Position numbers and translations under genes: made by a program. 64,000 bases of DNA from an uncultured Lentimicrobiaceae bacterium (lineage in GTDB: Bacteria > Bacteroidota > Bacteroidia > Bacteroidales > SKPS01). Position 1 is the first letter of the stretch. The number at the start of each line of letters is the position of its first letter. The DNA lies in NCBI GenBank assembly GCA_964652685.1, contig CAZZBS010000002.1, positions 57,497 through 121,496 on the forward strand. Direction: 5' to 3'. Shown here piece after piece: positions 1 to 64,000 of this stretch. The notes under the pieces were generated by a model, which saw nothing but the letters and a program-made list of their open reading frames with translations, had not been told where the DNA came from and searched no databases.

Positions 1-1326
1 TATCTCACCATAAAAGTCCATGCATCTGATGTCGGGATGGGTATGGGCATAGATACCATACGGAATCAATTCAGAACCCTTTGCAATTGTTGAACTAATA
101 CTGAAGGTTTCTGTTCCAAGATAGAAATAGGGATTGTTTTCCGCCACCTCAAACAAATTGAATTGTAAACCTATTCCGGTCTTGTAATTGGGGCTATAGA
201 TGGTCCATGCACTGGTAGCATGCTCAAAAAGCATGATCTTTCGTTCACTTGGGGCAGATGTGTGGATATACAAATTACCGGATGTGGGAAAACTCAACAG
301 AACATTGGTAACCTGATGGACCAGGTTATATCCACTGTTTCCAAGGATTTCAGAAAAATTGATTCCTCCCTGATAGGTAATCCACACTTTAGCACGCAGA
401 GGTGGGTCCTGTTTATTAGGCTCTATAGGTATTCCTGAAATAACAAAGATATCTTTATTGTTTGGGCATATTTCTATGTCATTAAAGACATAATCATCTG
501 CTCCTGGTATTGTTCCCCAATCGCCCCAGGTTAGCCCTCCATTGGTGGAAATAAATAGATGATTGCTTGCGATCGCATAAAGGTGGTCAATGCCATTCTG
601 ATGATAAACCACGATTTTTTTAACCATCATATGGAATTCCCTGTTGTAATAGGGAAGAAAATCCTCAAGAATGGACCAGGTTTCACCGCCGTCAACTGAT
701 TTAAGAATACCGACACTATAACCAACCTTATCACTTCCTGTTGAAGCGTAGATAACCCGTTTGTGTGTATTGGGATCTCTGGCTGGGCTAACAGCAAATG
801 ATGAAATACCATAGGCAGGTATTCTGGTGGGACTTAGCACATCATACCATGTATTACCTCTGTCGACAGACTTCAATATGCCGCCTGTTCTGCCACTGCC
901 GACCAGGATCGTATCGGGGTTTGTTTTTTCAAACCAGATTGCCTGTATAAGTCCCATATCCTGCAATGCATCGGGATATGGGCCAAAACTTTCCCATCCG
1001 GCATCATCAACACCGGTGCAGGAGGGAGTAATCCATGAAATCCCAAGAGCATTTTGATACATGCTAAACAACCCCCTTTGGGTAGTGTCTTCACATTGTA
1101 CACGATGCCACCAGAAGGACGCCCATCTGCCGAATTGTTTCATGGCTACTGATTTTGCCGAATCTGAAAGTTCAACAGTATCAATCCATTGATGGAAATC
1201 AGAAGACACCTGGTAGAAATTTGCAGCTGAATCAAGAGCAGCTTGCCTGAAATTGGGTTGTGCCGATAGCGGGTATACGGAACGAAGTAATACAGTTAAG
1301 ATGTATATTGGATGTAGATGTTTCAT
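1..1326 (-). CDS. BNR/Asp-box repeat (sortilin/VPS10-like) secreted protein; C-terminus lies beyond the window edge
   Basis: Absent from the ORF track because it has no in-window stop. Manual minus-strand translation from the ATG at 1326..1324 gives 442 open codons. It starts MKHLHPIYILTVLLRSVYPLSAQ (signal peptide) and then carries Asp-box motifs SVDRGNTW, SVDGGETW, STNGGLTW. The N-terminal layout resembles the ORFs at 45350..48229 and 52550..55090. Confidence 0.8.
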   Translation of the reverse strand, partial: MKHLHPIYILTVLLRSVYPLSAQPNFRQAALDSAANFYQVSSDFHQWIDTVELSDSAKSVAMKQFGRWASFWWHRVQCEDTTQRGLFSMYQNALGISWITPSCTGVDDAGWESFGPYPDALQDMGLIQAIWFEKTNPDTILVGSGRTGGILKSVDRGNTWYDVLSPTRIPAYGISSFAVSPARDPNTHKRVIYASTGSDKVGYSVGILKSVDGGETWSILEDFLPYYNREFHMMVKKIVVYHQNGIDHLYAIASNHLFISTNGGLTWGDWGTIPGADDYVFNDIEICPNNKDIFVISGIPIEPNKQDPPLRAKVWITYQGGINFSEILGNSGYNLVHQVTNVLLSFPTSGNLYIHTSAPSERKIMLFEHATSAWTIYSPNYKTGIGLQFNLFEVAENNPYFYLGTETFSISSTIAKGSELIPYGIYAHTHPDIRCMDFYGEI

Positions 1327-1416
1327 TGTAAACTTGAATTAGGTGAATACTTACTAAGTAGCACAAATCCTGCAGAACCGGACGGCAATGTTCCGGTTGG
1401 CAGGATGTAAACCACT

Positions 1417-1424
1417 CAAAGTTA
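1417..1424 (-). promoter_or_regulatory. Bacteroidota-type -7 promoter box TAACTTTG for the BNR gene
   Basis: The minus strand reads TAACTTTG, matching the TAnnTTTG consensus, about 90 nt upstream of the ATG at 1326. A 7-bp hairpin (AACCGGA-N9-TCCGGTT, 1376..1398) sits in the predicted leader. Confidence 0.4.
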
Positions 1425-1499
1425 TTCTTCCCCAATAGGACAATGGATATAGTACGCTGGCAAGACCTGCCGCATGGTCTAGCCCCCCACTTATAAGGG

Positions 1500-1859
1500 C
1501 TAAGTAACTCTCTCTCTCTCTCTCTCTACGGCAGCGCGGGTTTCAGGAATCCGGCCATGCATCAAAGGCATGAATGGCACAAGAAGCAGCATGGCATAGA
1601 GGTTACCCATCCATGTTTCAAGCTTCATGGATAAGATAAACGGGAACAAATCACAGGAATAACCTGTTGCCATCTCTACATAAGATATTGAAGCTGTAAA
1701 TATAAAACAAAACCAACCCGAAGTCAAGAGAAATATATTCTTTTTCAGTGAGATGTTGAAGAATTTTTTATGCCGACGCAGATTTGCACGTTGGTACATT
1801 TGCACCACGCCAGGGCGTGGCCTTCTTTTCACTCCAGCATTGGCACATTTTCCTGTCAT
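1500..1859 (-). CDS. Doubtful small hydrophobic hypothetical protein (119 aa)
   Basis: This is the only ORF in the 1436..2259 spacer. It has hydrophobic stretches (FLLTSGWFCFIFTASI, LYAMLLLVPFMPL). Its C-terminus (ERERERVT) is encoded by the (CT)10 tract. I recognise no family. Confidence 0.2.
   Translation of the reverse strand: MTGKCANAGVKRRPRPGVVQMYQRANLRRHKKFFNISLKKNIFLLTSGWFCFIFTASISYVEMATGYSCDLFPFILSMKLETWMGNLYAMLLLVPFMPLMHGRIPETRAAVERERERVT
1508..1527. repeat. Perfect (CT)10 dinucleotide microsatellite
   Basis: Direct reading gives ctctctctctctctctctct, 20 nt with no interruption. Confidence 0.97.
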
Positions 1860-1950
1860 CCCTTCGGGATTGACCTATTCATGCATACAAAACAGTGAAA
1901 GCAAATAATCGATTGATAGAACACTGAACACACTGATGAAACGGATAATC

Positions 1951-1978
1951 ACGGATCAATAAATCTGTGCAGATCCGT
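1951..1978. repeat. REP-like hairpin ACGGATC-N14-GATCCGT within a cluster of ATCCGT/ACGGAT motifs
   Basis: A 7-bp perfect inverted repeat. Additional acggat and atccgt copies occur at 1941..1946 and 1991..1996. Confidence 0.5.
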
Positions 1979-2024
1979 TTATTCCGTCAAATCCGTGTTC
2001 CATTGAAAACCCGGAACTCTTAAG

Positions 2025-2080
2025 ATAGAGTGAGAGTGAGAGTGGGAGTGAGAGTGAGAATGAGAGTGAGAGTGGGAGTG
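2025..2080. repeat. Tandem hexamer array (TGAGAG)n, about 9 units, with a higher-order 18-mer repeated at a 30-nt period
   Basis: The units read atagag tgagag tgagag tgggag tgagag tgagaa tgagag tgagag tgggag tg. The 18-mer tgagagtgagagtgggag occurs at 2031..2048 and again at 2061..2078. Confidence 0.95.
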
Positions 2081-2259
2081 ACATCATTACCCTGCAGCGA
2101 TCATCACGGAGGGCACAGAAGGCTCCCTTCTTTGGGTTCGGCTGAAATCCATGATTTGATATGATAAGATGTACACGCTATTCCTTGAGATTCACCTGTG
2201 CCTGCCTGATATGGGGTTTATGAATCCCTTTACTGTTGGCTCTGTTGAACAGGAAGTCA

Positions 2260-2562
2260 TCAGTCAGGATATAGATTCTGCTGAAGTCTCTGCCTGACGA
2301 ATGCATAATGCTTTTGCAATGATTTTGAGCGCAACCGTTTGATTTGATCCTCGGTAAGAAATGCATACAACTTCCCGGGTGAAATGATAGCTATTACCGT
2401 AAACCAGGGATAGGTCTCAAGCAAACGACGGATGATCATCTCCTGATTGAAATGACCGGCAGACTTACCGGTACCCCTCAACACCTCATCCACCACTTCA
2501 GGGCTGACATCGTAATCCCACATCAACTGACGCAATAGTCTGAGCCTTTGTTTCTTTTCCAT
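2260..2562 (-). CDS. Small conserved-looking hypothetical protein (100 aa)
   Basis: The ORF-track protein MEKKQRLRLLRQLMWDYDVSPEVVDEVLRG... has a helical, non-repetitive composition and a coding-like sequence. I cannot name a family with confidence. Confidence 0.55.
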   Translation of the reverse strand: MEKKQRLRLLRQLMWDYDVSPEVVDEVLRGTGKSAGHFNQEMIIRRLLETYPWFTVIAIISPGKLYAFLTEDQIKRLRSKSLQKHYAFVRQRLQQNLYPD

Positions 2563-2681
2563 ACCCCTCGCTGTTCGTGCAAAGATACAGAAAATAGGAC
2601 GGCATTAACTCATGCCCTCCATAACTTTTGCTGCACATCCAACAGTTCATTCCTCCATCCCCCACGACGGAATCACTTCGC

Positions 2682-2785
2682 CACATCACCACCCCGCCGC
2701 GGCGGGATCACATCATCATATCACCACATCATCACATCATCACCCCGCCGCGGCGGGATCACATCATCACATCACCACATCATCA
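2682..2785. repeat. Two tandem copies of a 51-nt unit, each containing the perfect 14-nt GC palindrome CCCGCCGCGGCGGG
   Basis: Copy 1 (2682..2734) and copy 2 (2733..2785) differ at 2 positions. The palindromes lie at 2693..2706 and 2744..2757. The flanks are (CATCA/CACAT)-rich. The array sits immediately 3' of the permease stop at 2788 and 5' of the small ORF start at 2562, both on the minus strand. Confidence 0.9.
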
Positions 2786-2787
2786 AT

Positions 2788-4113
2788 TCATCCCCTGTGC
2801 CTGATCCATTTCCAGAGCTCGGCATACGTAGGTTTTTTGCCGTACATCAGGATGCCGGTACGGTAGATCTTGGCTGCGAGCCAGGTCATGGCGAAGAAGG
2901 TGGCGACCAGGACAATCATGCTGAGGGCAAGCTCCCAGCCCGGCACCCCGAAGGGGATTCGCATCATCATGGTGATGGGGGAGGTGAGAGGAATGACGGA
3001 CAGCCAGAACGCCACCGGCCCCTGGGGGTTGTTCATGATGAAGGATGACATCACGATACCAAGGACCATGGGAATGGTTACCGGCAGCATGAACTGCTGG
3101 GTGTCGGACTCATTGTCAACCGCCGACCCAATGGCCGCAAAGAGAGCGCTGTACATCAGGTACCCGAAGAGGAAGTAAAACAGGAAAGAAAGCAGGATTT
3201 TCACAACCGGTATCCGCTGGAGCATCCCGTAGAGGGCTTCGACCATCGGATTGGTGTCGGGGTTGATGGCCAGGTTGTCGTCAGGGATGAGCCCGGAACC
3301 GGGAGGGGTGAATTGCTGCTGCACCATGTTGTCGGCCGAGAAACTGTCAGGGAAGGTTACGGCCACAATCCCTACAATGGCCGTGGTGAAAACCACCCAG
3401 AGCAGGAACTGGGTCAGGCCAACCATCGCCACCCCGATGATCTTGCCCATCATGAGCTGAAACGGACGGACCGACGATATGATCACCTCCACAATGCGGC
3501 TGGTCTTTTCTTCGATCACCCCCCGCATCACCTGGGCGCCGAACATAAAGATGAAGAAATAGATGATCAGCCCGCTGGCCATCGACAGGATGGAGAGTTC
3601 GAGCGGGTTGCCGATGTCGTCGGTCTGGTTGTCAATCAACCCTACATCTACCCTGATCTTCCTGGTTTCCAGCTCCTGCTTGCTGATGCCAAATTCGGCC
3701 TTAAGCTGGATCTCATCCAGGATATTCTGCAGCTCGGCGCGGATGTATTCGATATTGGAAATGCCGATTTGGTGTTCGAAGAAGATGGGGGCATTTACCT
3801 TGGAGACCCCTTCCCGCATGATGTAAAGCACCCCGTCATGGGAACCCTGGGCGGCCATCTTCCTTACAACACCGATCTTTTCATCCAGGTAGCCGAATTT
3901 CAGTGAACGGGTTTCCCTTATTTTATCCCGGAACAACCCTGTTTCATCCACCACTGCCAGGTGATACACCTTGTCGGATTGCTGGCTGAGATAAATGGGA
4001 AGGATCATGACAGTGGCCATCAGCAGCGGACCCAGGATGGTCATGATAATGAATGACCGTTTTTTTACACGGGTAAGGTATTCACGCTGGATGATCAGCC
4101 AGATTTTATTCAT
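2788..4113 (-). CDS. ABC-2 family transporter permease (NatB/YhaP-like, 441 aa)
   Basis: Architecture is an N-terminal TM helix, a large extracytoplasmic domain, then a C-terminal bundle of hydrophobic helices. It lies 10 nt downstream of the ABC ATPase gene. Confidence 0.8.
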   Translation of the reverse strand: MNKIWLIIQREYLTRVKKRSFIIMTILGPLLMATVMILPIYLSQQSDKVYHLAVVDETGLFRDKIRETRSLKFGYLDEKIGVVRKMAAQGSHDGVLYIMREGVSKVNAPIFFEHQIGISNIEYIRAELQNILDEIQLKAEFGISKQELETRKIRVDVGLIDNQTDDIGNPLELSILSMASGLIIYFFIFMFGAQVMRGVIEEKTSRIVEVIISSVRPFQLMMGKIIGVAMVGLTQFLLWVVFTTAIVGIVAVTFPDSFSADNMVQQQFTPPGSGLIPDDNLAINPDTNPMVEALYGMLQRIPVVKILLSFLFYFLFGYLMYSALFAAIGSAVDNESDTQQFMLPVTIPMVLGIVMSSFIMNNPQGPVAFWLSVIPLTSPITMMMRIPFGVPGWELALSMIVLVATFFAMTWLAAKIYRTGILMYGKKPTYAELWKWIRHRG

Positions 4114-4123
4114 GGAATGATTA

Positions 4124-5050
4124 TTATGGGTTTACAGGGGTGTTTTCATTCACAAGCCTGATAAAGATATCGTTTATGCCCGGCATGATCTCCCGGAAAG
4201 CTTTCACTTTCCCGAGGCCCATGATCTCCGAGAGGAGGGCGTTGGGATCATCCCCGTGGGAGAGCTGTACCGTAATGGTGAGCTTGCCGTTGGAGGGCTC
4301 CGATGACAATATCCGGTAGTTGCGTGAATCAACCAGGTGGGTGTGTTCATGGGGGATGATCTCGATCTCAAACCGGTTTTCGCTGAACCTTTGCCGGATC
4401 TCATCCACCCGCCCCTCCAGGATCTTCTCTGCGCGGTTGATCAGGGCGATGTCGTCACAGATTTCCTCCACCGAAGCCATGTTATGGGTCGAGAAGATGA
4501 TGGTAGCCCCGTGGTCCCTCAGGCGGAGGATCTCCTCCTTCAGCAATTGGGTGTTGATGGGATCGAACCCGGAGAAAGGTTCATCAAAAATGAGCAGTTT
4601 CGGTTCATGGAGGATGGTGACGATGAACTGTACTTTCTGTTGCATCCCTTTGGAAAGCTCCTCCACTTTTTTGTCCCACCATTGATGGATGTCAAATTTT
4701 TTAAACCATACTTTCAGCTTTTTCTCGGCATCGTACCGGGAAAGCCCCTTGAGCCGTGTCAGGTAGAGGGCCTGTTCCCCCACCTTCATTTTTTTGTACA
4801 GTCCCCGTTCTTCCGGCAGGTAACCGATCATGTGGATATGATCCTTGTTCAGCGGTTGTCCTCCGATCAGGATACTTCCTTTGTCCGGTGCGGTGATCTG
4901 GTTGATGATACGGATCAGGGTGGTCTTTCCGGCGCCGTTGGGGCCCAGCAACCCGTACACACTCTGTTCGGGCACACTGATGGAAACATCTTTCAGTGCC
5001 TGATGGTTAACATAGGACTTGTAGATATTGTGAGCCTCAAAAAAATACAT
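4124..5050 (-). CDS. ABC transporter ATP-binding protein (308 aa)
   Basis: Walker A is GPNGAGKTT, the signature is LSKGMQQK and Walker B is LLIFDEPFSGFDP. A C-terminal extra domain is typical of ABC-2 exporter ATPases. Confidence 0.93.
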   Translation of the reverse strand: MYFFEAHNIYKSYVNHQALKDVSISVPEQSVYGLLGPNGAGKTTLIRIINQITAPDKGSILIGGQPLNKDHIHMIGYLPEERGLYKKMKVGEQALYLTRLKGLSRYDAEKKLKVWFKKFDIHQWWDKKVEELSKGMQQKVQFIVTILHEPKLLIFDEPFSGFDPINTQLLKEEILRLRDHGATIIFSTHNMASVEEICDDIALINRAEKILEGRVDEIRQRFSENRFEIEIIPHEHTHLVDSRNYRILSSEPSNGKLTITVQLSHGDDPNALLSEIMGLGKVKAFREIMPGINDIFIRLVNENTPVNP

Positions 5051-5141
5051 CGTCTGAAATAGATATGTGTTTTATTATTCAGGCTTAAACAACCCATCCA
5101 ATCCATAGAATAAATTGAAAATCAATGTCTTTATACTTTTT

Positions 5142-5166
5142 CCTTTAGCCTTTAGCCCTTAGCCTT
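5142..5166. repeat. Short tandem heptamer CCTTTAG x3 abutting the dnaJ stop codon
   Basis: The sequence reads cctttag cctttag cccttag cctt. Confidence 0.6.
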
Positions 5167-6309
5167 TCATTCCTGAAAATATTCTTTCATCCGGTCGAAA
5201 AAGCTTTTGTCACGGGCGGTAGGTTTAGGGCTAAAATTAGGTGATTGTTTCAGTTGTTCGATAAGTTTTTTTTCTTCCCGGGAGAGGTTCTGCGGTGTCC
5301 ATACATTGACATTCACCAGTAGGTCTCCGCGGCTGTAATGGTTTACGCCGGGCAGTCCTTTACCTTTCAGCCTGAACACCTTTCCTCCCTGGGTTCCTTC
5401 AGGGATCTTAATCCGGGCTTTCCCTTCGAGGGTAGGCACTTCAGAGGTGGTTCCCATCACTGCGTCGGGGAAGCTGATGTAGTGGTTGTAGAGCAGGTTC
5501 TTACCATCGCGGACCAATTCCGGGTGTGGAAGTTCTTCAATGAGTACGATCAGATCGCCCGGGATGCCGCTCCGGGCTCCGGCGTTTCCTTTTCCGCTGA
5601 ACGAGAGTTGCATCCCCTCTTCCACACCGGCGGGTATGTCGATGGTGATTACTTCGTTTTCCTTGACGATGCCATGACCCATGCATTGGTCGCATTTGTT
5701 GGCGATTACCTGTCCTTCGCCGCCACAGGCCGGGCAGGTGGATGAGGTCTGCATCTGTCCGAGGAAAGTGTTGGTAATCCTGGTTACATGGCCTGAGCCC
5801 CGGCAGGTGGCACAGGTCTGGTAGGAAGAGCCGTTACGTGCGCCGGCACCATCACAGGCACCACATTTCACATATTTCTCAACCTTGATCTTCTTCTCGA
5901 CACCTTTGCTGATCTCCTCCAGGGTAAGCTTTACCTTGATCCGGAGATTCGATCCACGGTTCACACGGCGGGATGATCCCCTGGATTGCCCGAAACCTCC
6001 GAAACCGCCGAAGATATCCCCAAAATGGCTGAAGATGTCTTCCATATTCATGGAAAAACCACCATAACCACCGCCACCGGCGTTACCCAGTCCCGCATGT
6101 CCAAACCGGTCGTATTTCTGCTTTTTCTCGGGATTGCTTAATACCTCGTACGCTTCGGCCGCCTCCTTGAACTTCTCTTCGGCCGCCTTATCACCCGGGT
6201 TCTTGTCAGGATGGTATTTCAGCGCCTGCTTGCGGTAAGCCTTCTTAATCTCTTCTGCGCCGGCATCTTTGCCAACTTCCAGTACTTCGTAATAGTCTCT
6301 TTTAGCCAT
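5167..6309 (-). CDS. dnaJ: Molecular chaperone DnaJ
   Basis: It has a J-domain with HPD (YHPDKNPGD), a G/F-rich linker, and four CxxCxGxG zinc motifs ([32 protein letters not shown]). Confidence 0.98.
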
Positions 6310-6325
6310 CGTAACATTTTCCGGA

Positions 6326-6925
6326 TTAAACGGCTACGGCAACTTTAGCAAACCGGATGACCGTTCCGTTGAGGGTATACCCTTTTTCGATTTCGTCCAC
6401 CACTTTACCTTTCATCTCTTCTGACTCAGCTGGAATGTTAGCGACGGCTTCGTGCAGGTCGGTGTTGAAGGGTTCACCAATACAATGGATTTTTTCCAGC
6501 CCTTTCTGTTCAAGTGTCTTTCTGAACTTGGCATGGATCAGCATGGTACCCTCCCTGAGGGCATCGATCTCGTGGGTGTTTTCGAAGGAATGGTTGGCCC
6601 TGTCAAAGTCATCTAAAACAGGCAGTAATTGCGTGATAAGGCTCGAAGTTGCTGTCTTCAGCACCTCGGCTCTTTCACGGACCGTGCGTTTGCGGTAATT
6701 GTCAAATTCGGAATAAAGCCGAAGATATTTGTCGTTCAGTTCAGCAAGGGCAAGCTTTGTCAGCGACAGTTCATCTGCCTGGATCTCTGCCTCTGCTTTA
6801 TCAGAAGGTTCTTCATTACCATTGTGCGTTGGTGGGATATCCTCAGCTTTAACTGCATCCTGCTGACTTAATAAATTGTCAGTCAAATGATCATCTAAGT
6901 CAATCTTGTTCTTCTTCTTTGCCAT
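6326..6925 (-). CDS. grpE: Nucleotide exchange factor GrpE
   Basis: A 199-aa protein with a coiled-coil N-terminus and the conserved C-terminal block ([11 protein letters not shown]-like: [13 protein letters not shown]). It lies directly upstream of dnaJ. Confidence 0.95.
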
Positions 6926-7028
6926 ATCACGAAAAAATGGTTAAGTGCACCATGGGAGCATGGTGGCGGTCAAATTGTTTGCCAGTTCGGAATGTGCGAC
7001 AAATTGGCAGCCTGTCTCATGGTTTTCT

Positions 7029-8339
7029 TCAGAGTTGCCCCCGGGTGATGTCAGCTCCGAGTGCAGTCAGCCGTTTGTCGATATACTGATAGCCTCTGTC
7101 GATTTGATCGATGTTGTCGATGATGCTGGTTCCGGAGGCCGAGAGTGCTGCGATGAGCAAGGCGACTCCGGCTCTGATATCCGGGGAGATCATCCGGATA
7201 CCGCGCAGCGGGATCTTTCTGTCGAGGCCGATGACGGTGGCTCTGTGCGGATCGCACAGGATGATCTTGGCGCCCATATCGATCAGCTTATCCACGAAAA
7301 ACAACCTGCTTTCGAACATTTTCTGGTGGATCAGGAGGCTTCCCCGTGCCTGGGTGGCAACCACCAGCACGATGCTGAGCAGGTCGGGGGTGAAACCGGG
7401 CCAGGGGGCGTCAGATATGGTGAGAATGGATCCATCAATGTAGCTGTCGATTTCGTAATACTCCCTGGAAGGAATATGTATGTCATCTCCTATGACATCC
7501 AGCTCAATGCCCAGTTTCCGGAAGGTATCAGGGATGATTCCGAGGTATGGGTAATCGGTATTTTTAATGGTAATATCCGACTGGGTCATGGCGGCAAGGC
7601 CAATGAAGCTGCCCACTTCAATCATGTCGGCAAGGAGGCGGTGTTCGGTTCCGCCAAGGGCTTCTACACCTTTTATCCTGAGCAGGTTTGAACCGATACC
7701 ATCAATACGGGCACCCATCCGGACGAGCATATTGCATAGCTGAACCAGGTAGGGCTCACAGGCAGCATTGAAAATTGTAGTATCCCCCTTGGCAAGAACG
7801 GAAGCCATCACCAGGTTGGCCGTACCGGTGACCGATGCTTCATCCAGCAGCATGTAACACCCTTTGAGCCTGTCTGCCTGGATGGTATAGGTTTTTGAAT
7901 CATGATCGTAGTGAAATTCTGCCCCTAGTTTCTGAAGGCCGGTAAAATGGGTATCCAGTCTCCTTCTTCCGATTTTGTCACCTCCGGGTTGGGGTAAGAA
8001 ACCTTTGCCAAATCTTGCAACCAGCGGGCCGATGAGCATCACCGATCCCCTGAGAGCTGTAGCTTTCAACCTGAACTCGCGGGTCAGCATGTAATCCAGG
8101 TTAACCTTTTCAGCGCAGAAAGTGCAGGTGTTACGGTCAATCCGGTTAACCTGCACTCCCAAACCTTCCATGAGTTCAATCAGTTTGTTAACATCCAGTA
8201 TGTCGGGTATATTGCGGACCGTGATGGCATCTGAGGTGAGAAGGGTGGCAGAAATGATTTGCAGCGCTTCATTTTTGGCACCTTGCGGAATAATTTCCCC
8301 CGAGAGCTTTTTACCCCCGGTAATCTGAAATGAACTCAT
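7029..8339 (-). CDS. murA: UDP-N-acetylglucosamine 1-carboxyvinyltransferase
   Basis: The 436-aa length and N-terminal KLSGEIIPQGAKNEALQIISATLL are typical of MurA (EPSP-synthase fold). Confidence 0.93.
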   Translation of the reverse strand: MSSFQITGGKKLSGEIIPQGAKNEALQIISATLLTSDAITVRNIPDILDVNKLIELMEGLGVQVNRIDRNTCTFCAEKVNLDYMLTREFRLKATALRGSVMLIGPLVARFGKGFLPQPGGDKIGRRRLDTHFTGLQKLGAEFHYDHDSKTYTIQADRLKGCYMLLDEASVTGTANLVMASVLAKGDTTIFNAACEPYLVQLCNMLVRMGARIDGIGSNLLRIKGVEALGGTEHRLLADMIEVGSFIGLAAMTQSDITIKNTDYPYLGIIPDTFRKLGIELDVIGDDIHIPSREYYEIDSYIDGSILTISDAPWPGFTPDLLSIVLVVATQARGSLLIHQKMFESRLFFVDKLIDMGAKIILCDPHRATVIGLDRKIPLRGIRMISPDIRAGVALLIAALSASGTSIIDNIDQIDRGYQYIDKRLTALGADITRGQL

Positions 8340-8354
8340 AAAAATAAGTTTTGA

Positions 8355-9044
8355 TCAATTTCTTTTATTGCGCTTGGAACGGTAATAGGAACCCTGCTGT
8401 GAGGGATATCCATGCCCTTTGTAGGCACTCTGTCCGGAACGTTGCATGGTATGCCTTTTCTGTCGCTGATCCGTTTGCTGCTGATTCTGTTTCTGCAGGA
8501 TGTCATGGGTTTTTGTCAGTACAACGTCTTCTCCCAGGATAAGCTGGTCTTCAGAGAGTTCTGCAAGATGGGCAGCAATCACTTCATCGGTGACCGATTC
8601 ACGGTTCCAGTTCAGGTATGCTTTCTTAAGGTAGTTGGCTGTCATCCGCACAAGCTCTTCCTTTTTCGGGCCATCTTCCATTTCAATCACCTTCTGGATG
8701 ATGTTTTCAACATTTTTACCATAATGGCGGTACTTGATCCCGTTGGATTGATAATGGAGCTTTTCCGGGGTGCGTTCAAGGGTTTCCCTTGCGGGAACCG
8801 GATAAGGTGAATCCACATCAAGCTGGAAGTCTGAGATGATGTGGAGATGATCCCAAAGCTTCTGCCTGTAATCGTGCATCTCCCGGATGGAGGGATTGAG
8901 CTGAGCCATCACATTTACGATCAGGGTGGCAAGCCGTGTGCGTTGATCACGGTCTTCCAGTGAAATGGCATAATCAACCATTTTCTGCACGTTTCTGCCA
9001 TACTCGGAAATCACGAGTTTGTTACGACTGGTGTTGTAATCCAT
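8355..9044 (-). CDS. DUF4290 domain protein
   Basis: It starts MDYNTSRNKLVISEYGRNVQKMVDYA.... As I recall it, this small protein sits upstream of murA in Bacteroidota. It has a basic Q/R/K-rich tail. Confidence 0.7.
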   Translation of the reverse strand: MDYNTSRNKLVISEYGRNVQKMVDYAISLEDRDQRTRLATLIVNVMAQLNPSIREMHDYRQKLWDHLHIISDFQLDVDSPYPVPARETLERTPEKLHYQSNGIKYRHYGKNVENIIQKVIEMEDGPKKEELVRMTANYLKKAYLNWNRESVTDEVIAAHLAELSEDQLILGEDVVLTKTHDILQKQNQQQTDQRQKRHTMQRSGQSAYKGHGYPSQQGSYYRSKRNKRN

Positions 9045-9148
9045 GAAATATTGTTAAAACAGATCAGTAATAAAATGCAATACTGTTTAAAAATCCAAAC
9101 CTGATAACCTGATAAAGGGGAGGGAACCTAACCTGTTAATCTGCGTTG

Positions 9149-9156
9149 CAAAGATA
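9149..9156 (-). promoter_or_regulatory. -7 box TATCTTTG upstream of the DUF4290-murA pair
   Basis: The minus strand reads TATCTTTG, an exact TAnnTTTG match, about 105 nt upstream of the ATG at 9044. Confidence 0.45.
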
Positions 9157-9217
9157 CATCAAAATTTATAAATGACAAGTAATCAGTAAAAACATCCGGC
9201 CTTTAACATATATTTTT

Positions 9218-11485
9218 TTATTGGCCGGCTATTTCAAGTCTGGCGAACCGCAGCAGGAGTCTTTTTTCCCCGACCGAATCAAAATGTACCGTAGCTTTCA
9301 TATCAGCTGCAGTTCCCTCCAGGTGGGTGAGGGTACCTATGCCGAAACGATCATGTTTGACCCTCATACCTATAGCCAATTTGGCCGGGTCAGTTGCCTG
9401 CCGGCCCGGATTTCTTTTTTCGAGTTGATTCAGATGGATCAGATTTGATTTTGCTTTCGGGATATACCCTGCCATCTGCGGATGTTCATCCTGTTGACGC
9501 GTGCTTTTCACTTTTTCGATATACAACGGATCGATCTCTTCAAGGAAACGGCTCGGTTCGCAGAAGGTAAACCGTCCCCAACGCAACCTGCTCCTGGCAT
9601 AGGAGAGGATCACCTGGTGCATGGCCCGGGTCAGGGCTACATAAAACAGGCGTCGTTCCTCTTCAAGTTCTTCCCGGGTGCCCATTGCCTGGAAGTTGGG
9701 GAAGAGATCCTCCTCGAGTCCGGCAATATACACGTTAGGGAATTCCAGCCCTTTGGCCGAGTGAATGGTCATCAGGGTTACCTTGTTCGGATCCTCATCG
9801 TCATCTGTATCCAGGTCTGTCATCAGAGAAACACTCACCATGTATTCATCCAGGGTCCTGAACGGGGTTTCAGGCAACTCCTCCCCGGTTCTTTTTGTAT
9901 CAGTAAACTCTTTAAGCCCGTTCAGCAACTCTTCGATGTTCTGATATCTGGATACCCCCTCCGGGGTTTTATCTTCCGACATCAACTTCACAACTCCGGA
10001 CGCATGGGCGATCTCTTGGCCGAGTTCAAATGCATCTATCTGTTTGATGCGTGCCTGAAAGCTTCGGATCATGGTTGCAAATTCACCGATCCTGTATCGT
10101 GTGCCGCTGTTGAATTCATGGTTCATCTCCGGCACTTGCAGGAGGGTTTCCCAGACATTCAGTCCTTGTTCCCCGGCAATCACGATCACCTTTTCCATCG
10201 TGGTTTTTCCAATGCCGCGGGCCGGGAAATTGATGATCCTCATCAATGCTTCCTCATCTGCCGGATTAATAACGATCCGGAAATAGGCCAGCAGGTCTTT
10301 TACCTCCCGTCGCTGATAGAATGAGACCCCGCCATAAATCCGGTAGGGGATGTTCAACCGGCGAAGTGCCTCTTCAATCGGCCTTGATTGGGCATTGGTG
10401 CGGTAAAGCACTGCGAAATCACTGTTCGGCAACTGCCGGTTCATCTTCGTTTCAAAGATATTGTTGGCAATCAGGATCCCCTCCTCATGATCCGTGGTTG
10501 CTTTGATCAGGCGAAGGAGACTGCCTGTATCATTTTCGGTCCAGATGACCTTCTGAATCTGGTTTATATTGTTCTTAATCACACTGTTGGCGGCATTAAC
10601 GATGGTCTTGGTCGAACGGTAGTTCTGTTCCAGCTTAAAGGTCTTCAGATCCTGGTAGTCTTTTTTAAGATGAAGGATATTCTCGATGTTGGCGCCCCTG
10701 AAACCATAAATGCTCTGGGCATCATCACCTACAACGCAGATGTTTTCATCGTTGGCAGCCAGCTTTTTAACGATCAGGTATTGTGCAAAATTGGTATCCT
10801 GGTACTCATCCACCAGGATATAGGAAAATTTAAGCTGCAGCTTGTAAAGGATTTCCGGGTAATCACGCAGGATGATGTTCATATTGAACAGCAGATCGTC
10901 GAAATCCATGGCTGCCGCTTTGTGCAGGCGGTTTGTATAACGCGTGAAGATGTCCGTGAAGTAAGGTTTGTTGCTTTTTTTGTCTTCGTTCACAAACTCA
11001 GGATTTGCAGCGTATTCTTCGGCATTGATCAGGTTGGTTTTGGCTGCCGAGATCCGGTGGAGGATGGTAGAGGCTTTATAAACCTTGGGATCCAGACTCA
11101 TTTCTTTTACGATGGAGCGGATCAGGCTTTTAGAATCGTCAGTGTCATAGATGGTGAAATTGGCGGGATAGCCGAGATGGTGTCCGTGGACCCTTAAAAG
11201 CCTGGCACATACCGAATGAAAGGTTCCCATCCAGATGTTGTTGGCTTCATGGCTGCCCAACAGCGTGACCACCCGTTCTTTCATCTCCCTGGCTGCCTTG
11301 TTGGTGAAGGTAAGGGCAAGGATCCTGTATGGGTCCATACCGCTGTCAATAAGATAGGCGACTTTATAGGTCAGCACCCTGGTTTTTCCCGAACCGGCCC
11401 CGGCAATGACCATCATAGGGCCACCCAGGTATTCAACGGCAATCCGTTGCGCTTCATTCAGATCTTTCAGGTAGTCACGTGCCAT
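9218..11485 (-). CDS. uvrD: ATP-dependent DNA helicase, UvrD/PcrA/Rep family (755 aa from the revised start)
   Basis: SF1 motifs are present: AGAGSGKT (I), DEYQDTN (II), GDDAQSIYGFRGA (III), LEQNYRST (IV), TIHSAKGLEF and VALTRA (VI). The start is moved from 11614 to the ATG at 11485 (MARDYLKDLNEAQ). A TATTTTTG -7 box at 11505..11512 lies inside the longer ORF, and the 43 extra residues look non-protein-like. Confidence 0.9.
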   Translation of the reverse strand: MARDYLKDLNEAQRIAVEYLGGPMMVIAGAGSGKTRVLTYKVAYLIDSGMDPYRILALTFTNKAAREMKERVVTLLGSHEANNIWMGTFHSVCARLLRVHGHHLGYPANFTIYDTDDSKSLIRSIVKEMSLDPKVYKASTILHRISAAKTNLINAEEYAANPEFVNEDKKSNKPYFTDIFTRYTNRLHKAAAMDFDDLLFNMNIILRDYPEILYKLQLKFSYILVDEYQDTNFAQYLIVKKLAANDENICVVGDDAQSIYGFRGANIENILHLKKDYQDLKTFKLEQNYRSTKTIVNAANSVIKNNINQIQKVIWTENDTGSLLRLIKATTDHEEGILIANNIFETKMNRQLPNSDFAVLYRTNAQSRPIEEALRRLNIPYRIYGGVSFYQRREVKDLLAYFRIVINPADEEALMRIINFPARGIGKTTMEKVIVIAGEQGLNVWETLLQVPEMNHEFNSGTRYRIGEFATMIRSFQARIKQIDAFELGQEIAHASGVVKLMSEDKTPEGVSRYQNIEELLNGLKEFTDTKRTGEELPETPFRTLDEYMVSVSLMTDLDTDDDEDPNKVTLMTIHSAKGLEFPNVYIAGLEEDLFPNFQAMGTREELEEERRLFYVALTRAMHQVILSYARSRLRWGRFTFCEPSRFLEEIDPLYIEKVKSTRQQDEHPQMAGYIPKAKSNLIHLNQLEKRNPGRQATDPAKLAIGMRVKHDRFGIGTLTHLEGTAADMKATVHFDSVGEKRLLLRFARLEIAGQ

Positions 11486-11504
11486 ACATGCATCTTTCCG
11501 CATG

Positions 11505-11512
11505 CAAAAATA
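11505..11512 (-). promoter_or_regulatory. -7 box TATTTTTG for the helicase gene
   Basis: The minus strand reads TATTTTTG, 20 nt upstream of the ATG at 11485. Confidence 0.5.
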
Positions 11513-11633
11513 ATGATTCGTATGGTGTGGGCTGATGCAGATCATCTGACAGACCGGAAATTTTATTAACAATGTCGGATAATTCAGGTGAATAAGGTAA
11601 ATTTCGGGCATCAAAGACTAAAAGCCAGATTTC

Positions 11634-12203
11634 ATGAAAACTTTCTGCCTGGGAATATTTATGCTGATCCTGTCCCTTCAAGGGTTTACACAGCTTAACG
11701 GGGATCAAAAGGTTGCACGTATCTTTAACCGGTTGGTGATTGACCTGGGGGCTGCACCGGTTACCTTTACAGATGTAGAGGAATACGATCTCTACTTCTA
11801 CCATTTTGCCATTGGTTATCAGTTTGGTAAACATTTCGACCTGAAGTTACACCGGGATCTGATACATGTTGTTCGACCCTTGGATCGATTTTTCGGAGTT
11901 AACAACTTTACCCGGAATTTTGCACTGGGGGTGGGTGGTAATTACAGATGGAAGCCGGAAAAGTGGCAGGGCATAATGCAAGGGGTAGGTTACAGTGTAG
12001 CTGTGAAAGCCGGAGCTACATTTTCCTGTGATGCCAGGGAACAGCAATCCATTTTCTACGATCTTTCCGCCAGGATCTACCCTGTGAAATACTGCTATCT
12101 CGCGGCAGGTTTTAACCATGACCTTTTTTCAGAAAGGCTTTGGGCTGACTACCATAAAAAGCATATCCAATCCTTCTACTTTTCCTTTGGGCTTGATTTT
12201 TAA
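11634..12203 (+). CDS. Small outer-membrane beta-barrel-like protein (189 aa)
   Basis: Signal peptide MKTFCLGIFMLILSLQGFTQ, alternating-hydrophobicity strands, and a C-terminal aromatic residue (FSFGLDF). Confidence 0.6.
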   Translation: MKTFCLGIFMLILSLQGFTQLNGDQKVARIFNRLVIDLGAAPVTFTDVEEYDLYFYHFAIGYQFGKHFDLKLHRDLIHVVRPLDRFFGVNNFTRNFALGVGGNYRWKPEKWQGIMQGVGYSVAVKAGATFSCDAREQQSIFYDLSARIYPVKYCYLAAGFNHDLFSERLWADYHKKHIQSFYFSFGLDF

Positions 12204-12319
12204 ACAGTATGATGTTTTTCTGCCATGAATGCACGAATAGGTCTTCCCGGTAGGCAGACATTCCCGCGTTGTTGCAAAAAAAATCAGTCGTTATTGTTGT
12301 GTGAATGAAAAAGTGTTTC

Positions 12320-12327
12320 TATCTTTG
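12320..12327 (+). promoter_or_regulatory. -7 box TATCTTTG (distal, about 290 nt upstream of rpsL)
   Basis: An exact TAnnTTTG match, with TTG motifs about 20-25 nt upstream. Confidence 0.4.
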
Positions 12328-12376
12328 CACCCGCTTTTTACGGTAAATCTGTAATGGATTGTAAATAAGCGAAACA

Positions 12377-12496
12377 GGGATTGAAGAAAAGAGAAACCTG
12401 ATAAATTCAGACAGTTATAGGTTTCCGACCTGTGCCACCCCGGTAAAGGTCTTGTCTGTACCTGAAAGATGAGCATCGATCTCTTTCTTTTCTCCC
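12377..12496 (+). ncRNA. Candidate structured RNA or leader element (three nested helices)
   Basis: P1 pairs 12377..12394 with 12480..12496 (about 15 bp, purine tract against pyrimidine tract). P2 pairs TTCAGACAG at 12406..12414 with CTGT-AC-CTGAA at 12456..12466. P3 pairs GACCT at 12427..12431 with AGGTC at 12447..12451, closing a 15-nt loop. All helices were found by eye and no covariation data are available. Confidence 0.25.
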
Positions 12497-12566
12497 GGTC
12501 AACATGATGATTAACACGGCTTGAATAAAAAGAGGTTCAGGGTATTGCTGATAGGAAAACTTATCG

Positions 12567-12574
12567 TACCTTTG
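12567..12574 (+). promoter_or_regulatory. -7 box TACCTTTG (proximal promoter of the ribosomal superoperon)
   Basis: An exact TAnnTTTG match with TTG at 12545..12547 (19-nt spacer), 45 nt upstream of the rpsL ATG. Confidence 0.55.
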
Positions 12575-12618
12575 CGCTCCTTTTTTAAGCCGAAAAAGCG
12601 AGTAACAAACTTAACAGT

Positions 12619-12993
12619 ATGCCGACAATACAGCAATTAGTAAGAAAAGGACGTCAGAAGCTGACTGAGAAAAGCAAGTCTCCGGCGCTGGATTCATGTC
12701 CGCAGCGCAGGGGTGTATGTGTAAGGGTTTATACCACCACGCCCAAGAAACCCAACTCAGCCATGCGTAAGGTGGCCAGGGTGAGGCTGACCAACCAGAA
12801 AGAGGTGAACGCCTACATTCCGGGCGAAGGGCATAACCTGCAGGAGCACTCGATCGTGCTCATCCGCGGAGGCAGGGTAAAGGACCTTCCGGGTGTCCGT
12901 TATCATATCATACGCGGTGCACTTGACACATCCGGCGTAGATGGCAGAAAGCAGAGAAGATCGAAATATGGCACAAAACGTCCGAAGAAATAA
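12619..12993 (+). CDS. rpsL: 30S ribosomal protein S12
   Basis: Contains [36 protein letters not shown], a universally conserved S12 block. Confidence 0.99.
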
Positions 12994-13035
12994 TGGAATT
13001 AAGGGGCAACCCGAAGCTAATATATATAAAGGTAT

Positions 13036-13503
13036 ATGAGGAAAGCTAGACCAAAAAAGAGGGTAATCCTTCCGGATCCCAGGTTCAATGACCCATTGGT
13101 GACCAAGTTTGTCAACAACATCATGTTCGAAGGGAAGAAGAGCGTGGCTTTTCAGATTTTTTATGATGCCATTGACGCGGTGACCGACAAGACCAAAGAG
13201 GAAGGACTGGAAGTTTGGAAGAAAGCTCTCTCCAACGTAACGCCACAGGTTGAAGTCCGGAGCCGCCGTATCGGGGGTGCCACCTTCCAGATCCCGTCTG
13301 AGATCAAGCCTGGGAGGAAGCAGTCTATCGGGATGAAAAACCTGATTGGATATGCCCGCAAGCGCCATGAGAAATCGATGGCGTTGAAGCTTGCCGGTGA
13401 GATCATGGCTGCTTACAAAGAGGAGGGGGCCGCCTATAAAAGGAAAGAGGATACCCATCGTATGGCAGAGGCCAACAAGGCATTCTCCCATTTCAGGTTT
13501 TAA
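13036..13503 (+). CDS. rpsG: 30S ribosomal protein S7
   Basis: Starts [27 protein letters not shown] and follows rpsL. Confidence 0.99.
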
Positions 13504-13527
13504 GATATCAGAAGCTGGTAGCCAATC

Positions 13528-15630
13528 ATGTCAGAAGCATTGAGAAATACGCGCAATATTGGGATCATGGCCCATATCGATGCTGGTAAAACTACCACCA
13601 CCGAGCGTATTCTTTTTTATACCGGCAAGAACTATAAACTGGGTGAAGTACATGAAGGCACCGCCACCATGGATTGGATGGTGCAGGAGCAGGAGCGGGG
13701 CATCACCATCACTTCGGCTGCCACCACCGTCTTCTGGGATTACGGGTCGAACCAGTACAAGATCAATATCATCGATACTCCCGGGCATGTTGATTTCACG
13801 GTTGAGGTTGAACGTTCCCTGCGGGTCCTTGACGGTGCTGTCGGGCTTTTTTGCGCTGTTGGTGGAGTGGAACCGCAGTCGGAGACTGTCTGGCGCCAGG
13901 CCGATAAATACCATGTGCCCCGCATCAGCTTTATCAATAAGATGGATCGTGCAGGGGCCGATTTTTTTGCCGTCATTGAACAGATCAGGACAAAGCTCAG
14001 GGCCAATCCCATTCCCATTCAATTGCCTATTGGTGCCGAAGAGGAGTTTTACGGGATCGTAGACCTGATCCTCAACAAAGCTTTCACCTGGGATGAAACA
14101 GACCTGGGTACCACGATCGTTGAAATACCCATCCCGTTATCCATGAGCGATATGGTGACGAACTACCGGAATGCCCTGATCGAAGGGGTGGCCGAGGAGA
14201 GTGAAAATCTTCTGGAGAAATTTCTGATCGATCCTGAATCCCTGACCGAAGATGAGATCCTTGCAGCCATCAGGAAAGCAACCCTCGAAATGCGGATCAC
14301 CCCTGTGATGTGCGGTGCCTCTTTCAAGAATAAAGGGGTACAGATGCTGCTCAATGCCATCGTCGCCTTTTTGCCAAATCCGCTTGATATTCCTGCCGTG
14401 AAGGGGGTGAATCCCAAAACAGAAAAAACAGAAGAGCGCAGACCCGATCCAGATGACCACTTCTGCGCACTTGCCTTTAAAATAGCGACAGACCCTTTTG
14501 TGGGGCGTATCGCTTTCTTCCGGGTTTATGCAGGCACGCTTAAAGCAGGTTCCTATGTGTTGAATACCGGAACCGGCAACAAGGAAAGGATTTCCCGTAT
14601 CATGCAGATGCATGCCAACAAGCAGAATCCTCTGGAGGAGATCTGTGCAGGTGATATCGGTGCAGCGGTCGGATTCAAGCAAATCAGGACCGGTGATACC
14701 CTTTGTGACGAGAAGCATCCCCTGGTGCTTGAGTCGATCAGTTTCCCGGAACCTGTCATCAGTGTGGCTGTCGAACCCAAAACCAAAGCTGATCTTGACA
14801 AGCTCACCCTTTCGCTGGTGAAACTTGCCGAGGAGGACCCCACCTTCAAGGTTCATACGGATGAACAGACAGGTCAGACCATCATCAGCGGTATGGGGGA
14901 ACTGCATCTTGAGATCCTGACCGACAGGCTGAAGCGGGAGTTCAAGGTAGAGATCAATCAGGGGCAGCCGGAGGTAGCGTATAAGGAGGCCATTGTATCT
15001 GCGATAGAGCATCGTGAGGTGTACAAGAAACAAACAGGCGGTAGGGGCAAGTATGCCGACATTGTTGTTAAGATCGGGCCTGTGGATGACGGATATACCG
15101 GATTGCAGTTTGTTGATGAGGTAAAAGGAGGCAATATTCCGAAGGAGTTTATGCCCTCCATCCAGAAAGGCTTCAGGTCGGCTATGCTGAACGGGCCCAT
15201 CGCTGGTTATCCGGTCGAGAATCTCAAGGTCCGTGTGCTTGACGGATCCTATCACTCGGTAGATTCCGATTCACTATCGTTTGAGATTGCAGCGCGCATC
15301 GCTTTCCGGGAAGCATCCAGGAAGGCAGATGCCTCATTGCTGGAGCCCATCATGAGACTGGAGATACTGACACCTGATTCATGCCTTGGTGATGTGACCG
15401 GAGACCTCAACCGTCGCCGTGCCGTCGTTACCGGTGTCGATACCAGAGCCGGCATGCAGGTGCTCCGGGCCAGGGTACCGTTAGCCACCATGTTCGGCTA
15501 TGTAACAACCCTGCGTACTTTATCCTCAGGCCGTGCCATCAGCAACATGGAGTTTTCTCATTATGAGGTGGTGCCACCGCAAGTGCAGGAAGAAATCATT
15601 AAAAAAGTAAAAGGATATTTCATTTATTGA
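13528..15630 (+). CDS. fusA: Elongation factor G
   Basis: G1 is [16 protein letters not shown]3 is DTPGHVDF, the length is 700 aa, and it occupies the str-operon position. Confidence 0.99.
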
Positions 15631-15650
15631 TAATTAAACAACAAGGTAAG

Positions 15651-15956
15651 GTGAGCCAGAAGATCAGAATAAAACTCAAGTCGTACGATTACAATCTCGT
15701 CGACAAATCGGCTGAGAAGATTGTCAAGACGGTAAAATCCACCGGAGCCGTGGTGAGCGGTCCTATTCCGCTGCCAACCAACCGGAAGATTTTTACGGTG
15801 AACAGGTCGACTTTTGTCAACAAGAAGTCAAGGGAGCAGTTTCAGCTCTTTACCTACAAGAGGCTGCTTGACATTTACAGTACCACATCCAAGACCATTG
15901 ATGCCCTGATGAAGCTCGAATTGCCCAGTGGGGTGGAGGTGGAGATCAAGGTATGA
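15651..15956 (+). CDS. rpsJ: 30S ribosomal protein S10 (GTG start)
   Basis: The ORF-track TTG start at 15627 overlaps the fusA stop. The conserved S10 N-terminus [13 protein letters not shown] begins at the GTG at 15651, giving the canonical 101 aa. Confidence 0.95.
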
Positions 15957-15991
15957 CCTTAGCATAGTAAAGCGTTAAAATACGATACGAT

Positions 15992-16615
15992 ATGTCAGGA
16001 TTAATTGGAAAAAAGATCGGGATGACCAGCATCTATGACCAGAACGGGAAGATGATCCCGTGCACGGTCATTCAGGCAGGGCCATGTGTAGTGACACAGG
16101 TAAGGACAAAGGAGAAGGATGGTTATGAAGCCATTCAGCTGGGCTTTGATGACATGAAAGAGAGCCGGGCCAACAAGCCCATGATTGGACATTTCAAAAA
16201 AGCGGGTACAACGCCGAAAAAGGTACTGGCAGAGTTTACCAGATTTGAAGAGCGGAAGCAGTATGGTCAGATGCTGACCATTGATGTATTTGTTGAAGGG
16301 GAGTATATTGATGTGGTGGGCTATTCCAAAGGGAAAGGCTTCCAGGGTGTCGTGAAGCGACACGGATTCGGTGGTGTCGGGGATGCAACCCATGGACAGC
16401 ATAACAGGCTTCGTGCACCAGGCTCGATAGGGGCTTCATCTTATCCCTCCAAAGTGGTGAAAGGGATGAGGATGGCCGGCCGTACCGGGCATCAGCGCAA
16501 CAAGATGATCAATATTCAGATCATGAAGCTGATACCTGAAAAGAATTTGTTAGTGGTAAAAGGGTCGGTACCAGGCCCTAAAGGAACCTATTTAATCTTG
16601 GAAAGATGGAGTTAG
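15992..16615 (+). CDS. rplC: 50S ribosomal protein L3
   Basis: Contains [14 protein letters not shown], and gene order supports the call. Confidence 0.99.
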
Positions 16616-17238
16616 GAGTATATAAAATCAACGGTGAGCTATCAGACAGGAAAGTGATGCTGGATGATACGATTTTCGGCATTGAACCGAATGACCACGC
16701 CATGTACCTGGATGTAAAGCAATACACTGCCCATCAGCGGCAGGGTACACATGCCACGCGCAACAAGGCGCTGATTGCGGGCAGTACCAGGAAACTAAAG
16801 AGGCAGAAAGGTACCGGGACAGCGCGTGCCGGAAGTATCAAATCGCCGCTGCTTCGCGGAGGTGGAACCATCTTTGGCCCTGAGCCGCGTGATTATATCA
16901 TCAAACTGAACAAAAAGCTGAAACAGGTTGCCCGTCGTTCAGCACTGACCTATAAAGCCAAGTCGGATGAGATCCTCATCCTTGAGGATTTTAGCTTCGA
17001 AGAGCCAAAGACTAAAAACTTCACCGAACTGTTGGGCCATTTTGACCTTATCCGGAAGAAAACACTGTTCGTGGTTCCCGAATCAAGCCGCAACATTTGG
17101 CTTTCAGCCAGGAATCTGCAGAGGACAAAAGTGATCATTGCCGACAACCTCAATACTTTTGAGATCCTCAATGCCAACAAGCTGGTCATCGCAGAGGGTT
17201 CCCTCGGAAAAATAGAGGCATTGCTGAAGAAGGACTGA
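16606..17238 (+). CDS. rplD: 50S ribosomal protein L4
   Basis: Contains [23 protein letters not shown] and overlaps rplC by 10 nt. Confidence 0.98.
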
Positions 17239-17272
17239 CACCTGAAGATTAATCTTATTAAAAAGCAATACA

Positions 17273-17563
17273 ATGACAATCATCAAAAAACCTGTTATCA
17301 CGGAGAAAATGACAGACATTGGCGATAAGCTGAGCCAGTACGCCTTCATCGTGGACAGGAATGCCAACAAGATACAGATACGTGAGGCCATTGAACAGCT
17401 TTACGGCGTTAAGGTTGTCCGTGTCAATACCATGGACCACGACGGTAAGGCCAGGGCCAGGATGACCAAATCGGGTTATATTACCGGTCGCACCAACGCA
17501 TACAAGAAAGCGATCGTGACATTGTCAGAAGGAGAAACTATTGATTTTTTCAGTAATATTTAA
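17273..17563 (+). CDS. rplW: 50S ribosomal protein L23
   Basis: Contains [13 protein letters not shown], and gene order supports the call. Confidence 0.98.
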
Positions 17564-17571
17564 GAAATATC

Positions 17572-18396
17572 ATGGCTTTAAAGAAATTCAAACCCACGAC
17601 GTCCAGTCAGCGCTTTAAGGTAATAAGCGCATTTGATGACATCACCCGGGACAGGCCAGAAAAGAGCCTGGTGGAGCCGATCAGGAAGAGCGGAGGAAGG
17701 AACAACCAGGGCAGGATGACGATGCGTTATCTTGGAGGCGGGCACAAGCAGGCATACCGTGTTATCGATTTCAAACGTGAGAAGGAGGGTGTGCCGGCGA
17801 TTGTGAAGAGTATCGAATATGACCCGAACCGTACAGCCAGGGTAGCATTGGTTAGTTATGCCGATGGGGAGAAGAAGTACATCATTGCCCCCAATGGCTT
17901 GAAGGTGGGACAGGAGATCAACGCCGGCAAGGGGGTTGCTCCGGACCTTGGTAATGCCCTTTACTTGAGTGAAATACCCTACGGTACCATCATCCATAAC
18001 ATCGAGCTCAGGCCTGGGCAGGGCGCCAGGATGGCACGCAGTGCCGGATCGTATGCACAGCTTATGTCAAGGGATGGTAAGTATGCCGTGCTGAAGCTTC
18101 CTTCCGGGGAGACCAGGCTTATCCTGCAGTCGTGCAAGGCTACCATAGGTATGGTGAGTAATATTGACCACAGTCTTGAGGTGAGTGGGAAAGCCGGAAG
18201 GGCAAGATGGCTTGGTCGTCGTCCACGGACAAGAGCCGTGGTGATGAATCCTGTTGATCACCCTATGGGCGGAGGTGAAGGCAGGGCTACAGGTGGACAC
18301 CCGAGATCAAGGAAAGGCGTCCCGGCCAAAGGGTATAAGACACGCTCGAAGAAAAAGACTTCGAACAATTACATCATTGAACGGAGAAAGAAATAA
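17572..18396 (+). CDS. rplB: 50S ribosomal protein L2
   Basis: Contains [15 protein letters not shown] and [14 protein letters not shown]. Confidence 0.99.
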
Positions 18397-18424
18397 TTGA
18401 TAAACAGCGTAACAGTATAATACG

Positions 18425-18703
18425 ATGAGCCGATCACTGAAAAAAGGACCTTACATTCATTATAAACTCGAAAAGCGGGTTCTTGCGACACAAGAATCGA
18501 AGAAGAAGTCCGTCATCAAGACCTGGTCAAGGGCATCTGTGATATCACCCGACTTTGTGGGGTTGACCATTGCGGTGCATAATGGAAATAAATTCATCCC
18601 TGTATATATCACCGAGAATATGGTAGGTCATAAGCTGGGTGAGTTTTCCCCGACAAGGATCTTCAGGGGGCATGCAGGCAGTAAAGATAAGGGCAGGAGG
18701 TAA
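18425..18703 (+). CDS. rpsS: 30S ribosomal protein S19
   Basis: Contains [15 protein letters not shown] and [11 protein letters not shown]. Confidence 0.99.
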
Positions 18704-18749
18704 TGTCAGGCGGGCATAAAAACCTGTTAACAGCAAAACAACACTGAAC

Positions 18750-19208
18750 ATGGGAGCAAGAAAACGTATAACAGCAGAGGAGCGCAAAGAGGTAAAGAAA
18801 AGCCTCTATTTCGCAAAGTTGAATGACTGCCCTACATCACCTCGTAAGATGAGGCTTGTGGCGGATATGATCCGTGGAGAGGATGTGGAAAGGGCACTTT
18901 TCCTGTTGAAAACATCACCCAAGGAGGCAGCGGGCCGGGTTCACAAGCTGGTGCTATCGGCCATGGCCAACTGGCAGCAGAAGAACGAAGGTGCACGTAT
19001 TGAGGACAGTGGGCTTTATATCAGGACCATTACAGTCGATGGCGGAAGGATACTGAAGAGGTTGCTGACAGCACCACAGGGACGCGCACACCGTATCCGC
19101 AAGCGTTCAAACCACGTCACTCTATTCCTGGGTAGCAGGAAAGAGGATGAAGAGGCATTGCTGGCGATGGCGGAATCGCAGGAGGTGAACGAAGAATCAG
19201 AAAACTAA
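18750..19208 (+). CDS. rplV: 50S ribosomal protein L22
   Basis: Contains [14 protein letters not shown] and has an acidic C-terminal tail. Confidence 0.98.
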
Positions 19209-19231
19209 ATGAAATCTAACGCAAAGTAATA

Positions 19232-19954
19232 ATGGGACAAAAGACAAATCCTATAGGTAATCGACTTGGTATTATCAGGGGGTGGGATTCCAACTGGTAC
19301 GGTGGCAAAGGAAGAAGTTACAGTGAAAAGCTGCACGAGGATTTCAGGATCCGTCAGTATCTGTCAGCAAGGCTATCAAAAGCAGGTGTTTCAAGGATTG
19401 TGATTGAACGGACGCTAAAGCTTGTTACGGTGACCATTTTTACAGCCCGTCCCGGCATTATCATCGGCAAAGGAGGTCAGGAGGTGGACAAGCTCAAGGA
19501 GGAATTGAAGAAGGTAACCAACAAGGAGATCCAGATCAACATCTCCGAGATCAAGCGCCCTGAGCTGGATGCGTTCATCGTAAGCCAGACCATTGCCAAG
19601 CAGATAGAGGGGAGGGTTTCATTCCGTCGCGCCATCAAGACTGCCATTGCTTCCACTATGCGCATGGGTGCTGAAGGTATCAAGGTGATGATCAGCGGTC
19701 GTGTAGGGGGTGCTGAAATGGCCCGTTCTGAAAGTTACAAGGAGGGGAGAACCCCGCTGCATACTTTCAGGGCAGATATAGACTATGCTTTGAGCGAAGC
19801 ACATACGACCTATGGGCGCATAGGCATCAAGGTATGGATCTGCAAAGGTGAAGTGTACGGCAAGCGCCCCTTCTCAACCATTGAAGGCGCAGTAACACAG
19901 AAACCATCAAGGTCTGCCGGTGGTTCAAGGTCCCGCACCAGGAGGATGAAATAA
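19232..19954 (+). CDS. rpsC: 30S ribosomal protein S3
   Basis: Starts [14 protein letters not shown] and has a KH domain. Confidence 0.99.
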
Positions 19955-19980
19955 AGGTAGAATCTGAAAAATAATACATC

Positions 19981-20415
19981 ATGTTACAGCCAAAGAAAAC
20001 AAAATACAGAAAACAGCAGAAGGGCAAGATGAAAGGGAATGCACAGCGGGGGAACCAGCTTGCTTTCGGCACCTTTGGTATTAAAACCCTGGAGGAGGGT
20101 TGGATTACCGGGCGACAGATCGAAGCTGCCCGTCAGGCTGTTACCCGTTATATGAAACGTGAAGGCCAGATCTGGATCCGCATTTTCCCTGACAAACCGG
20201 TGAGCAAAAAGCCGGCTGAAGTACGAATGGGTAAAGGAAAAGGTTCACCCGAATACTATGTTGCCAGGGTTACACCCGGAAGAATCATGTTTGAATCGGA
20301 AGGTGTACCTCTTGAAGTTGCCAAGGAGGCCATGCGACTGGCTGCCCAGAAACTCCCGGTAACCACAAAATTTGTGGTCAGAAGAGATTACGTTGAAGAT
20401 CAAAAAGTGAACTGA
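19981..20415 (+). CDS. rplP: 50S ribosomal protein L16
   Basis: Starts [15 protein letters not shown]. Confidence 0.99.
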
Positions 20416-20416
20416 G

Positions 20417-20626
20417 ATGAAGAACCAGGTTATTAAAGAATTATCCACCCCTGAGCTGATTGAACGGCTCGAGGAAGAGCAGTCGCAGCTTCAGAAAATG
20501 AAGCTCCATCATAAGGTTTCAGAACTCGAGAATCCCAGGAAATTATCGGCTTTCAGAAAGACCATAGCCCGCCTTAAGACAGAATTGAAAAGCAGGCAGA
20601 TGGCATCAGCAGAAAAAAACATTTAA
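20417..20626 (+). CDS. rpmC: 50S ribosomal protein L29
   Basis: A 69-aa helical protein in the position between rplP and rpsQ. Confidence 0.95.
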   Translation: MKNQVIKELSTPELIERLEEEQSQLQKMKLHHKVSELENPRKLSAFRKTIARLKTELKSRQMASAEKNI

Positions 20627-20641
20627 CCCACTGTAGATACC

Positions 20642-20899
20642 ATGGAAGAAAGAAAACTGAGAAAAGAGCGTATCGGACTGGTTGTGAGCAACAAAATGGA
20701 GAAGTCCGTCATTGTGCAGATCGACCATCGCGAGAAGCATCCGATCTATGGAAAGTTTGTTAAAAGAAGGTCTCGCTTCGTTGCGCATGACGAAAAGAAC
20801 GAATGCAACATAGGTGATACGGTGCGCATTATGGAAACACGTCCGCTTAGCAAAAACAAGTGTTGGAGATTAGTTGAAATCATTGAAAGAGCAAAATAG
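20642..20899 (+). CDS. rpsQ: 30S ribosomal protein S17
   Basis: Contains [19 protein letters not shown]. Confidence 0.98.
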
Positions 20900-20901
20900 T
20901 T

Positions 20902-21270
20902 ATGATACAGCAGGAATCACGTCTGAAGGTTGCCGATAACAGCGGTGCAAAAGAGGTGCTGTGCATCAGGGTGCTTGGGGGTACCAGGCGCAGGTACGCT
21001 TCGATAGGGGACAAGATCATCGTATCGGTGAAGAATGCAGTCCCTTCGGGAAATATCAAAAAGGGTGCAGTATCCCGTGCAGTCATTGTCCGTACCAGGA
21101 AAGAGGTACGCAGGCCTGACGGCACTTATATCCGTTTTGACGATAACGCTGTGGTGTTGCTGACCAATGCGGATGAGATCAGGGGTACACGTATTTTCGG
21201 CCCTGTGGCAAGGGAACTCAGGGATAAGAAGTTCATGAAGATCGTCTCGTTGGCACCTGAGGTGCTTTAA
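20902..21270 (+). CDS. rplN: 50S ribosomal protein L14
   Basis: Starts [27 protein letters not shown]. Confidence 0.99.
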
Positions 21271-21286
21271 AATAGGAATTATTATC

Positions 21287-21607
21287 ATGAAGAAGTTGAA
21301 ATTCAAAAAGAACGATACCGTAATGGTGATTGCCGGTGAAAACAAGGGGCAACAGGGAAGGGTTCTGAGGGTCATGGTTGACAAGGAGAGGGCTATTGTT
21401 GAGGGGATCAACCTTGTTTCCAAACATTCAAAGCCATCTACCGCCAACCCTCAGGGAGGCATCGTCAAGCGTGAAGCACCCATCCACCTGTCGAATCTGA
21501 TGTTGGTGGATTCCAAGGGCAACGCTACCCGTGTTGGCAAGCGTACCGATGAGAAGACAGGGAAGATGGTCAGGTATTCTAAAAAATCAGGGGAGGTTAT
21601 CAAGTAA
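21287..21607 (+). CDS. rplX: 50S ribosomal protein L24
   Basis: Contains the KOW motif [21 protein letters not shown]. Confidence 0.98.
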
Positions 21608-22161
21608 TGAGTTACACACCGAGGTTAAAGGAGAGGTTTCTCAGCGAGATCACACCGAAGCTCAAGGAGGAGTTTCAGTATAAGAGCAAGATGCAGGTTC
21701 CGCGACTGGTCAAGATCGTATTGAATCAGGGGGTGGGCGGTGCCATTGCCGATAAGAAACTGCTTGAGTTTGCAGTGGATGAGATGACCCAGATTGCAGG
21801 ACAGAAAGCCGTTCAGACCCGTTCCAAGATCGACATCTCCAATTTCAAACTCAGGAGAGGTATGGCAATCGGGGCAAGGGTTACCTTGCGCGGTGACAGG
21901 ATGTATGAATTTCTCGACAGGTTGATTGCCACAGCTATCCCACGGATCCGCGATTTCCGAGGGATCTCTGACAAGGGATTCGACGGCAGGGGTAATTTCA
22001 CCATGGGAATATCTGAGCAGATCATTTTCCCGGAAATCAACATTGACAAAGTGAATAAAATTACCGGGATGGATATCACCATGGTTACAACAGCCGTCAA
22101 TGACAAAGAGGCATATGCCCTGTTGAGGGAGTTTGGTATTCCGTTCAAAAAAAATATGTAG
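21607..22161 (+). CDS. rplE: 50S ribosomal protein L5
   Basis: Contains [18 protein letters not shown] and shares a TAATG overlap with rplX. Confidence 0.99.
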
Positions 22162-22164
22162 AAC

Positions 22165-22434
22165 ATGGCTAAAGAATCAATCAAAGCAAGAGAAAGAAAA
22201 AGGGAGCGGTTGGTTGCTAAATATGCAGCCAAACGTGCTGCACTGAAGGCAACCGATGACCAGGTGGCTTTGCAGAAGTTACCCAGGAACTCCTCGGCGG
22301 TGCGTTTGCATAACCGGTGTTCACTGACAGGCAGGCCCAAAGGATTTATGCGGCAATTCGGTATCTCCAGGATCAATTTCAGGGAAATGGCCCTGAAAGG
22401 ATTGATCCCGGGAGTCAGAAAAGCCAGCTGGTAA
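22165..22434 (+). CDS. rpsN: 30S ribosomal protein S14 (89 aa)
   Basis: Contains [20 protein letters not shown] and ends GVRKASW. Confidence 0.98.
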
Positions 22435-22467
22435 TGAACAATAATACGTTAAAAATATCCAACAGAG

Positions 22468-22866
22468 ATGACTACTGATCCGATTGCAGATTATTTAACA
22501 AGGATACGGAACGCTGTCAATGCCAACCATCGCATTGTAGAGATTCCGGGTTCCAATACAAAGCGGGAGATGACCAGGATCCTGTTTGACAAAGGTTATA
22601 TCCTCAATTACAAGTTTGTAGATGATAACAAGCAGGGCATCATCAAGATAGCATTGAAATATCATCCCAAGAACAAGGTTCCGGCCATTTCGCAGCTGGA
22701 ACGCGTCAGCAGGCCCGGTCTGCGTCATTATGTTAAAGCGGAGGATATGCCCAGGGTATTGAACGGGCTGGGTGTTGCCATCGTTTCCACGTCGCAGGGC
22801 CTGATGACCGACAAGGAGGCCAGGGCATTGAATGTGGGAGGTGAGGTGCTTTGTTTTATCAGTTAA
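22468..22866 (+). CDS. rpsH: 30S ribosomal protein S8
   Basis: Contains [13 protein letters not shown]. Confidence 0.99.
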
Positions 22867-22884
22867 TTTTTTGGAGGGAAAACG

Positions 22885-23442
22885 ATGTCACGAATAGGAA
22901 AAAATCCAATCAGGATACCGGAGAAGGTAGAGGTAACCATCACAGGTGATAACATAGTAAAGATAAAAGGGCCCAACGGAGAACTTACACAGCAGGTTGA
23001 CCCGATGATAAAAGTTGCACAGGAGGGGAACCAGATACATCTGACCCGTAAAGGTGATTCAGGGGAGGAGCGCTCCAGGCATGGCTTATACCGTGCTTTG
23101 CTTCAGAACATGGTGACGGGTGTTTCAGAAGGTTTTACCACAAGGCAGGAGTTTGTTGGTGTCGGGTACAAAGTGGAGGTGAAAGGGCAGGTTGTGGAGA
23201 TGTCACTGGGATATTCACATAATGTAATACTTCAGCTTCCTGATGAGATCAGGGCTGAATCGGTCACAGAAAGAGGGAAGCCCCCGGTACTGGTCATGCG
23301 GTCCAATGACAAGCAATTGCTTGGCCAGGTAGCAGCGAAGATACGATCGTTGCGCAAACCGGAGCCTTATAAGTTAAAAGGGATACGTTTCAGTGGTGAA
23401 GAACTGAGGAAGAAAGCGGGCAAGGCAGGTGAAAAGAAATAA
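22885..23442 (+). CDS. rplF: 50S ribosomal protein L6
   Basis: Starts MSRIGKNPIRIPEKVEV. Confidence 0.99.
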   Translation: MSRIGKNPIRIPEKVEVTITGDNIVKIKGPNGELTQQVDPMIKVAQEGNQIHLTRKGDSGEERSRHGLYRALLQNMVTGVSEGFTTRQEFVGVGYKVEVKGQVVEMSLGYSHNVILQLPDEIRAESVTERGKPPVLVMRSNDKQLLGQVAAKIRSLRKPEPYKLKGIRFSGEELRKKAGKAGEKK

Positions 23443-23513
23443 CAGAACACAGTAATAACAAGAGCCCGGGAAAAAGATGCCGGCAGAACCGGAAGGTCTG
23501 ATATGACGGGTAA

Positions 23514-23882
23514 ATGACAAGGAAGATGAAAAACAGGAAAGAGATCAGGAGGTACAAAATCAAAAAGCGGATCCGGAAGCGTATTTCGGGTACCGATGAA
23601 CGGCCAAGGCTCACTGTATTCAGGAGCAACAAACAAATTTACGCCCAGGTGATTGATGACCTGAAGGGGCACACGCTCGTAGCAGCCTCTTCGATGGAGA
23701 AGGGGGTCGCGGAGCAGAAGCTGACCAAGACCGAAATTGCGAAGCTTGTTGGGGTATCGGTAGCGGAGAAGGCAAAAGCAGCCGGGATTGAAATGGTGGT
23801 TTTCGACAGGAATGGTTATTTGTATCACGGAAGGGTCAAAGCATTGGCTGATGGAGCCAGGGAAGCGGGTCTTAAATTTTAA
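23514..23882 (+). CDS. rplR: 50S ribosomal protein L18 (the alternative start at 23526 is equally plausible)
   Basis: Contains [39 protein letters not shown] precedes the ATG at 23526. Confidence 0.95.
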
Positions 23883-23887
23883 AAGGT

Positions 23888-24406
23888 ATGGCAAACGTGA
23901 ATCTAAAGAAGGTAAAATCCAGCGAGATTGATTTTAAAGACAGGCTGGTCAGCATTCAGCGTGTAACCAAGGTCACCAAGGGGGGCCGGACATTCAGTTT
24001 TTCAGCCATTGTGGTGGTTGGGAATGAGAACGGTGTAGTGGGTTATGGCCTTGGGAAGGCTAAGGAGGTCACATCAGCCATCGCCAAAGGGGTTGATGAT
24101 GCCAAGAAGAACCTGATCAAAGTTCCGGTTCTGAAAGGGACACTGCCCCATGAGCAGATTGGTAAGTACAGTGGTGCCAAGGTATTCATCAAGCCTGCAT
24201 CACCCGGTACAGGGGTTATTGCAGGTGGAGCCATGCGTGCCGTGCTGGAAAGCGTGGGGGTAAAGGATGTACTTGCCAAGAGCAAAGGATCATCCAATCC
24301 GCACAGTGTGGTCAAGGCCACTATCGATGCACTCACCAGACTCAGGGACGCCCGTATGGTAGCACAGATAAGACAGGTGGATGTGCAGAAGGTTTTTAAT
24401 GGTTAA
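23888..24406 (+). CDS. rpsE: 30S ribosomal protein S5
   Basis: Contains [21 protein letters not shown]. Confidence 0.99.
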
Positions 24407-24426
24407 GCTTATAATCCAGACAGTAC

Positions 24427-24606
24427 ATGAAAAGGATAAGAATACAGCAGATCAGGAGCGGCATTGGTCGTCCGGTGCGTCAGAAGAAGACACTGGAAGC
24501 ATTGGGGCTCCGCAGGATGCACCAGGTTGTGGAACATGATGCCACCCCACAGATCCTGGGTATGGTCAACAAGATCCAGCATCTTGTGAAATGGGAAGAA
24601 ATTTAA
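24427..24606 (+). CDS. rpmD: 50S ribosomal protein L30 (59 aa, below the ORF-track cutoff)
   Basis: Manual translation gives MKRIRIQQIRSGIGRPVRQKKTLEALGLRRMHQVVEHDATPQILGMVNKIQHLVKWEEI. It sits between rpsE and rplO. Confidence 0.95.
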   Translation: MKRIRIQQIRSGIGRPVRQKKTLEALGLRRMHQVVEHDATPQILGMVNKIQHLVKWEEI

Positions 24607-24628
24607 TGATAATCTTTTAAGATATTGA

Positions 24629-25078
24629 ATGATGGATCTTAGCAATCTCAAACCTGCAGAAGGTTCAGTAAAAAAGGAAAAACGGATCGGCCGGGGCCAG
24701 GGCTCAGGCAAGGGCGGAACCTCCACGCGCGGTCATAAAGGGGCCAAATCACGTTCGGGTTTTAAAACAAAGATGGGTTTCGAAGGTGGTCAGATGCCAC
24801 TGTACCGCCGGATCCCGAAATTCGGTTTTAAAAACATCAACCGCGTGGAATATCATGGTATAAACATCGATACCATCCAGGCACTTGCACAACAGTACAA
24901 CCTGACGGAAGTGGATGTCCATGCCCTTATTGAGCATGGCCTGGCAGGCAAGGGCGACCGCATTAAGGTGCTGGGCAGGGGTAAGCTTACTACCCGGCTT
25001 GACGTTAAAGCACATGCCTTTTCAGCCTCAGCTGTCAAAGCAATCGAAGAGCAAGGTGGTGTTGCAACAATCATATAA
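24629..25078 (+). CDS. rplO: 50S ribosomal protein L15
   Basis: Contains LSNLKPAEGS and GRGQGSGKGGTSTRGHKG. Confidence 0.98.
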   Translation: MMDLSNLKPAEGSVKKEKRIGRGQGSGKGGTSTRGHKGAKSRSGFKTKMGFEGGQMPLYRRIPKFGFKNINRVEYHGINIDTIQALAQQYNLTEVDVHALIEHGLAGKGDRIKVLGRGKLTTRLDVKAHAFSASAVKAIEEQGGVATII

Positions 25079-25086
25079 TATTCATA

Positions 25087-26448
25087 ATGAAACGATTTAT
25101 CCAGACCCTTCGGAATATTTACAAGATTGAAGATCTCAGAAAAAGGATCCTGTACACCCTTGGTATCATCCTCATTTACAGGGTTGGCTCCTATATTGTG
25201 CTACCAGGCATCAATCCATCCGGATTGGCTGACCTGCAACGCCAGGCTGACTCCGGGCTCATGGGATTGATCAACATGTTTTCAGGAGGGGCTTTTTCAA
25301 ATGCATCCGTTTTCGCACTGGGGATCATGCCCTATATCTCCGCATCTATCGTGGTGCAGCTGCTGGGGATGGCGATACCTTATTTCCAGAAACTGCAGCG
25401 TGAAGGAGAGAGCGGCCGAAAGAAGATCAACCAGATCACAAGGTACCTTACGGTGATCATCCTGATCTTCCAGTCTCCAGCCTACATAAGGAATGTTGTC
25501 AGAACCATACGCCCTGAAAATATCTATCCTTTCGATCCGCTGGGGAGCCCGGGTGTCTTTTCCGCATTTGGCCTTTCGTCGCTGCTGATCCTCACCGCGG
25601 GTTCCATGTTTATTATGTGGCTCGGTGAACGGATCACAGACAAAGGCATCGGGAACGGCATCTCACTGCTGATCATGGTAGGGATCATTGCCCGCCTGCC
25701 GTTTGCACTTGTGGCTGAATTTGCCAGCCGTATGGAAAGCCAGGGTGGTGGCCTCGTGATCTTCCTGGTTGAAATGGTGGTGCTCATCGTGGTGATCCTG
25801 ATCTGTATCCTTCTTGTGCAGGGAACACGAAGGGTCCCTGTACAGTTCGCGAAACGCATCGTCGGGAACAAACAATACGGAGGTGTACGCCAGTATGTCC
25901 CCCTGAAAGTGAATGCTGCAGGTGTGATGCCCATCATTTTTGCGCAGGCCATTATGTTCCTGCCGATCACGCTGGTGGGTTTTTCCAACTCCGAAAGCCT
26001 TTCAGGTTTTGCCCGTGCATTTTCCAACTACCACGGATTCTGGTATAACCTTGTGTTTGCCCTGCTGATCGTTGCTTTTACCTATTTTTATACAGCCATC
26101 ACCATCAATCCTACCCAGATGGCCGATGACATGAAAAAGAACGGTGGTTTTATTCCCGGCATAAAACCCGGGAAGAAGACAGCGCAATACCTGGATGGGA
26201 TCCTGTCGAAGATTACATTGCCCGGCTCGGTATTTCTGGCGTTCGTCGCCATTCTGCCGGCCATCGTCAGCCTGGGAGGTGTCAATTCACAGTTTGCCCA
26301 GTTCTATGGTGGCACCTCACTGCTCATTATGGTGGGAGTTATCCTCGATACCCTGCAGCAGATTGAGAGTCATTTGATGATGCGGCATTATGACGGATTG
26401 ACGAAATCGGGAAGGATAAAAGGAAGATCCGGAAGTTTCTCCGGATAA
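25087..26448 (+). CDS. secY: Preprotein translocase subunit SecY
   Basis: A 453-aa protein with 10 predicted TM segments that contains FALGIMPYISASIVVQLL. It occupies the spc-operon position. Confidence 0.98.
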   Translation: MKRFIQTLRNIYKIEDLRKRILYTLGIILIYRVGSYIVLPGINPSGLADLQRQADSGLMGLINMFSGGAFSNASVFALGIMPYISASIVVQLLGMAIPYFQKLQREGESGRKKINQITRYLTVIILIFQSPAYIRNVVRTIRPENIYPFDPLGSPGVFSAFGLSSLLILTAGSMFIMWLGERITDKGIGNGISLLIMVGIIARLPFALVAEFASRMESQGGGLVIFLVEMVVLIVVILICILLVQGTRRVPVQFAKRIVGNKQYGGVRQYVPLKVNAAGVMPIIFAQAIMFLPITLVGFSNSESLSGFARAFSNYHGFWYNLVFALLIVAFTYFYTAITINPTQMADDMKKNGGFIPGIKPGKKTAQYLDGILSKITLPGSVFLAFVAILPAIVSLGGVNSQFAQFYGGTSLLIMVGVILDTLQQIESHLMMRHYDGLTKSGRIKGRSGSFSG

Positions 26449-26463
26449 CGATCTTGTTCGGAT

Positions 26464-27255
26464 ATGTTTGAAAGAATACAGATAAAGACAGACGAACAGA
26501 TTGAACTGATACGTAAAAGTTCTTTACTTGTTGGTAAGACCCTTGCAGAGGTAGCCAGGTGGCTTGAACCGGGAATTGAAACAGCCAGGCTGGATCAGGT
26601 GGCGGAAACGTTTATCCTTGATCATGGTGCCAGACCGGGATTCAAAGGTTACAACGGATTTCCTGCCACGCTGTGTGTTTCTGTGAACGAAGAGGTGGTG
26701 CATGGTATCCCCGGAAGGCGGATCATCAAAGAGGGGGATGTAGTGTCGGTTGATTGTGGGGTAATCCTGAATGGTTATTACGGTGATTCTGCCTTTACTT
26801 TTGCCATCGGAGAAGTGCATCCCAGGGTGGCTGAACTGCTGGCTGTTACCAGGGAATCGCTTCAATTGGGCATCGGTGCGGCTATCGCAGGCAACAGGCT
26901 GGGAGATATCGGCCATGCGGTGCAGAGTTATGTGGAAGGATTCGGATTCAGTGTGGTAAGGGAACTGGTAGGGCATGGCATAGGCAAAAAGCTGCATGAA
27001 AAGCCCGAGGTGATGAATTACGGCCGCAGAGGCACCGGTACCAAACTCCAGAACGGACTGGTAATCTGCATAGAGCCGATGATCAATCTGGGCACCAGGT
27101 CTATCCGCCAGGATACGGATGGATGGACCATCAGGACAGCCGACGGAATGCCTTCAGCCCACTTTGAACATGCTGTGGCAGTCCGGAAGGATAGGGCGGA
27201 GGTCTTGTCAACATTTGATTATATTGAAGAGGTACTTGAACAAAAAAAGAGATAG
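26464..27255 (+). CDS. map: Type I methionine aminopeptidase
   Basis: A 263-aa protein with pita-bread fold blocks ([27 protein letters not shown]). Confidence 0.96.
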
Positions 27256-27259
27256 TCGT

Positions 27260-27478
27260 ATGGCGAAACAGAAATCAATAGAACTGGACGGAACAGTGAT
27301 CGAATCACTGGGCAATGCCATGTTCCGGGTTGAACTGGAGAACGGCCATGTGATAACCGCACACATCTCAGGCAAAATGCGGATGCATTACATCAGGATT
27401 TTACCCGGTGACCGTGTCAAACTCGAAATGTCACCCTACGACCTTACCAAGGGAAGAATAACTTACAGATATAAGTAA
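27260..27478 (+). CDS. infA: Translation initiation factor IF-1
   Basis: [72 protein letters not shown] (72 aa). The ORF-track entry 27119..27478 is an upstream over-extension into map. Confidence 0.97.
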
Positions 27479-27495
27479 CATAAACGACCATTGAA

Positions 27496-27612
27496 ATGAA
27501 GATCAGAGCTTCAGTGAAAAAACGTACGCCCGAGGATAAAATCGTGAGGCGAAAGGGCAGGATTTACGTCATCAATAAAAAGAATCCCAAATACAAACAG
27601 CGTCAGGGCTGA
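27496..27612 (+). CDS. rpmJ: 50S ribosomal protein L36 (38 aa, below the ORF-track cutoff)
   Basis: Manual translation gives [38 protein letters not shown]. Confidence 0.95.
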
Positions 27613-27645
27613 TAACAGGATTGAAAACAATCAAAAGATCAATAT

Positions 27646-28026
27646 ATGGCAAGGATAGCTGGTATTGACATACCAAAAAACAAGCGTGGGGAAGTATCCC
27701 TTACTTACATCTATGGCATTGGCCGCAGTACCTCCAATCAGATACTGAAGGCCGTGAACATTGACCGGGACAAGAAGGTTCAGGATTGGACCGATGAAGA
27801 GCAGAACCTGATTCGTGCCTACATCAATGAACACCTGAAGATAGAAGGCGCTCTTCGTTCAGAGGTTCAGATGAACATCAAACGGTTGATGGACATTGGT
27901 TCATACCGCGGTATCCGGCACAGGATCGGTTTACCGGTACGTGGTCAGAGTACCAAGAACAACGCCCGTACCCGTAAGGGCAGGAAGAAGACGGTGGCAA
28001 ACAAGAAAAAGGCTGCCAAAGGTTAA
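27646..28026 (+). CDS. rpsM: 30S ribosomal protein S13
   Basis: Starts [14 protein letters not shown]. Confidence 0.99.
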
Positions 28027-28064
28027 TAGTTGAATCAACAATCAGAAGGAATAATTAAAATACC

Positions 28065-28454
28065 ATGGCGAAAAACACACGAAGCACCAAGAAACGTGTA
28101 GTAAAGGTTGATCCTGTTGGTAAGGCATTCATTCAGGCCTCATTCAACAACATCATCATTTCCTTGACCAATGATGCAGGACAGGTAATATCCTGGTCAT
28201 CTGCCGGTAAGATGGGATTCAGGGGTTCGAAGAAGAACACGCCTTACGCAGCGCAGATGGCTGCACAGGATGCATCCAAGACAGCATTCGATGCAGGCCT
28301 TCGTAAAGTGAAGGTGTATGTCAAGGGCCCCGGATCGGGACGTGAGTCTGCCATCCGGACCATCCATTCAGCGGGCATTGAGGTGACAGAGATCACTGAC
28401 ATCACCCCTTTACCACACAACGGCTGCAGACCACCTAAACGCAGAAGGGTATAA
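28065..28454 (+). CDS. rpsK: 30S ribosomal protein S11
   Basis: Contains [12 protein letters not shown] and [13 protein letters not shown]. Confidence 0.99.
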
Positions 28455-28500
28455 CCCGGCAGTAAATGTTTCAATCAAACAGAAAAATAACGATATCATT

Positions 28501-29106
28501 ATGGCAAGATACACAGGCCCACAGACCAAGATAGCCAGGAAATTCGGCGAGCCCATCTTCGGTGCCGACCGACACTTTGAAAAGAAAAAGTACCCGCCGG
28601 GTCAACATGGCGCCAACAAGCGCAGGAGAAAAATGTCGGAATACGGACTCCAGCTTCAGGAAAAACAGAAAGCCAAATACACCTATGGCATCCTGGAGCG
28701 TCAGTTCAGGAACATCTTCAAGAAAGCCAGCAGCAAAAGCGGGATTACCGGCGAGGTGTTGCTGCAACTTTGTGAGATGCGCCTTGACAACCTGGTATAT
28801 CGGATGGGTATAGCCCCGTCACGCCGGGCAGCCCGTCAGCTCGTCACCCACAAGCATATCCTGGTGAACGGGGAACCAATGAATATCCCCAGCCACGAAG
28901 CAAGAGTGCATGATATCATCAGCGTCAGGGAAAAATCAAAATCCCTTGAGGTCATCACTGACTCCCTGGCAGGAAGAGCCCATAAGTATGGCTGGATCGA
29001 ATGGGACGAATCCCTGAAAGCCGGGAAAGTGATCTCGATGCCCACCAGGGAGGAAATACCCGAAAACATCAGGGAACAGCTTATCGTTGAGCTTTATTCC
29101 AAATAA
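28501..29106 (+). CDS. rpsD: 30S ribosomal protein S4
   Basis: Starts [20 protein letters not shown]. Confidence 0.99.
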
Positions 29107-29160
29107 TCCACAGTCATCTGAGAGTTCATAGAGTGTTAACTTAATATAGGATCTGAATAC

Positions 29161-30153
29161 ATGGCATTATTAGCTTTTCAGAAACCAGACAAGGTGATCA
29201 TGCAGGAAGAAACCCCTTTCTTTGGGAAGTTTGAGTTTCGCCCGCTTGAACCGGGATACGGCATCACCATCGGCAATGCACTGAGAAGGATTCTTTTATC
29301 ATCCCTCGAGGGCTATGCCATCACCTCCATCCGCATCGAAGGGGTAGAACAGGAGTTCTCCACCCTCAAGGGTGTGGTGGAAGATGTTGTGGAAATCGTG
29401 TTGAATCTAAAGCAAGTGCGGTTCAAACAACAGATTGAAGACATCACAACAGAAAAAGTGAACCTTTCCATTACCGGACAGGATACCTTTAAAGCGGGAG
29501 ATATGAACCGTTTTCTGAGCAGTTTCCAGGTTTTGAATCCCGAACTGGTGATCTGTCGGATGGAGCCATCCATTACGATCAATATGGAGTTTACCATTGA
29601 AAGGGGTAGAGGATATGTTCCGGCAGAAGAGAACAAACCCATCAATGCTCCCCTGGGTACGATTGCCATGGATGCGATCTTTACACCGATAAAAAACGTG
29701 AAGTACGTGGTTGAGAATTTCCGGGTTGAGCAGAAAACCGACTACGAAAAACTGGTGATGGAAATCACGACCGACGGTTCGGTCTATCCCAAAGATGCTC
29801 TTAAAGAGGCAGCAAGGATCCTGATCCATCATTTCCTCCTTTTCTCTGATGAAAAAATCACCATTGATTACGAGGAAAAAATACCGGCTGAGGAGTTTGA
29901 TGAATCGTCACTTCACATGAGGCAACTGCTGAAAACCAAACTTGTTGACATGGACCTCTCGGTGAGGGCACTCAATTGCCTGAAGGCAGCTGAAGTGGAG
30001 ACATTGGGAGAATTGGTCAGGTACAACCGTAACGACCTGCTGAAATTCAGGAATTTCGGTAAGAAATCCCTTACCGAACTCGACGAGCTCATCAAGTCAA
30101 AGAACCTCACCTTTGGGATGAACGTTGATAAATACAAACTGGACAAGGAATAG
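29161..30153 (+). CDS. rpoA: DNA-directed RNA polymerase subunit alpha
   Basis: A 330-aa protein containing [14 protein letters not shown] and a C-terminal domain with [21 protein letters not shown]. Confidence 0.99.
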
Positions 30154-30184
30154 AAATAGAACAGAACAGGAAAAAAATTTTGAA

Positions 30185-30874
30185 ATGAGACACCGCAAAG
30201 CAATAAACCACCTGAGCCGAACCAGCTCACATAGAAAAGTTATGTTGTCGAACATGGCTTCGTCCCTTATCATCCATAAGCGTATCAGGACTACCCTTGC
30301 TAAAGCCAGGGTGCTCCGGGAGTATGTTGAACCGTTAATCACCCGCTCGAAAGAGGATACAACAAACAACCGCAGGGAGGTATTCAGCTATCTGCAGGAT
30401 AACAAGGCTGTGACGGAACTTTTCAGGGTGGTCTCACAGAAGGTAGCCGACAGGCCGGGAGGATATACCCGTATCCTGAAACTGGAAAACCGCCTCGGTG
30501 ATAATGCCCAGATGTGTTATATCGAACTTGTTGATTTTAACGAATTGTACACCAAGGGTGAAGTCTTGAAGAAGGGGGCAAAACGGACCAGGCGTGGCGG
30601 TAAAAAGGCTGAACCTGTAGCTGCAGTGAAAAAGGCCGCAGCCGTTGCAGTACCGAAGAAAGATAAAGCAGTTGAAGAGGAACCACTGGCAGAAATGACA
30701 CAGGAGCAAGAAGTAGAGGTGGATGAAGAGACTATTGCTGAAGTGGTCGGAGAACATGTTGAAGGAGTTGAAGACGAACCGGTTGCAGCAGCTGAGGAAG
30801 GAACCATGGAACCGCCCGAAGAAGGCACCACCGGCGAAGATACCCCTGAAGAGAAGAATGATAAACAAGGATAA
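30185..30874 (+). CDS. rplQ: 50S ribosomal protein L17 with a roughly 110-aa basic-then-acidic low-complexity C-terminal extension
   Basis: The conserved start is [25 protein letters not shown] at 30185. The ORF-track start at 30125 is an over-extension overlapping rpoA. The tail runs [16 protein letters not shown]...[26 protein letters not shown]. Confidence 0.96.
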
Positions 30875-30906
30875 GGAAAGAATCCTTGAACCGATCATAC
30901 CAAATA

Positions 30907-30941
30907 GGGGCAAGGCTGCATGTACCTTGTCCCTTTTTTTT
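30907..30941 (+). terminator. Rho-independent terminator closing the ribosomal superoperon
   Basis: The stem pairs GGGGCAAGG (30907..30915) with CCTTGTCCC (30925..30933): 9 bp including one G-T wobble, with a 9-nt loop. A T8 run follows at 30934..30941. Confidence 0.85.
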
Positions 30942-30959
30942 ACCTGCATGTCAAACTAA

Positions 30960-32261
<1,302 letters not shown>

Positions 32262-32350
32262 TTAATCCTCCTGAGACATTTATCTTCAGCAAGACGTATA
32301 TATCGGGGATTTAAGTTCCGGACAGGTGTATACCAGTCAAAACAAGCTTT

Positions 32351-34252
32351 ATGCAATACCGTTCACTGAAAACGTTCGCAGCTTATCTTGAGGGTCGTGG
32401 AGAGCTCAAAAAGGTCACCGTGAAGGTGGATCCGCGACTGGAGGTAACGGAGATAGCGGACCGGATGGTGAAACACAACCGACCGGCTCTCCTTTTTGAA
32501 GACACGGGAACAGAGTTTCCTTTGCTGATCAATGCTTTTGGATCCGATGCCAGGATGGCTGCTGCTCTTGGGGCCCAGTCTCTTGATGATACAGTAAAAG
32601 GACTGGCACAGATGCTTGATCGTTTTACAGGTGCAGGGAAACGGGGGATAGGACGGAAGCTGGCCTTGCTGCCGGATGCATATCGCCTGTCACGATGGAT
32701 GCCTGCGAAGAAGAAAGGACTGGGGCAGTGTCAGCAGGTGGTCATGGCAGAACCCGATTTGTACCGGTTGCCTATCCTCACATGCTGGCCTCATGATGGC
32801 GGCCCTTATATCACCCTTCCCCTGGTTCATACAGCCGATCCGCTGACAGGGCATTCCAATACCGGCATGTACAGGATGCAGGTGTTTGATAAGGTAACTA
32901 CCGGGATGCACTGGCACCTCCACAAAGATGGGGCTTCACATTACAGGAGATTCCGGGAGCTTGGGATCAGGATGCCCGTTACAGTGACCCTCGGTGGTGA
33001 TCCTGTGTACACTTATGCTGCCACAGCACCGCTTCCCTCCTTCATGGATGAATTTATCCTGGCGGGTGTGATACGGAGAAGAGGTGTAAAACTTGTGAAA
33101 TCACTGACCAACGATATCTGGATACCCGAGGATGCAGATATTGTGATCGAAGGGTATGTTGATCCTGTTGAAGAGCTTCGTATGGAAGGACCCTTTGGCG
33201 ATCATACCGGCTTCTATTCTTTGCCCGATCTATATCCGGTTTTTCATGTCACCGCCATCACCCATCGTAAGGATGCAATCTATCCGGCTACCATTGTGGG
33301 AATACCTCCGCAGGAGGATCTATGGCTGGGTAAAGCCACGGAGAAGATATTCCTGCTTCCACTCAGGAAAACGATGATACCGGAACTGATCGCTATACAC
33401 ATGCCGGCAGCGGGGGTTTTCCATAATATCGTCCTGGCTTCCATCCGGAAAACCTATCCCGGTCAGCCCGCAAAGGTGGCCGCTTCACTCTGGAGCGCCG
33501 GACAGATGATGTTTAACAAGATCATTCTTATTTTTGATGAAAACACAGACCTGCAAAATGAAGGGCAGGTCCTGCAAGCTATTGCTGCTTCTGTTGATCC
33601 GGAGCAGGATATCTTTTTCAGTGAAGGCCCGCTTGATGTGCTGGATCATTCTTCAAGGCAGTTTGCCCTTGGCAGCAAGATGGGCGTTGATATAACCCAC
33701 GATCGGAAGTTCCCTTCACCTGTACCTCTGTCATCCGGCTTAAAAACATCCATCTGTTCAGTGCCGGGTGTTGTGAACCTGTCGGATAATCCAGTCACTA
33801 TAGGGGTGCCTCTTATCATGGTGTATGCGGACAAAGGCCGTACAGAAAGTATCAGGGATCTTCACTGCAGTATTACCTCGTTGCTGGATGATAACCTTTC
33901 TGTCAGGTTTGTTTTTTACCTGGATCCGGAAGCGGCTGCACTTCCCCTGTCGGCCTGTCTGTGGCTTGTTGCCGGGAACATCGATCCGCAGCATGACAGC
34001 ATGTTTGAAAAGGGATCCGCAGGATATACCATCATAGGGTTCGATGGAACCAGGAAGACATTCCGGCACGACCGGTTTGAAAGGGCGTGGCCTAATCTGA
34101 CCACCATGAATACAGAAACGATAGCCCTGGTTGACCGCAGATGGAGGGATTACAATCTTGGGTCTTTCATTGAAAGCCCCTCCCTGCCTTATCTTTCTTA
34201 TCAACAAGGGGAGAGCGCTGTGGCAGAACAGGGTGACATCCGTCATCCATAG
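32351..34252 (+). CDS. UbiD-family (prenylated-FMN dependent) decarboxylase, long form (633 aa)
   Basis: The N-terminus LKTFAAYLEGRGELKKVTVKVDPRLEVTEIADRMVK parallels the UbiD N-terminal block. It also contains GMYRMQV and GPFGDHTGFYS. The substrate (likely a menaquinone or quinone precursor) cannot be determined from sequence. Confidence 0.8.
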   Translation: MQYRSLKTFAAYLEGRGELKKVTVKVDPRLEVTEIADRMVKHNRPALLFEDTGTEFPLLINAFGSDARMAAALGAQSLDDTVKGLAQMLDRFTGAGKRGIGRKLALLPDAYRLSRWMPAKKKGLGQCQQVVMAEPDLYRLPILTCWPHDGGPYITLPLVHTADPLTGHSNTGMYRMQVFDKVTTGMHWHLHKDGASHYRRFRELGIRMPVTVTLGGDPVYTYAATAPLPSFMDEFILAGVIRRRGVKLVKSLTNDIWIPEDADIVIEGYVDPVEELRMEGPFGDHTGFYSLPDLYPVFHVTAITHRKDAIYPATIVGIPPQEDLWLGKATEKIFLLPLRKTMIPELIAIHMPAAGVFHNIVLASIRKTYPGQPAKVAASLWSAGQMMFNKIILIFDENTDLQNEGQVLQAIAASVDPEQDIFFSEGPLDVLDHSSRQFALGSKMGVDITHDRKFPSPVPLSSGLKTSICSVPGVVNLSDNPVTIGVPLIMVYADKGRTESIRDLHCSITSLLDDNLSVRFVFYLDPEAAALPLSACLWLVAGNIDPQHDSMFEKGSAGYTIIGFDGTRKTFRHDRFERAWPNLTTMNTETIALVDRRWRDYNLGSFIESPSLPYLSYQQGESAVAEQGDIRHP

Positions 34253-34293
34253 CCGTTGTCTGGGCAAATGGTCTTCGGATGCAGGTGGCCCTA

Positions 34294-35217
34294 TCAGTCC
34301 GGGTTTACAAAACGGTCGATGCTCTCAATAAATTTCAGACAGAGATGTTCCTGAACAACCTCGTCGTGGTTTTTGCCAATGATCAGTTCAATGGTATTTT
34401 TTGGCATTGAACTGTTCCGAACCTGGTAAAACTCCGGCCGGTGGATGAAGATCACCGTGTTGGAAGCTGTCAGCAGGTAGGGTGGCAGCTCCTGGAGGGA
34501 GGGGAGCAGTCTGCCGTTGACCATTCCCGGTGTGGCTGGGAGTTCTGTGAAGCATACAACCGGTACATCCAGATCCCTGGCTGCATACTTGAGGGTCAGG
34601 ATCAGTTCTTCTGTCTCTGCATAACGGCGCTCAGGATCCTGAATATGGGAAGCATAGCTTTCAGGGCTATCGACAAAAATGATGTCAGCAATATGTTTGT
34701 TTCTTACCTGGTGACAGCGTAACAGCATTTCGGTGGCATCCAGTACAACAGAATCATCAATGAAAATACCGGCTGATGCAATATGCCGGATTTGGGAGAT
34801 GAGGTGTGCCTTGTCTGTTTCCTTTTGTAATCCATTCCTGATCTGACTAATCGAGTGACTTGTGTTGCTCTCGATGAGCCGGCTGATGATCTTCACCCCC
34901 GATCGACGGGGTGAAAACAGGGCTACCTTCCGGTCCAGTGACAAGGCAAGGTTCTGTACCAGGGACAGTAGAAAAGCGGTCTTACCGTTTCCCGGTCTAG
35001 TACCGACTGTGATCAGCTCTCCCCGTTTGAAGCCTTTTGTGATAATATCGATGTTCTCAAATCCAGATGGGATGTTCGGCTCTTCATACGCCGAATAATG
35101 CTTTTTAATATGCGGGTAATTCAGTGTCTGGTTGACCAACTCTCCGGCAGTGAAAAAACCAGACACTGCCAACGGCTCTGTGATGCCAGGCGTCTCTTTG
35201 ATCATCATTGATATCAA
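34294..35217 (-). CDS. DnaB C-terminal (RecA-fold) domain protein lacking the DnaB N-terminal domain, with degenerate catalytic motifs
   Basis: It aligns by eye to the DnaB C-terminal domain: GELITVGTRPGNGKTAFLLSLVQNLA (Walker A retained), IFIDDS, DLDVPVVCFTEL, and VIFIHRPEFY versus DnaB LIMFIYRDEVY. However, SLEM becomes SPRR, SQLNR becomes TELPA, and DLRESGSIEQDAD becomes SLQELPPYLLTASN. Confidence 0.7.
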   Translation of the reverse strand: MISMMIKETPGITEPLAVSGFFTAGELVNQTLNYPHIKKHYSAYEEPNIPSGFENIDIITKGFKRGELITVGTRPGNGKTAFLLSLVQNLALSLDRKVALFSPRRSGVKIISRLIESNTSHSISQIRNGLQKETDKAHLISQIRHIASAGIFIDDSVVLDATEMLLRCHQVRNKHIADIIFVDSPESYASHIQDPERRYAETEELILTLKYAARDLDVPVVCFTELPATPGMVNGRLLPSLQELPPYLLTASNTVIFIHRPEFYQVRNSSMPKNTIELIIGKNHDEVVQEHLCLKFIESIDRFVNPD

Positions 35218-35292
35218 TTGGTTTTACATCCTTTTATTCAGGATCAAAAATACGAAATAATAAGCAATTCTGTTCCTGTTTATTGTGAAATC

Positions 35293-35970
35293 TCATTTCC
35301 TGCCGTTGCCTGTGACAACCTTCCCCTCTGTATAGATGATCTGCTCTATCAACTCTCCCTCCGGTGACCAGATGCGCTCCCGGCCATGCTTGAGATTATT
35401 CCGGTAGGAAACCTCCCGGCTGATCCTGCCGTTCTTGTGATAACCTGTCATAACTCCGCTGCCTTCCGTAAAGGTGGCTTCACCGGCCTTCATCCCCTGT
35501 TCATCGAAATACTCCCATTTACCGTCATACAGACCTTCTTTGTATCGGCCTGAAATTTTCAATGCACCGGTCTCCCAGTAAACTTTGTACATGCCGTGCA
35601 ACACACCCTCCCTGTAATTTTTTTCTTCGGAGAGTGTCCCGTTGATGAGGTATCTCCTGCAGTTGCCATCCAGCATGTTGTTGCGGTAATGTTCCTCATA
35701 CTCAATATTCCCGTTATAATACCATCTGGTGACTTTACCATTCAGTTCATCATCTGTGTAAGGATATACGATCTCAACCCTGCCGTCTGTGAAGTAATAG
35801 GTTGAATTTCCATTTTTCATGTTGCCTTTATAGGATATTTCATACATCAGCTTTCCGTTATCATGGTAAGCCCGTTCGGTTCGTTTCCGCTGACATGAGG
35901 AGGTAAGAATTACGGGAAATCCGGTCAAGGTAATAATGAACACGATGAATAAAGGTACTTGCTTTTTCAT
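35293..35970 (-). CDS. MORN-variant repeat / YwqK-family lipoprotein (225 aa)
   Basis: It has a signal peptide plus lipobox (LTSSC), followed by at least 7 repeats of the Yx(N/D)GxxxxExxYxxGxxxG type (for example YHDNGKLMYEISYKGNMKNG, YWETGALKISGRYKEGLYDG). Confidence 0.8.
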   Translation of the reverse strand: MKKQVPLFIVFIITLTGFPVILTSSCQRKRTERAYHDNGKLMYEISYKGNMKNGNSTYYFTDGRVEIVYPYTDDELNGKVTRWYYNGNIEYEEHYRNNMLDGNCRRYLINGTLSEEKNYREGVLHGMYKVYWETGALKISGRYKEGLYDGKWEYFDEQGMKAGEATFTEGSGVMTGYHKNGRISREVSYRNNLKHGRERIWSPEGELIEQIIYTEGKVVTGNGRK

Positions 35971-35991
35971 GCCGGGTAATAAATCATGGAT

Positions 35992-37878
35992 TCATCTGGA
36001 TATAATAAGCATCAGGCGCAATGATTCCAGGTTAAAGTTGTCCCTTGCCGGATTCCAGAAATAGACATGGAGGAGGTCATTTCTTTTAAAACCGGCAGGC
36101 AGGCTTGCCGTAAAGAAATAACGGCCATCGGTATACTTCCAGTCAGAAAGTTGCAGTCCGTTCCACGAAAGGGTTTTGTTTGATTTCTTTGAGGAGGTTG
36201 TAAAGACAAGTTGCAGTTCTTTCAGCGCTGTTGTCTCCTGGCCTTTGAATTCGCAGTGTACGAGGATGTTTTTTTTACCCGGTTTCACTGGTAAAGCCTT
36301 TTCAAATACCGGCAGGAATTCATCCTGGGCTGACAGGCTCATGGGATGCTCCAATGTACGCATGTCAGCAAGTACAAGGGTGTCGAATGGATAGTGGATT
36401 TCGGTGTTGCCAGGGTATTTCCCAAAGCGGAAAAATTCACCCTGCCCTCCGTAATCTCTGTAACGCAGAAGGTGAGGATAATGGAATCTCAGAATGGATG
36501 GGATCATGGGGTCAGCCGGCCTGAGCCATGCATAGGCGATCACCGGGGCTGAAAGGGTGTCAAGTGCCCGGTGGAGTGCGGTTGCCTCTGCTGAACCGGT
36601 TATGGAATAAAACAATGGTTCAGGTATTTTACATTCCTTTTCAAGGTAATAGCGGATATACCATGGATCATTTACATGCACTGCCCAGGCAGAACTTTTC
36701 TCTTCCTTCAGGGTTTGACAGATCTCCCCGGATGTTTTTTTGAAATCACCATAATGATCTTTCGTAAAATACCTGGCTCCCAGGATCAGATGCAGGAGCA
36801 GGATAATCGGGAAAATGGATGCCAGGGAAAGGGTAAGGTGACTCCTGTCATTCCGGAAGCCGGCAAAAAGAAACATAAGCAGGAAAGGGAATGCAAAAAG
36901 CAGGATAGAATGCTGCAGGATCGGGTTGATGAAGATAGAGTAGAGATAGGCGAAAGCAAGGGGTATGAAGTACCACAGTGCTGTGATCAGCATAAATTTC
37001 CTTTTATCACGATGTTGCTGCAGGCGGGTGGTTCTGACAAGGAAAGGTATCGAAAACAACAGGACTAAGATAGCCAACCACCATGATCCGTTAAAGAGGT
37101 ACAGCAGGTGATCGCCCAACCATAAAGCATTGGGTGGAGGCAGCCAGAGCGATAGCCCTCCGCGGCTTACCTGGGTTATGGTGATCGATATATGGGGTGA
37201 AAAAAGGATCACCGCCCCGAGGCCAGACAGCAGATAGGGGAGGAGGGTCTTTCTCCGTAAAAAGAACAATCCGGTAATGCCGATCATACCGGCCATGAAG
37301 AAGCTGAAATAATGGTTGTACATTGCTAGGGCAAATGACACGGCCATACCGGCACTATGCAGAAAGCGGCTCCTCGGGGTGGATCCGGTTGAGAACAACA
37401 GCCTCTCCCAGAAGAGTGTCCCTGCAAGGATGAACAGCAGCCCGGTGCTGTAAGGCCTGGCCAGCTGGCTGTATAAGAGCGGAAATTGAAGTAAGGCCAG
37501 AGCTGATGCTGCAAACCAGGCAGTGCTTCTCCCGAACCATCGGTTGGCAAGCAGGAACAGCAGCCATACCGACAGAACACCGGCAACTACAAATGGAAGC
37601 CTGATCCAGAAAGGTGTTGTACCGGCAAGATCTGACCAGTAATACAGAAAAACCTGGACAAAGGCGGGATGCGCATCCACCCGTACTGCATGTTCAATAA
37701 GAGCTTGAAATCCCTCAAAACGGAGCCGGTACAGTGCGCTGAGCTCATCATTGAAATAAGAGCGTTCAGCAAGGCCGGCCAGCCGGAGAATGAGGGCAAC
37801 AACCAGGAGGAGTACGACGGGAATATATTCCTTCAGGAAGGGCTTTTTATGATTAGGTATGTCCATGCTGTCATCCAT
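35992..37878 (-). CDS. Family 39/83-type (ArnT/PMT-like) membrane glycosyltransferase (628 aa)
   Basis: More than 10 hydrophobic helices occupy the N-terminal 370 aa. An early loop carries an acidic motif (YFNDELSALYR), as in GT-C enzymes. A C-terminal soluble domain of about 250 aa follows. Confidence 0.7.
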   Translation of the reverse strand: MDDSMDIPNHKKPFLKEYIPVVLLLVVALILRLAGLAERSYFNDELSALYRLRFEGFQALIEHAVRVDAHPAFVQVFLYYWSDLAGTTPFWIRLPFVVAGVLSVWLLFLLANRWFGRSTAWFAASALALLQFPLLYSQLARPYSTGLLFILAGTLFWERLLFSTGSTPRSRFLHSAGMAVSFALAMYNHYFSFFMAGMIGITGLFFLRRKTLLPYLLSGLGAVILFSPHISITITQVSRGGLSLWLPPPNALWLGDHLLYLFNGSWWLAILVLLFSIPFLVRTTRLQQHRDKRKFMLITALWYFIPLAFAYLYSIFINPILQHSILLFAFPFLLMFLFAGFRNDRSHLTLSLASIFPIILLLHLILGARYFTKDHYGDFKKTSGEICQTLKEEKSSAWAVHVNDPWYIRYYLEKECKIPEPLFYSITGSAEATALHRALDTLSAPVIAYAWLRPADPMIPSILRFHYPHLLRYRDYGGQGEFFRFGKYPGNTEIHYPFDTLVLADMRTLEHPMSLSAQDEFLPVFEKALPVKPGKKNILVHCEFKGQETTALKELQLVFTTSSKKSNKTLSWNGLQLSDWKYTDGRYFFTASLPAGFKRNDLLHVYFWNPARDNFNLESLRLMLIISR

Positions 37879-37901
37879 GGCAATGCGAGATGAATCTGGT
37901 T

Positions 37902-38678
37902 TTATTTTCCGGCCGTTAAGGGGTTTCTTTGTCTGGCCGCTTCAAAAAGGATAATACCTGCAGCTACGGAAACATTCAGTGAACCGATGCCACCGTATTG
38001 GGGGATCCTAACCTGATGATGGCTCATTTTGAGCAATGGTGCAGCGATCCCGGTCTCCTCCGATCCCATCACCAGGCATAACGGGCCGGTCAGAGGGGCT
38101 TGGTAATACAACTCTTTCCCTTTTTCCGTAACGGATACCAGCGTCAATCCCATTTCCATTAAGGATACGGCACTTCTAAAGATATTCGGGGTTCTGCATA
38201 CAGGTACTTTTAACAAGGCACCGGCAGAGGTTTTTATAGCTTCCGCATTGATCCGTGCCCCTCCTTTCTCAGGGATCACGATGGCATCGATCCCTGCACA
38301 TTCAGCCGTCCGCGCGATAGCGCCAAAATTCCTGATGTCTGTAACGTGGTCGAGCAGAAGGATGAAAGGATCTTTCCCTGCCCGGAAAACAGTTTCAATC
38401 ACTGTATCCAGTAACTGGTATTCAACAAGGGAAATCAGCGCCACTACTCCCTGGTGGTTTTTGCGGGTGTAACGGTTCAGTTTTTCTTCAGGAACATACT
38501 GAAAAGGGATATGGTGGCGACGGAGGAGGTCAAACAGTTCCCTGAACCCTTCCCCCCGGTTCTCCTTGCGGATGAAGACCTTGTCAATGATACGCCCGGC
38601 TGCGACTGCCTCAGCAACAGGCCGGATACCATACATGAATTCTTCGTTACGTATGTTTGCGTCCATTAACGTCTCCAA
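37902..38678 (-). CDS. rlmB: 23S rRNA (guanosine-2'-O)-methyltransferase RlmB (SpoU/TrmH family). The start is uncertain; M at 38636 is also possible.
   Basis: It has an N-terminal SpoU substrate-binding block (YGIRPVAEAVAAGRIIDKVFI) and SPOUT motifs (NFGAIARTAECAG, LVMGSEETGI, IPQYGGIGSLNVSVAAGI). Confidence 0.88.
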   Translation of the reverse strand: METLMDANIRNEEFMYGIRPVAEAVAAGRIIDKVFIRKENRGEGFRELFDLLRRHHIPFQYVPEEKLNRYTRKNHQGVVALISLVEYQLLDTVIETVFRAGKDPFILLLDHVTDIRNFGAIARTAECAGIDAIVIPEKGGARINAEAIKTSAGALLKVPVCRTPNIFRSAVSLMEMGLTLVSVTEKGKELYYQAPLTGPLCLVMGSEETGIAAPLLKMSHHQVRIPQYGGIGSLNVSVAAGIILFEAARQRNPLTAGK

Positions 38679-39925
38679 CTGTTTACCATCTGATACCAGC
38701 TTGTTTTGTAGCTGGTGGCCCTGTCAAGCAGATAATCATTGTCTGTGAAAGGATTGTTCATTTTTATGAAGATGAAGGTCAGGGATAACAGATGACGTGA
38801 TTCCCCGTAAGTCCAGACCTCGGCAGTTTCAGTCCGCTGAACCAGGTTGGGCGGCCCGTACATGATATAAATCATCCCTCTGTCGGTCTTCCAACCATCC
38901 TGATAGGATGAGAAAAGATAATTGGCTTTTTCGATTCTCCGGTAATATTCTTTGATCAGTTTTTTTGCCCTCAGTTCATTGCCTGCATGCTGGATCCAGA
39001 AGCGGTCCACGGCCTCTTTCAGGTCAGGCGCTTTGGCAATGGCATCGTATTCTTTTGTGGTGGTGATGTATCGTAATGGGGAAACCATCTGGGCCGATTG
39101 GTTGATCCAGGGAAAAGATACACTTCTGGCAAACAGGGTATATCCTGTCCGGCTGGTCGTGTCAGTCGTGATGTGATAGATCCCGGGTTTGGAAAACTGC
39201 AATGATGGGGTCTTACCTTCGGTGAAGGGTATGCTGAAGAGTGAATCAGCGGCATAATCGAAATACTGCACCGGTACAGTGGTAAAGGGGGGCATGGCGA
39301 CAGGGAATGAATCGGTATAATACCGCACGGTGACAGACTGATCGGTAATGATGCTGCTGATGATGCGATATTGTTTGTCAGTGCTTATGTGAATGGTATT
39401 GACAGGATCTCCTGCATGGTCGAGCAGCAGATAGTGGTACCGTCCGGGAGGCCAGGAGGGGATCAAATGGAAATATTGTTCATTGACATCCCCCGTCTTC
39501 AGGTCTTCGAGCTTAAGATACAGCATTTTCCCCTCAGGATTGCCGGTATAGATATCTGTCGTAATGTTTTCTTCCATCCCGGCATCAGGTCTTTGCAGAT
39601 AAAAATAGAAAGTAGCGCTGTCATTCCCGGTGTAATTCCCTTTGGCATCCATCATCCGGTAATGCAACCTGAAAACACGCATGCTGTCCATTCCCTTTTC
39701 TGCCGGGGGCTGATACCGGACAGGGATGGATGCACTCAACCGGAGAGAATCGGTGGTAAACTGGTAAAGGGAATAGAAAGGCAGGGGGGTATGATCGGTG
39801 ATGGTGTAAGCACCCGAGAGGTTCTGATGTTCCATTCTCCGGGAAGGATAACAGGAAAAAAGCGAGGCATGCAGAACAAACAGGACAACATATACTAGCT
39901 TATTCTTCATCATCTGGATTTTCAT
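38666..39925 (-). CDS. GWxTD domain lipoprotein (419 aa; a start at M5/M6 is also possible)
   Basis: A lipoprotein signal (VVLFVLHASLFSC) and the GWxTD signature GWKTDRGMIYIMYGPP near the C-terminus. Confidence 0.8.
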   Translation of the reverse strand: MKIQMMKNKLVYVVLFVLHASLFSCYPSRRMEHQNLSGAYTITDHTPLPFYSLYQFTTDSLRLSASIPVRYQPPAEKGMDSMRVFRLHYRMMDAKGNYTGNDSATFYFYLQRPDAGMEENITTDIYTGNPEGKMLYLKLEDLKTGDVNEQYFHLIPSWPPGRYHYLLLDHAGDPVNTIHISTDKQYRIISSIITDQSVTVRYYTDSFPVAMPPFTTVPVQYFDYAADSLFSIPFTEGKTPSLQFSKPGIYHITTDTTSRTGYTLFARSVSFPWINQSAQMVSPLRYITTTKEYDAIAKAPDLKEAVDRFWIQHAGNELRAKKLIKEYYRRIEKANYLFSSYQDGWKTDRGMIYIMYGPPNLVQRTETAEVWTYGESRHLLSLTFIFIKMNNPFTDNDYLLDRATSYKTSWYQMVNSWRR

Positions 39926-40082
39926 CGGCCTTTTTCACGGTTCCGGAGGTCTCTTTCAGTTTCTCCAACAGTTCAAGATGTTTTTTCAGAGGGACAGACT
40001 TTGCATCGTAGTATTGTCGTGTCAGGTACCATGCAATGGCCAGTCCCGCAAAACAACCGGCAAGGAAATATACAGCCGGCAT
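39900..40082 (-). CDS. Tiny single-pass membrane protein with a charged tail (60 aa)
   Basis: It starts MPAVYFLAGCFAGLAIAWYL (TM helix) and continues with a K/E-rich tail. It is wedged between the propeller stop (6-nt gap) and the GWxTD start (overlap). Confidence 0.5.
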   Translation of the reverse strand: MPAVYFLAGCFAGLAIAWYLTRQYYDAKSVPLKKHLELLEKLKETSGTVKKADENPDDEE

Positions 40083-40088
40083 GGCAGT

Positions 40089-41246
40089 CTATTTAAGGTA
40101 AATCACCCAGAAATCGCGTTTCCCCTCACCGTCCGAACGGGTGTATCCGCAAACGGCGCATTCGTTACTGCCAGTGGCAATTACGGCATAGGCCCGGTCT
40201 TCATCGGGTCCGCCAAAGGTTTCCTGCCATAGTTGTTTTCCGGTTTTGTCGAATTTCATCAACCAGAAATCATAACTACCTTCGCCATAAGAGGTCGTGT
40301 ATCCGGATACAATCGTTCCCCCGTCGGTGGTTTCACAGGCGCCGGTTGCTGATTCATCCTTAGCGGTACCATAGGTTCTTTCCCAGTCGTCCCAGCTTTC
40401 TGGTGTAAACTGAACTACCCAGTAGTCGGCATATCTTTCCCCCTTGGGCTGAGTGCTCCCGGAGAAAACATATTCACCGGTGCTCTTCAGTAACAAGTGA
40501 TTTCCCAGGTCTTTATTAATACTTCCGTAATTCTTCCTCCACTCCCGTCGTCCCTCTTTGTTGATCTTGATCATCCACAGGTCGCTCTCTCCGTTCGCAT
40601 TGGAGAAAGTCGTCCCGCCAATGATCAGGCTGCTGTCCTTCGGGTGCTCTGTAATTGAATTGCCCAGGTCGGCACCTCTTCCACCTTCGCTTTTCCGCCA
40701 TATCCTCCCCCCCTTGGTGTCAATCTTCAGGATCCAGATATCAAAATTGCCTGAACCTATCGATTTCGTCGATCCTACTATGGCATAGTTGCCATCAAAG
40801 GTTTGTATAAGGTCATTGCCGACATCATGTTTGGAGCCACCATAAATCCCTTCCCAAAGCTTGTTCCCCATACTGTCTGTCTTCACAAAGAAAATATCCC
40901 TCTTCCCTTTTCCTTTCGAAGTTGTTGACCCTACAATGGCATATCCGTTGTCACTGGTCTGGATGATAGCATTGGCCACCTCATCCCCTTTTTCACCATA
41001 CGTCTTGTCCCATTCGAGCTTCCCCTGGGGGTCAAGTTTGATCACCCATGCATCTTTGCCACCAAATCCTTTTGATTCGGTCATTCCGCAGATGACAAAA
41101 CCGCCATCGTGCGTGCGGATTATATCGTATGCCTCATCGTTGTTTGGGCCACCGAATGTCTGTGCCCATAAAATTTGGGGTGACTGTGCCCATAACGCCG
41201 TTGACAAAACAAGCAGACAAATGAACAAGAGTATGTTTTTTTTCAT
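40089..41246 (-). CDS. Secreted 7-bladed beta-propeller-like repeat protein (385 aa)
   Basis: Signal peptide MKKNILLFICLLVLSTALWAQ, followed by seven consecutive repeats of about 50 aa. Each repeat begins W-(x)3-(Y/F/E)-G-(G/x), contains DGG/DNG-(F/Y)-x-I-x-G, and ends D-x-W-(V/I/L)-(I/M/V)-K. Confidence 0.75.
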   Translation of the reverse strand: MKKNILLFICLLVLSTALWAQSPQILWAQTFGGPNNDEAYDIIRTHDGGFVICGMTESKGFGGKDAWVIKLDPQGKLEWDKTYGEKGDEVANAIIQTSDNGYAIVGSTTSKGKGKRDIFFVKTDSMGNKLWEGIYGGSKHDVGNDLIQTFDGNYAIVGSTKSIGSGNFDIWILKIDTKGGRIWRKSEGGRGADLGNSITEHPKDSSLIIGGTTFSNANGESDLWMIKINKEGRREWRKNYGSINKDLGNHLLLKSTGEYVFSGSTQPKGERYADYWVVQFTPESWDDWERTYGTAKDESATGACETTDGGTIVSGYTTSYGEGSYDFWLMKFDKTGKQLWQETFGGPDEDRAYAVIATGSNECAVCGYTRSDGEGKRDFWVIYLK

Positions 41247-41321
41247 GCTGGTGATATTTTGAGGGATTGATATTCAGATTGAAACAATCCTGTTCAGTAG
41301 GTTTCGGTAAACTTCCCGTAA

Positions 41322-41329
41322 CAAACATA
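41322..41329 (-). promoter_or_regulatory. -7 box TATGTTTG upstream of the propeller gene
   Basis: The minus strand reads TATGTTTG, an exact TAnnTTTG match, 76 nt upstream of the ATG at 41246. Confidence 0.4.
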
Positions 41330-41386
41330 CATGAAATTTGGCAGAATAGTATCTGAAAGGATGAAAAAAGTTTATCGGGACAGATT

Positions 41387-43210
41387 TCAGAATAATGAAA
41401 CCAGACCAACATGGAGCCTTCCCGTTCGGAAGTCAAACGGATTACCCTGTTGAATACCATAAGCATAACTCATCTGGATGATGCCGGCAGGAGAAGGAAT
41501 GGCCACACCCAGTCCAAAGCCCCAGGGAGTATCGGTAAAATAGGAATGCTGAAGTGACTTTTCGTACCAACATCCGTCGATAAAAAGTTTAAAATGAGAT
41601 TCCTGCTCAAAACGGTACCGGACTTCCAGGGAGTAGAGCAGGTAAGAAGATGCCCTGAGGCTGTTTTCATCAATACCTCTGATGGATTGGATACCGCCGA
41701 AGAGGAAAAGTTCGTTTTCAAGTCCGGATCCTCCATACAGGAAAGAACCTGCGACCGATGGCCTGATCACCCATCGTTCCGTTACCGGAGTAAAAGTCTC
41801 CAGGGAAAAATGACCGTTTACCTGCCGTTGGTTTCTTTCAGTATCTTCGAACAATGCCTCCGGGATGTCGGGAGAGGTGAGTAGTTTTTTCTGTCCTGCT
41901 GCTATGTCGCCTGCAAGACTGATCCCTCTGGAGGGATTCCTGGGATGGTCTGTTCTTGTGTGATGGTATTCTATTCCGAACAGGGAAGCCGAATAATCGG
42001 TCCAGGGAGGGAGGAAAGTGTACTGATCGAAAATAGTCCTGTCGAGCACCTTGCTGTTTTTCCGCTGATAATAGGCACTGAACCATGATCCTGGCCCTGA
42101 CCTGAGCAGCAGTCCGCCACGCTGATTCAGGGTGTAATAGATTTCCCCCTGTTTGTAAAGGTCGAAGTTGTACATTATCCCGAACGGCAATAACGGAAGG
42201 AAGGGCTGACGGTATGAGATGATCAGGTGTTGGTCCCCCTGGATCCCGTTCCATCTGATCTCCATCTGCTCGGCCTGAGCAAAAGCATTGGTCAGGTTAA
42301 GTACCATTTCGCCCGAAAAAATGAGCTTCCGGGGATTTTCCTTATCAGGCCCAAAGCCAAGAATACCGTTAAAATCTGATGATTTGGCTTTTTCAAGGTT
42401 AAGCAGGATCCTGGCTTTATTACTTTCTGTGAGAATAAGGCTGTAGGATTGCACCTGTTTCACAAACGGCAGCGAGTTGATCTGACGGTCAATATCTCTC
42501 ATCAGCAGGTTGTTGTAAGGCTGCTTTTCCCTGATCCTGATCAATTTCTGAAGTACGACATTGCTGATGGCCGGCCCACCTTTGATTTCAAGGGTATCCC
42601 AGGTGTAAAAGGCCCCTTTTTCTATCCTGGAAAGCGCAACAACGGTATCATCCGACAGGGTTATATCCTGTATGACAGCTTTCGCCAGTGGATATCCGTT
42701 CTGGTTCAGGTAGCCGACAATCTTGACCAGTGTATTCCTGATCCAGGTGATATCCCTGCCTTCCATGCGGGACCTGAATCCTGCACTGTAGGCGGCAGGA
42801 AGTGATTCATCATCGAAATTGATCCTGAAAGGTCCGGGTCGGTTACCGGTGTAAAACCAGACGTATGCCGTGTCATCCACTTTGGTGACCGAATCTACGG
42901 AGGCTGTGATATATCCGAGTTCACGGGTAGATTGGATCAGTTTGAAGAGAGCTTTGTTGAACTCCTCTTCCGATCCGGTTTTTTTTTTATTGAACGCCAT
43001 GACTCTTTTCTCCAGCACCGGATCCCGGATAACAGGAAATTGAACGTTTGAAGGGAACTCCTGGGCTGAGATGGGTTGAATGAGGCAAATCAGCGACATA
43101 AATCCCAGGAGGACAGATCTCCTGGCAAGGAGACCTGCCGGGAAGTCACAGTATCGGGCCTGACTGTTCATTGAAAGATCTGCCACAGGGCTGTTTCGGT
43201 TGGCCTTCAT
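41387..43210 (-). CDS. BamA/TamA-family (Omp85) outer-membrane protein (607 aa; a start at an internal Met is possible)
   Basis: The N-terminal hydrophobic signal region ends in PISAQE. POTRA-like segments are followed by a beta-barrel with a C-terminal aromatic residue (HVGLVSLF). Confidence 0.75.
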   Translation of the reverse strand: MKANRNSPVADLSMNSQARYCDFPAGLLARRSVLLGFMSLICLIQPISAQEFPSNVQFPVIRDPVLEKRVMAFNKKKTGSEEEFNKALFKLIQSTRELGYITASVDSVTKVDDTAYVWFYTGNRPGPFRINFDDESLPAAYSAGFRSRMEGRDITWIRNTLVKIVGYLNQNGYPLAKAVIQDITLSDDTVVALSRIEKGAFYTWDTLEIKGGPAISNVVLQKLIRIREKQPYNNLLMRDIDRQINSLPFVKQVQSYSLILTESNKARILLNLEKAKSSDFNGILGFGPDKENPRKLIFSGEMVLNLTNAFAQAEQMEIRWNGIQGDQHLIISYRQPFLPLLPFGIMYNFDLYKQGEIYYTLNQRGGLLLRSGPGSWFSAYYQRKNSKVLDRTIFDQYTFLPPWTDYSASLFGIEYHHTRTDHPRNPSRGISLAGDIAAGQKKLLTSPDIPEALFEDTERNQRQVNGHFSLETFTPVTERWVIRPSVAGSFLYGGSGLENELFLFGGIQSIRGIDENSLRASSYLLYSLEVRYRFEQESHFKLFIDGCWYEKSLQHSYFTDTPWGFGLGVAIPSPAGIIQMSYAYGIQQGNPFDFRTGRLHVGLVSLF

Positions 43211-43243
43211 CGGACGGGATTCTTGCTTTATCTGTTCTCCGGA

Positions 43244-43939
43244 TTAAGTAACGAACGGAATGGGATTCCAGTCTATGGGTTGTATAGCATGTTGAATAAG
43301 GTACTGATTTGCCTGCGAGAAATGACGGCAACCGAAAAAACCTCTGGCTGCCGACAGGGGAGAAGGGTGGGGTGCGGTAAGGATCAGGTGTTTGTTTCGG
43401 TCAATGAGGGGAATTTTCTTTGCGGCCGGGTTTCCCCAAAGCAAAAAGACGATATGTTCCCGGGTTTCCGATAGGTGACGGATGGCTGCGTCAGTGAAAG
43501 TTTCCCATCCATGGTTCTGATGTGATGTTGGTTGGTTAGCCCGCACCGTAAGGGTAGCATTGAGAAGGAGTACACCTTGTCGGGCCCATTGGATCAGATT
43601 ACCACTTACAGGTACCGGGACCCCCAGGTCATTCTGCAATTCCTTAAAAATATTGACCAGGGATGGGGGTTTCGGGATACCTTCCGGCACCGAAAAACAC
43701 AATCCATGGGCCTGACCAGGACCATGGTAGGGATCCTGACCCAGGATGACCACCTTTACCTCATGGACAGGTGTATGGTCAAAGGCAGAAAAAATGTTTT
43801 TTCCGGCAGGGTAAACAGTATATTTTAACCTCTCTGTCAGCAGATATTGCTTCAGGGCCTTAAAATAGGGAGCACTGAATTGGTCGGACAGGGCTTGTCT
43901 CCAGCTCGCTTCAATCTGAGGTTTTACCTCCTCGTCCAT
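43244..43939 (-). CDS. ung: Uracil-DNA glycosylase (family 1)
   Basis: Contains VVILGQDPYHGPGQAHGLCFSV and HPSPLSA. Confidence 0.96.
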   Translation of the reverse strand: MDEEVKPQIEASWRQALSDQFSAPYFKALKQYLLTERLKYTVYPAGKNIFSAFDHTPVHEVKVVILGQDPYHGPGQAHGLCFSVPEGIPKPPSLVNIFKELQNDLGVPVPVSGNLIQWARQGVLLLNATLTVRANQPTSHQNHGWETFTDAAIRHLSETREHIVFLLWGNPAAKKIPLIDRNKHLILTAPHPSPLSAARGFFGCRHFSQANQYLIQHAIQPIDWNPIPFVT

Positions 43940-44012
43940 ATCTTTTTTGTTATGAAATATAAAGAATTATACAACCGTTAACATCAATATTAAAAAAGAA
44001 ACACTCTTTTTG

Positions 44013-44020
44013 TATTTTTG
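44013..44020 (+). promoter_or_regulatory. -7 box TATTTTTG upstream of the 45-aa lipoprotein gene
   Basis: An exact TAnnTTTG match, 61 nt upstream of the ATG at 44081. The -33 element is weak. Confidence 0.35.
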
Positions 44021-44080
44021 CAAATGGTTTAAGTGGAAGGTAAAAGTACTTAATTATACTGAAATCAATTTGTTGTTATT

Positions 44081-44218
44081 ATGATGCGAAACCTGGTGAA
44101 ACTGATCATCTTGTTGTGCCTGCTGGTCCTGGTTGCTGTTTCCTGCCGTGGCCCCAAGGAGTGCTGGGGTGTGACATCAGATGCAGATCAGCCTGCCATA
44201 GAGCAAAACAAGGAATAA
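44081..44218 (+). CDS. Micro-lipoprotein (45 aa, below the ORF-track cutoff)
   Basis: Manual translation gives MMRNLVKLIILLCLLVLVAVSCRGPKECWGVTSDADQPAIEQNKE. It has a classical signal peptide and lipobox (AVSC). Confidence 0.45.
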   Translation: MMRNLVKLIILLCLLVLVAVSCRGPKECWGVTSDADQPAIEQNKE

Positions 44219-44347
44219 CACTTCCAGTACGCAGGTTTTCCGGATTATATGCCTTATAAGCATCTTATCCGGTCCGGAAACCCAGGGCAGCTGTTATTTG
44301 CGGGTGTGCTGCTATATTTTGATACATCTTTCAGGAAAGAGCAAAAC

Positions 44348-45097
44348 ATGCATTTTCGTTTATCATATCTACTCTTCTTTATGATGGTACAGATCTTACC
44401 ACAAGGTAGGGTTTTGTCTCAGGAGGCAGATGTGCCGCAGTTCATACTGTCAAGAGAACGGAGTGCATACCTGATAGGGCATACGCGTGGTTTCGGTTTT
44501 GGTTATCAGCAGGGAAAGATCCTGAATATTTATTCAACACTATTCTGGGAGGTTCAGTTTGCCACCATGAAGCACCCCAAGGAATACCGTCGTACCAACG
44601 AATCTTTCCCGAACACCAGAACATACAGTTACGGTAAACTGAACCGGATTTACATGTTGAGGGGAGGTCTGGGACTGCAGCGGATCTATGCTGATAAGCC
44701 CTACTGGGGAGGGGTGCAGGTACGGTATCATTTTTCCGGAGGACTGAACCTCTCGGTGGCAGAACCGATGTATTTATACATTCTCTATTACAACAGCAGT
44801 GATGGTAAGTTTTATCGTTTGTTGGAGAAGTATGATCCAGAAACCCATTTTACAGACAATATTTACGGCAGGGGGCCTGTGGGCAAAGGATTGCTGGAGT
44901 CGAAAATATACCCGGGGATCTACCTTAAAGGGGGCCTTAGTTTCGATTATGGTGATCAACAGGCTATGATCCGCTCCCTTGAGGTTGGCATTGCTGCAGA
45001 TGCATTCCTGAAAACCATACCCATTATGGCCTTTACACGAAATCCGAATCCTTATCTCACACTTTACCTCGCACTCCACATCGGTAACAGAAAATAG
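44348..45097 (+). CDS. Hypothetical exported protein, probable beta-barrel (249 aa from the revised start)
   Basis: An internal Met gives the signal peptide MHFRLSYLLFFMMVQILPQGRVLSQE. A near-consensus -7 box (TATATTTTG, 44313..44321) lies inside the longer ORF-track model 44249..45097. Confidence 0.6.
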   Translation: MHFRLSYLLFFMMVQILPQGRVLSQEADVPQFILSRERSAYLIGHTRGFGFGYQQGKILNIYSTLFWEVQFATMKHPKEYRRTNESFPNTRTYSYGKLNRIYMLRGGLGLQRIYADKPYWGGVQVRYHFSGGLNLSVAEPMYLYILYYNSSDGKFYRLLEKYDPETHFTDNIYGRGPVGKGLLESKIYPGIYLKGGLSFDYGDQQAMIRSLEVGIAADAFLKTIPIMAFTRNPNPYLTLYLALHIGNRK

Positions 45098-45349
45098 CTT
45101 CCCCCTCATTACAGCAGGAATGTTATCCCCTGATCCCCATGCCCCATGCCTTTTTCAGCCGGACCGATAACTGATTTTAAAAAAAAAAGTTTGCTTTTAT
45201 CTTAACTTTGCCTATTGAATGAGGATGACCAGGTATCTTATACAGGCAGCAACATACATCGACTTTTTTTTTGCACCATTTGAAAAAAAGTGTATCTTGT
45301 GCCCCTTAAAATGAGACCAGAATTCAACAAAGTAATATAACATATTGTT

Positions 45350-48229
45350 ATGAAAAACAGAACATTATTATTCAGTTTCGCTCTGTTGCCCCTTGTGGCA
45401 TTTTTGGTTGTGATCGCTACGCAGCACACGCCTGAGCGCAGCTATTCACCCCGTTTCAATATGCAGGACCAGTCGGTTACCGGAGCTGCTGAATACTGGA
45501 AAATCATCCGTAACAATCAGATCACCGGGGAAGTTGACGTGCAGGATGTGCAGCAGGCATTGCTTGAAATTAAACAGTTAAAAACATCCAAGACACTTTC
45601 CTGGACATGGGACGAGATGGGACCGGATAATCTTGGCGGCAGAACCAGGGCCATCCTTTTTGACAAGGACAACCCGACCATCATGTACGCCGGATCTGTC
45701 AGCGGTGGACTATGGAAATCCACTACATCCGGGAGTACCTGGGTCAAGGTTACAACCATTTCGGATAATTTAATTATAGCTTCTATTACACAGGCACCTA
45801 ACGGGGATATCTACGTCGGGACGGGTGAAGGTTTTTACCCGGGAACAGGAGATGGCACCAGGGGATTTAACGGAATAGGTATTTACAAGTCTTCTGACGG
45901 TGGCCAAACATTTTCACTATTGTCAAACACCAGTACCTGGACCTATATCAATGAAATGGCTGTTGACAAGAACAACGGGTATGTGTATGCTGCTACCAAA
46001 GCCGGATTGAAGATCTCTTCCGATGGAGGGGCCACATGGAGTGTCACGCCTACACCACTTACTATTACCAACTCCAATGCTGATGACGTGGATATCGCAA
46101 CCGACGGTACCGTTGTGCTCTCCATCAATAAAGCCTGCTACATTGCGACCAATGGTGTCGATTTTGTCCGACGTTCCGGAGGCAGTCTGACCCTGCCCAA
46201 TGCCGGTTCACGTATGGAACTGGCTATTGCACCGTCAGACCCCAATTACATCTATGCCAGCCTTGCCGCGTCCAATGAATCTACACAGGGCGTCTTCCGT
46301 TCAGTCGACAAAGGGGAAACATGGACCCAGATCGCCCCTGCTGCAACCACTGGTTTCGCCATCCACGGAAGTCAGGGATCCTATAACAATACCATTGAAG
46401 TTTTTCCCGATAACAAAGACAAGATCCTGGTCGGAGGGATTAACATATGGACCTGGTCACTGAATGGTACCTGGACCCAGATCACCTCAGGAAGTTTTTC
46501 AGAATCAAGCCCTCTCTATGTTCATGTGGATATTCATGAGTTTGCATTCCATCCGACCAATCCCGATATCGTCTTTGTCGGCTGTGACGGCGGTATTCAC
46601 CGTTCCCTTGATGGCGGCGTTACCTGGAATATGATGAATAAAAATTACAGTACCATTCAGTATTATGCCATCACCTCCAGTGGATCCGGCCAAATACTCG
46701 GGGGAACGCAGGACAATTCTTACCAGTTCGTTGATTTCAAAGGCAATACTCCAAGGTCGGCACGTCAGCTCTGGATCAATGATGGCGGCTATGCAGCTAT
46801 CTCACAGATAAATCCGGAAGCCTATTTCGTTTCGGGCCAGTACGGTCTTGCTGCCAGAACAGCCACTGACGGTGAATTCTGGCAAAAAGCTTACAATGGG
46901 ACCAGTACCACCACACCCGATTTTTTCAGCAGCAGGATGCTAAGTTCGATTGAAGGTGGAACACCGGGAACGAACTTCTCCCATTTTGTCACTCCCCTCA
47001 TTCTTTGGGAGAGCGTGAAAACCTTTGATTCAAAAGATTCCATTATGTTCATTGCTGATACCAACTATATCGCAGGGGAAGTCATTTCCGTCCGTTCGCA
47101 CAAGCATAACGGTTACCCATTCAAACATACACTTCTTGCAGGGCTTAACAAGGGTGACTCAATGTTGATCCAGAATCCTATACAAAGCGTATTCGTGATT
47201 GCAGGCCGTACCTCACTGTGGATGACCAGGGAAGCAATCGATTTCAGCGGAACACCCACCTGGTGGCGTATCGGTTCCATCTCCGGCGGCATTATCCAGA
47301 CCATCGCTTTCTCCGCTGACGGTGATCATATCTTTGCCGGTACAACGGCAGGCGGTGTATTCCGTTTCTCTAACATCCACCAGGCCTATGATTCAACCAG
47401 TGCCGATATCAGTAGTTCTACCCAGGTGATCACAAGGACACAGATTAGTACCTGGTCAGGGAGGGCTATCACCTCCATCGCCGTGGATCCCCTTGACAAT
47501 GACCATGTGGTTGTAACCCTTGGGAACTATGGGAATACAAATTATGTGTACCGAACCACAAATGCCACCGATGCCACTCCAACCTTTACCTCTAAACAGG
47601 GAACCGCTGTAGCTACCAAGCTTCCCACTATGCCGGTCTATTCTTCTCTGATTCCATTGTATCATCCGAAAATGTTGATTGTCGGGACGGAATTTGGAAC
47701 CTATATCTGTGAGGATATCACCAAAACGCAGCCTGTATGGGTAGAAGCCAACCAAGGCATGGACCGTGTGCCTACCCTTATGTTGCACCAGCAGGTTACC
47801 AACTTCCCTTATACCTTCATCATCGTCGGGGAAGGAAACGAAACAGCCCTCTTCGAATATAACCAGACCACCAACTATGGCGGAATTTATGCAGGAACCC
47901 ACGGCCGTGGAGGCTTCAGAAATCTCGATTTCGTGAATATTGAAAAACCGGTTGCCGAAAAACCATCCACTTTCCGATCCAACCTGCTCATCTATCCTAA
48001 TCCTGTCGAATATGATGCTACGGTCGTCTTTAATCTGAACGCTCAGGAAAAAGTGACGGTCAGGATCTTTGATATCACAGGGAAACTGATTGCTTCAACC
48101 GATGCCGGATGGATGCACAAAGGCCGGAACGTGTTCAGACTGGAGATGTCACATCTGAAACGTGGCAACTATATGGTACAGGTACTTGCAGGGAATGAAA
48201 GCCGTACATCCAAGGTGATTAAAAAATAA
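45350..48229 (+). CDS. BNR/Asp-box (sortilin/VPS10-like) repeat protein with a T9SS C-terminal sorting domain (959 aa)
   Basis: It has a signal peptide and Asp-boxes SSDGGQTF, SSDGGATW, SVDKGETW, SLDGGVTW. The C-terminal approximately 80 aa start LLIYPNPVEYDATVVF and end TSKVIKK (type A CTD pattern). Confidence 0.85.
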   Translation: MKNRTLLFSFALLPLVAFLVVIATQHTPERSYSPRFNMQDQSVTGAAEYWKIIRNNQITGEVDVQDVQQALLEIKQLKTSKTLSWTWDEMGPDNLGGRTRAILFDKDNPTIMYAGSVSGGLWKSTTSGSTWVKVTTISDNLIIASITQAPNGDIYVGTGEGFYPGTGDGTRGFNGIGIYKSSDGGQTFSLLSNTSTWTYINEMAVDKNNGYVYAATKAGLKISSDGGATWSVTPTPLTITNSNADDVDIATDGTVVLSINKACYIATNGVDFVRRSGGSLTLPNAGSRMELAIAPSDPNYIYASLAASNESTQGVFRSVDKGETWTQIAPAATTGFAIHGSQGSYNNTIEVFPDNKDKILVGGINIWTWSLNGTWTQITSGSFSESSPLYVHVDIHEFAFHPTNPDIVFVGCDGGIHRSLDGGVTWNMMNKNYSTIQYYAITSSGSGQILGGTQDNSYQFVDFKGNTPRSARQLWINDGGYAAISQINPEAYFVSGQYGLAARTATDGEFWQKAYNGTSTTTPDFFSSRMLSSIEGGTPGTNFSHFVTPLILWESVKTFDSKDSIMFIADTNYIAGEVISVRSHKHNGYPFKHTLLAGLNKGDSMLIQNPIQSVFVIAGRTSLWMTREAIDFSGTPTWWRIGSISGGIIQTIAFSADGDHIFAGTTAGGVFRFSNIHQAYDSTSADISSSTQVITRTQISTWSGRAITSIAVDPLDNDHVVVTLGNYGNTNYVYRTTNATDATPTFTSKQGTAVATKLPTMPVYSSLIPLYHPKMLIVGTEFGTYICEDITKTQPVWVEANQGMDRVPTLMLHQQVTNFPYTFIIVGEGNETALFEYNQTTNYGGIYAGTHGRGGFRNLDFVNIEKPVAEKPSTFRSNLLIYPNPVEYDATVVFNLNAQEKVTVRIFDITGKLIASTDAGWMHKGRNVFRLEMSHLKRGNYMVQVLAGNESRTSKVIKK

Positions 48230-48250
48230 CGGGAAAGACTTTCCCATCAG

Positions 48251-48278
48251 AAAGGCTGGCATCTGTCAGCCTTTTTTT
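48251..48278 (+). terminator. Rho-independent terminator
   Basis: The stem pairs AAAGGCTG (48251..48258) with CAGCCTTT (48267..48274) around an 8-nt loop. The T-run extends to 48278. Confidence 0.7.
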
Positions 48279-48297
48279 CATATAACCACAGAAGAAA

Positions 48298-49908
48298 ATG
48301 ATGCATTGTTACCGAAGTTTACGCCTCAGAACATTACTCACCCTGTTTGCGCTCAGCCTTGCATTTACCACCCAGGCACAGTATTACTGGGTTTACCTGA
48401 AGGATAAGGCCGGGGTAGAGTTTGATGCATACACCTATTTTGACCCTCATGCGATTCAGCGCAAGATCCGGCATGGTGTTCCGGTGGATGCCTTCACAGA
48501 TTATCCTGTAAAGCAGGAATATATCGAAGGGATAGCCCGTATCGCCGATAGTGTGGGCTATGCAAGCAGATGGTTCAATGCGGTGGCTGTCGTTGCAGGG
48601 GAGCATGCACTCAGAAAGATTGAAGCATTACCCTATGTGGACAGATGGGAGCCTTCGTATGCCAGCATGCCCGGAACCCTGGCCTCTGCCGGTTTTGATA
48701 CGTTATTGTCGGACGGTAAGGTGGAACATATGAACAGGCAGGTAGCAACCCTGGGCCTTGATCTGTGGCGGGAAGCCGGGATTGACGGGACAGGGATACG
48801 GATAGCTGTGTTTGACGGCGGCTTCCCCACCTACAAAGCCAATCCCGCATTTGCCCACTTGCATGATGGTAAGCAGATCCTGCATACATGGGATTTCCCC
48901 CGGAACCGTGAATGTGTTGACGCAGGCATCAGCCATGGCACCATGGTATTATCCTGTATCGGGGGTATGATCAGCAATAAACCTGTCGGACTGGCAACAG
49001 GAGCATCTTTTTTGCTCGCCATCACAGAGGTGCGGACAGAACCTTTTAAAGAGGAGCAAAACTGGCTGGCAGCTGCCGAATGGGCCGATAAATATGGAGC
49101 CGACATCATCAATAGCTCACTGGGCTATACTGACAAACGGTACTTCAATTACAACATGGACGGTAAAACCACCTTTGTGACCAGGGCCGCCAATATGGCA
49201 GCATCCAAAGGGATTCTCGTCGTCAATGCGGCCGGTAATGAGGGAATCGGTGCATGGAAAGTGATCGGGGCTCCGGCTGATGCTGACAGTGTTCTCAGTG
49301 TAGGTGGATTGTTACCTGAAACCATGCTCCATACCAGTTTCAGTTCGTATGGGCCTACTTTTGACAAACGGATGAAACCCAACGTGGTAGCCTTTGGACA
49401 TGTGGTGGCTGCCGGTAAAAAAAAGATGGTCAATACCCAGGGGACCTCGTTCTCTTCCCCTCTCGTGGCCGGTTTCGCTGCCTGCGCCTGGCAAACCGAT
49501 CGCTCCATGAACAACATGCAGATCTTTCATAAAATTGAAGAATCAGGACATCTCTATCCCTATTTCGACTATGCGCATGGATTCGGTATCCCGCAGGCCT
49601 CAGCTTTTCTCGATTCAATACCGAAAAAACCTGCAGAACCCTCATTTAACCTCAATGTCAATCAATCAGGAGAAGTCAGCATTGAAGTCTTTGAAACATC
49701 TTCAGGATGGATCAAACAACCAACGGATTCATATCTTTACCTCCATGTCCGGGATTCCTCCGGGGTCCTGCAAAAATACAAGGTTTTCGAAGTTGATCAT
49801 TTGAAAAATGCGAACTCACTGCTCGTTACCCTTGATCCTGACGAGACAGTCTGTGTGCATCACCTGGGCTATACCCACTGTGTTACCCATAAGGTAGAAA
49901 TTCATTAA
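48298..49908 (+). CDS. S8 family (subtilisin-like) serine peptidase with an N-terminal propeptide (536 aa)
   Basis: It has a signal peptide and the catalytic triad contexts AVFDGGF (Asp), HGTMVLS (His) and GTSFSSPLVAG (Ser). Confidence 0.92.
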   Translation: MMHCYRSLRLRTLLTLFALSLAFTTQAQYYWVYLKDKAGVEFDAYTYFDPHAIQRKIRHGVPVDAFTDYPVKQEYIEGIARIADSVGYASRWFNAVAVVAGEHALRKIEALPYVDRWEPSYASMPGTLASAGFDTLLSDGKVEHMNRQVATLGLDLWREAGIDGTGIRIAVFDGGFPTYKANPAFAHLHDGKQILHTWDFPRNRECVDAGISHGTMVLSCIGGMISNKPVGLATGASFLLAITEVRTEPFKEEQNWLAAAEWADKYGADIINSSLGYTDKRYFNYNMDGKTTFVTRAANMAASKGILVVNAAGNEGIGAWKVIGAPADADSVLSVGGLLPETMLHTSFSSYGPTFDKRMKPNVVAFGHVVAAGKKKMVNTQGTSFSSPLVAGFAACAWQTDRSMNNMQIFHKIEESGHLYPYFDYAHGFGIPQASAFLDSIPKKPAEPSFNLNVNQSGEVSIEVFETSSGWIKQPTDSYLYLHVRDSSGVLQKYKVFEVDHLKNANSLLVTLDPDETVCVHHLGYTHCVTHKVEIH

Positions 49909-49918
49909 CAACAAGATC

Positions 49919-50662
49919 ATGAAAGTTCATACTATCATCGGGGAAAGGCTATCATTCAGTTATTTCCGGCTTGCAGGATCACTCCTGATCGTTGGCTTCA
50001 TGGCCTCTCTTTCTTTAACAGGTCAGGTGCATCCTTTGATGGATGAGGAGGTAAGCGACCATGTCTTCACAAAGAAGTGGGGAGCGAATAAACGGCACTA
50101 TGCTGCACCCTATATTAGCTTAGCTTATCCTGTTCACCAGGAGGGTGAACATGTCCTGAAAACTTTCGGAAGCCCTGAATGGACGCTGGGAGGCAGATAT
50201 AAACTAAGGTTCTGTGACTTTTATTCGACCGGTTTTGATCTTTGGATTTCTAATCCCAGGTATTCTATGAAAACCATGAATACAATCACGATCAACAACC
50301 TGATTGAAAAATGGGACAAGGAAAAGATCACGGCGGGTTCTCTTTCGGGTGCATGGTATCACCGGTTCAACCTGCAAAGAAGAGGGAACACCCTTGGAAC
50401 TTACCTGGATGCAGGGATATACGGGCAGTATTTATTTTCTTCCCGGTATCGCTTTTATGGTAAAGAAGATGGGTACAAGATTGAAGCAACAAAAAAGGCT
50501 CCTGAACTTCTTTACAAAACGATCTGGGGATTCCAGGCAAGCGTTGGAACAAGTGATTGGAAACTGTTTGCCCGGTACAGGATGTCCAACCTGCTGAAAA
50601 CATGGAATGTGGCCGATCTTCCGAAATTATCCGTCGGTCTGGAGGTGACCTTGAGCTTTTAA
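49919..50662 (+). CDS. Hypothetical outer-membrane beta-barrel-like protein (247 aa)
   Basis: It has a hydrophobic N-terminal segment, alternating strand pattern, and C-terminal LEVTLSF. It lies 10 nt downstream of the S8 peptidase gene. Confidence 0.55.
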   Translation: MKVHTIIGERLSFSYFRLAGSLLIVGFMASLSLTGQVHPLMDEEVSDHVFTKKWGANKRHYAAPYISLAYPVHQEGEHVLKTFGSPEWTLGGRYKLRFCDFYSTGFDLWISNPRYSMKTMNTITINNLIEKWDKEKITAGSLSGAWYHRFNLQRRGNTLGTYLDAGIYGQYLFSSRYRFYGKEDGYKIEATKKAPELLYKTIWGFQASVGTSDWKLFARYRMSNLLKTWNVADLPKLSVGLEVTLSF

Positions 50663-50670
50663 CCAGACCA

Positions 50671-51312
50671 TTACAATATCCGGATGATGGATGTCCCGTC
50701 GCGGAAAGGCAGGATCACCACCTCCACCCCGGTATCTTGCCTTACCATGGTATTAAAAGCAAGGATACCTTCCGTATCATAATCACCAGGTGCTGGTTCT
50801 AAAATGATCTTTCCATCCCACAAGACATTGTCAGCCAGAATGATTGTACCGGGTTTTAACCTTTTCCGAAGGATTTCATAGTAAAAAGGGTATTGCGATT
50901 TTTCCGCGTCGATAAAAACCAGGTCGAAAGGGATGGTGTCAGCCAGTACAGGGATAAGTTTCCTTGCATCTCCTATATGAAGCTTGATTTTGCTGCCATG
51001 GGGTGATCTGGCCAACCAGTCCTGGATTGGTTCCTCCAGTTCCGGATTCAATTCGATGGTATGGAGTTCTCCGTCTGTGGCAAGGCCCTCTGCAAGGCAA
51101 AGGGCACTATATCCTGTGAAAGTACCTATTTCCAGGATGAAATTCGGGCGCTTCAATCTGCTGACCATGGATAGGAAACGGCCCTGAAGGTGTCCTGAAA
51201 GCATCCTCGGGTATATGGTCCGGAGAGCCGTTTCACGGCTCAGTTCCTGCAGAAGAGCCGGCTCAGGTGAGGTGTGTTTTTCAGCATAGGTAAACAGCAA
51301 ATCTTTATTCAT
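50671..51312 (-). CDS. Class I SAM-dependent O-methyltransferase (caffeoyl-CoA OMT / YrrM-like)
   Basis: Motif I is ILEIGTFTGYSALCLAEGL and an acidic loop reads FIDAEK. The protein is 213 aa. Confidence 0.85.
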   Translation of the reverse strand: MNKDLLFTYAEKHTSPEPALLQELSRETALRTIYPRMLSGHLQGRFLSMVSRLKRPNFILEIGTFTGYSALCLAEGLATDGELHTIELNPELEEPIQDWLARSPHGSKIKLHIGDARKLIPVLADTIPFDLVFIDAEKSQYPFYYEILRKRLKPGTIILADNVLWDGKIILEPAPGDYDTEGILAFNTMVRQDTGVEVVILPFRDGTSIIRIL

Positions 51313-52543
51313 GATCTGATTCAGATTTAAAGATCAGTGTTGAGAAACGTTCAGGCTGGAACAGCTCATTGGCAATGTCCTGCAAGTCAGAGGCAGAAAC
51401 AGCATCAATACAGGCAATAATCTGTTCGATGGGGTACAATGCAAGGTTATGGAGGCACTTTGCCCCGATGGAAAGCATTTCATTGACTCTTGATTCATAG
51501 GCCAGTGCGATTTGGCCGGCAATCTGTTTCTTTGCCCTGAAGAGTTGCAGGCTTCCCAGTTTCTGGTTTTTCAATCTGCTCATCTCTTTCCATGCCTGGG
51601 CGATGGTGGCAGCCGGATCAGATAATGGAGTGCCCATATAGATGCTTAAATAGCCGGTATCGGTGTATGCCTGGTAATTGGATTCAACATGATAGGTTAA
51701 TCCTTTCCGTTCGCGCAAGGCCATGTTCAGCCTGCTGTTGGAAGCCGGCCCCCCGAGGAGGTTGTTCAGCAGTTGCAGGCCTGTTCGTGATGGATGGCCC
51801 AGGGGATAAGCCAACGTACCCGTCATCACATGCGTCTGATGGGTATCTTTCCCGATGGACATGTATGACGGGATAAAGGCATTGAAAGGCATTCTCTGTC
51901 TCGAAAAATGGTTGTCCTCCATCGCATGGAAAAATCGTTCCAGCAGAAGGATCAGTTTATGAAACGGATAACTCCCGATATAGGAGATCACGGTACCTGA
52001 TGCGCTGTAATTTCTCTGAATGAACCGGATGATCTGTTGTTTGGTGATATTTTTCAGATTCTCAGGGGTGCCCAGGATGTTACGGCTGATGGGGTGCCCT
52101 TTGAACAGCATCTCCTCGAAATCATCAAATATCTGTTCAGAGGGGGTGTCAAGGTATGCGTTGATTTCATCCAGGATGACCGATTTTTCCTTTTCGATCT
52201 CCTTCTGTGGGAAAACGGAATGAAGGATGATGTCTGCAAAAAGCTCTACAGCCCTTGCAGTATATTCCGACAGGAATGAAGCGTACAGGCAGGTGTGCTC
52301 CTTGGTGGTGAAAGCATTCAGGTCTCCACCCACGTTATCCAGGCGGCTCAGGACATGGAAAGCTTTTCGTCTGGTGGTGCCTTTAAAAGCCATGTGTTCA
52401 ATGAAATGGGCGATACCGTGCTCATGCACCAACTCATCCCGGGAACCTGCATTGACGAGCACACCCAGGTGGGAGACCCTTGATCCGGATGGGCTGTACA
52501 CTACCTTAATCCCGTTGGGGAGCACATGCCGGAGGTAACTCAT
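51305..52543 (-). CDS. M16 family (pitrilysin/insulinase-like) metallopeptidase, no signal peptide (412 aa)
   Basis: It carries the inverted zinc motif HxxEH (HFIEHMAFKGT) and a downstream E in the EHTCLYASF region. Confidence 0.88.
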   Translation of the reverse strand: MSYLRHVLPNGIKVVYSPSGSRVSHLGVLVNAGSRDELVHEHGIAHFIEHMAFKGTTRRKAFHVLSRLDNVGGDLNAFTTKEHTCLYASFLSEYTARAVELFADIILHSVFPQKEIEKEKSVILDEINAYLDTPSEQIFDDFEEMLFKGHPISRNILGTPENLKNITKQQIIRFIQRNYSASGTVISYIGSYPFHKLILLLERFFHAMEDNHFSRQRMPFNAFIPSYMSIGKDTHQTHVMTGTLAYPLGHPSRTGLQLLNNLLGGPASNSRLNMALRERKGLTYHVESNYQAYTDTGYLSIYMGTPLSDPAATIAQAWKEMSRLKNQKLGSLQLFRAKKQIAGQIALAYESRVNEMLSIGAKCLHNLALYPIEQIIACIDAVSASDLQDIANELFQPERFSTLIFKSESDHE

Positions 52544-52549
52544 GTGCGG

Positions 52550-55090
52550 TCAGCGCCTGATGATGATTTTTCCGGAGGTGACCTGTCCGTTGTCCGGTTC
52601 AATCACCAGTTGATAGATGCCCGGTGAGAGATTGCCCTCTTCTTTAACGGTAAAGAAGGAGGACTGCAAAGGATCACCTTCCCATTGCCTGATCAGCTGA
52701 CCGGTAGAGGTGTAGAGCCTTAAACGGCGGATGGTCCTCTCGTGTCCGTTCAACGATAGGGTGAAATCACCTGCGGAAGGATTGGGAAACACATTGAATG
52801 AAGCGTTGGCTCCCGGGCTGTTTTCATTGATGCCGTTGAGCCATGTCCAGGTATCACTCCACCAGATACCGCGACCATAGGTCGCTGCAATCAGTTTATG
52901 ACTGTTGTAATGGATTTCAAGCTCGGAAATTTTCACGTTGGGAAGGCCATCGATGAAAGGGATCCAGTCTGTCATTGTACTGTCACGGTAGAATACCCCG
53001 ACATCCATCCCGACGTATATACCGCCCGGGCTGTTTTTCTCCTGTATGATACAGTTGGCCGGAAGATTGGGAAGGGTCCCTGAAATGTTGCTCCAGCTGT
53101 CACCCGAGTTGGTACTCATATAAACTTTATTGCCGCTGGTGAATCCTGAGAAGGTGACATAAACGACAGATGGGCGTGTGTTGTGTACGGCGATATAGCT
53201 GATGGGATAGTTCGGCAGGTTGTTGTTCACCTGTACCCATGTTTGCCCTGCATTGGTGGAAGCATAGATCCTGTTATAGGTGGCGGCATAGATGTAGTTC
53301 GGATTGGATGGCGCATAAGCCAGCGACCTGAACTTGTCGTAATAAGCAGTACCTGTAAAACTGCTCAACTGGTTCCATGTTGTTCCATAGTTGGTTGACC
53401 GGTATATGTTGTCGTATCCTGCGAGCAGAGTATTGTGATTGTTGGGATGCATGACAAAAGGGGTGACCCATGAACCCTCATCCTGGATATTTTCAGAGAT
53501 TTTGAGCCAGTTATTTCCGCCGTCGATTGACCTGTACATGCTTCCGTACTGCATCTCACCGTACATGTAGTTGTAGTTTGAATGACTGATGATACATTCC
53601 ATTCCGTCACCACCGAGCATGTGTTTCCATGTGGTGTTGTTCAGGAAGTGTGTGCCATTATCCTGCCAGCCGCCGATGATACGCCGGTAATCCTGTTTGG
53701 AAGTACCGATCCTGTATACCTGCCCGATCATCAATCCGTTGTTCTTCTGCTGAAAGGAGGTGCCATTGTTGGTTGTGATATCAATACCTCCGTCTGAGCA
53801 GACATACAGTGCCCCTGTAACCGGATGCCAGCTCATCTCATGAATGTCGGCATGGACGAAAGGCAGACCATTGTCACCATACCAGTGTGCCTTTATATTC
53901 CATGATGCGCCGCCGTTGGTGCTCCGCCATATGTTGACACTTGCTGCGAACACTTCATTTTTGTTTACGGGTGATACTGTCAATCCAAGGCAATACCAGG
54001 CAATGCCTCCGCTGCTTGATCCATCGGTGGCATAACCCAGTATGTTGGGTGTGGAAGACATCAGTGAGAAACTACTGCCTCCGTCGGTAGAACGATACAT
54101 CCCCTCGAACCCTGAATCATTTTCGGTGATGGCCACCAGATAAACATAATTGCTGTCCGCAGGGGTGACCGCAATTTTGGCACGTCCGACCGTAGCATTG
54201 AAAGCAATGGATATCATGGTAAAAGTGGCTCCGTCGTTTTCTGATTTCCAGAAACGGTTATTGAGGACAAGATAGATGACGGATGGGTTTCCGGGCTTGA
54301 AAGCAGCATCACTAATATTCCCTGTCCTGACATTCAACCAGTTGTCGCCACCATTAGTGCTTTTAAACAAACCCAATGTGGTGGCTGCGTAAAGGACATT
54401 GGGATCCGTTGGGTGCATCAGTAGCCTGGATACCCTGCGCTGGCTTTGTATTGTCCAGCTCAATCCGGTCGTATTCCAGGTGTTGCCGCCGTCCATGGAT
54501 TTGAGTATTCCGACGGAATATGTATCAGAATGATTAAAGTCGCCGGTGGTAACATAGATGATATCCGGATTCTGATGGTCAATGACGATGGAAGATATAC
54601 CAAGGCTGGCAATATGATCTGACATGGGATACCAGTTTCCCCCTCCGTTGGTGGTTTTCCATACACCACCCGAAGCAGCACCTGCATACATGATATTGGA
54701 CTGGGTGGGGTGGAAGGCGATGCAGTTGATCCTTCCCATTCCCGGACTGTTGACAGGTGTCACGAAAGGACCAACGGGTGACCAGTTGGCTGCCTGTGCA
54801 TATTTCCCCACAGACCTTTCTTTCATCAGACGGTTATACTCTACCCATGTCCCTTCAGGACGGCCAAACCTGCCCTGTTCATCAACACGTGGTGCGCTGA
54901 AATAGGAGTGACGGTCGAACTGCTTACGCCCGGGAATGTGTTTTGTGGCATCCTGCTGCTCAATATACCTCTCAAATTCCTTGCGAACTGCATGAAAATC
55001 AGGATCTACGTCCCGTAACATCCTTACCCACTCCTGGGCCTGTGAACAGGAAATCAACGCGAAGAAAACCGAAATCAGAAAAAATCTCAT
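52550..55090 (-). CDS. BNR/Asp-box (sortilin/VPS10-like) repeat protein with a T9SS C-terminal sorting domain (846 aa)
   Basis: It has the signal MRFFLISVFFALISCSQAQ and at least 10 Asp-box-like motifs (SMDGGNTW, STNGGDNW, STDGGSSF, STNGGASW, SIDGGNNW, STNAGQTW, STNSGDSW and others). The CTD runs FNVFPNPSAGDFTLSL...GKIIIRR. Confidence 0.88.
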   Translation of the reverse strand: MRFFLISVFFALISCSQAQEWVRMLRDVDPDFHAVRKEFERYIEQQDATKHIPGRKQFDRHSYFSAPRVDEQGRFGRPEGTWVEYNRLMKERSVGKYAQAANWSPVGPFVTPVNSPGMGRINCIAFHPTQSNIMYAGAASGGVWKTTNGGGNWYPMSDHIASLGISSIVIDHQNPDIIYVTTGDFNHSDTYSVGILKSMDGGNTWNTTGLSWTIQSQRRVSRLLMHPTDPNVLYAATTLGLFKSTNGGDNWLNVRTGNISDAAFKPGNPSVIYLVLNNRFWKSENDGATFTMISIAFNATVGRAKIAVTPADSNYVYLVAITENDSGFEGMYRSTDGGSSFSLMSSTPNILGYATDGSSSGGIAWYCLGLTVSPVNKNEVFAASVNIWRSTNGGASWNIKAHWYGDNGLPFVHADIHEMSWHPVTGALYVCSDGGIDITTNNGTSFQQKNNGLMIGQVYRIGTSKQDYRRIIGGWQDNGTHFLNNTTWKHMLGGDGMECIISHSNYNYMYGEMQYGSMYRSIDGGNNWLKISENIQDEGSWVTPFVMHPNNHNTLLAGYDNIYRSTNYGTTWNQLSSFTGTAYYDKFRSLAYAPSNPNYIYAATYNRIYASTNAGQTWVQVNNNLPNYPISYIAVHNTRPSVVYVTFSGFTSGNKVYMSTNSGDSWSNISGTLPNLPANCIIQEKNSPGGIYVGMDVGVFYRDSTMTDWIPFIDGLPNVKISELEIHYNSHKLIAATYGRGIWWSDTWTWLNGINENSPGANASFNVFPNPSAGDFTLSLNGHERTIRRLRLYTSTGQLIRQWEGDPLQSSFFTVKEEGNLSPGIYQLVIEPDNGQVTSGKIIIRR

Positions 55091-55110
55091 ATTATTACAG
55101 AAAATTTGTA

Positions 55111-55118
55111 CAAAAATA
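55111..55118 (-). promoter_or_regulatory. -7 box TATTTTTG for the 55090 BNR gene
   Basis: The minus strand reads TATTTTTG, 21 nt upstream of the ATG at 55090. Confidence 0.45.
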
Positions 55119-55205
55119 GCTCATTTTGTGATAATGGGCAAAGAAACAATCCTGCAATATAAAAGGGCAGGTTGTGAATTATTGGCTAAACAAGCGAATA
55201 TTGCG

Positions 55206-55213
55206 TATCTTTA
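55206..55213 (+). promoter_or_regulatory. Near-consensus -7 box TATCTTTA for the 55260 gene
   Basis: It has one mismatch to TAnnTTTG. TTG at 55182..55184 gives a 21-nt spacer, and the box is 47 nt upstream of the ATG at 55260. Confidence 0.35.
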
Positions 55214-55259
55214 TGGAGTCATTATTAATATTGTTATTAACACGTTAACCCGGGTCATC

Positions 55260-57170
55260 ATGAACAGATTGAATACTGTCCTGACCGTATTGCTTGTTAT
55301 CTTCTTTCTGCCGTTAGTAAATGCCCAGGAGGTTCAGTACAGCACATCAGACTATAGGATTAAACCTTTCGGGAGCCTCATTCCGGGTCAGATAAAAGAG
55401 GATTGGAATTTCAGGCTCAGCTACCTATCACAGGTAATGGAAGGAAACCCGACCTACAGGCAGCACCTTATGCAGCTTAAACAGGAGAGTGCCTTGCGTT
55501 TCCCAAGGAAAGAAACGGACACCAAAGGCAATATGAATAAAACTTCGGATCAGGGTAGTACCCAGGTTCCCGATCCTGTCATTAAGCGTAACTTTCAAGG
55601 GAATGCTTACAGTTACAGTGTCCCCAACGACAATACCCTGGCCATATCCAATGATGGACAACTTATTTCTGCTATCAATACCAACCTCTATTTCTATGAT
55701 ATGAATCAGGATTCTTTGTTGCGGTCATTGTCACTCAATAACTTCGCTGCACCATTACAGGGCATCTCTACTCACCAGTACGATCCAAGACTGCTCTATG
55801 ATCCGCATCAGGATAGATTTATCATTGTGTTTTTAGCAGGTGCCAGTTCTGATACCAAGACCAATATTGTCGTTGCTTTCAGTGAAACATCCGATATGAT
55901 GGGCAATTGGAACCTTTATTCCCTGCCCGGGAATCCACTCGATGATACCAGCTGGACAGACTTCCCTGCCATTGCCCTGACTGAAGATGAGCTTTTTATC
56001 ACAGTGAACCTTCTCAACTACGGAACCTCGTGGCAGACATCCTTCAAGCAATCGGTCATATGGCAGGTCAATAAGTTCGACGGGTACAGCGGGCATGAAC
56101 TCACCTCAAGACTTTGGAGTGAAATCACCTTCGATAAGGTACCTATCAGGAATATGCATCCAATCCAGGGTGGCGATAAACTTTACGGGCCCAATATCTA
56201 CCTGCTTTCCAACAGGAATTTCACCCTTTACTCCGATTCTGTTTTCCTGATAGAAGTGACAGGTAACCTCAGGCAGCCTGATGCCCGTCTGAACATCACC
56301 TGCCTTAAAAGCGACGTCGGGTATGGTGCACCCCCGGATGCCAGGCAGCCAAAGACCACAAACAGGCTCGCCACCAATGATGCCCGTGTTCTGGGGGGAT
56401 TCTTGTATAACAATACGATCCAGTTTGTCGGAAATACCATCGATACCACTACCGGTTCTGCCGTGATTTATCACGGTGTACTCTCCAGTGTAAAACATAA
56501 GCCATTCGTCAGATTAAAACTTATCACTGAGCCGTATATGGAATTCGGTTACCCCAATATCTCCTTTACGGGTAATACCCTGTTCAGCCAGCAGTCAATC
56601 ATAGGCTTCAACCATACGGGCGACAGTATCTATCCGGGTGTTTCCGCCGTTTTTTATGATGGCATCGGTGGCTATTCAAACTTTATCAGGATCAAGGAAG
56701 GAGACCAGTTCATTGATATTCTGAGTGGAACCTACGAGCGTTGGGGCGATTATACCGGCAATCAGCGGAAATACAACGAACCGGGTGTGGTGTGGATTTC
56801 AGGTATGTATGGCATCAGAGTGGGAATGAACAGAAGGCTGGGGACACAGATTGCAGAAGTGGTATCACAGGCACCTGAAATCCCGGTTGTGAAAAAAGGG
56901 GATGAGCTGGATGCATCACTTTACCCGAACCCGGTATCTGACCTGTTCGGGATGGAGTTTACCCTGGAGAAGTCAATGGATGTAATCATTGAATTAAAAT
57001 CAGTTACCGGTCAGCAGGAGCACCGGTTCTTTGAAGGTAATGTGCCGGCCGGAAAAAATGCACTGACCTTCTCAACTCAACATCTTTCTCAGGGCTTACA
57101 TCTACTGTTTATTACGGATGCTAAAGGGAAGGTTCTTTTCAGCGAAAAAGTGGTCAAGGTAAAGGAGTGA
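55260..57170 (+). CDS. Uncharacterised secreted protein with a T9SS C-terminal sorting domain (636 aa from the revised start)
   Basis: An internal Met gives the signal MNRLNTVLTVLLVIFFLPLVNAQE, and the 44 upstream residues are not protein-like. The C-terminal CTD pattern is SLYPNPVSDLFGMEFTL...EKVVKVKE. I recognise no catalytic motif. Confidence 0.75.
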   Translation: MNRLNTVLTVLLVIFFLPLVNAQEVQYSTSDYRIKPFGSLIPGQIKEDWNFRLSYLSQVMEGNPTYRQHLMQLKQESALRFPRKETDTKGNMNKTSDQGSTQVPDPVIKRNFQGNAYSYSVPNDNTLAISNDGQLISAINTNLYFYDMNQDSLLRSLSLNNFAAPLQGISTHQYDPRLLYDPHQDRFIIVFLAGASSDTKTNIVVAFSETSDMMGNWNLYSLPGNPLDDTSWTDFPAIALTEDELFITVNLLNYGTSWQTSFKQSVIWQVNKFDGYSGHELTSRLWSEITFDKVPIRNMHPIQGGDKLYGPNIYLLSNRNFTLYSDSVFLIEVTGNLRQPDARLNITCLKSDVGYGAPPDARQPKTTNRLATNDARVLGGFLYNNTIQFVGNTIDTTTGSAVIYHGVLSSVKHKPFVRLKLITEPYMEFGYPNISFTGNTLFSQQSIIGFNHTGDSIYPGVSAVFYDGIGGYSNFIRIKEGDQFIDILSGTYERWGDYTGNQRKYNEPGVVWISGMYGIRVGMNRRLGTQIAEVVSQAPEIPVVKKGDELDASLYPNPVSDLFGMEFTLEKSMDVIIELKSVTGQQEHRFFEGNVPAGKNALTFSTQHLSQGLHLLFITDAKGKVLFSEKVVKVKE

Positions 57171-57320
57171 AAGGGAAAACACACAGTTATATAGATAATC
57201 AGGCTGAAAAGTCTTTGACTGTAGAGATTGGTTGTAGCGCAGGGATGGAGGTTATGTGATGATGGTGATTTGTAAAAGGATTTGTTATGTCTTTAGATAT
57301 TCAATAAATACAATCCGATC

Positions 57321-60300
57321 ATGAAAAGTACCTATATCATATTTGTGGCGGTTTTCTTCCTGTATGCAACGGGCTTTGGACAGACGGTTGTTTACCAGGA
57401 GGGTTTTGAGGGTACACCATCTGTTACGACAGCAGGCACTCAGCTATGGTCGTTGAACACAACCCTTTATAATTCAGGTACCAAGTCATATTCTGCCCAT
57501 ATAGTAAATCCGGGAGATTCATCAGTATTGACCACCCAGAGTTTCAGCACTGCAGGTAATTTATTTGTACAGCTTGAGTTCAGCCATATTTGCAAGATTG
57601 AGTTTTTTGATGAAGGAACGATATGGGTATCAAACAATAATGGAGCAACATGGACCCAATTGACCGAGCCCCAGTATTTGGGTAGTGGGGGTTTCAGTGC
57701 ATCTTCGGGGAATAAATTTACATCAACGACTTACACAACATGGCTTCCCGGCAACCCGACCCCCCCGACCAACACCTGGTGGAAGGATGAAGTGTTTAAT
57801 ATTTCGAACCTGGTTGGCAATTCTGCCCAAGTGATGATAAAATTTGTGCTTAAGGACATGAACAATGGAACTCAGTTTGACAACTGGGGATGGGTCATTG
57901 ATGACATTAAAGTGACCGTTAGTGTTGACGAGACCATCCCCCCTTCCATATCGCTGGCTTCACCAATACTCCCTGACACGGTCTACAATACAGGACCTTT
58001 TCAGGTGTTTGCCGAGGTCACCGATTTCACCGGGATAGATACAGCCATGATCGTTTTTACAGCCAACGGCGGAACACCTGACACCGTGGGTATGAGCCTT
58101 CAATCCGGAAATATATACACCGGTGACATCCCCAGCTATACTTACAACACCATCATCTGCTACCACATCATCGCCTATGATGCCTCCACCAATGCCAACT
58201 TGGGGCGGTATCCCCAGACCGGGTGTATCAGTTTCAAGGTAAAACAGGCACCAGCCATTGTGACCATCGGAACAGGAACAACCAATACCGCTTCCGGCGG
58301 GCCGGTCTATATGAGCAGTGCCTCCAGCACCTACCTTTACAGCAACCATATCAGCATCTTCACCCCGGCGGAGATCAACGCATCCGGTCTGATTGAATCC
58401 ATGGCCTGGAATAAAGCCAATGCTTACGGATACAACCTGGGCAATGCCACCTACAGGATTTATCTGAAGCATACCTCAATGACAAGTATCCCTTCAACTG
58501 TGGGCACCTTCACAAACGAATTGTCCGGGGCTACCCTGGTGTATGAAAATACCCAGCAAAACCTGCCGCTGGCGACAGGATGGGTGACCTTCATGTTCAA
58601 TACACCCAATTCATTCAATTACAACGGCGCTGACAACCTGATGGTGCTGGTTGACTGGTATAGGCCGGGGAGTCCCACAGGGGCTGTGAACTGGTATTAC
58701 ACCTCTGCAACCGGTAAAGCCCAAACCTGGGCCGCTTCTGTCACCCCACCCAACATCGGTTATGGTTCGGGCAGCAGACCCAACATCCAGATCGGCTTTC
58801 AGGTCACCAATTATCCGTATGACATCGGGATTTCCCAGATCATCGAACCTGCCGGAACCGCCATTGCCGGTACGAACCCTGTGAGGGTTTTTCTGAAAAA
58901 CTACGGAACCGATACCATCACCAAGGCAAACATCCATTACACCTATAACGGACAGCCAAGGGCTCCACTGGTATGGACAGGATCAATATTGCCCTATCTC
59001 TCGTCAGGTTCCATCACCCTGGGGAATGAAACCATGGTGCCTGGATCCTATGTTGTGAAGGCCTGGACCAGCATGCCCAACGACAGCGTTGACCAGAATC
59101 CAAACAATGATACAGTCACCTCTGCAGGTTTTGTCTGCCTGAATGTGCTTAACGGCACCTATGTGGTTGGTAATTCCCCCACAGCCGATTTTGCCACCAT
59201 CGGGGATGCCCTGCAGGCCATTTCACAGTGTGGCATGTCAGGGCCGGTGATTTTCAGCCTGCTGCCAGGTGTCCATCAGACGCAAATGACTTTTCAGAAT
59301 ATCCCGGCCTCTTCCCTTACCAACACCATCACCTTCCGTTCCTCTACCATGAATCCGGATGATGTGGTGATCAAGTACAACGCCACCGGTACAGCCGATA
59401 ATTTTGTGCTGAAACTGGATGGTGCCAGGTTCCTCCGGTTTGAATACCTGACCTTTCAGGCAATGAACGCCACCTATGGCAATGTGATCACCATCGGTAA
59501 CGGATCCATCAGCAATGCCTTTACCGGGAATAAGATCATCGGTCCTCAGGTATCTGTGAGTTCAACCAGTATCTGCCTGGTGTACAGCACATCGGGCACC
59601 ACCTCCAATGACTCCAACAATGTTTTCCGACTGAATACCTTCCTCAACGGCTCGTATGGATTCTATTACCTGGGCCCCAGCAGTAACATCCTTGAACGAG
59701 GGACTGTTATCGACTCCAATAACTTTATCAATCAGTATTACAGGGCGATAGACCTACGTTACCAGGATGCTCCTGTCATCAGTTCAAACTATATATATTC
59801 TCAGACCGAAGCGATACATGGTACATCAACCACCTACTGGCATGGGATGTATCTTAACTATTGCCAGAATGAGATGCAGGTAGTCAAGAATAACATTCAT
59901 GCGCCACTGGGTACGTATGGAGTCTATATGGCTACCTGCACGGCTGTTCCCGGAAGGGAGGCCTTGATTGCCAATAATATGATTGCTGAGATTGGCGGAT
60001 TCACCTTTGTTTATGGTTTCTATCTCAGTAGCGCCAATTATCAGTTGTATTACCATAATTCGGTAAATATTACATCTCCCACCAGCAATGCAGGTCATGC
60101 ATTTTACCTGGCCTCGGGCGGCAATATCGTGTTGCTGAATAACATCTTTGCCAATACCGGTGGTGCTTTCTGTGTACGGATCAATGCTCCGGCAGCCATT
60201 ACCCGCTCGAACTACAACAACCTCTATTCGGTGGCAACCACCAACTGGGGTTACTGGAACGGTACGATCAGCAACCTGTCCATGTGGAAATCGGCCAGCG

Positions 60301-63300
60301 GGGTGGACACCAATTCGGTTTCCATCAATCCCGGCTTTACCTCCGTCAGTGACCTCCATGTTTCCAGCATCCCGATGAACAACCACGGAACCCCGGTGGC
60401 CCTGGTCCCGGATGATTTCGACTGGGAACTACGCAGTACTACAACTCCCGACCTCGGAGCCGATGAGTACACCCCTCCAGTCAAAGACATATTGTTTACC
60501 AACGTTTTATGGCCCCGGAGCAGTTGTGCACTCGGAGCTGCTGAAGAGGTTGAACTGTTGATAAGGAACAACGGCACAGACCCGGTCAACAGCTTTACAG
60601 CTACCTATAAAGTCAACAACCTGCCAGCCGTCACGGAAACATTCAATAAGTACATAGCACCCCTGACAACCGATACATTGCGCTTTCTAACCCTGGCAAA
60701 CCTTTCAAACTATGGTCTTTATGAATTCACCTTCTATACATCCCTGCCACTTGACGAAAACCTGCATAATGATACCATCAGTAATTATGTCATCTTTAAC
60801 AGCCATAACTTCTATGATGCTGATTATTATACAAGCTTTGAAATCAATGACCCGGTCAGAGGGCCTTACTCCTATCTCGACGCCAACAACGACAACTCCT
60901 ACTGGCACTTTTTCGGAAGTACAGCCAACTCACGCACAGGGATGATCTATATGGGTTACGAATGTAACCAGAGCAACGCAGGCAACGACTGGTTCTTCTC
61001 GCGTTGTTTCACGTTTGAGGCCAACCGTACCTATGAACTATCCTTCTGGTACAAAACTTCAGATGCCACTTACACCCAGGGTGTGGACGTAAAGCTGGGT
61101 ACATTGAACAATGTGGCTTCCATGAATACCATGCTCATCAGTCTGCCTGGGTTTAACAATGCGGTTTATCAGGAGGCTACCATCCAGTTCAGTGTGCCGG
61201 CAACAGGTGTTTATTACCTTGGATTTTTTGCTTACAGTCCTCCGGTCGCCACCACCACCCAGATCATGGCTTGCATCGATGATATGACGATCAGGATGAT
61301 TCCGCCCTACGATGCCGGGATCCTTGCCATCACCGAACCGGTCCAGGGATGTGGCCTCGGTAATGAAAATGTGAAAGTGAAGATCAAAAATTACGGAACG
61401 GCAAACATCGTTAGCGGCCTGACGGCATCCTACCAGCTGAGCGGACAACCAACCCCTGTCACACAACCGGTCACAGGTGTATTGTTAAGCGGTGATACCC
61501 TGGAATTCACATTCAGTACACCGGTCAATCTGGTATCCCTGTCCGATACTGCATTCCACCTTACAGCATGGACAACCCTCCCGGGGGACACCCTGCTCAG
61601 TTCGAAGACCAACGACACCCTGCAAAAAGTTGTCAAAGGATTCTCACTCCCAGGCCCTCCAACAGTGACCAATGATACTGTTAATTCGGGGTATCAGGCA
61701 ACACTGACCGCCCAGAGCAGCAATACGGTATACTGGTTCGATAACTTGACAGCAGCCATTCCCGTTGGCATGGGGAATACCTTTGTGACGCCGCCCCTGT
61801 TCGCCACAACCACCTATTATGCGGAAACAGGGGTGGAGACACCTGTAGCCCTCATACAGGGTACCGGTACAACTGGACAGTATAATCTGCCCTTTTACGG
61901 ATACTACGAATATGGATGGTCAGCTATATTGATGAAATACAATCAGATGGGTTATATCGATTCCATTGGGTACGACCTCTCGAGCACCGTTTCCAATTAC
62001 AATATGCCCAACCAGCGTATTTTCATGGCCCTGGTGCCAGACTCCGTTTTCACGGCCGGTACGAAGCCCAACCCTGCCAATATGACCGAGGTCTTTAACG
62101 GGACCATCAACTACAATGGACCCGGATACCACATGATACCCCTTTCCGCCTCCTTCTTCTATGACCCGGACTATGCCCTGCTGGTATATTATGAGAACCA
62201 GAAAGGATCAACCACGACAGGGTATCCTGCTTTCCGCTATACAAGTACAACACAGTATCAGGCGCTGTATAGGAACCAAAGCGGAAGCTTCCCGAACATA
62301 GATGGTTACCAGACTTACAGTAAACCAAACCTTAGGATCTATATGCGGGAAGGTACCGGATGCAGGAGCAACAGGGTGGCTGCTACAGCGATCGTCAACC
62401 TGCCACAGAATGATGCCGGTGTATCAGATATCCTCTCTCCCAAGCAGTTCGCACAGTCCGGAGCCTCATTGCCGGTCAGGGTTGAAGTCAAAAACTTTGG
62501 CACCAATCCCCTGACCCAGATTCCCGTCAATTACCGCCTGAACAACCAGGCAGTGGTTACACAAACCTGGAATGGCTCACTGCTGTCAACGCAGACCGAT
62601 ACCGTATCCTTTGCCTCCGTGGTCATCCCTATAGGATTTTCCTCCCTGAAAGCATGGACAAGTCTCACGGGTGATGCAGTAGCCCTTAACGACACGATGA
62701 TCCTCAGTTTCCTGGGCACTACCCTGGAGCCTCTTCCTTTTTACGATGCATTTGACGCTACGACACAATTTCAACCCAATACAGCGCTCTATACCAACTG
62801 GGAACTCGGCACGCCAGCCTATGGGGTTTTGAATTCGGCCCATTCGGCTCCGAATGCCTGGTGCACGAACCTGTTAGCTGCCTATTACAATAATGCAGAT
62901 GCCATCCTGACCACCCAACTGATTGATTTCAGTACCGCCATCAATCCCAATATGAGCTTCTGGATCCATTATAATACAGAGTTGGGTTACGATGGGATGT
63001 ATGTCCAGTCCAGTACCGATAACGGGGCAAGCTGGAACACCCTGGGTGTGCATAATGATACCAATGGTGTGAACTGGTACAACACCGCCAACCTGGTCTC
63101 AGCCAACGGACCGGCCTGGTCAGGGCATTCCAACGAGTGGAAGAAGGTCTCATACAACCTGAACCAGTTCAGCGGTACGGCTGCCTTACGCTTCCGCTTT
63201 GTATTCAGGTCCAATAGCGCTGGCAATTTTGAGGGGGTATGTATCGACAACTTTGAAATCACCATTCCTTCTTCGCTTGATGCAGCTTTAAATGGATTCG

Positions 63301-64000
63301 CAAACCCCCAGCAGAATGCACCCCAGGGTAGCAACCAGACCGTCGTCGCAAAAGTGAAAAATATGGGTTCAGGAAACCTGACCGGATTCACGGTTTCGTA
63401 TAGCCTGAACCAGGGACCTGTTCAATCCGCAACATGGAACGGAATCCTTACGCCCGGTGGCGTCACTTACGTAACCCTCCCTGCAGCATCCATCCCTGCA
63501 GGTTACTATACCCTGTGTGCATGGGTGATTGCCCCGGGTGATACCACCCAGAACAATGATACCATGTGTGTTACGCTATACGGAAAACCATTGTACGATG
63601 CCGCAGCTGTCCTGATTGTGAGCCCCCTGAGCCAGCATGTCCAGGGACAGCAACTACCGGTAAAAGTGCTGATAAGAAACTTCGGGATCGATACATTAAC
63701 AAGTGTACCTGTCGGCTACCGCATCAATGGTGGTAACGTTGTTACCACAACCTACAATGGATTGCTTTATCCCAATGCAACTGATACGGCCCATTTTCCC
63801 TCCATCGCAATGCTTCCGGGAAGCCAGTTCTTCTGCGCTTTTACCAACCTTACCAACGACTTCGATACCAATAACGATACGGTCTGTAAGCAGGTGTATG
63901 CCAAGCCATTGCTTGATATTGCCCCCATTGGCCTTGTCGCACCCACCGGCACGGCATGCAATACCTCATCCATGCAGGTGTCTATAAGGATCCGGAACAG
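57321..64000 (+). CDS. Giant multidomain cell-surface/adhesin-like protein (more than 2226 aa; 3' end beyond the window)
   Basis: Absent from the ORF track because it has no in-window stop. Manual translation from the ATG at 57321 stays open to 64000. It has the signal MKSTYIIFVAVFFLYATGFGQ. Three jelly-roll modules of MAM, cleaved-adhesin or choice-of-anchor-J type are visible (GWVIDDIKV; NDWFFSRCFTFEANRTYELSFWYK...CIDDMTI; GVCIDNFEI). A parallel beta-helix-like region lies around nt 59150-60480 with NN(I/M/F)-type rungs. At least 7 CARDB-like modules begin (Y/L/N/K)D(I/A)... and contain (K/R)N(Y/F/M/N)G(T/S/I). Confidence 0.85.
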   Translation, partial: MKSTYIIFVAVFFLYATGFGQTVVYQEGFEGTPSVTTAGTQLWSLNTTLYNSGTKSYSAHIVNPGDSSVLTTQSFSTAGNLFVQLEFSHICKIEFFDEGTIWVSNNNGATWTQLTEPQYLGSGGFSASSGNKFTSTTYTTWLPGNPTPPTNTWWKDEVFNISNLVGNSAQVMIKFVLKDMNNGTQFDNWGWVIDDIKVTVSVDETIPPSISLASPILPDTVYNTGPFQVFAEVTDFTGIDTAMIVFTANGGTPDTVGMSLQSGNIYTGDIPSYTYNTIICYHIIAYDASTNANLGRYPQTGCISFKVKQAPAIVTIGTGTTNTASGGPVYMSSASSTYLYSNHISIFTPAEINASGLIESMAWNKANAYGYNLGNATYRIYLKHTSMTSIPSTVGTFTNELSGATLVYENTQQNLPLATGWVTFMFNTPNSFNYNGADNLMVLVDWYRPGSPTGAVNWYYTSATGKAQTWAASVTPPNIGYGSGSRPNIQIGFQVTNYPYDIGISQIIEPAGTAIAGTNPVRVFLKNYGTDTITKANIHYTYNGQPRAPLVWTGSILPYLSSGSITLGNETMVPGSYVVKAWTSMPNDSVDQNPNNDTVTSAGFVCLNVLNGTYVVGNSPTADFATIGDALQAISQCGMSGPVIFSLLPGVHQTQMTFQNIPASSLTNTITFRSSTMNPDDVVIKYNATGTADNFVLKLDGARFLRFEYLTFQAMNATYGNVITIGNGSISNAFTGNKIIGPQVSVSSTSICLVYSTSGTTSNDSNNVFRLNTFLNGSYGFYYLGPSSNILERGTVIDSNNFINQYYRAIDLRYQDAPVISSNYIYSQTEAIHGTSTTYWHGMYLNYCQNEMQVVKNNIHAPLGTYGVYMATCTAVPGREALIANNMIAEIGGFTFVYGFYLSSANYQLYYHNSVNITSPTSNAGHAFYLASGGNIVLLNNIFANTGGAFCVRINAPAAITRSNYNNLYSVATTNWGYWNGTISNLSMWKSASGVDTNSVSINPGFTSVSDLHVSSIPMNNHGTPVALVPDDFDWELRSTTTPDLGADEYTPPVKDILFTNVLWPRSSCALGAAEEVELLIRNNGTDPVNSFTATYKVNNLPAVTETFNKYIAPLTTDTLRFLTLANLSNYGLYEFTFYTSLPLDENLHNDTISNYVIFNSHNFYDADYYTSFEINDPVRGPYSYLDANNDNSYWHFFGSTANSRTGMIYMGYECNQSNAGNDWFFSRCFTFEANRTYELSFWYKTSDATYTQGVDVKLGTLNNVASMNTMLISLPGFNNAVYQEATIQFSVPATGVYYLGFFAYSPPVATTTQIMACIDDMTIRMIPPYDAGILAITEPVQGCGLGNENVKVKIKNYGTANIVSGLTASYQLSGQPTPVTQPVTGVLLSGDTLEFTFSTPVNLVSLSDTAFHLTAWTTLPGDTLLSSKTNDTLQKVVKGFSLPGPPTVTNDTVNSGYQATLTAQSSNTVYWFDNLTAAIPVGMGNTFVTPPLFATTTYYAETGVETPVALIQGTGTTGQYNLPFYGYYEYGWSAILMKYNQMGYIDSIGYDLSSTVSNYNMPNQRIFMALVPDSVFTAGTKPNPANMTEVFNGTINYNGPGYHMIPLSASFFYDPDYALLVYYENQKGSTTTGYPAFRYTSTTQYQALYRNQSGSFPNIDGYQTYSKPNLRIYMREGTGCRSNRVAATAIVNLPQNDAGVSDILSPKQFAQSGASLPVRVEVKNFGTNPLTQIPVNYRLNNQAVVTQTWNGSLLSTQTDTVSFASVVIPIGFSSLKAWTSLTGDAVALNDTMILSFLGTTLEPLPFYDAFDATTQFQPNTALYTNWELGTPAYGVLNSAHSAPNAWCTNLLAAYYNNADAILTTQLIDFSTAINPNMSFWIHYNTELGYDGMYVQSSTDNGASWNTLGVHNDTNGVNWYNTANLVSANGPAWSGHSNEWKKVSYNLNQFSGTAALRFRFVFRSNSAGNFEGVCIDNFEITIPSSLDAALNGFANPQQNAPQGSNQTVVAKVKNMGSGNLTGFTVSYSLNQGPVQSATWNGILTPGGVTYVTLPAASIPAGYYTLCAWVIAPGDTTQNNDTMCVTLYGKPLYDAAAVLIVSPLSQHVQGQQLPVKVLIRNFGIDTLTSVPVGYRINGGNVVTTTYNGLLYPNATDTAHFPSIAMLPGSQFFCAFTNLTNDFDTNNDTVCKQVYAKPLLDIAPIGLVAPTGTACNTSSMQVSIRIRN

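Follow-up and report, generated by a model that had tools for sequence, protein, structure and literature searches.

The four consecutive envelope genes in the window (the whole 64,000-nucleotide stretch that was analysed) probably came together when an old Bacteroidota gene block of mixed function was rearranged in this lineage, rather than as a dedicated machine. A sequence-only reading had suggested that they could make up a dedicated module for outer-membrane assembly or surface exposure. This was not borne out, as beyond the window only two related loci, L081 and L083, whose GWxTD protein is about 55% identical, showed precisely this four-gene arrangement. The underlying description was accurate: the four minus-strand ORFs with their lengths, spacing, GWxTD motif (GWKTDRGMIYIMYGPP, in the 419-aa protein), lipobox Cys and TATGTTTG box were all confirmed, and the annotation of all four products as envelope-targeted was correct. 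With hundreds to thousands of homologues, the ORFs are not chance occurrences. The run of genes is as follows.

43244..43939, minus strand: ung (uracil-DNA glycosylase; NF003589, 3.6e-101, above cutoff), heading the co-directional run and the conserved block
41387..43210, minus strand: Omp85-family protein, 607 aa (PF01103, 6.7e-10; weak POTRA match, 22.6 bits)
41318..41329, minus strand: promoter-like box TATGTTTGTTAC, within the 140-nt gap and 76 nt ahead of the propeller start (ATG)
40089..41246, minus strand: secreted seven-bladed beta-propeller, 385 aa (seven repeats; CylK propeller match)
39900..40082, minus strand: single-pass membrane ORF, 60 aa, the surviving rmuC 5' stub (membrane anchor and start of the coiled coil)
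38666..39925, minus strand: GWxTD lipoprotein, 419 aa (PF20094, 6.2e-61; TIGR04514, 2.3e-27)
37902..38678, minus strand: rlmB (23S rRNA Gm2251 2'-O-methyltransferase; TIGR00186, 1.4e-54, above cutoff)
35992..37878, minus strand: PMT_2 (GT39/ArnT-like) membrane glycosyltransferase, 628 aa (PF13231, 2.7e-09)
35296-35970, minus strand: MORN_2 repeat protein (Pfam, 8.5e-20), a further part of the run
34297-35208, minus strand: DnaB_C-like ATPase (Pfam, 2e-36), a further part of the run

Only 33 nt separate the end of ung from the Omp85 ORF. The gaps measured on the sequence were 140 nt from Omp85 to the propeller and 6 nt from the propeller to the small ORF, which in turn overlaps the GWxTD gene by 26, 14 or 11 nt depending on the choice of ATG. 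The GWxTD gene overlaps rlmB by 1 nt (TAATG) or 13 nt, and 23 nt lie between rlmB and the glycosyltransferase gene. This tight, overlapping spacing is compatible with the co-transcription and translational coupling that had been suggested, and no intergenic terminator-like sites were found. Since the run goes on into ung, MORN_2 and DnaB_C-like genes, the last two also keeping their order in relatives, the boundary drawn around four genes is arbitrary. The surrounding DNA in the window is core housekeeping, with the block lying beside ribosomal-protein operons.

Gene order was surveyed at 80 Bacteroidota genome loci from the GWxTD side, with ORF clustering, and at 80 metagenome loci from the Omp85 side, gene calls at these loci being simple ORF calls. 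The widespread order was ung–Omp85–rmuC–GWxTD–rlmB–PMT_2 glycosyltransferase. The gene directly upstream of GWxTD on the same strand was rmuC (Pfam, 1e-102) in 47/69 loci, rlmB was directly downstream in 29/73, the PMT_2 glycosyltransferase was the second gene downstream in 8/58, and Omp85 lay no more than three genes upstream in 15/56. A propeller was found within three upstream genes in 0/56 loci and never between Omp85 and GWxTD in the 80 Bacteroidota genome loci, where rmuC fills the slot. Hence, the expected recurrence of the barrel, propeller and GWxTD trio in other genomes largely failed. In the metagenome loci, ung was directly upstream of Omp85 in 33/64, while GWxTD followed within 6 kb downstream in 23/38 (61%, far above random) and rmuC in 18/38; the 15 Omp85 loci with no downstream GWxTD were spread over some ten distinct positions of a neighbour-joining tree without support values. 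The commonest GWxTD neighbours, rmuC and rlmB, are cytoplasmic. Judged by gene order, Omp85 and GWxTD are moderately linked, each no more strongly to the other than to cytoplasmic genes.

The 60-aa ORF had been described as a tiny transmembrane protein. It is indeed a membrane ORF, and HMM searches and alignment identify it as the N-terminal anchor of RmuC. It was the best match to the RmuC HMM in the whole window (HMM positions 1-48), and in a reciprocal HMM search of 1175 genes RmuC N-termini made up all of the top 14 non-self matches (best, 3e-5). It is also colinear with the N-terminus of RmuC from locus L168. The ORF is therefore the surviving membrane anchor of RmuC. Its transmembrane codons gave pN values of 0.14-0.31 against pS values of 0.67-0.91, from 24 codons in four sequences, so that the stub appears to be under purifying selection and hence not simply decaying. 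It is likely still translated as a small inner-membrane peptide.

Close relatives held several arrangements of the block. Locus L168 reads ung–Omp85 (580 aa)–propeller (385 aa, 60% identical)–RmuC (447 aa, intact)–GWxTD–rlmB–PMT_2 and, with the propeller beside an intact rmuC, seems to represent an intermediate state. L169 has neither ung nor Omp85 and keeps the propeller–stub–GWxTD trio, L172 keeps Omp85 and the propeller with GWxTD absent at the locus, and the stub is absent from L085, L166 and L170; these losses of individual members argue against a module. In all close relatives that retain Omp85, ung is directly upstream of it, and the PMT_2 glycosyltransferase was found in all with enough sequence. 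On this evidence, the ancestral block may have been ung, a TamA-like Omp85, rmuC, GWxTD, rlmB and the PMT_2 glycosyltransferase. The propeller gene would have entered between Omp85 and rmuC with its own promoter-like element, the state kept in L168; rmuC at the locus may then have lost nearly its whole body, leaving about 60 codons that overlap the GWxTD start (as in the window, L081, L083 and L169), and the stub itself would have been lost in some relatives. With a cytoplasmic gene removed and a periplasmic gene added, four envelope genes would have come to stand in a row by accident.

The propeller consists of seven repeats of 52-53 residues and is of the delta-60/SBBP/CylK-propeller type, without a lipobox. 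Its residues 28-381 matched the CylK beta-propeller domain (3.4e-22), while a Pfam search gave no match; PF17164 and PF26094 occur in its homologues. The family at large is generic, spanning many phyla and archaea. Orthologues proper form only 16 clusters at 59-77% identity, the next matches being at most 44% identical and of other architectures, and insertion of the gene appears, from its distribution, to be confined to the window lineage. A periplasmic binding or scaffold role is likely.

The promoter-like box after the barrel gene was present as reported and conserved. TATGTTTG (41322-41329, minus strand) is not enriched across the window (29 matches against 34 expected), and the longer TATGTTTGTTAC is of the Bacteroidota -7 type TAnnTTTG. 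In the Omp85-propeller gap the box is kept as TA(TG/TA)TTTGTTAC in 8/8 loci (the window and seven relatives), the sequence around it being otherwise diverged. Its conservation before the propeller suggests partly separate transcription of Omp85, which speaks against a module by splitting Omp85 from the other three genes. A first transcript likely carries ung and Omp85, and a second, from TATGTTTGTTAC, likely runs through the propeller, stub, GWxTD, rlmB and glycosyltransferase genes and beyond, with translation probably coupled by the overlapping stops and starts.

For the Omp85-family protein, the best match of the family profile was F. johnsoniae BamA (9n2d; 1.7e-18), with TamA at 8e-9 in the same PDB comparison. 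The window protein is TamA-sized, within an orthologue group of 550-640 aa, and has an SPI-type signal (…ISAQ/EF) without a lipobox; all 19/19 orthologues have non-lipoprotein signal peptides. In the L6 RG motif, R511 and G512 are invariant. The protein likely acts as an auxiliary insertase of the Fjoh_0402 type, TamA-sized and not a lipoprotein.

The GWxTD protein has a lipobox (LFSC) with Cys25 conserved at at least 90%, two Ig-like beta-sandwich domains and a C-terminal GWxTD alpha/beta domain. A lipobox-like Cys was present in 66/79 homologues. In the AlphaFold model (pLDDT 87.7), the Ig-like halves matched transglutaminase C-terminal barrels; the C-terminal domain, modelled alone with good confidence (pLDDT 90.5), had no structural neighbour in the PDB. 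None of the GWxTD lipoproteins had acidic residues after the lipidated Cys, which argues against the surface exposure that had been envisaged, and a periplasm-facing lipoprotein is likely. The family is large (5779 clusters at 50% identity), and a literature search found no paper on GWxTD, in line with the earlier remark that no experimental description was known.

Three other readings were weighed against a rearranged block. That a TamA-like Omp85 and GWxTD cooperate at the outer membrane, as a barrel and its periplasm-facing lipoprotein partner (much as BamA does with its lipoproteins or TamA with TamB), seems unlikely; the synteny block would then mirror this partnership, with rmuC, ung and rlmB as passengers. 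It would account for the 23/38 Omp85 loci followed by GWxTD and for direct adjacency in at least four separate rmuC-less clades (L137/L154, L156/L160, L002 and L064/L067/L074), which could reflect selection for keeping the pair together. The two genes share one run in the window lineage too, both products are envelope-targeted, and lipoprotein partners are established for known Omp85 proteins (PMC12611786, PMC12045153). Yet 41/56 GWxTD loci had no Omp85 in the three upstream genes, the 15/38 Omp85 loci without GWxTD are scattered over the tree, L172 and L169 each retain one partner without the other, GWxTD is tied more tightly to rmuC and rlmB, and the promoter-like box parts the two genes in the window lineage. 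Moreover, a TamA homologue was reported in only 11/30 Bacteroidota species (PMC12045153), against the thousands of GWxTD clusters.

A lower probability still was assigned to a newly formed, co-transcribed periplasmic unit of propeller, RmuC-derived peptide and GWxTD under the conserved promoter; in one such scheme, the small membrane peptide would tether or regulate a complex of propeller and lipoprotein. The box in 8/8 loci, the 6-nt gap followed by an overlap, the selection on the stub and the trio retained in L169 are all consistent with it. The propeller, moreover, is better conserved among relatives (59-77% identity against about 48-59% for Omp85 or GWxTD) and, staying with GWxTD in L169 and with Omp85 in L172, may have gained a link to one or both. 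However, three relatives lack the stub, L172 keeps the propeller with GWxTD gone, the selection signal comes from 24 codons, and the same transcript would carry rlmB, the glycosyltransferase, the MORN protein and the DnaB_C-like ATPase. Very improbable is a BAM-like pairing, in which the propeller would be a BamB-like accessory to the neighbouring Omp85, docked on its POTRA domains. BamB is established as a beta-propeller that binds BamA POTRA domains, and the propeller and Omp85 genes lie side by side in the window, L081, L083, L085, L168, L170 and L172; L093 and L150 also have propeller-family genes beside Omp85, on the opposite strand, but such genes occurred in 3/80 unrelated flanks (L004, L013, L028), placing these two cases at background level. 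Against the pairing, about 76/80 metagenome loci and 19/19 genome loci with Omp85 had no propeller beside it, the conserved box lies between the genes, the propeller persists in L169 without Omp85, and its delta-60/CylK type differs from the PQQ-like BamB.

Among known systems, the rearranged block has counterparts for single members. Described by size, signal and the lack of an adjacent tamB, the window Omp85 resembles Fjoh_0402, the non-lipoprotein "TamA homolog" of F. johnsoniae, which is deletable and was detected only on TamL depletion (Giovannercole et al. 2025; PMC12045153). In the proteome tables of the same study, Fjoh_0403 (SPI) and Fjoh_0404 (SPII) are very abundant membrane-fraction proteins (PMC12045153). 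Fjoh_0402 (566 aa against 607 aa) shares with the window protein an SPI-type signal rather than a lipobox, an Omp85 barrel with a short POTRA region and a patchy occurrence in Bacteroidota. Fjoh_0403/Fjoh_0404 seem closer in character to a SusC/SusD-type pair than to rmuC–GWxTD, and the F. johnsoniae locus may therefore lack the rmuC–GWxTD synteny. Like TamA, the window Omp85 is of TamA-like length, with a weak direct PDB match (8us1), but its neighbours are ung and the propeller (rmuC in other taxa), with no adjacent TamB/AsmA-like gene; not being a lipoprotein, it is therefore not TamL. As with the components of BAM, including that of Bacteroidota (PMC12611786), an Omp85 barrel here has a beta-propeller and a lipoprotein encoded nearby, whereas the window-type partners are not conserved together, BamA is larger (about 800-900 aa, five POTRA domains) and BamB is an eight-bladed lipoprotein, the window propeller being seven-bladed and not lipidated. 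The seven blades are shared with the CylK C-terminal beta-propeller and the delta-60 (DUF5122) and SBBP proteins. The CylK active site is formed by the propeller together with an N-terminal domain that the window protein lacks, and no catalytic role can be inferred for it; many propeller relatives have a T9SS C-terminal domain, which is also missing here. Finally, the 60-aa ORF matches the transmembrane helix and first coiled-coil part of RmuC (PF02646), a membrane-anchored DNA recombination/nuclease-like protein, and sits in the place of rmuC, where it overlaps the start of GWxTD. With the entire RmuC domain of about 290 residues absent, the ORF is a remnant or an exapted peptide rather than RmuC itself.

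The four minus-strand genes proposed in the sequence-only reading as a dedicated outer-membrane assembly or surface-exposure module were recovered by ORF calling at exactly the positions and lengths that it had reported.

Genes of the four-gene set, from ORF calls on the window
41387-43210, minus strand: Omp85-family protein, 607 aa
40089-41246, minus strand: seven-repeat propeller, 385 aa
39900-40082, minus strand: small ORF, 60 aa
38666-39925, minus strand: GWxTD protein, 419 aa

The tight spacing was likewise confirmed from the sequence, with gaps of 140 nt from Omp85 to the propeller, 6 nt from the propeller to the small ORF, and 23 nt from rlmB to the glycosyltransferase; the small ORF overlaps GWxTD by 11 to 26 nt, and GWxTD overlaps rlmB in TAATG. 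A point that had not been stressed is that only 33 nt separate the end of ung from the Omp85 ORF. Since the co-directional run also goes on beyond the glycosyltransferase with a MORN_2 gene and then a DnaB_C-like gene (Pfam), it comprises nine genes, a mixture of DNA repair, rRNA modification, and envelope functions. The run adjoins ribosomal-protein operons, which together with enolase and UbiD place the locus in the core, stable chromosome. Two genes that are divergent from ung in the window belong to families, f8 (13 members) and f13 (9 members), that are also found next to ung in distant loci of Bacteroidota, so that the conserved block reaches further upstream.

Other features of the window
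13528-31000, plus strand: ribosomal-protein operons (fusA-like through rplQ-like), then enolase and UbiD
44249-45097, plus strand, divergent from ung: secreted protein, 282 aa, no match in Pfam or NCBIfam
45350-48229, plus strand, divergent from ung: BNR/sortilin-like protein, 959 aa, with a T9SS C-terminal sorting domain
57321-64000, plus strand: ORF of >2,226 aa with a signal-peptide-like start, running past the window end

Pfam matched the 607-aa protein to the Omp85 barrel (PF01103; 39.4 bits, cutoff 24; 6.7e-10) and, as a borderline case, to POTRA (22.6 bits, cutoff 21.3). A profile of its orthologs matched BamA and TamA chains in the PDB over both barrel and POTRA regions, with F. johnsoniae BamA matching best (1.7e-18) and TamA at 8e-9. 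Profile positions 50 to 334 aligned to BamA POTRA regions at 1e-17 to 1e-14, and from its length the window protein would carry about three POTRA domains. In the loop-6 motif (V/I)RG(F/Y), R511 and G512 were invariant in 21 orthologs (consensus LRGFDEESI; IRGIDENS in the window protein). With barrel, POTRA, and loop-6 motif all found, the protein is assigned by sequence to the Omp85 (BamA/TamA) superfamily. SPI-type signals ending in …AQ or …SQ and lacking a lipobox were seen in the window protein and in all 18 listed orthologs. Assignment as BamA was rejected on size (607 aa) and score (NCBIfam BamA, 50.5 bits; cutoff, 297), as TamL for want of an N-terminal lipobox Cys in the window protein and the 18 orthologs, and as the TamA of a canonical TAM because no locus had an adjacent TamB-like (AsmA-like) gene. 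The neighbors of Omp85 are ung and the propeller in the window and rmuC in other taxa. A run of ten A (coding strand) at 42979-42988, codons N-K-K-K-T, lies inside the ORF and could be a slippage-prone tract.

The propeller consists of seven 52- to 53-residue repeats behind an SPI-type signal without a lipobox. It had no Pfam match; CylK chains matched it through their beta-propeller domain (3.4e-22). Its orthologs formed a discrete group of 16 clusters with 59 to 77% identity. Outside this group, delta-60/DUF5122-type propellers make up a generic family of very great size, with members from several bacterial phyla and archaea, many of them carrying T9SS C-terminal domains or collagen repeats.

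The 419-aa protein matched PF20094 over the full profile length (205.6 bits, cutoff 26.9; 6.2e-61); G344, W345, and D348 were invariant in the homolog alignment and T347 was at least 90% conserved. Further invariant residues are E292, W310, R319, R349, E369, W371, and Y373. It is accordingly classed by its sequence in the GWxTD family (PF20094/TIGR04514), and a lipobox, LFSC, whose Cys is shared by at least 90% of the homologs aligned, bore out the lipoprotein character claimed along with the signature. The family comprised 5,779 clusters at 50% identity (E ≤1e-3), and the best 150 of these were nearly all 400 to 450 aa long. A confident AlphaFold model of the full-length protein (pLDDT 87.7, pTM 0.83) predicted that the signal/lipobox is followed by two beta-sandwich domains of Ig-like type and that the motif lies in a C-terminal domain of helices plus sheet. 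Foldseek with this model returned only generic Ig-like sandwiches of transglutaminases, at TM-scores of ∼0.2. The C-terminal domain was also modeled alone:

38669-39118, minus strand: C-terminal GWxTD domain, residues 270 to 419, pLDDT 90.5

This model gave no significant fold match in the PDB (best E, 0.28); a weak NTF2/cystatin-like resemblance was not trusted, and a BamE-like assignment was rejected, the fold search giving it no support. Against PDB sequences, a single-sequence search gave only noise (E ≥0.07) and a profile search gave 0 matches. Literature searches on the GWxTD family (PF20094, TIGR04514) turned up no paper on it, only unrelated case reports, in keeping with the earlier statement that no experimental description was known; a search on RmuC with Bacteroidetes and lipoprotein found nothing useful.

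Surface lipoproteins of Bacteroidota carry an acidic lipoprotein export signal (LES) just after the lipidated Cys. Among 66 GWxTD lipoproteins, D/E accounted for only 0 to 6% at positions +2 to +9 after the Cys and K/R were enriched at +5 and +6; the window protein reads C-YPSRRME. Because these residues are non-acidic, the GWxTD lipoprotein should face the periplasm and not the cell surface, and the suggested surface exposure runs counter to the absence of the acidic signal from the 66 lipoproteins and the window protein.

Gene order was compared in GWxTD loci from one genome per species. More than 567 loci were found, and the best 80 were kept, all from Bacteroidota (31 to 38% identity; records labeled Bacteroidales, Flavobacteriales, Chitinophaga, Sphingobacteriia, and others). 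ORFs were called in each locus and then clustered, and gene positions were counted only over loci with enough sequence. Among these best 80 of >567 loci, a ∼440-aa family, identified by Pfam as RmuC (1e-102), stood directly upstream of GWxTD on the same strand in 47/69, rlmB stood directly downstream in 29/73, and the PMT_2 glycosyltransferase was the second gene downstream in 8/58. Omp85 was among the three upstream genes in only 15/56 and the propeller in 0/56. Where Omp85 was present, the order was ung–Omp85–rmuC–GWxTD–rlmB(–PMT_2).

Of the gene pairs around GWxTD in this Bacteroidota set, rmuC–GWxTD was the most tightly conserved, and the rmuC stop and GWxTD start often overlapped by 1 to 17 nt (for example, at L020:6892-9508 and L010:8667-11221; the window equivalent is 38666-40082). 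A membrane-anchored nuclease-like RmuC beside a periplasmic lipoprotein has no obvious rationale.

From the Omp85 side, metagenomes were scanned with an alignment of 21 orthologs, yielding 80 loci at 27 to 33% identity. Directly upstream of Omp85, ung was present in 33/64 loci; within 6 kb downstream, GWxTD was present in 23/38 and rmuC in 18/38. On a neighbor-joining tree of the Omp85 proteins, constructed without support values, the presence of both rmuC and GWxTD downstream was the ancestral state and was found throughout, Omp85 and GWxTD were directly adjacent without rmuC in at least four separate clades, and GWxTD was missing downstream in about ten separate places. The linkage of Omp85 and GWxTD is therefore real, though often broken. 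Both the association of GWxTD with this orphan Omp85 in ∼60% of Omp85 loci and the recurrent direct adjacency would suit a functional Omp85–GWxTD pair at the outer membrane; yet either gene is linked at least as strongly to ung, rmuC, or rlmB, the linkage has been lost many times, and such a pair is considered unlikely. Also unlikely is the fuller proposal that an Omp85 of the type of Fjoh_0402 (a non-lipoprotein TamA homolog of Flavobacterium johnsoniae) and GWxTD form an unrecognized two-partner outer-membrane system, to which the window lineage recruited a periplasmic propeller and an RmuC-derived membrane peptide. If that were true, the locus that the two genes share, with its repeated re-compaction, would be the mark that the system has left in the genome.

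At one locus (L163:999-4900), the order ung–Omp85–rmuC–rlmB, without GWxTD between rmuC and rlmB, shows that the block has also lost GWxTD independently. Larger propeller-family genes (1,042 and 529 aa) adjoin Omp85 downstream on the opposite strand in L093 and L150, metagenome loci unrelated to each other; the similar frequency in unrelated flanks (3/80 loci) makes this probably a coincidence.

The place of rmuC in the window is taken by the 60-aa ORF. In a six-frame translation of the whole window, this ORF was the best match of the RmuC HMM, at HMM positions 1 to 48 (the anchor); the RmuC domain (PF02646, ∼290 residues) was found nowhere in that translation, the ORF included, and the same search found no second rmuC in the window. 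An HMM built from three of the small ORFs was searched against the 1,175 genes of 80 loci. Its top 14 non-self matches were all RmuC N termini (best, 3e-5), and the many other signal-peptide and membrane proteins in the set all ranked below them. The ORF aligns colinearly with the RmuC N terminus of a relative of the window locus, L168, and overlaps the GWxTD start, as rmuC habitually does. By these comparisons the ORF is identified as an rmuC remnant, the predicted RmuC membrane anchor. Over its 24 transmembrane codons in four lineages, pS was near saturation (0.67 to 0.91) and pN was low (0.14 to 0.31), so that the peptide appears to be maintained by purifying selection. Despite this signal, the stub is absent from the relatives L085, L166, and L170.

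Among the relatives compared gene by gene, those closest in GWxTD (48 to 59% identity) included three with the order ung–Omp85–propeller–(57- to 63-aa ORF)–GWxTD–rlmB–PMT_2, one of them (L085) being that without the small ORF. In L166, Omp85 was called as only a 220-aa fragment, which may be a pseudogene, an assembly error, or a frameshift error; ∼1.2 kb of uncalled sequence precedes it (L166:3837-5716). The contig with P0012 starts too near GWxTD to show upstream genes. The next relative out, L168 (GWxTD 38% identical), has the order ung–Omp85–propeller–rmuC–GWxTD–rlmB–PMT_2, with a 385-aa propeller 60% identical to that of the window and an intact, 447-aa RmuC. Elsewhere, L169 has propeller–stub–GWxTD with no ung or Omp85 upstream, and in L172 rlmB comes straight after ung–Omp85–propeller, GWxTD being gone from the locus. 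Thus, the exact four-gene order was confined, among the loci compared, to the window, L081, and L083, and each adjacency was broken in some close relative, contrary to the expectation that the four genes would keep the same order across genomes. Breakable adjacencies within a narrow lineage are the opposite of what is expected of a dedicated four-part machine.

The promoter-like TATGTTTG box reported after the barrel gene was present at 41322-41329 on the minus strand, in the gap between Omp85 and the propeller. TAnnTTTG is the Bacteroidota −7 consensus, and the box fits it. The motif was not enriched across the window (29 matches against 34 expected), and the box is credible only because it is conserved: TA(TG/TA)TTTGTTAC occurred in this gap in 8/8 loci (the window and seven relatives), where the surrounding sequence has otherwise diverged. 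It is therefore very likely a real promoter element, separating Omp85 from the string propeller–stub–GWxTD–rlmB and onwards. A sigma-70 scan, with a pattern uninformative on Bacteroidota promoters, gave fewer promoter-like sites than the shuffled expectation. Terminator-like sites in the window equaled the shuffled expectation and all lay within genes, none in intergenic gaps. We infer that ung–Omp85 and the genes from the propeller onwards form separate transcription units, between which read-through is possible; the second is predicted to start about 7 nt downstream of TATGTTTG, at about 41315, and to extend from the propeller at least as far as the glycosyltransferase.

Taken together, the ORFs, lengths, spacing, and families of the proposed envelope module stand, and the synteny does not support a dedicated module. 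The four genes probably owe their arrangement to a past reshuffling of a conserved block of mixed function, ung–Omp85–rmuC–GWxTD–rlmB–glycosyltransferase. A propeller gene would have been inserted between Omp85 and rmuC, the middle state being kept in L168; rmuC would then have decayed, leaving the ∼60-aa membrane-anchor ORF. This order of events follows from L168 having both the propeller and an intact RmuC.

As the evidence points to an accident of gene-order history, annotating or studying the four genes as one unit is not warranted, and as a proposed machine the set matters little. The locus components belong to cataloged families. Its value lies in a worked evolutionary example, in which a coherent-looking cluster would arise by propeller insertion and rmuC decay with an intermediate genome preserved; in a small protein born of a gene remnant, the RmuC anchor surviving as a ∼60-aa ORF apparently under purifying selection; and in a specific starting point for work on two envelope proteins of Bacteroidota that have gone unstudied, GWxTD, whose signature domain is structurally orphan, and the TamA-like Omp85, an orphan that is not a lipoprotein.

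Compared with known systems, a BAM-like module of barrel plus BamB-type propeller was rejected. BamB is an eight-bladed PQQ-like lipoprotein, whereas the window propeller has seven blades and no lipobox and is absent beside Omp85 outside one narrow lineage, differing in blade number, lipidation, and conservation with the barrel. BamA has five POTRA domains and ∼800 to 900 aa, against 607 aa here. In the TAM, TamB (AsmA-like) is encoded or acts with TamA, whereas no tamB adjoins the window Omp85. Fjoh_0402 of F. johnsoniae, described as a TamA homolog, is a 566-aa protein that combines a 16-strand barrel with three POTRA domains; its gene could be deleted, its product was detected only upon TamL depletion, and homologs were found in 11/30 Bacteroidota species (PMC12045153). 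By published size, signal type, and context, the window Omp85 resembles Fjoh_0402, being also TamA-sized, not lipidated, and encoded without an adjacent tamB.
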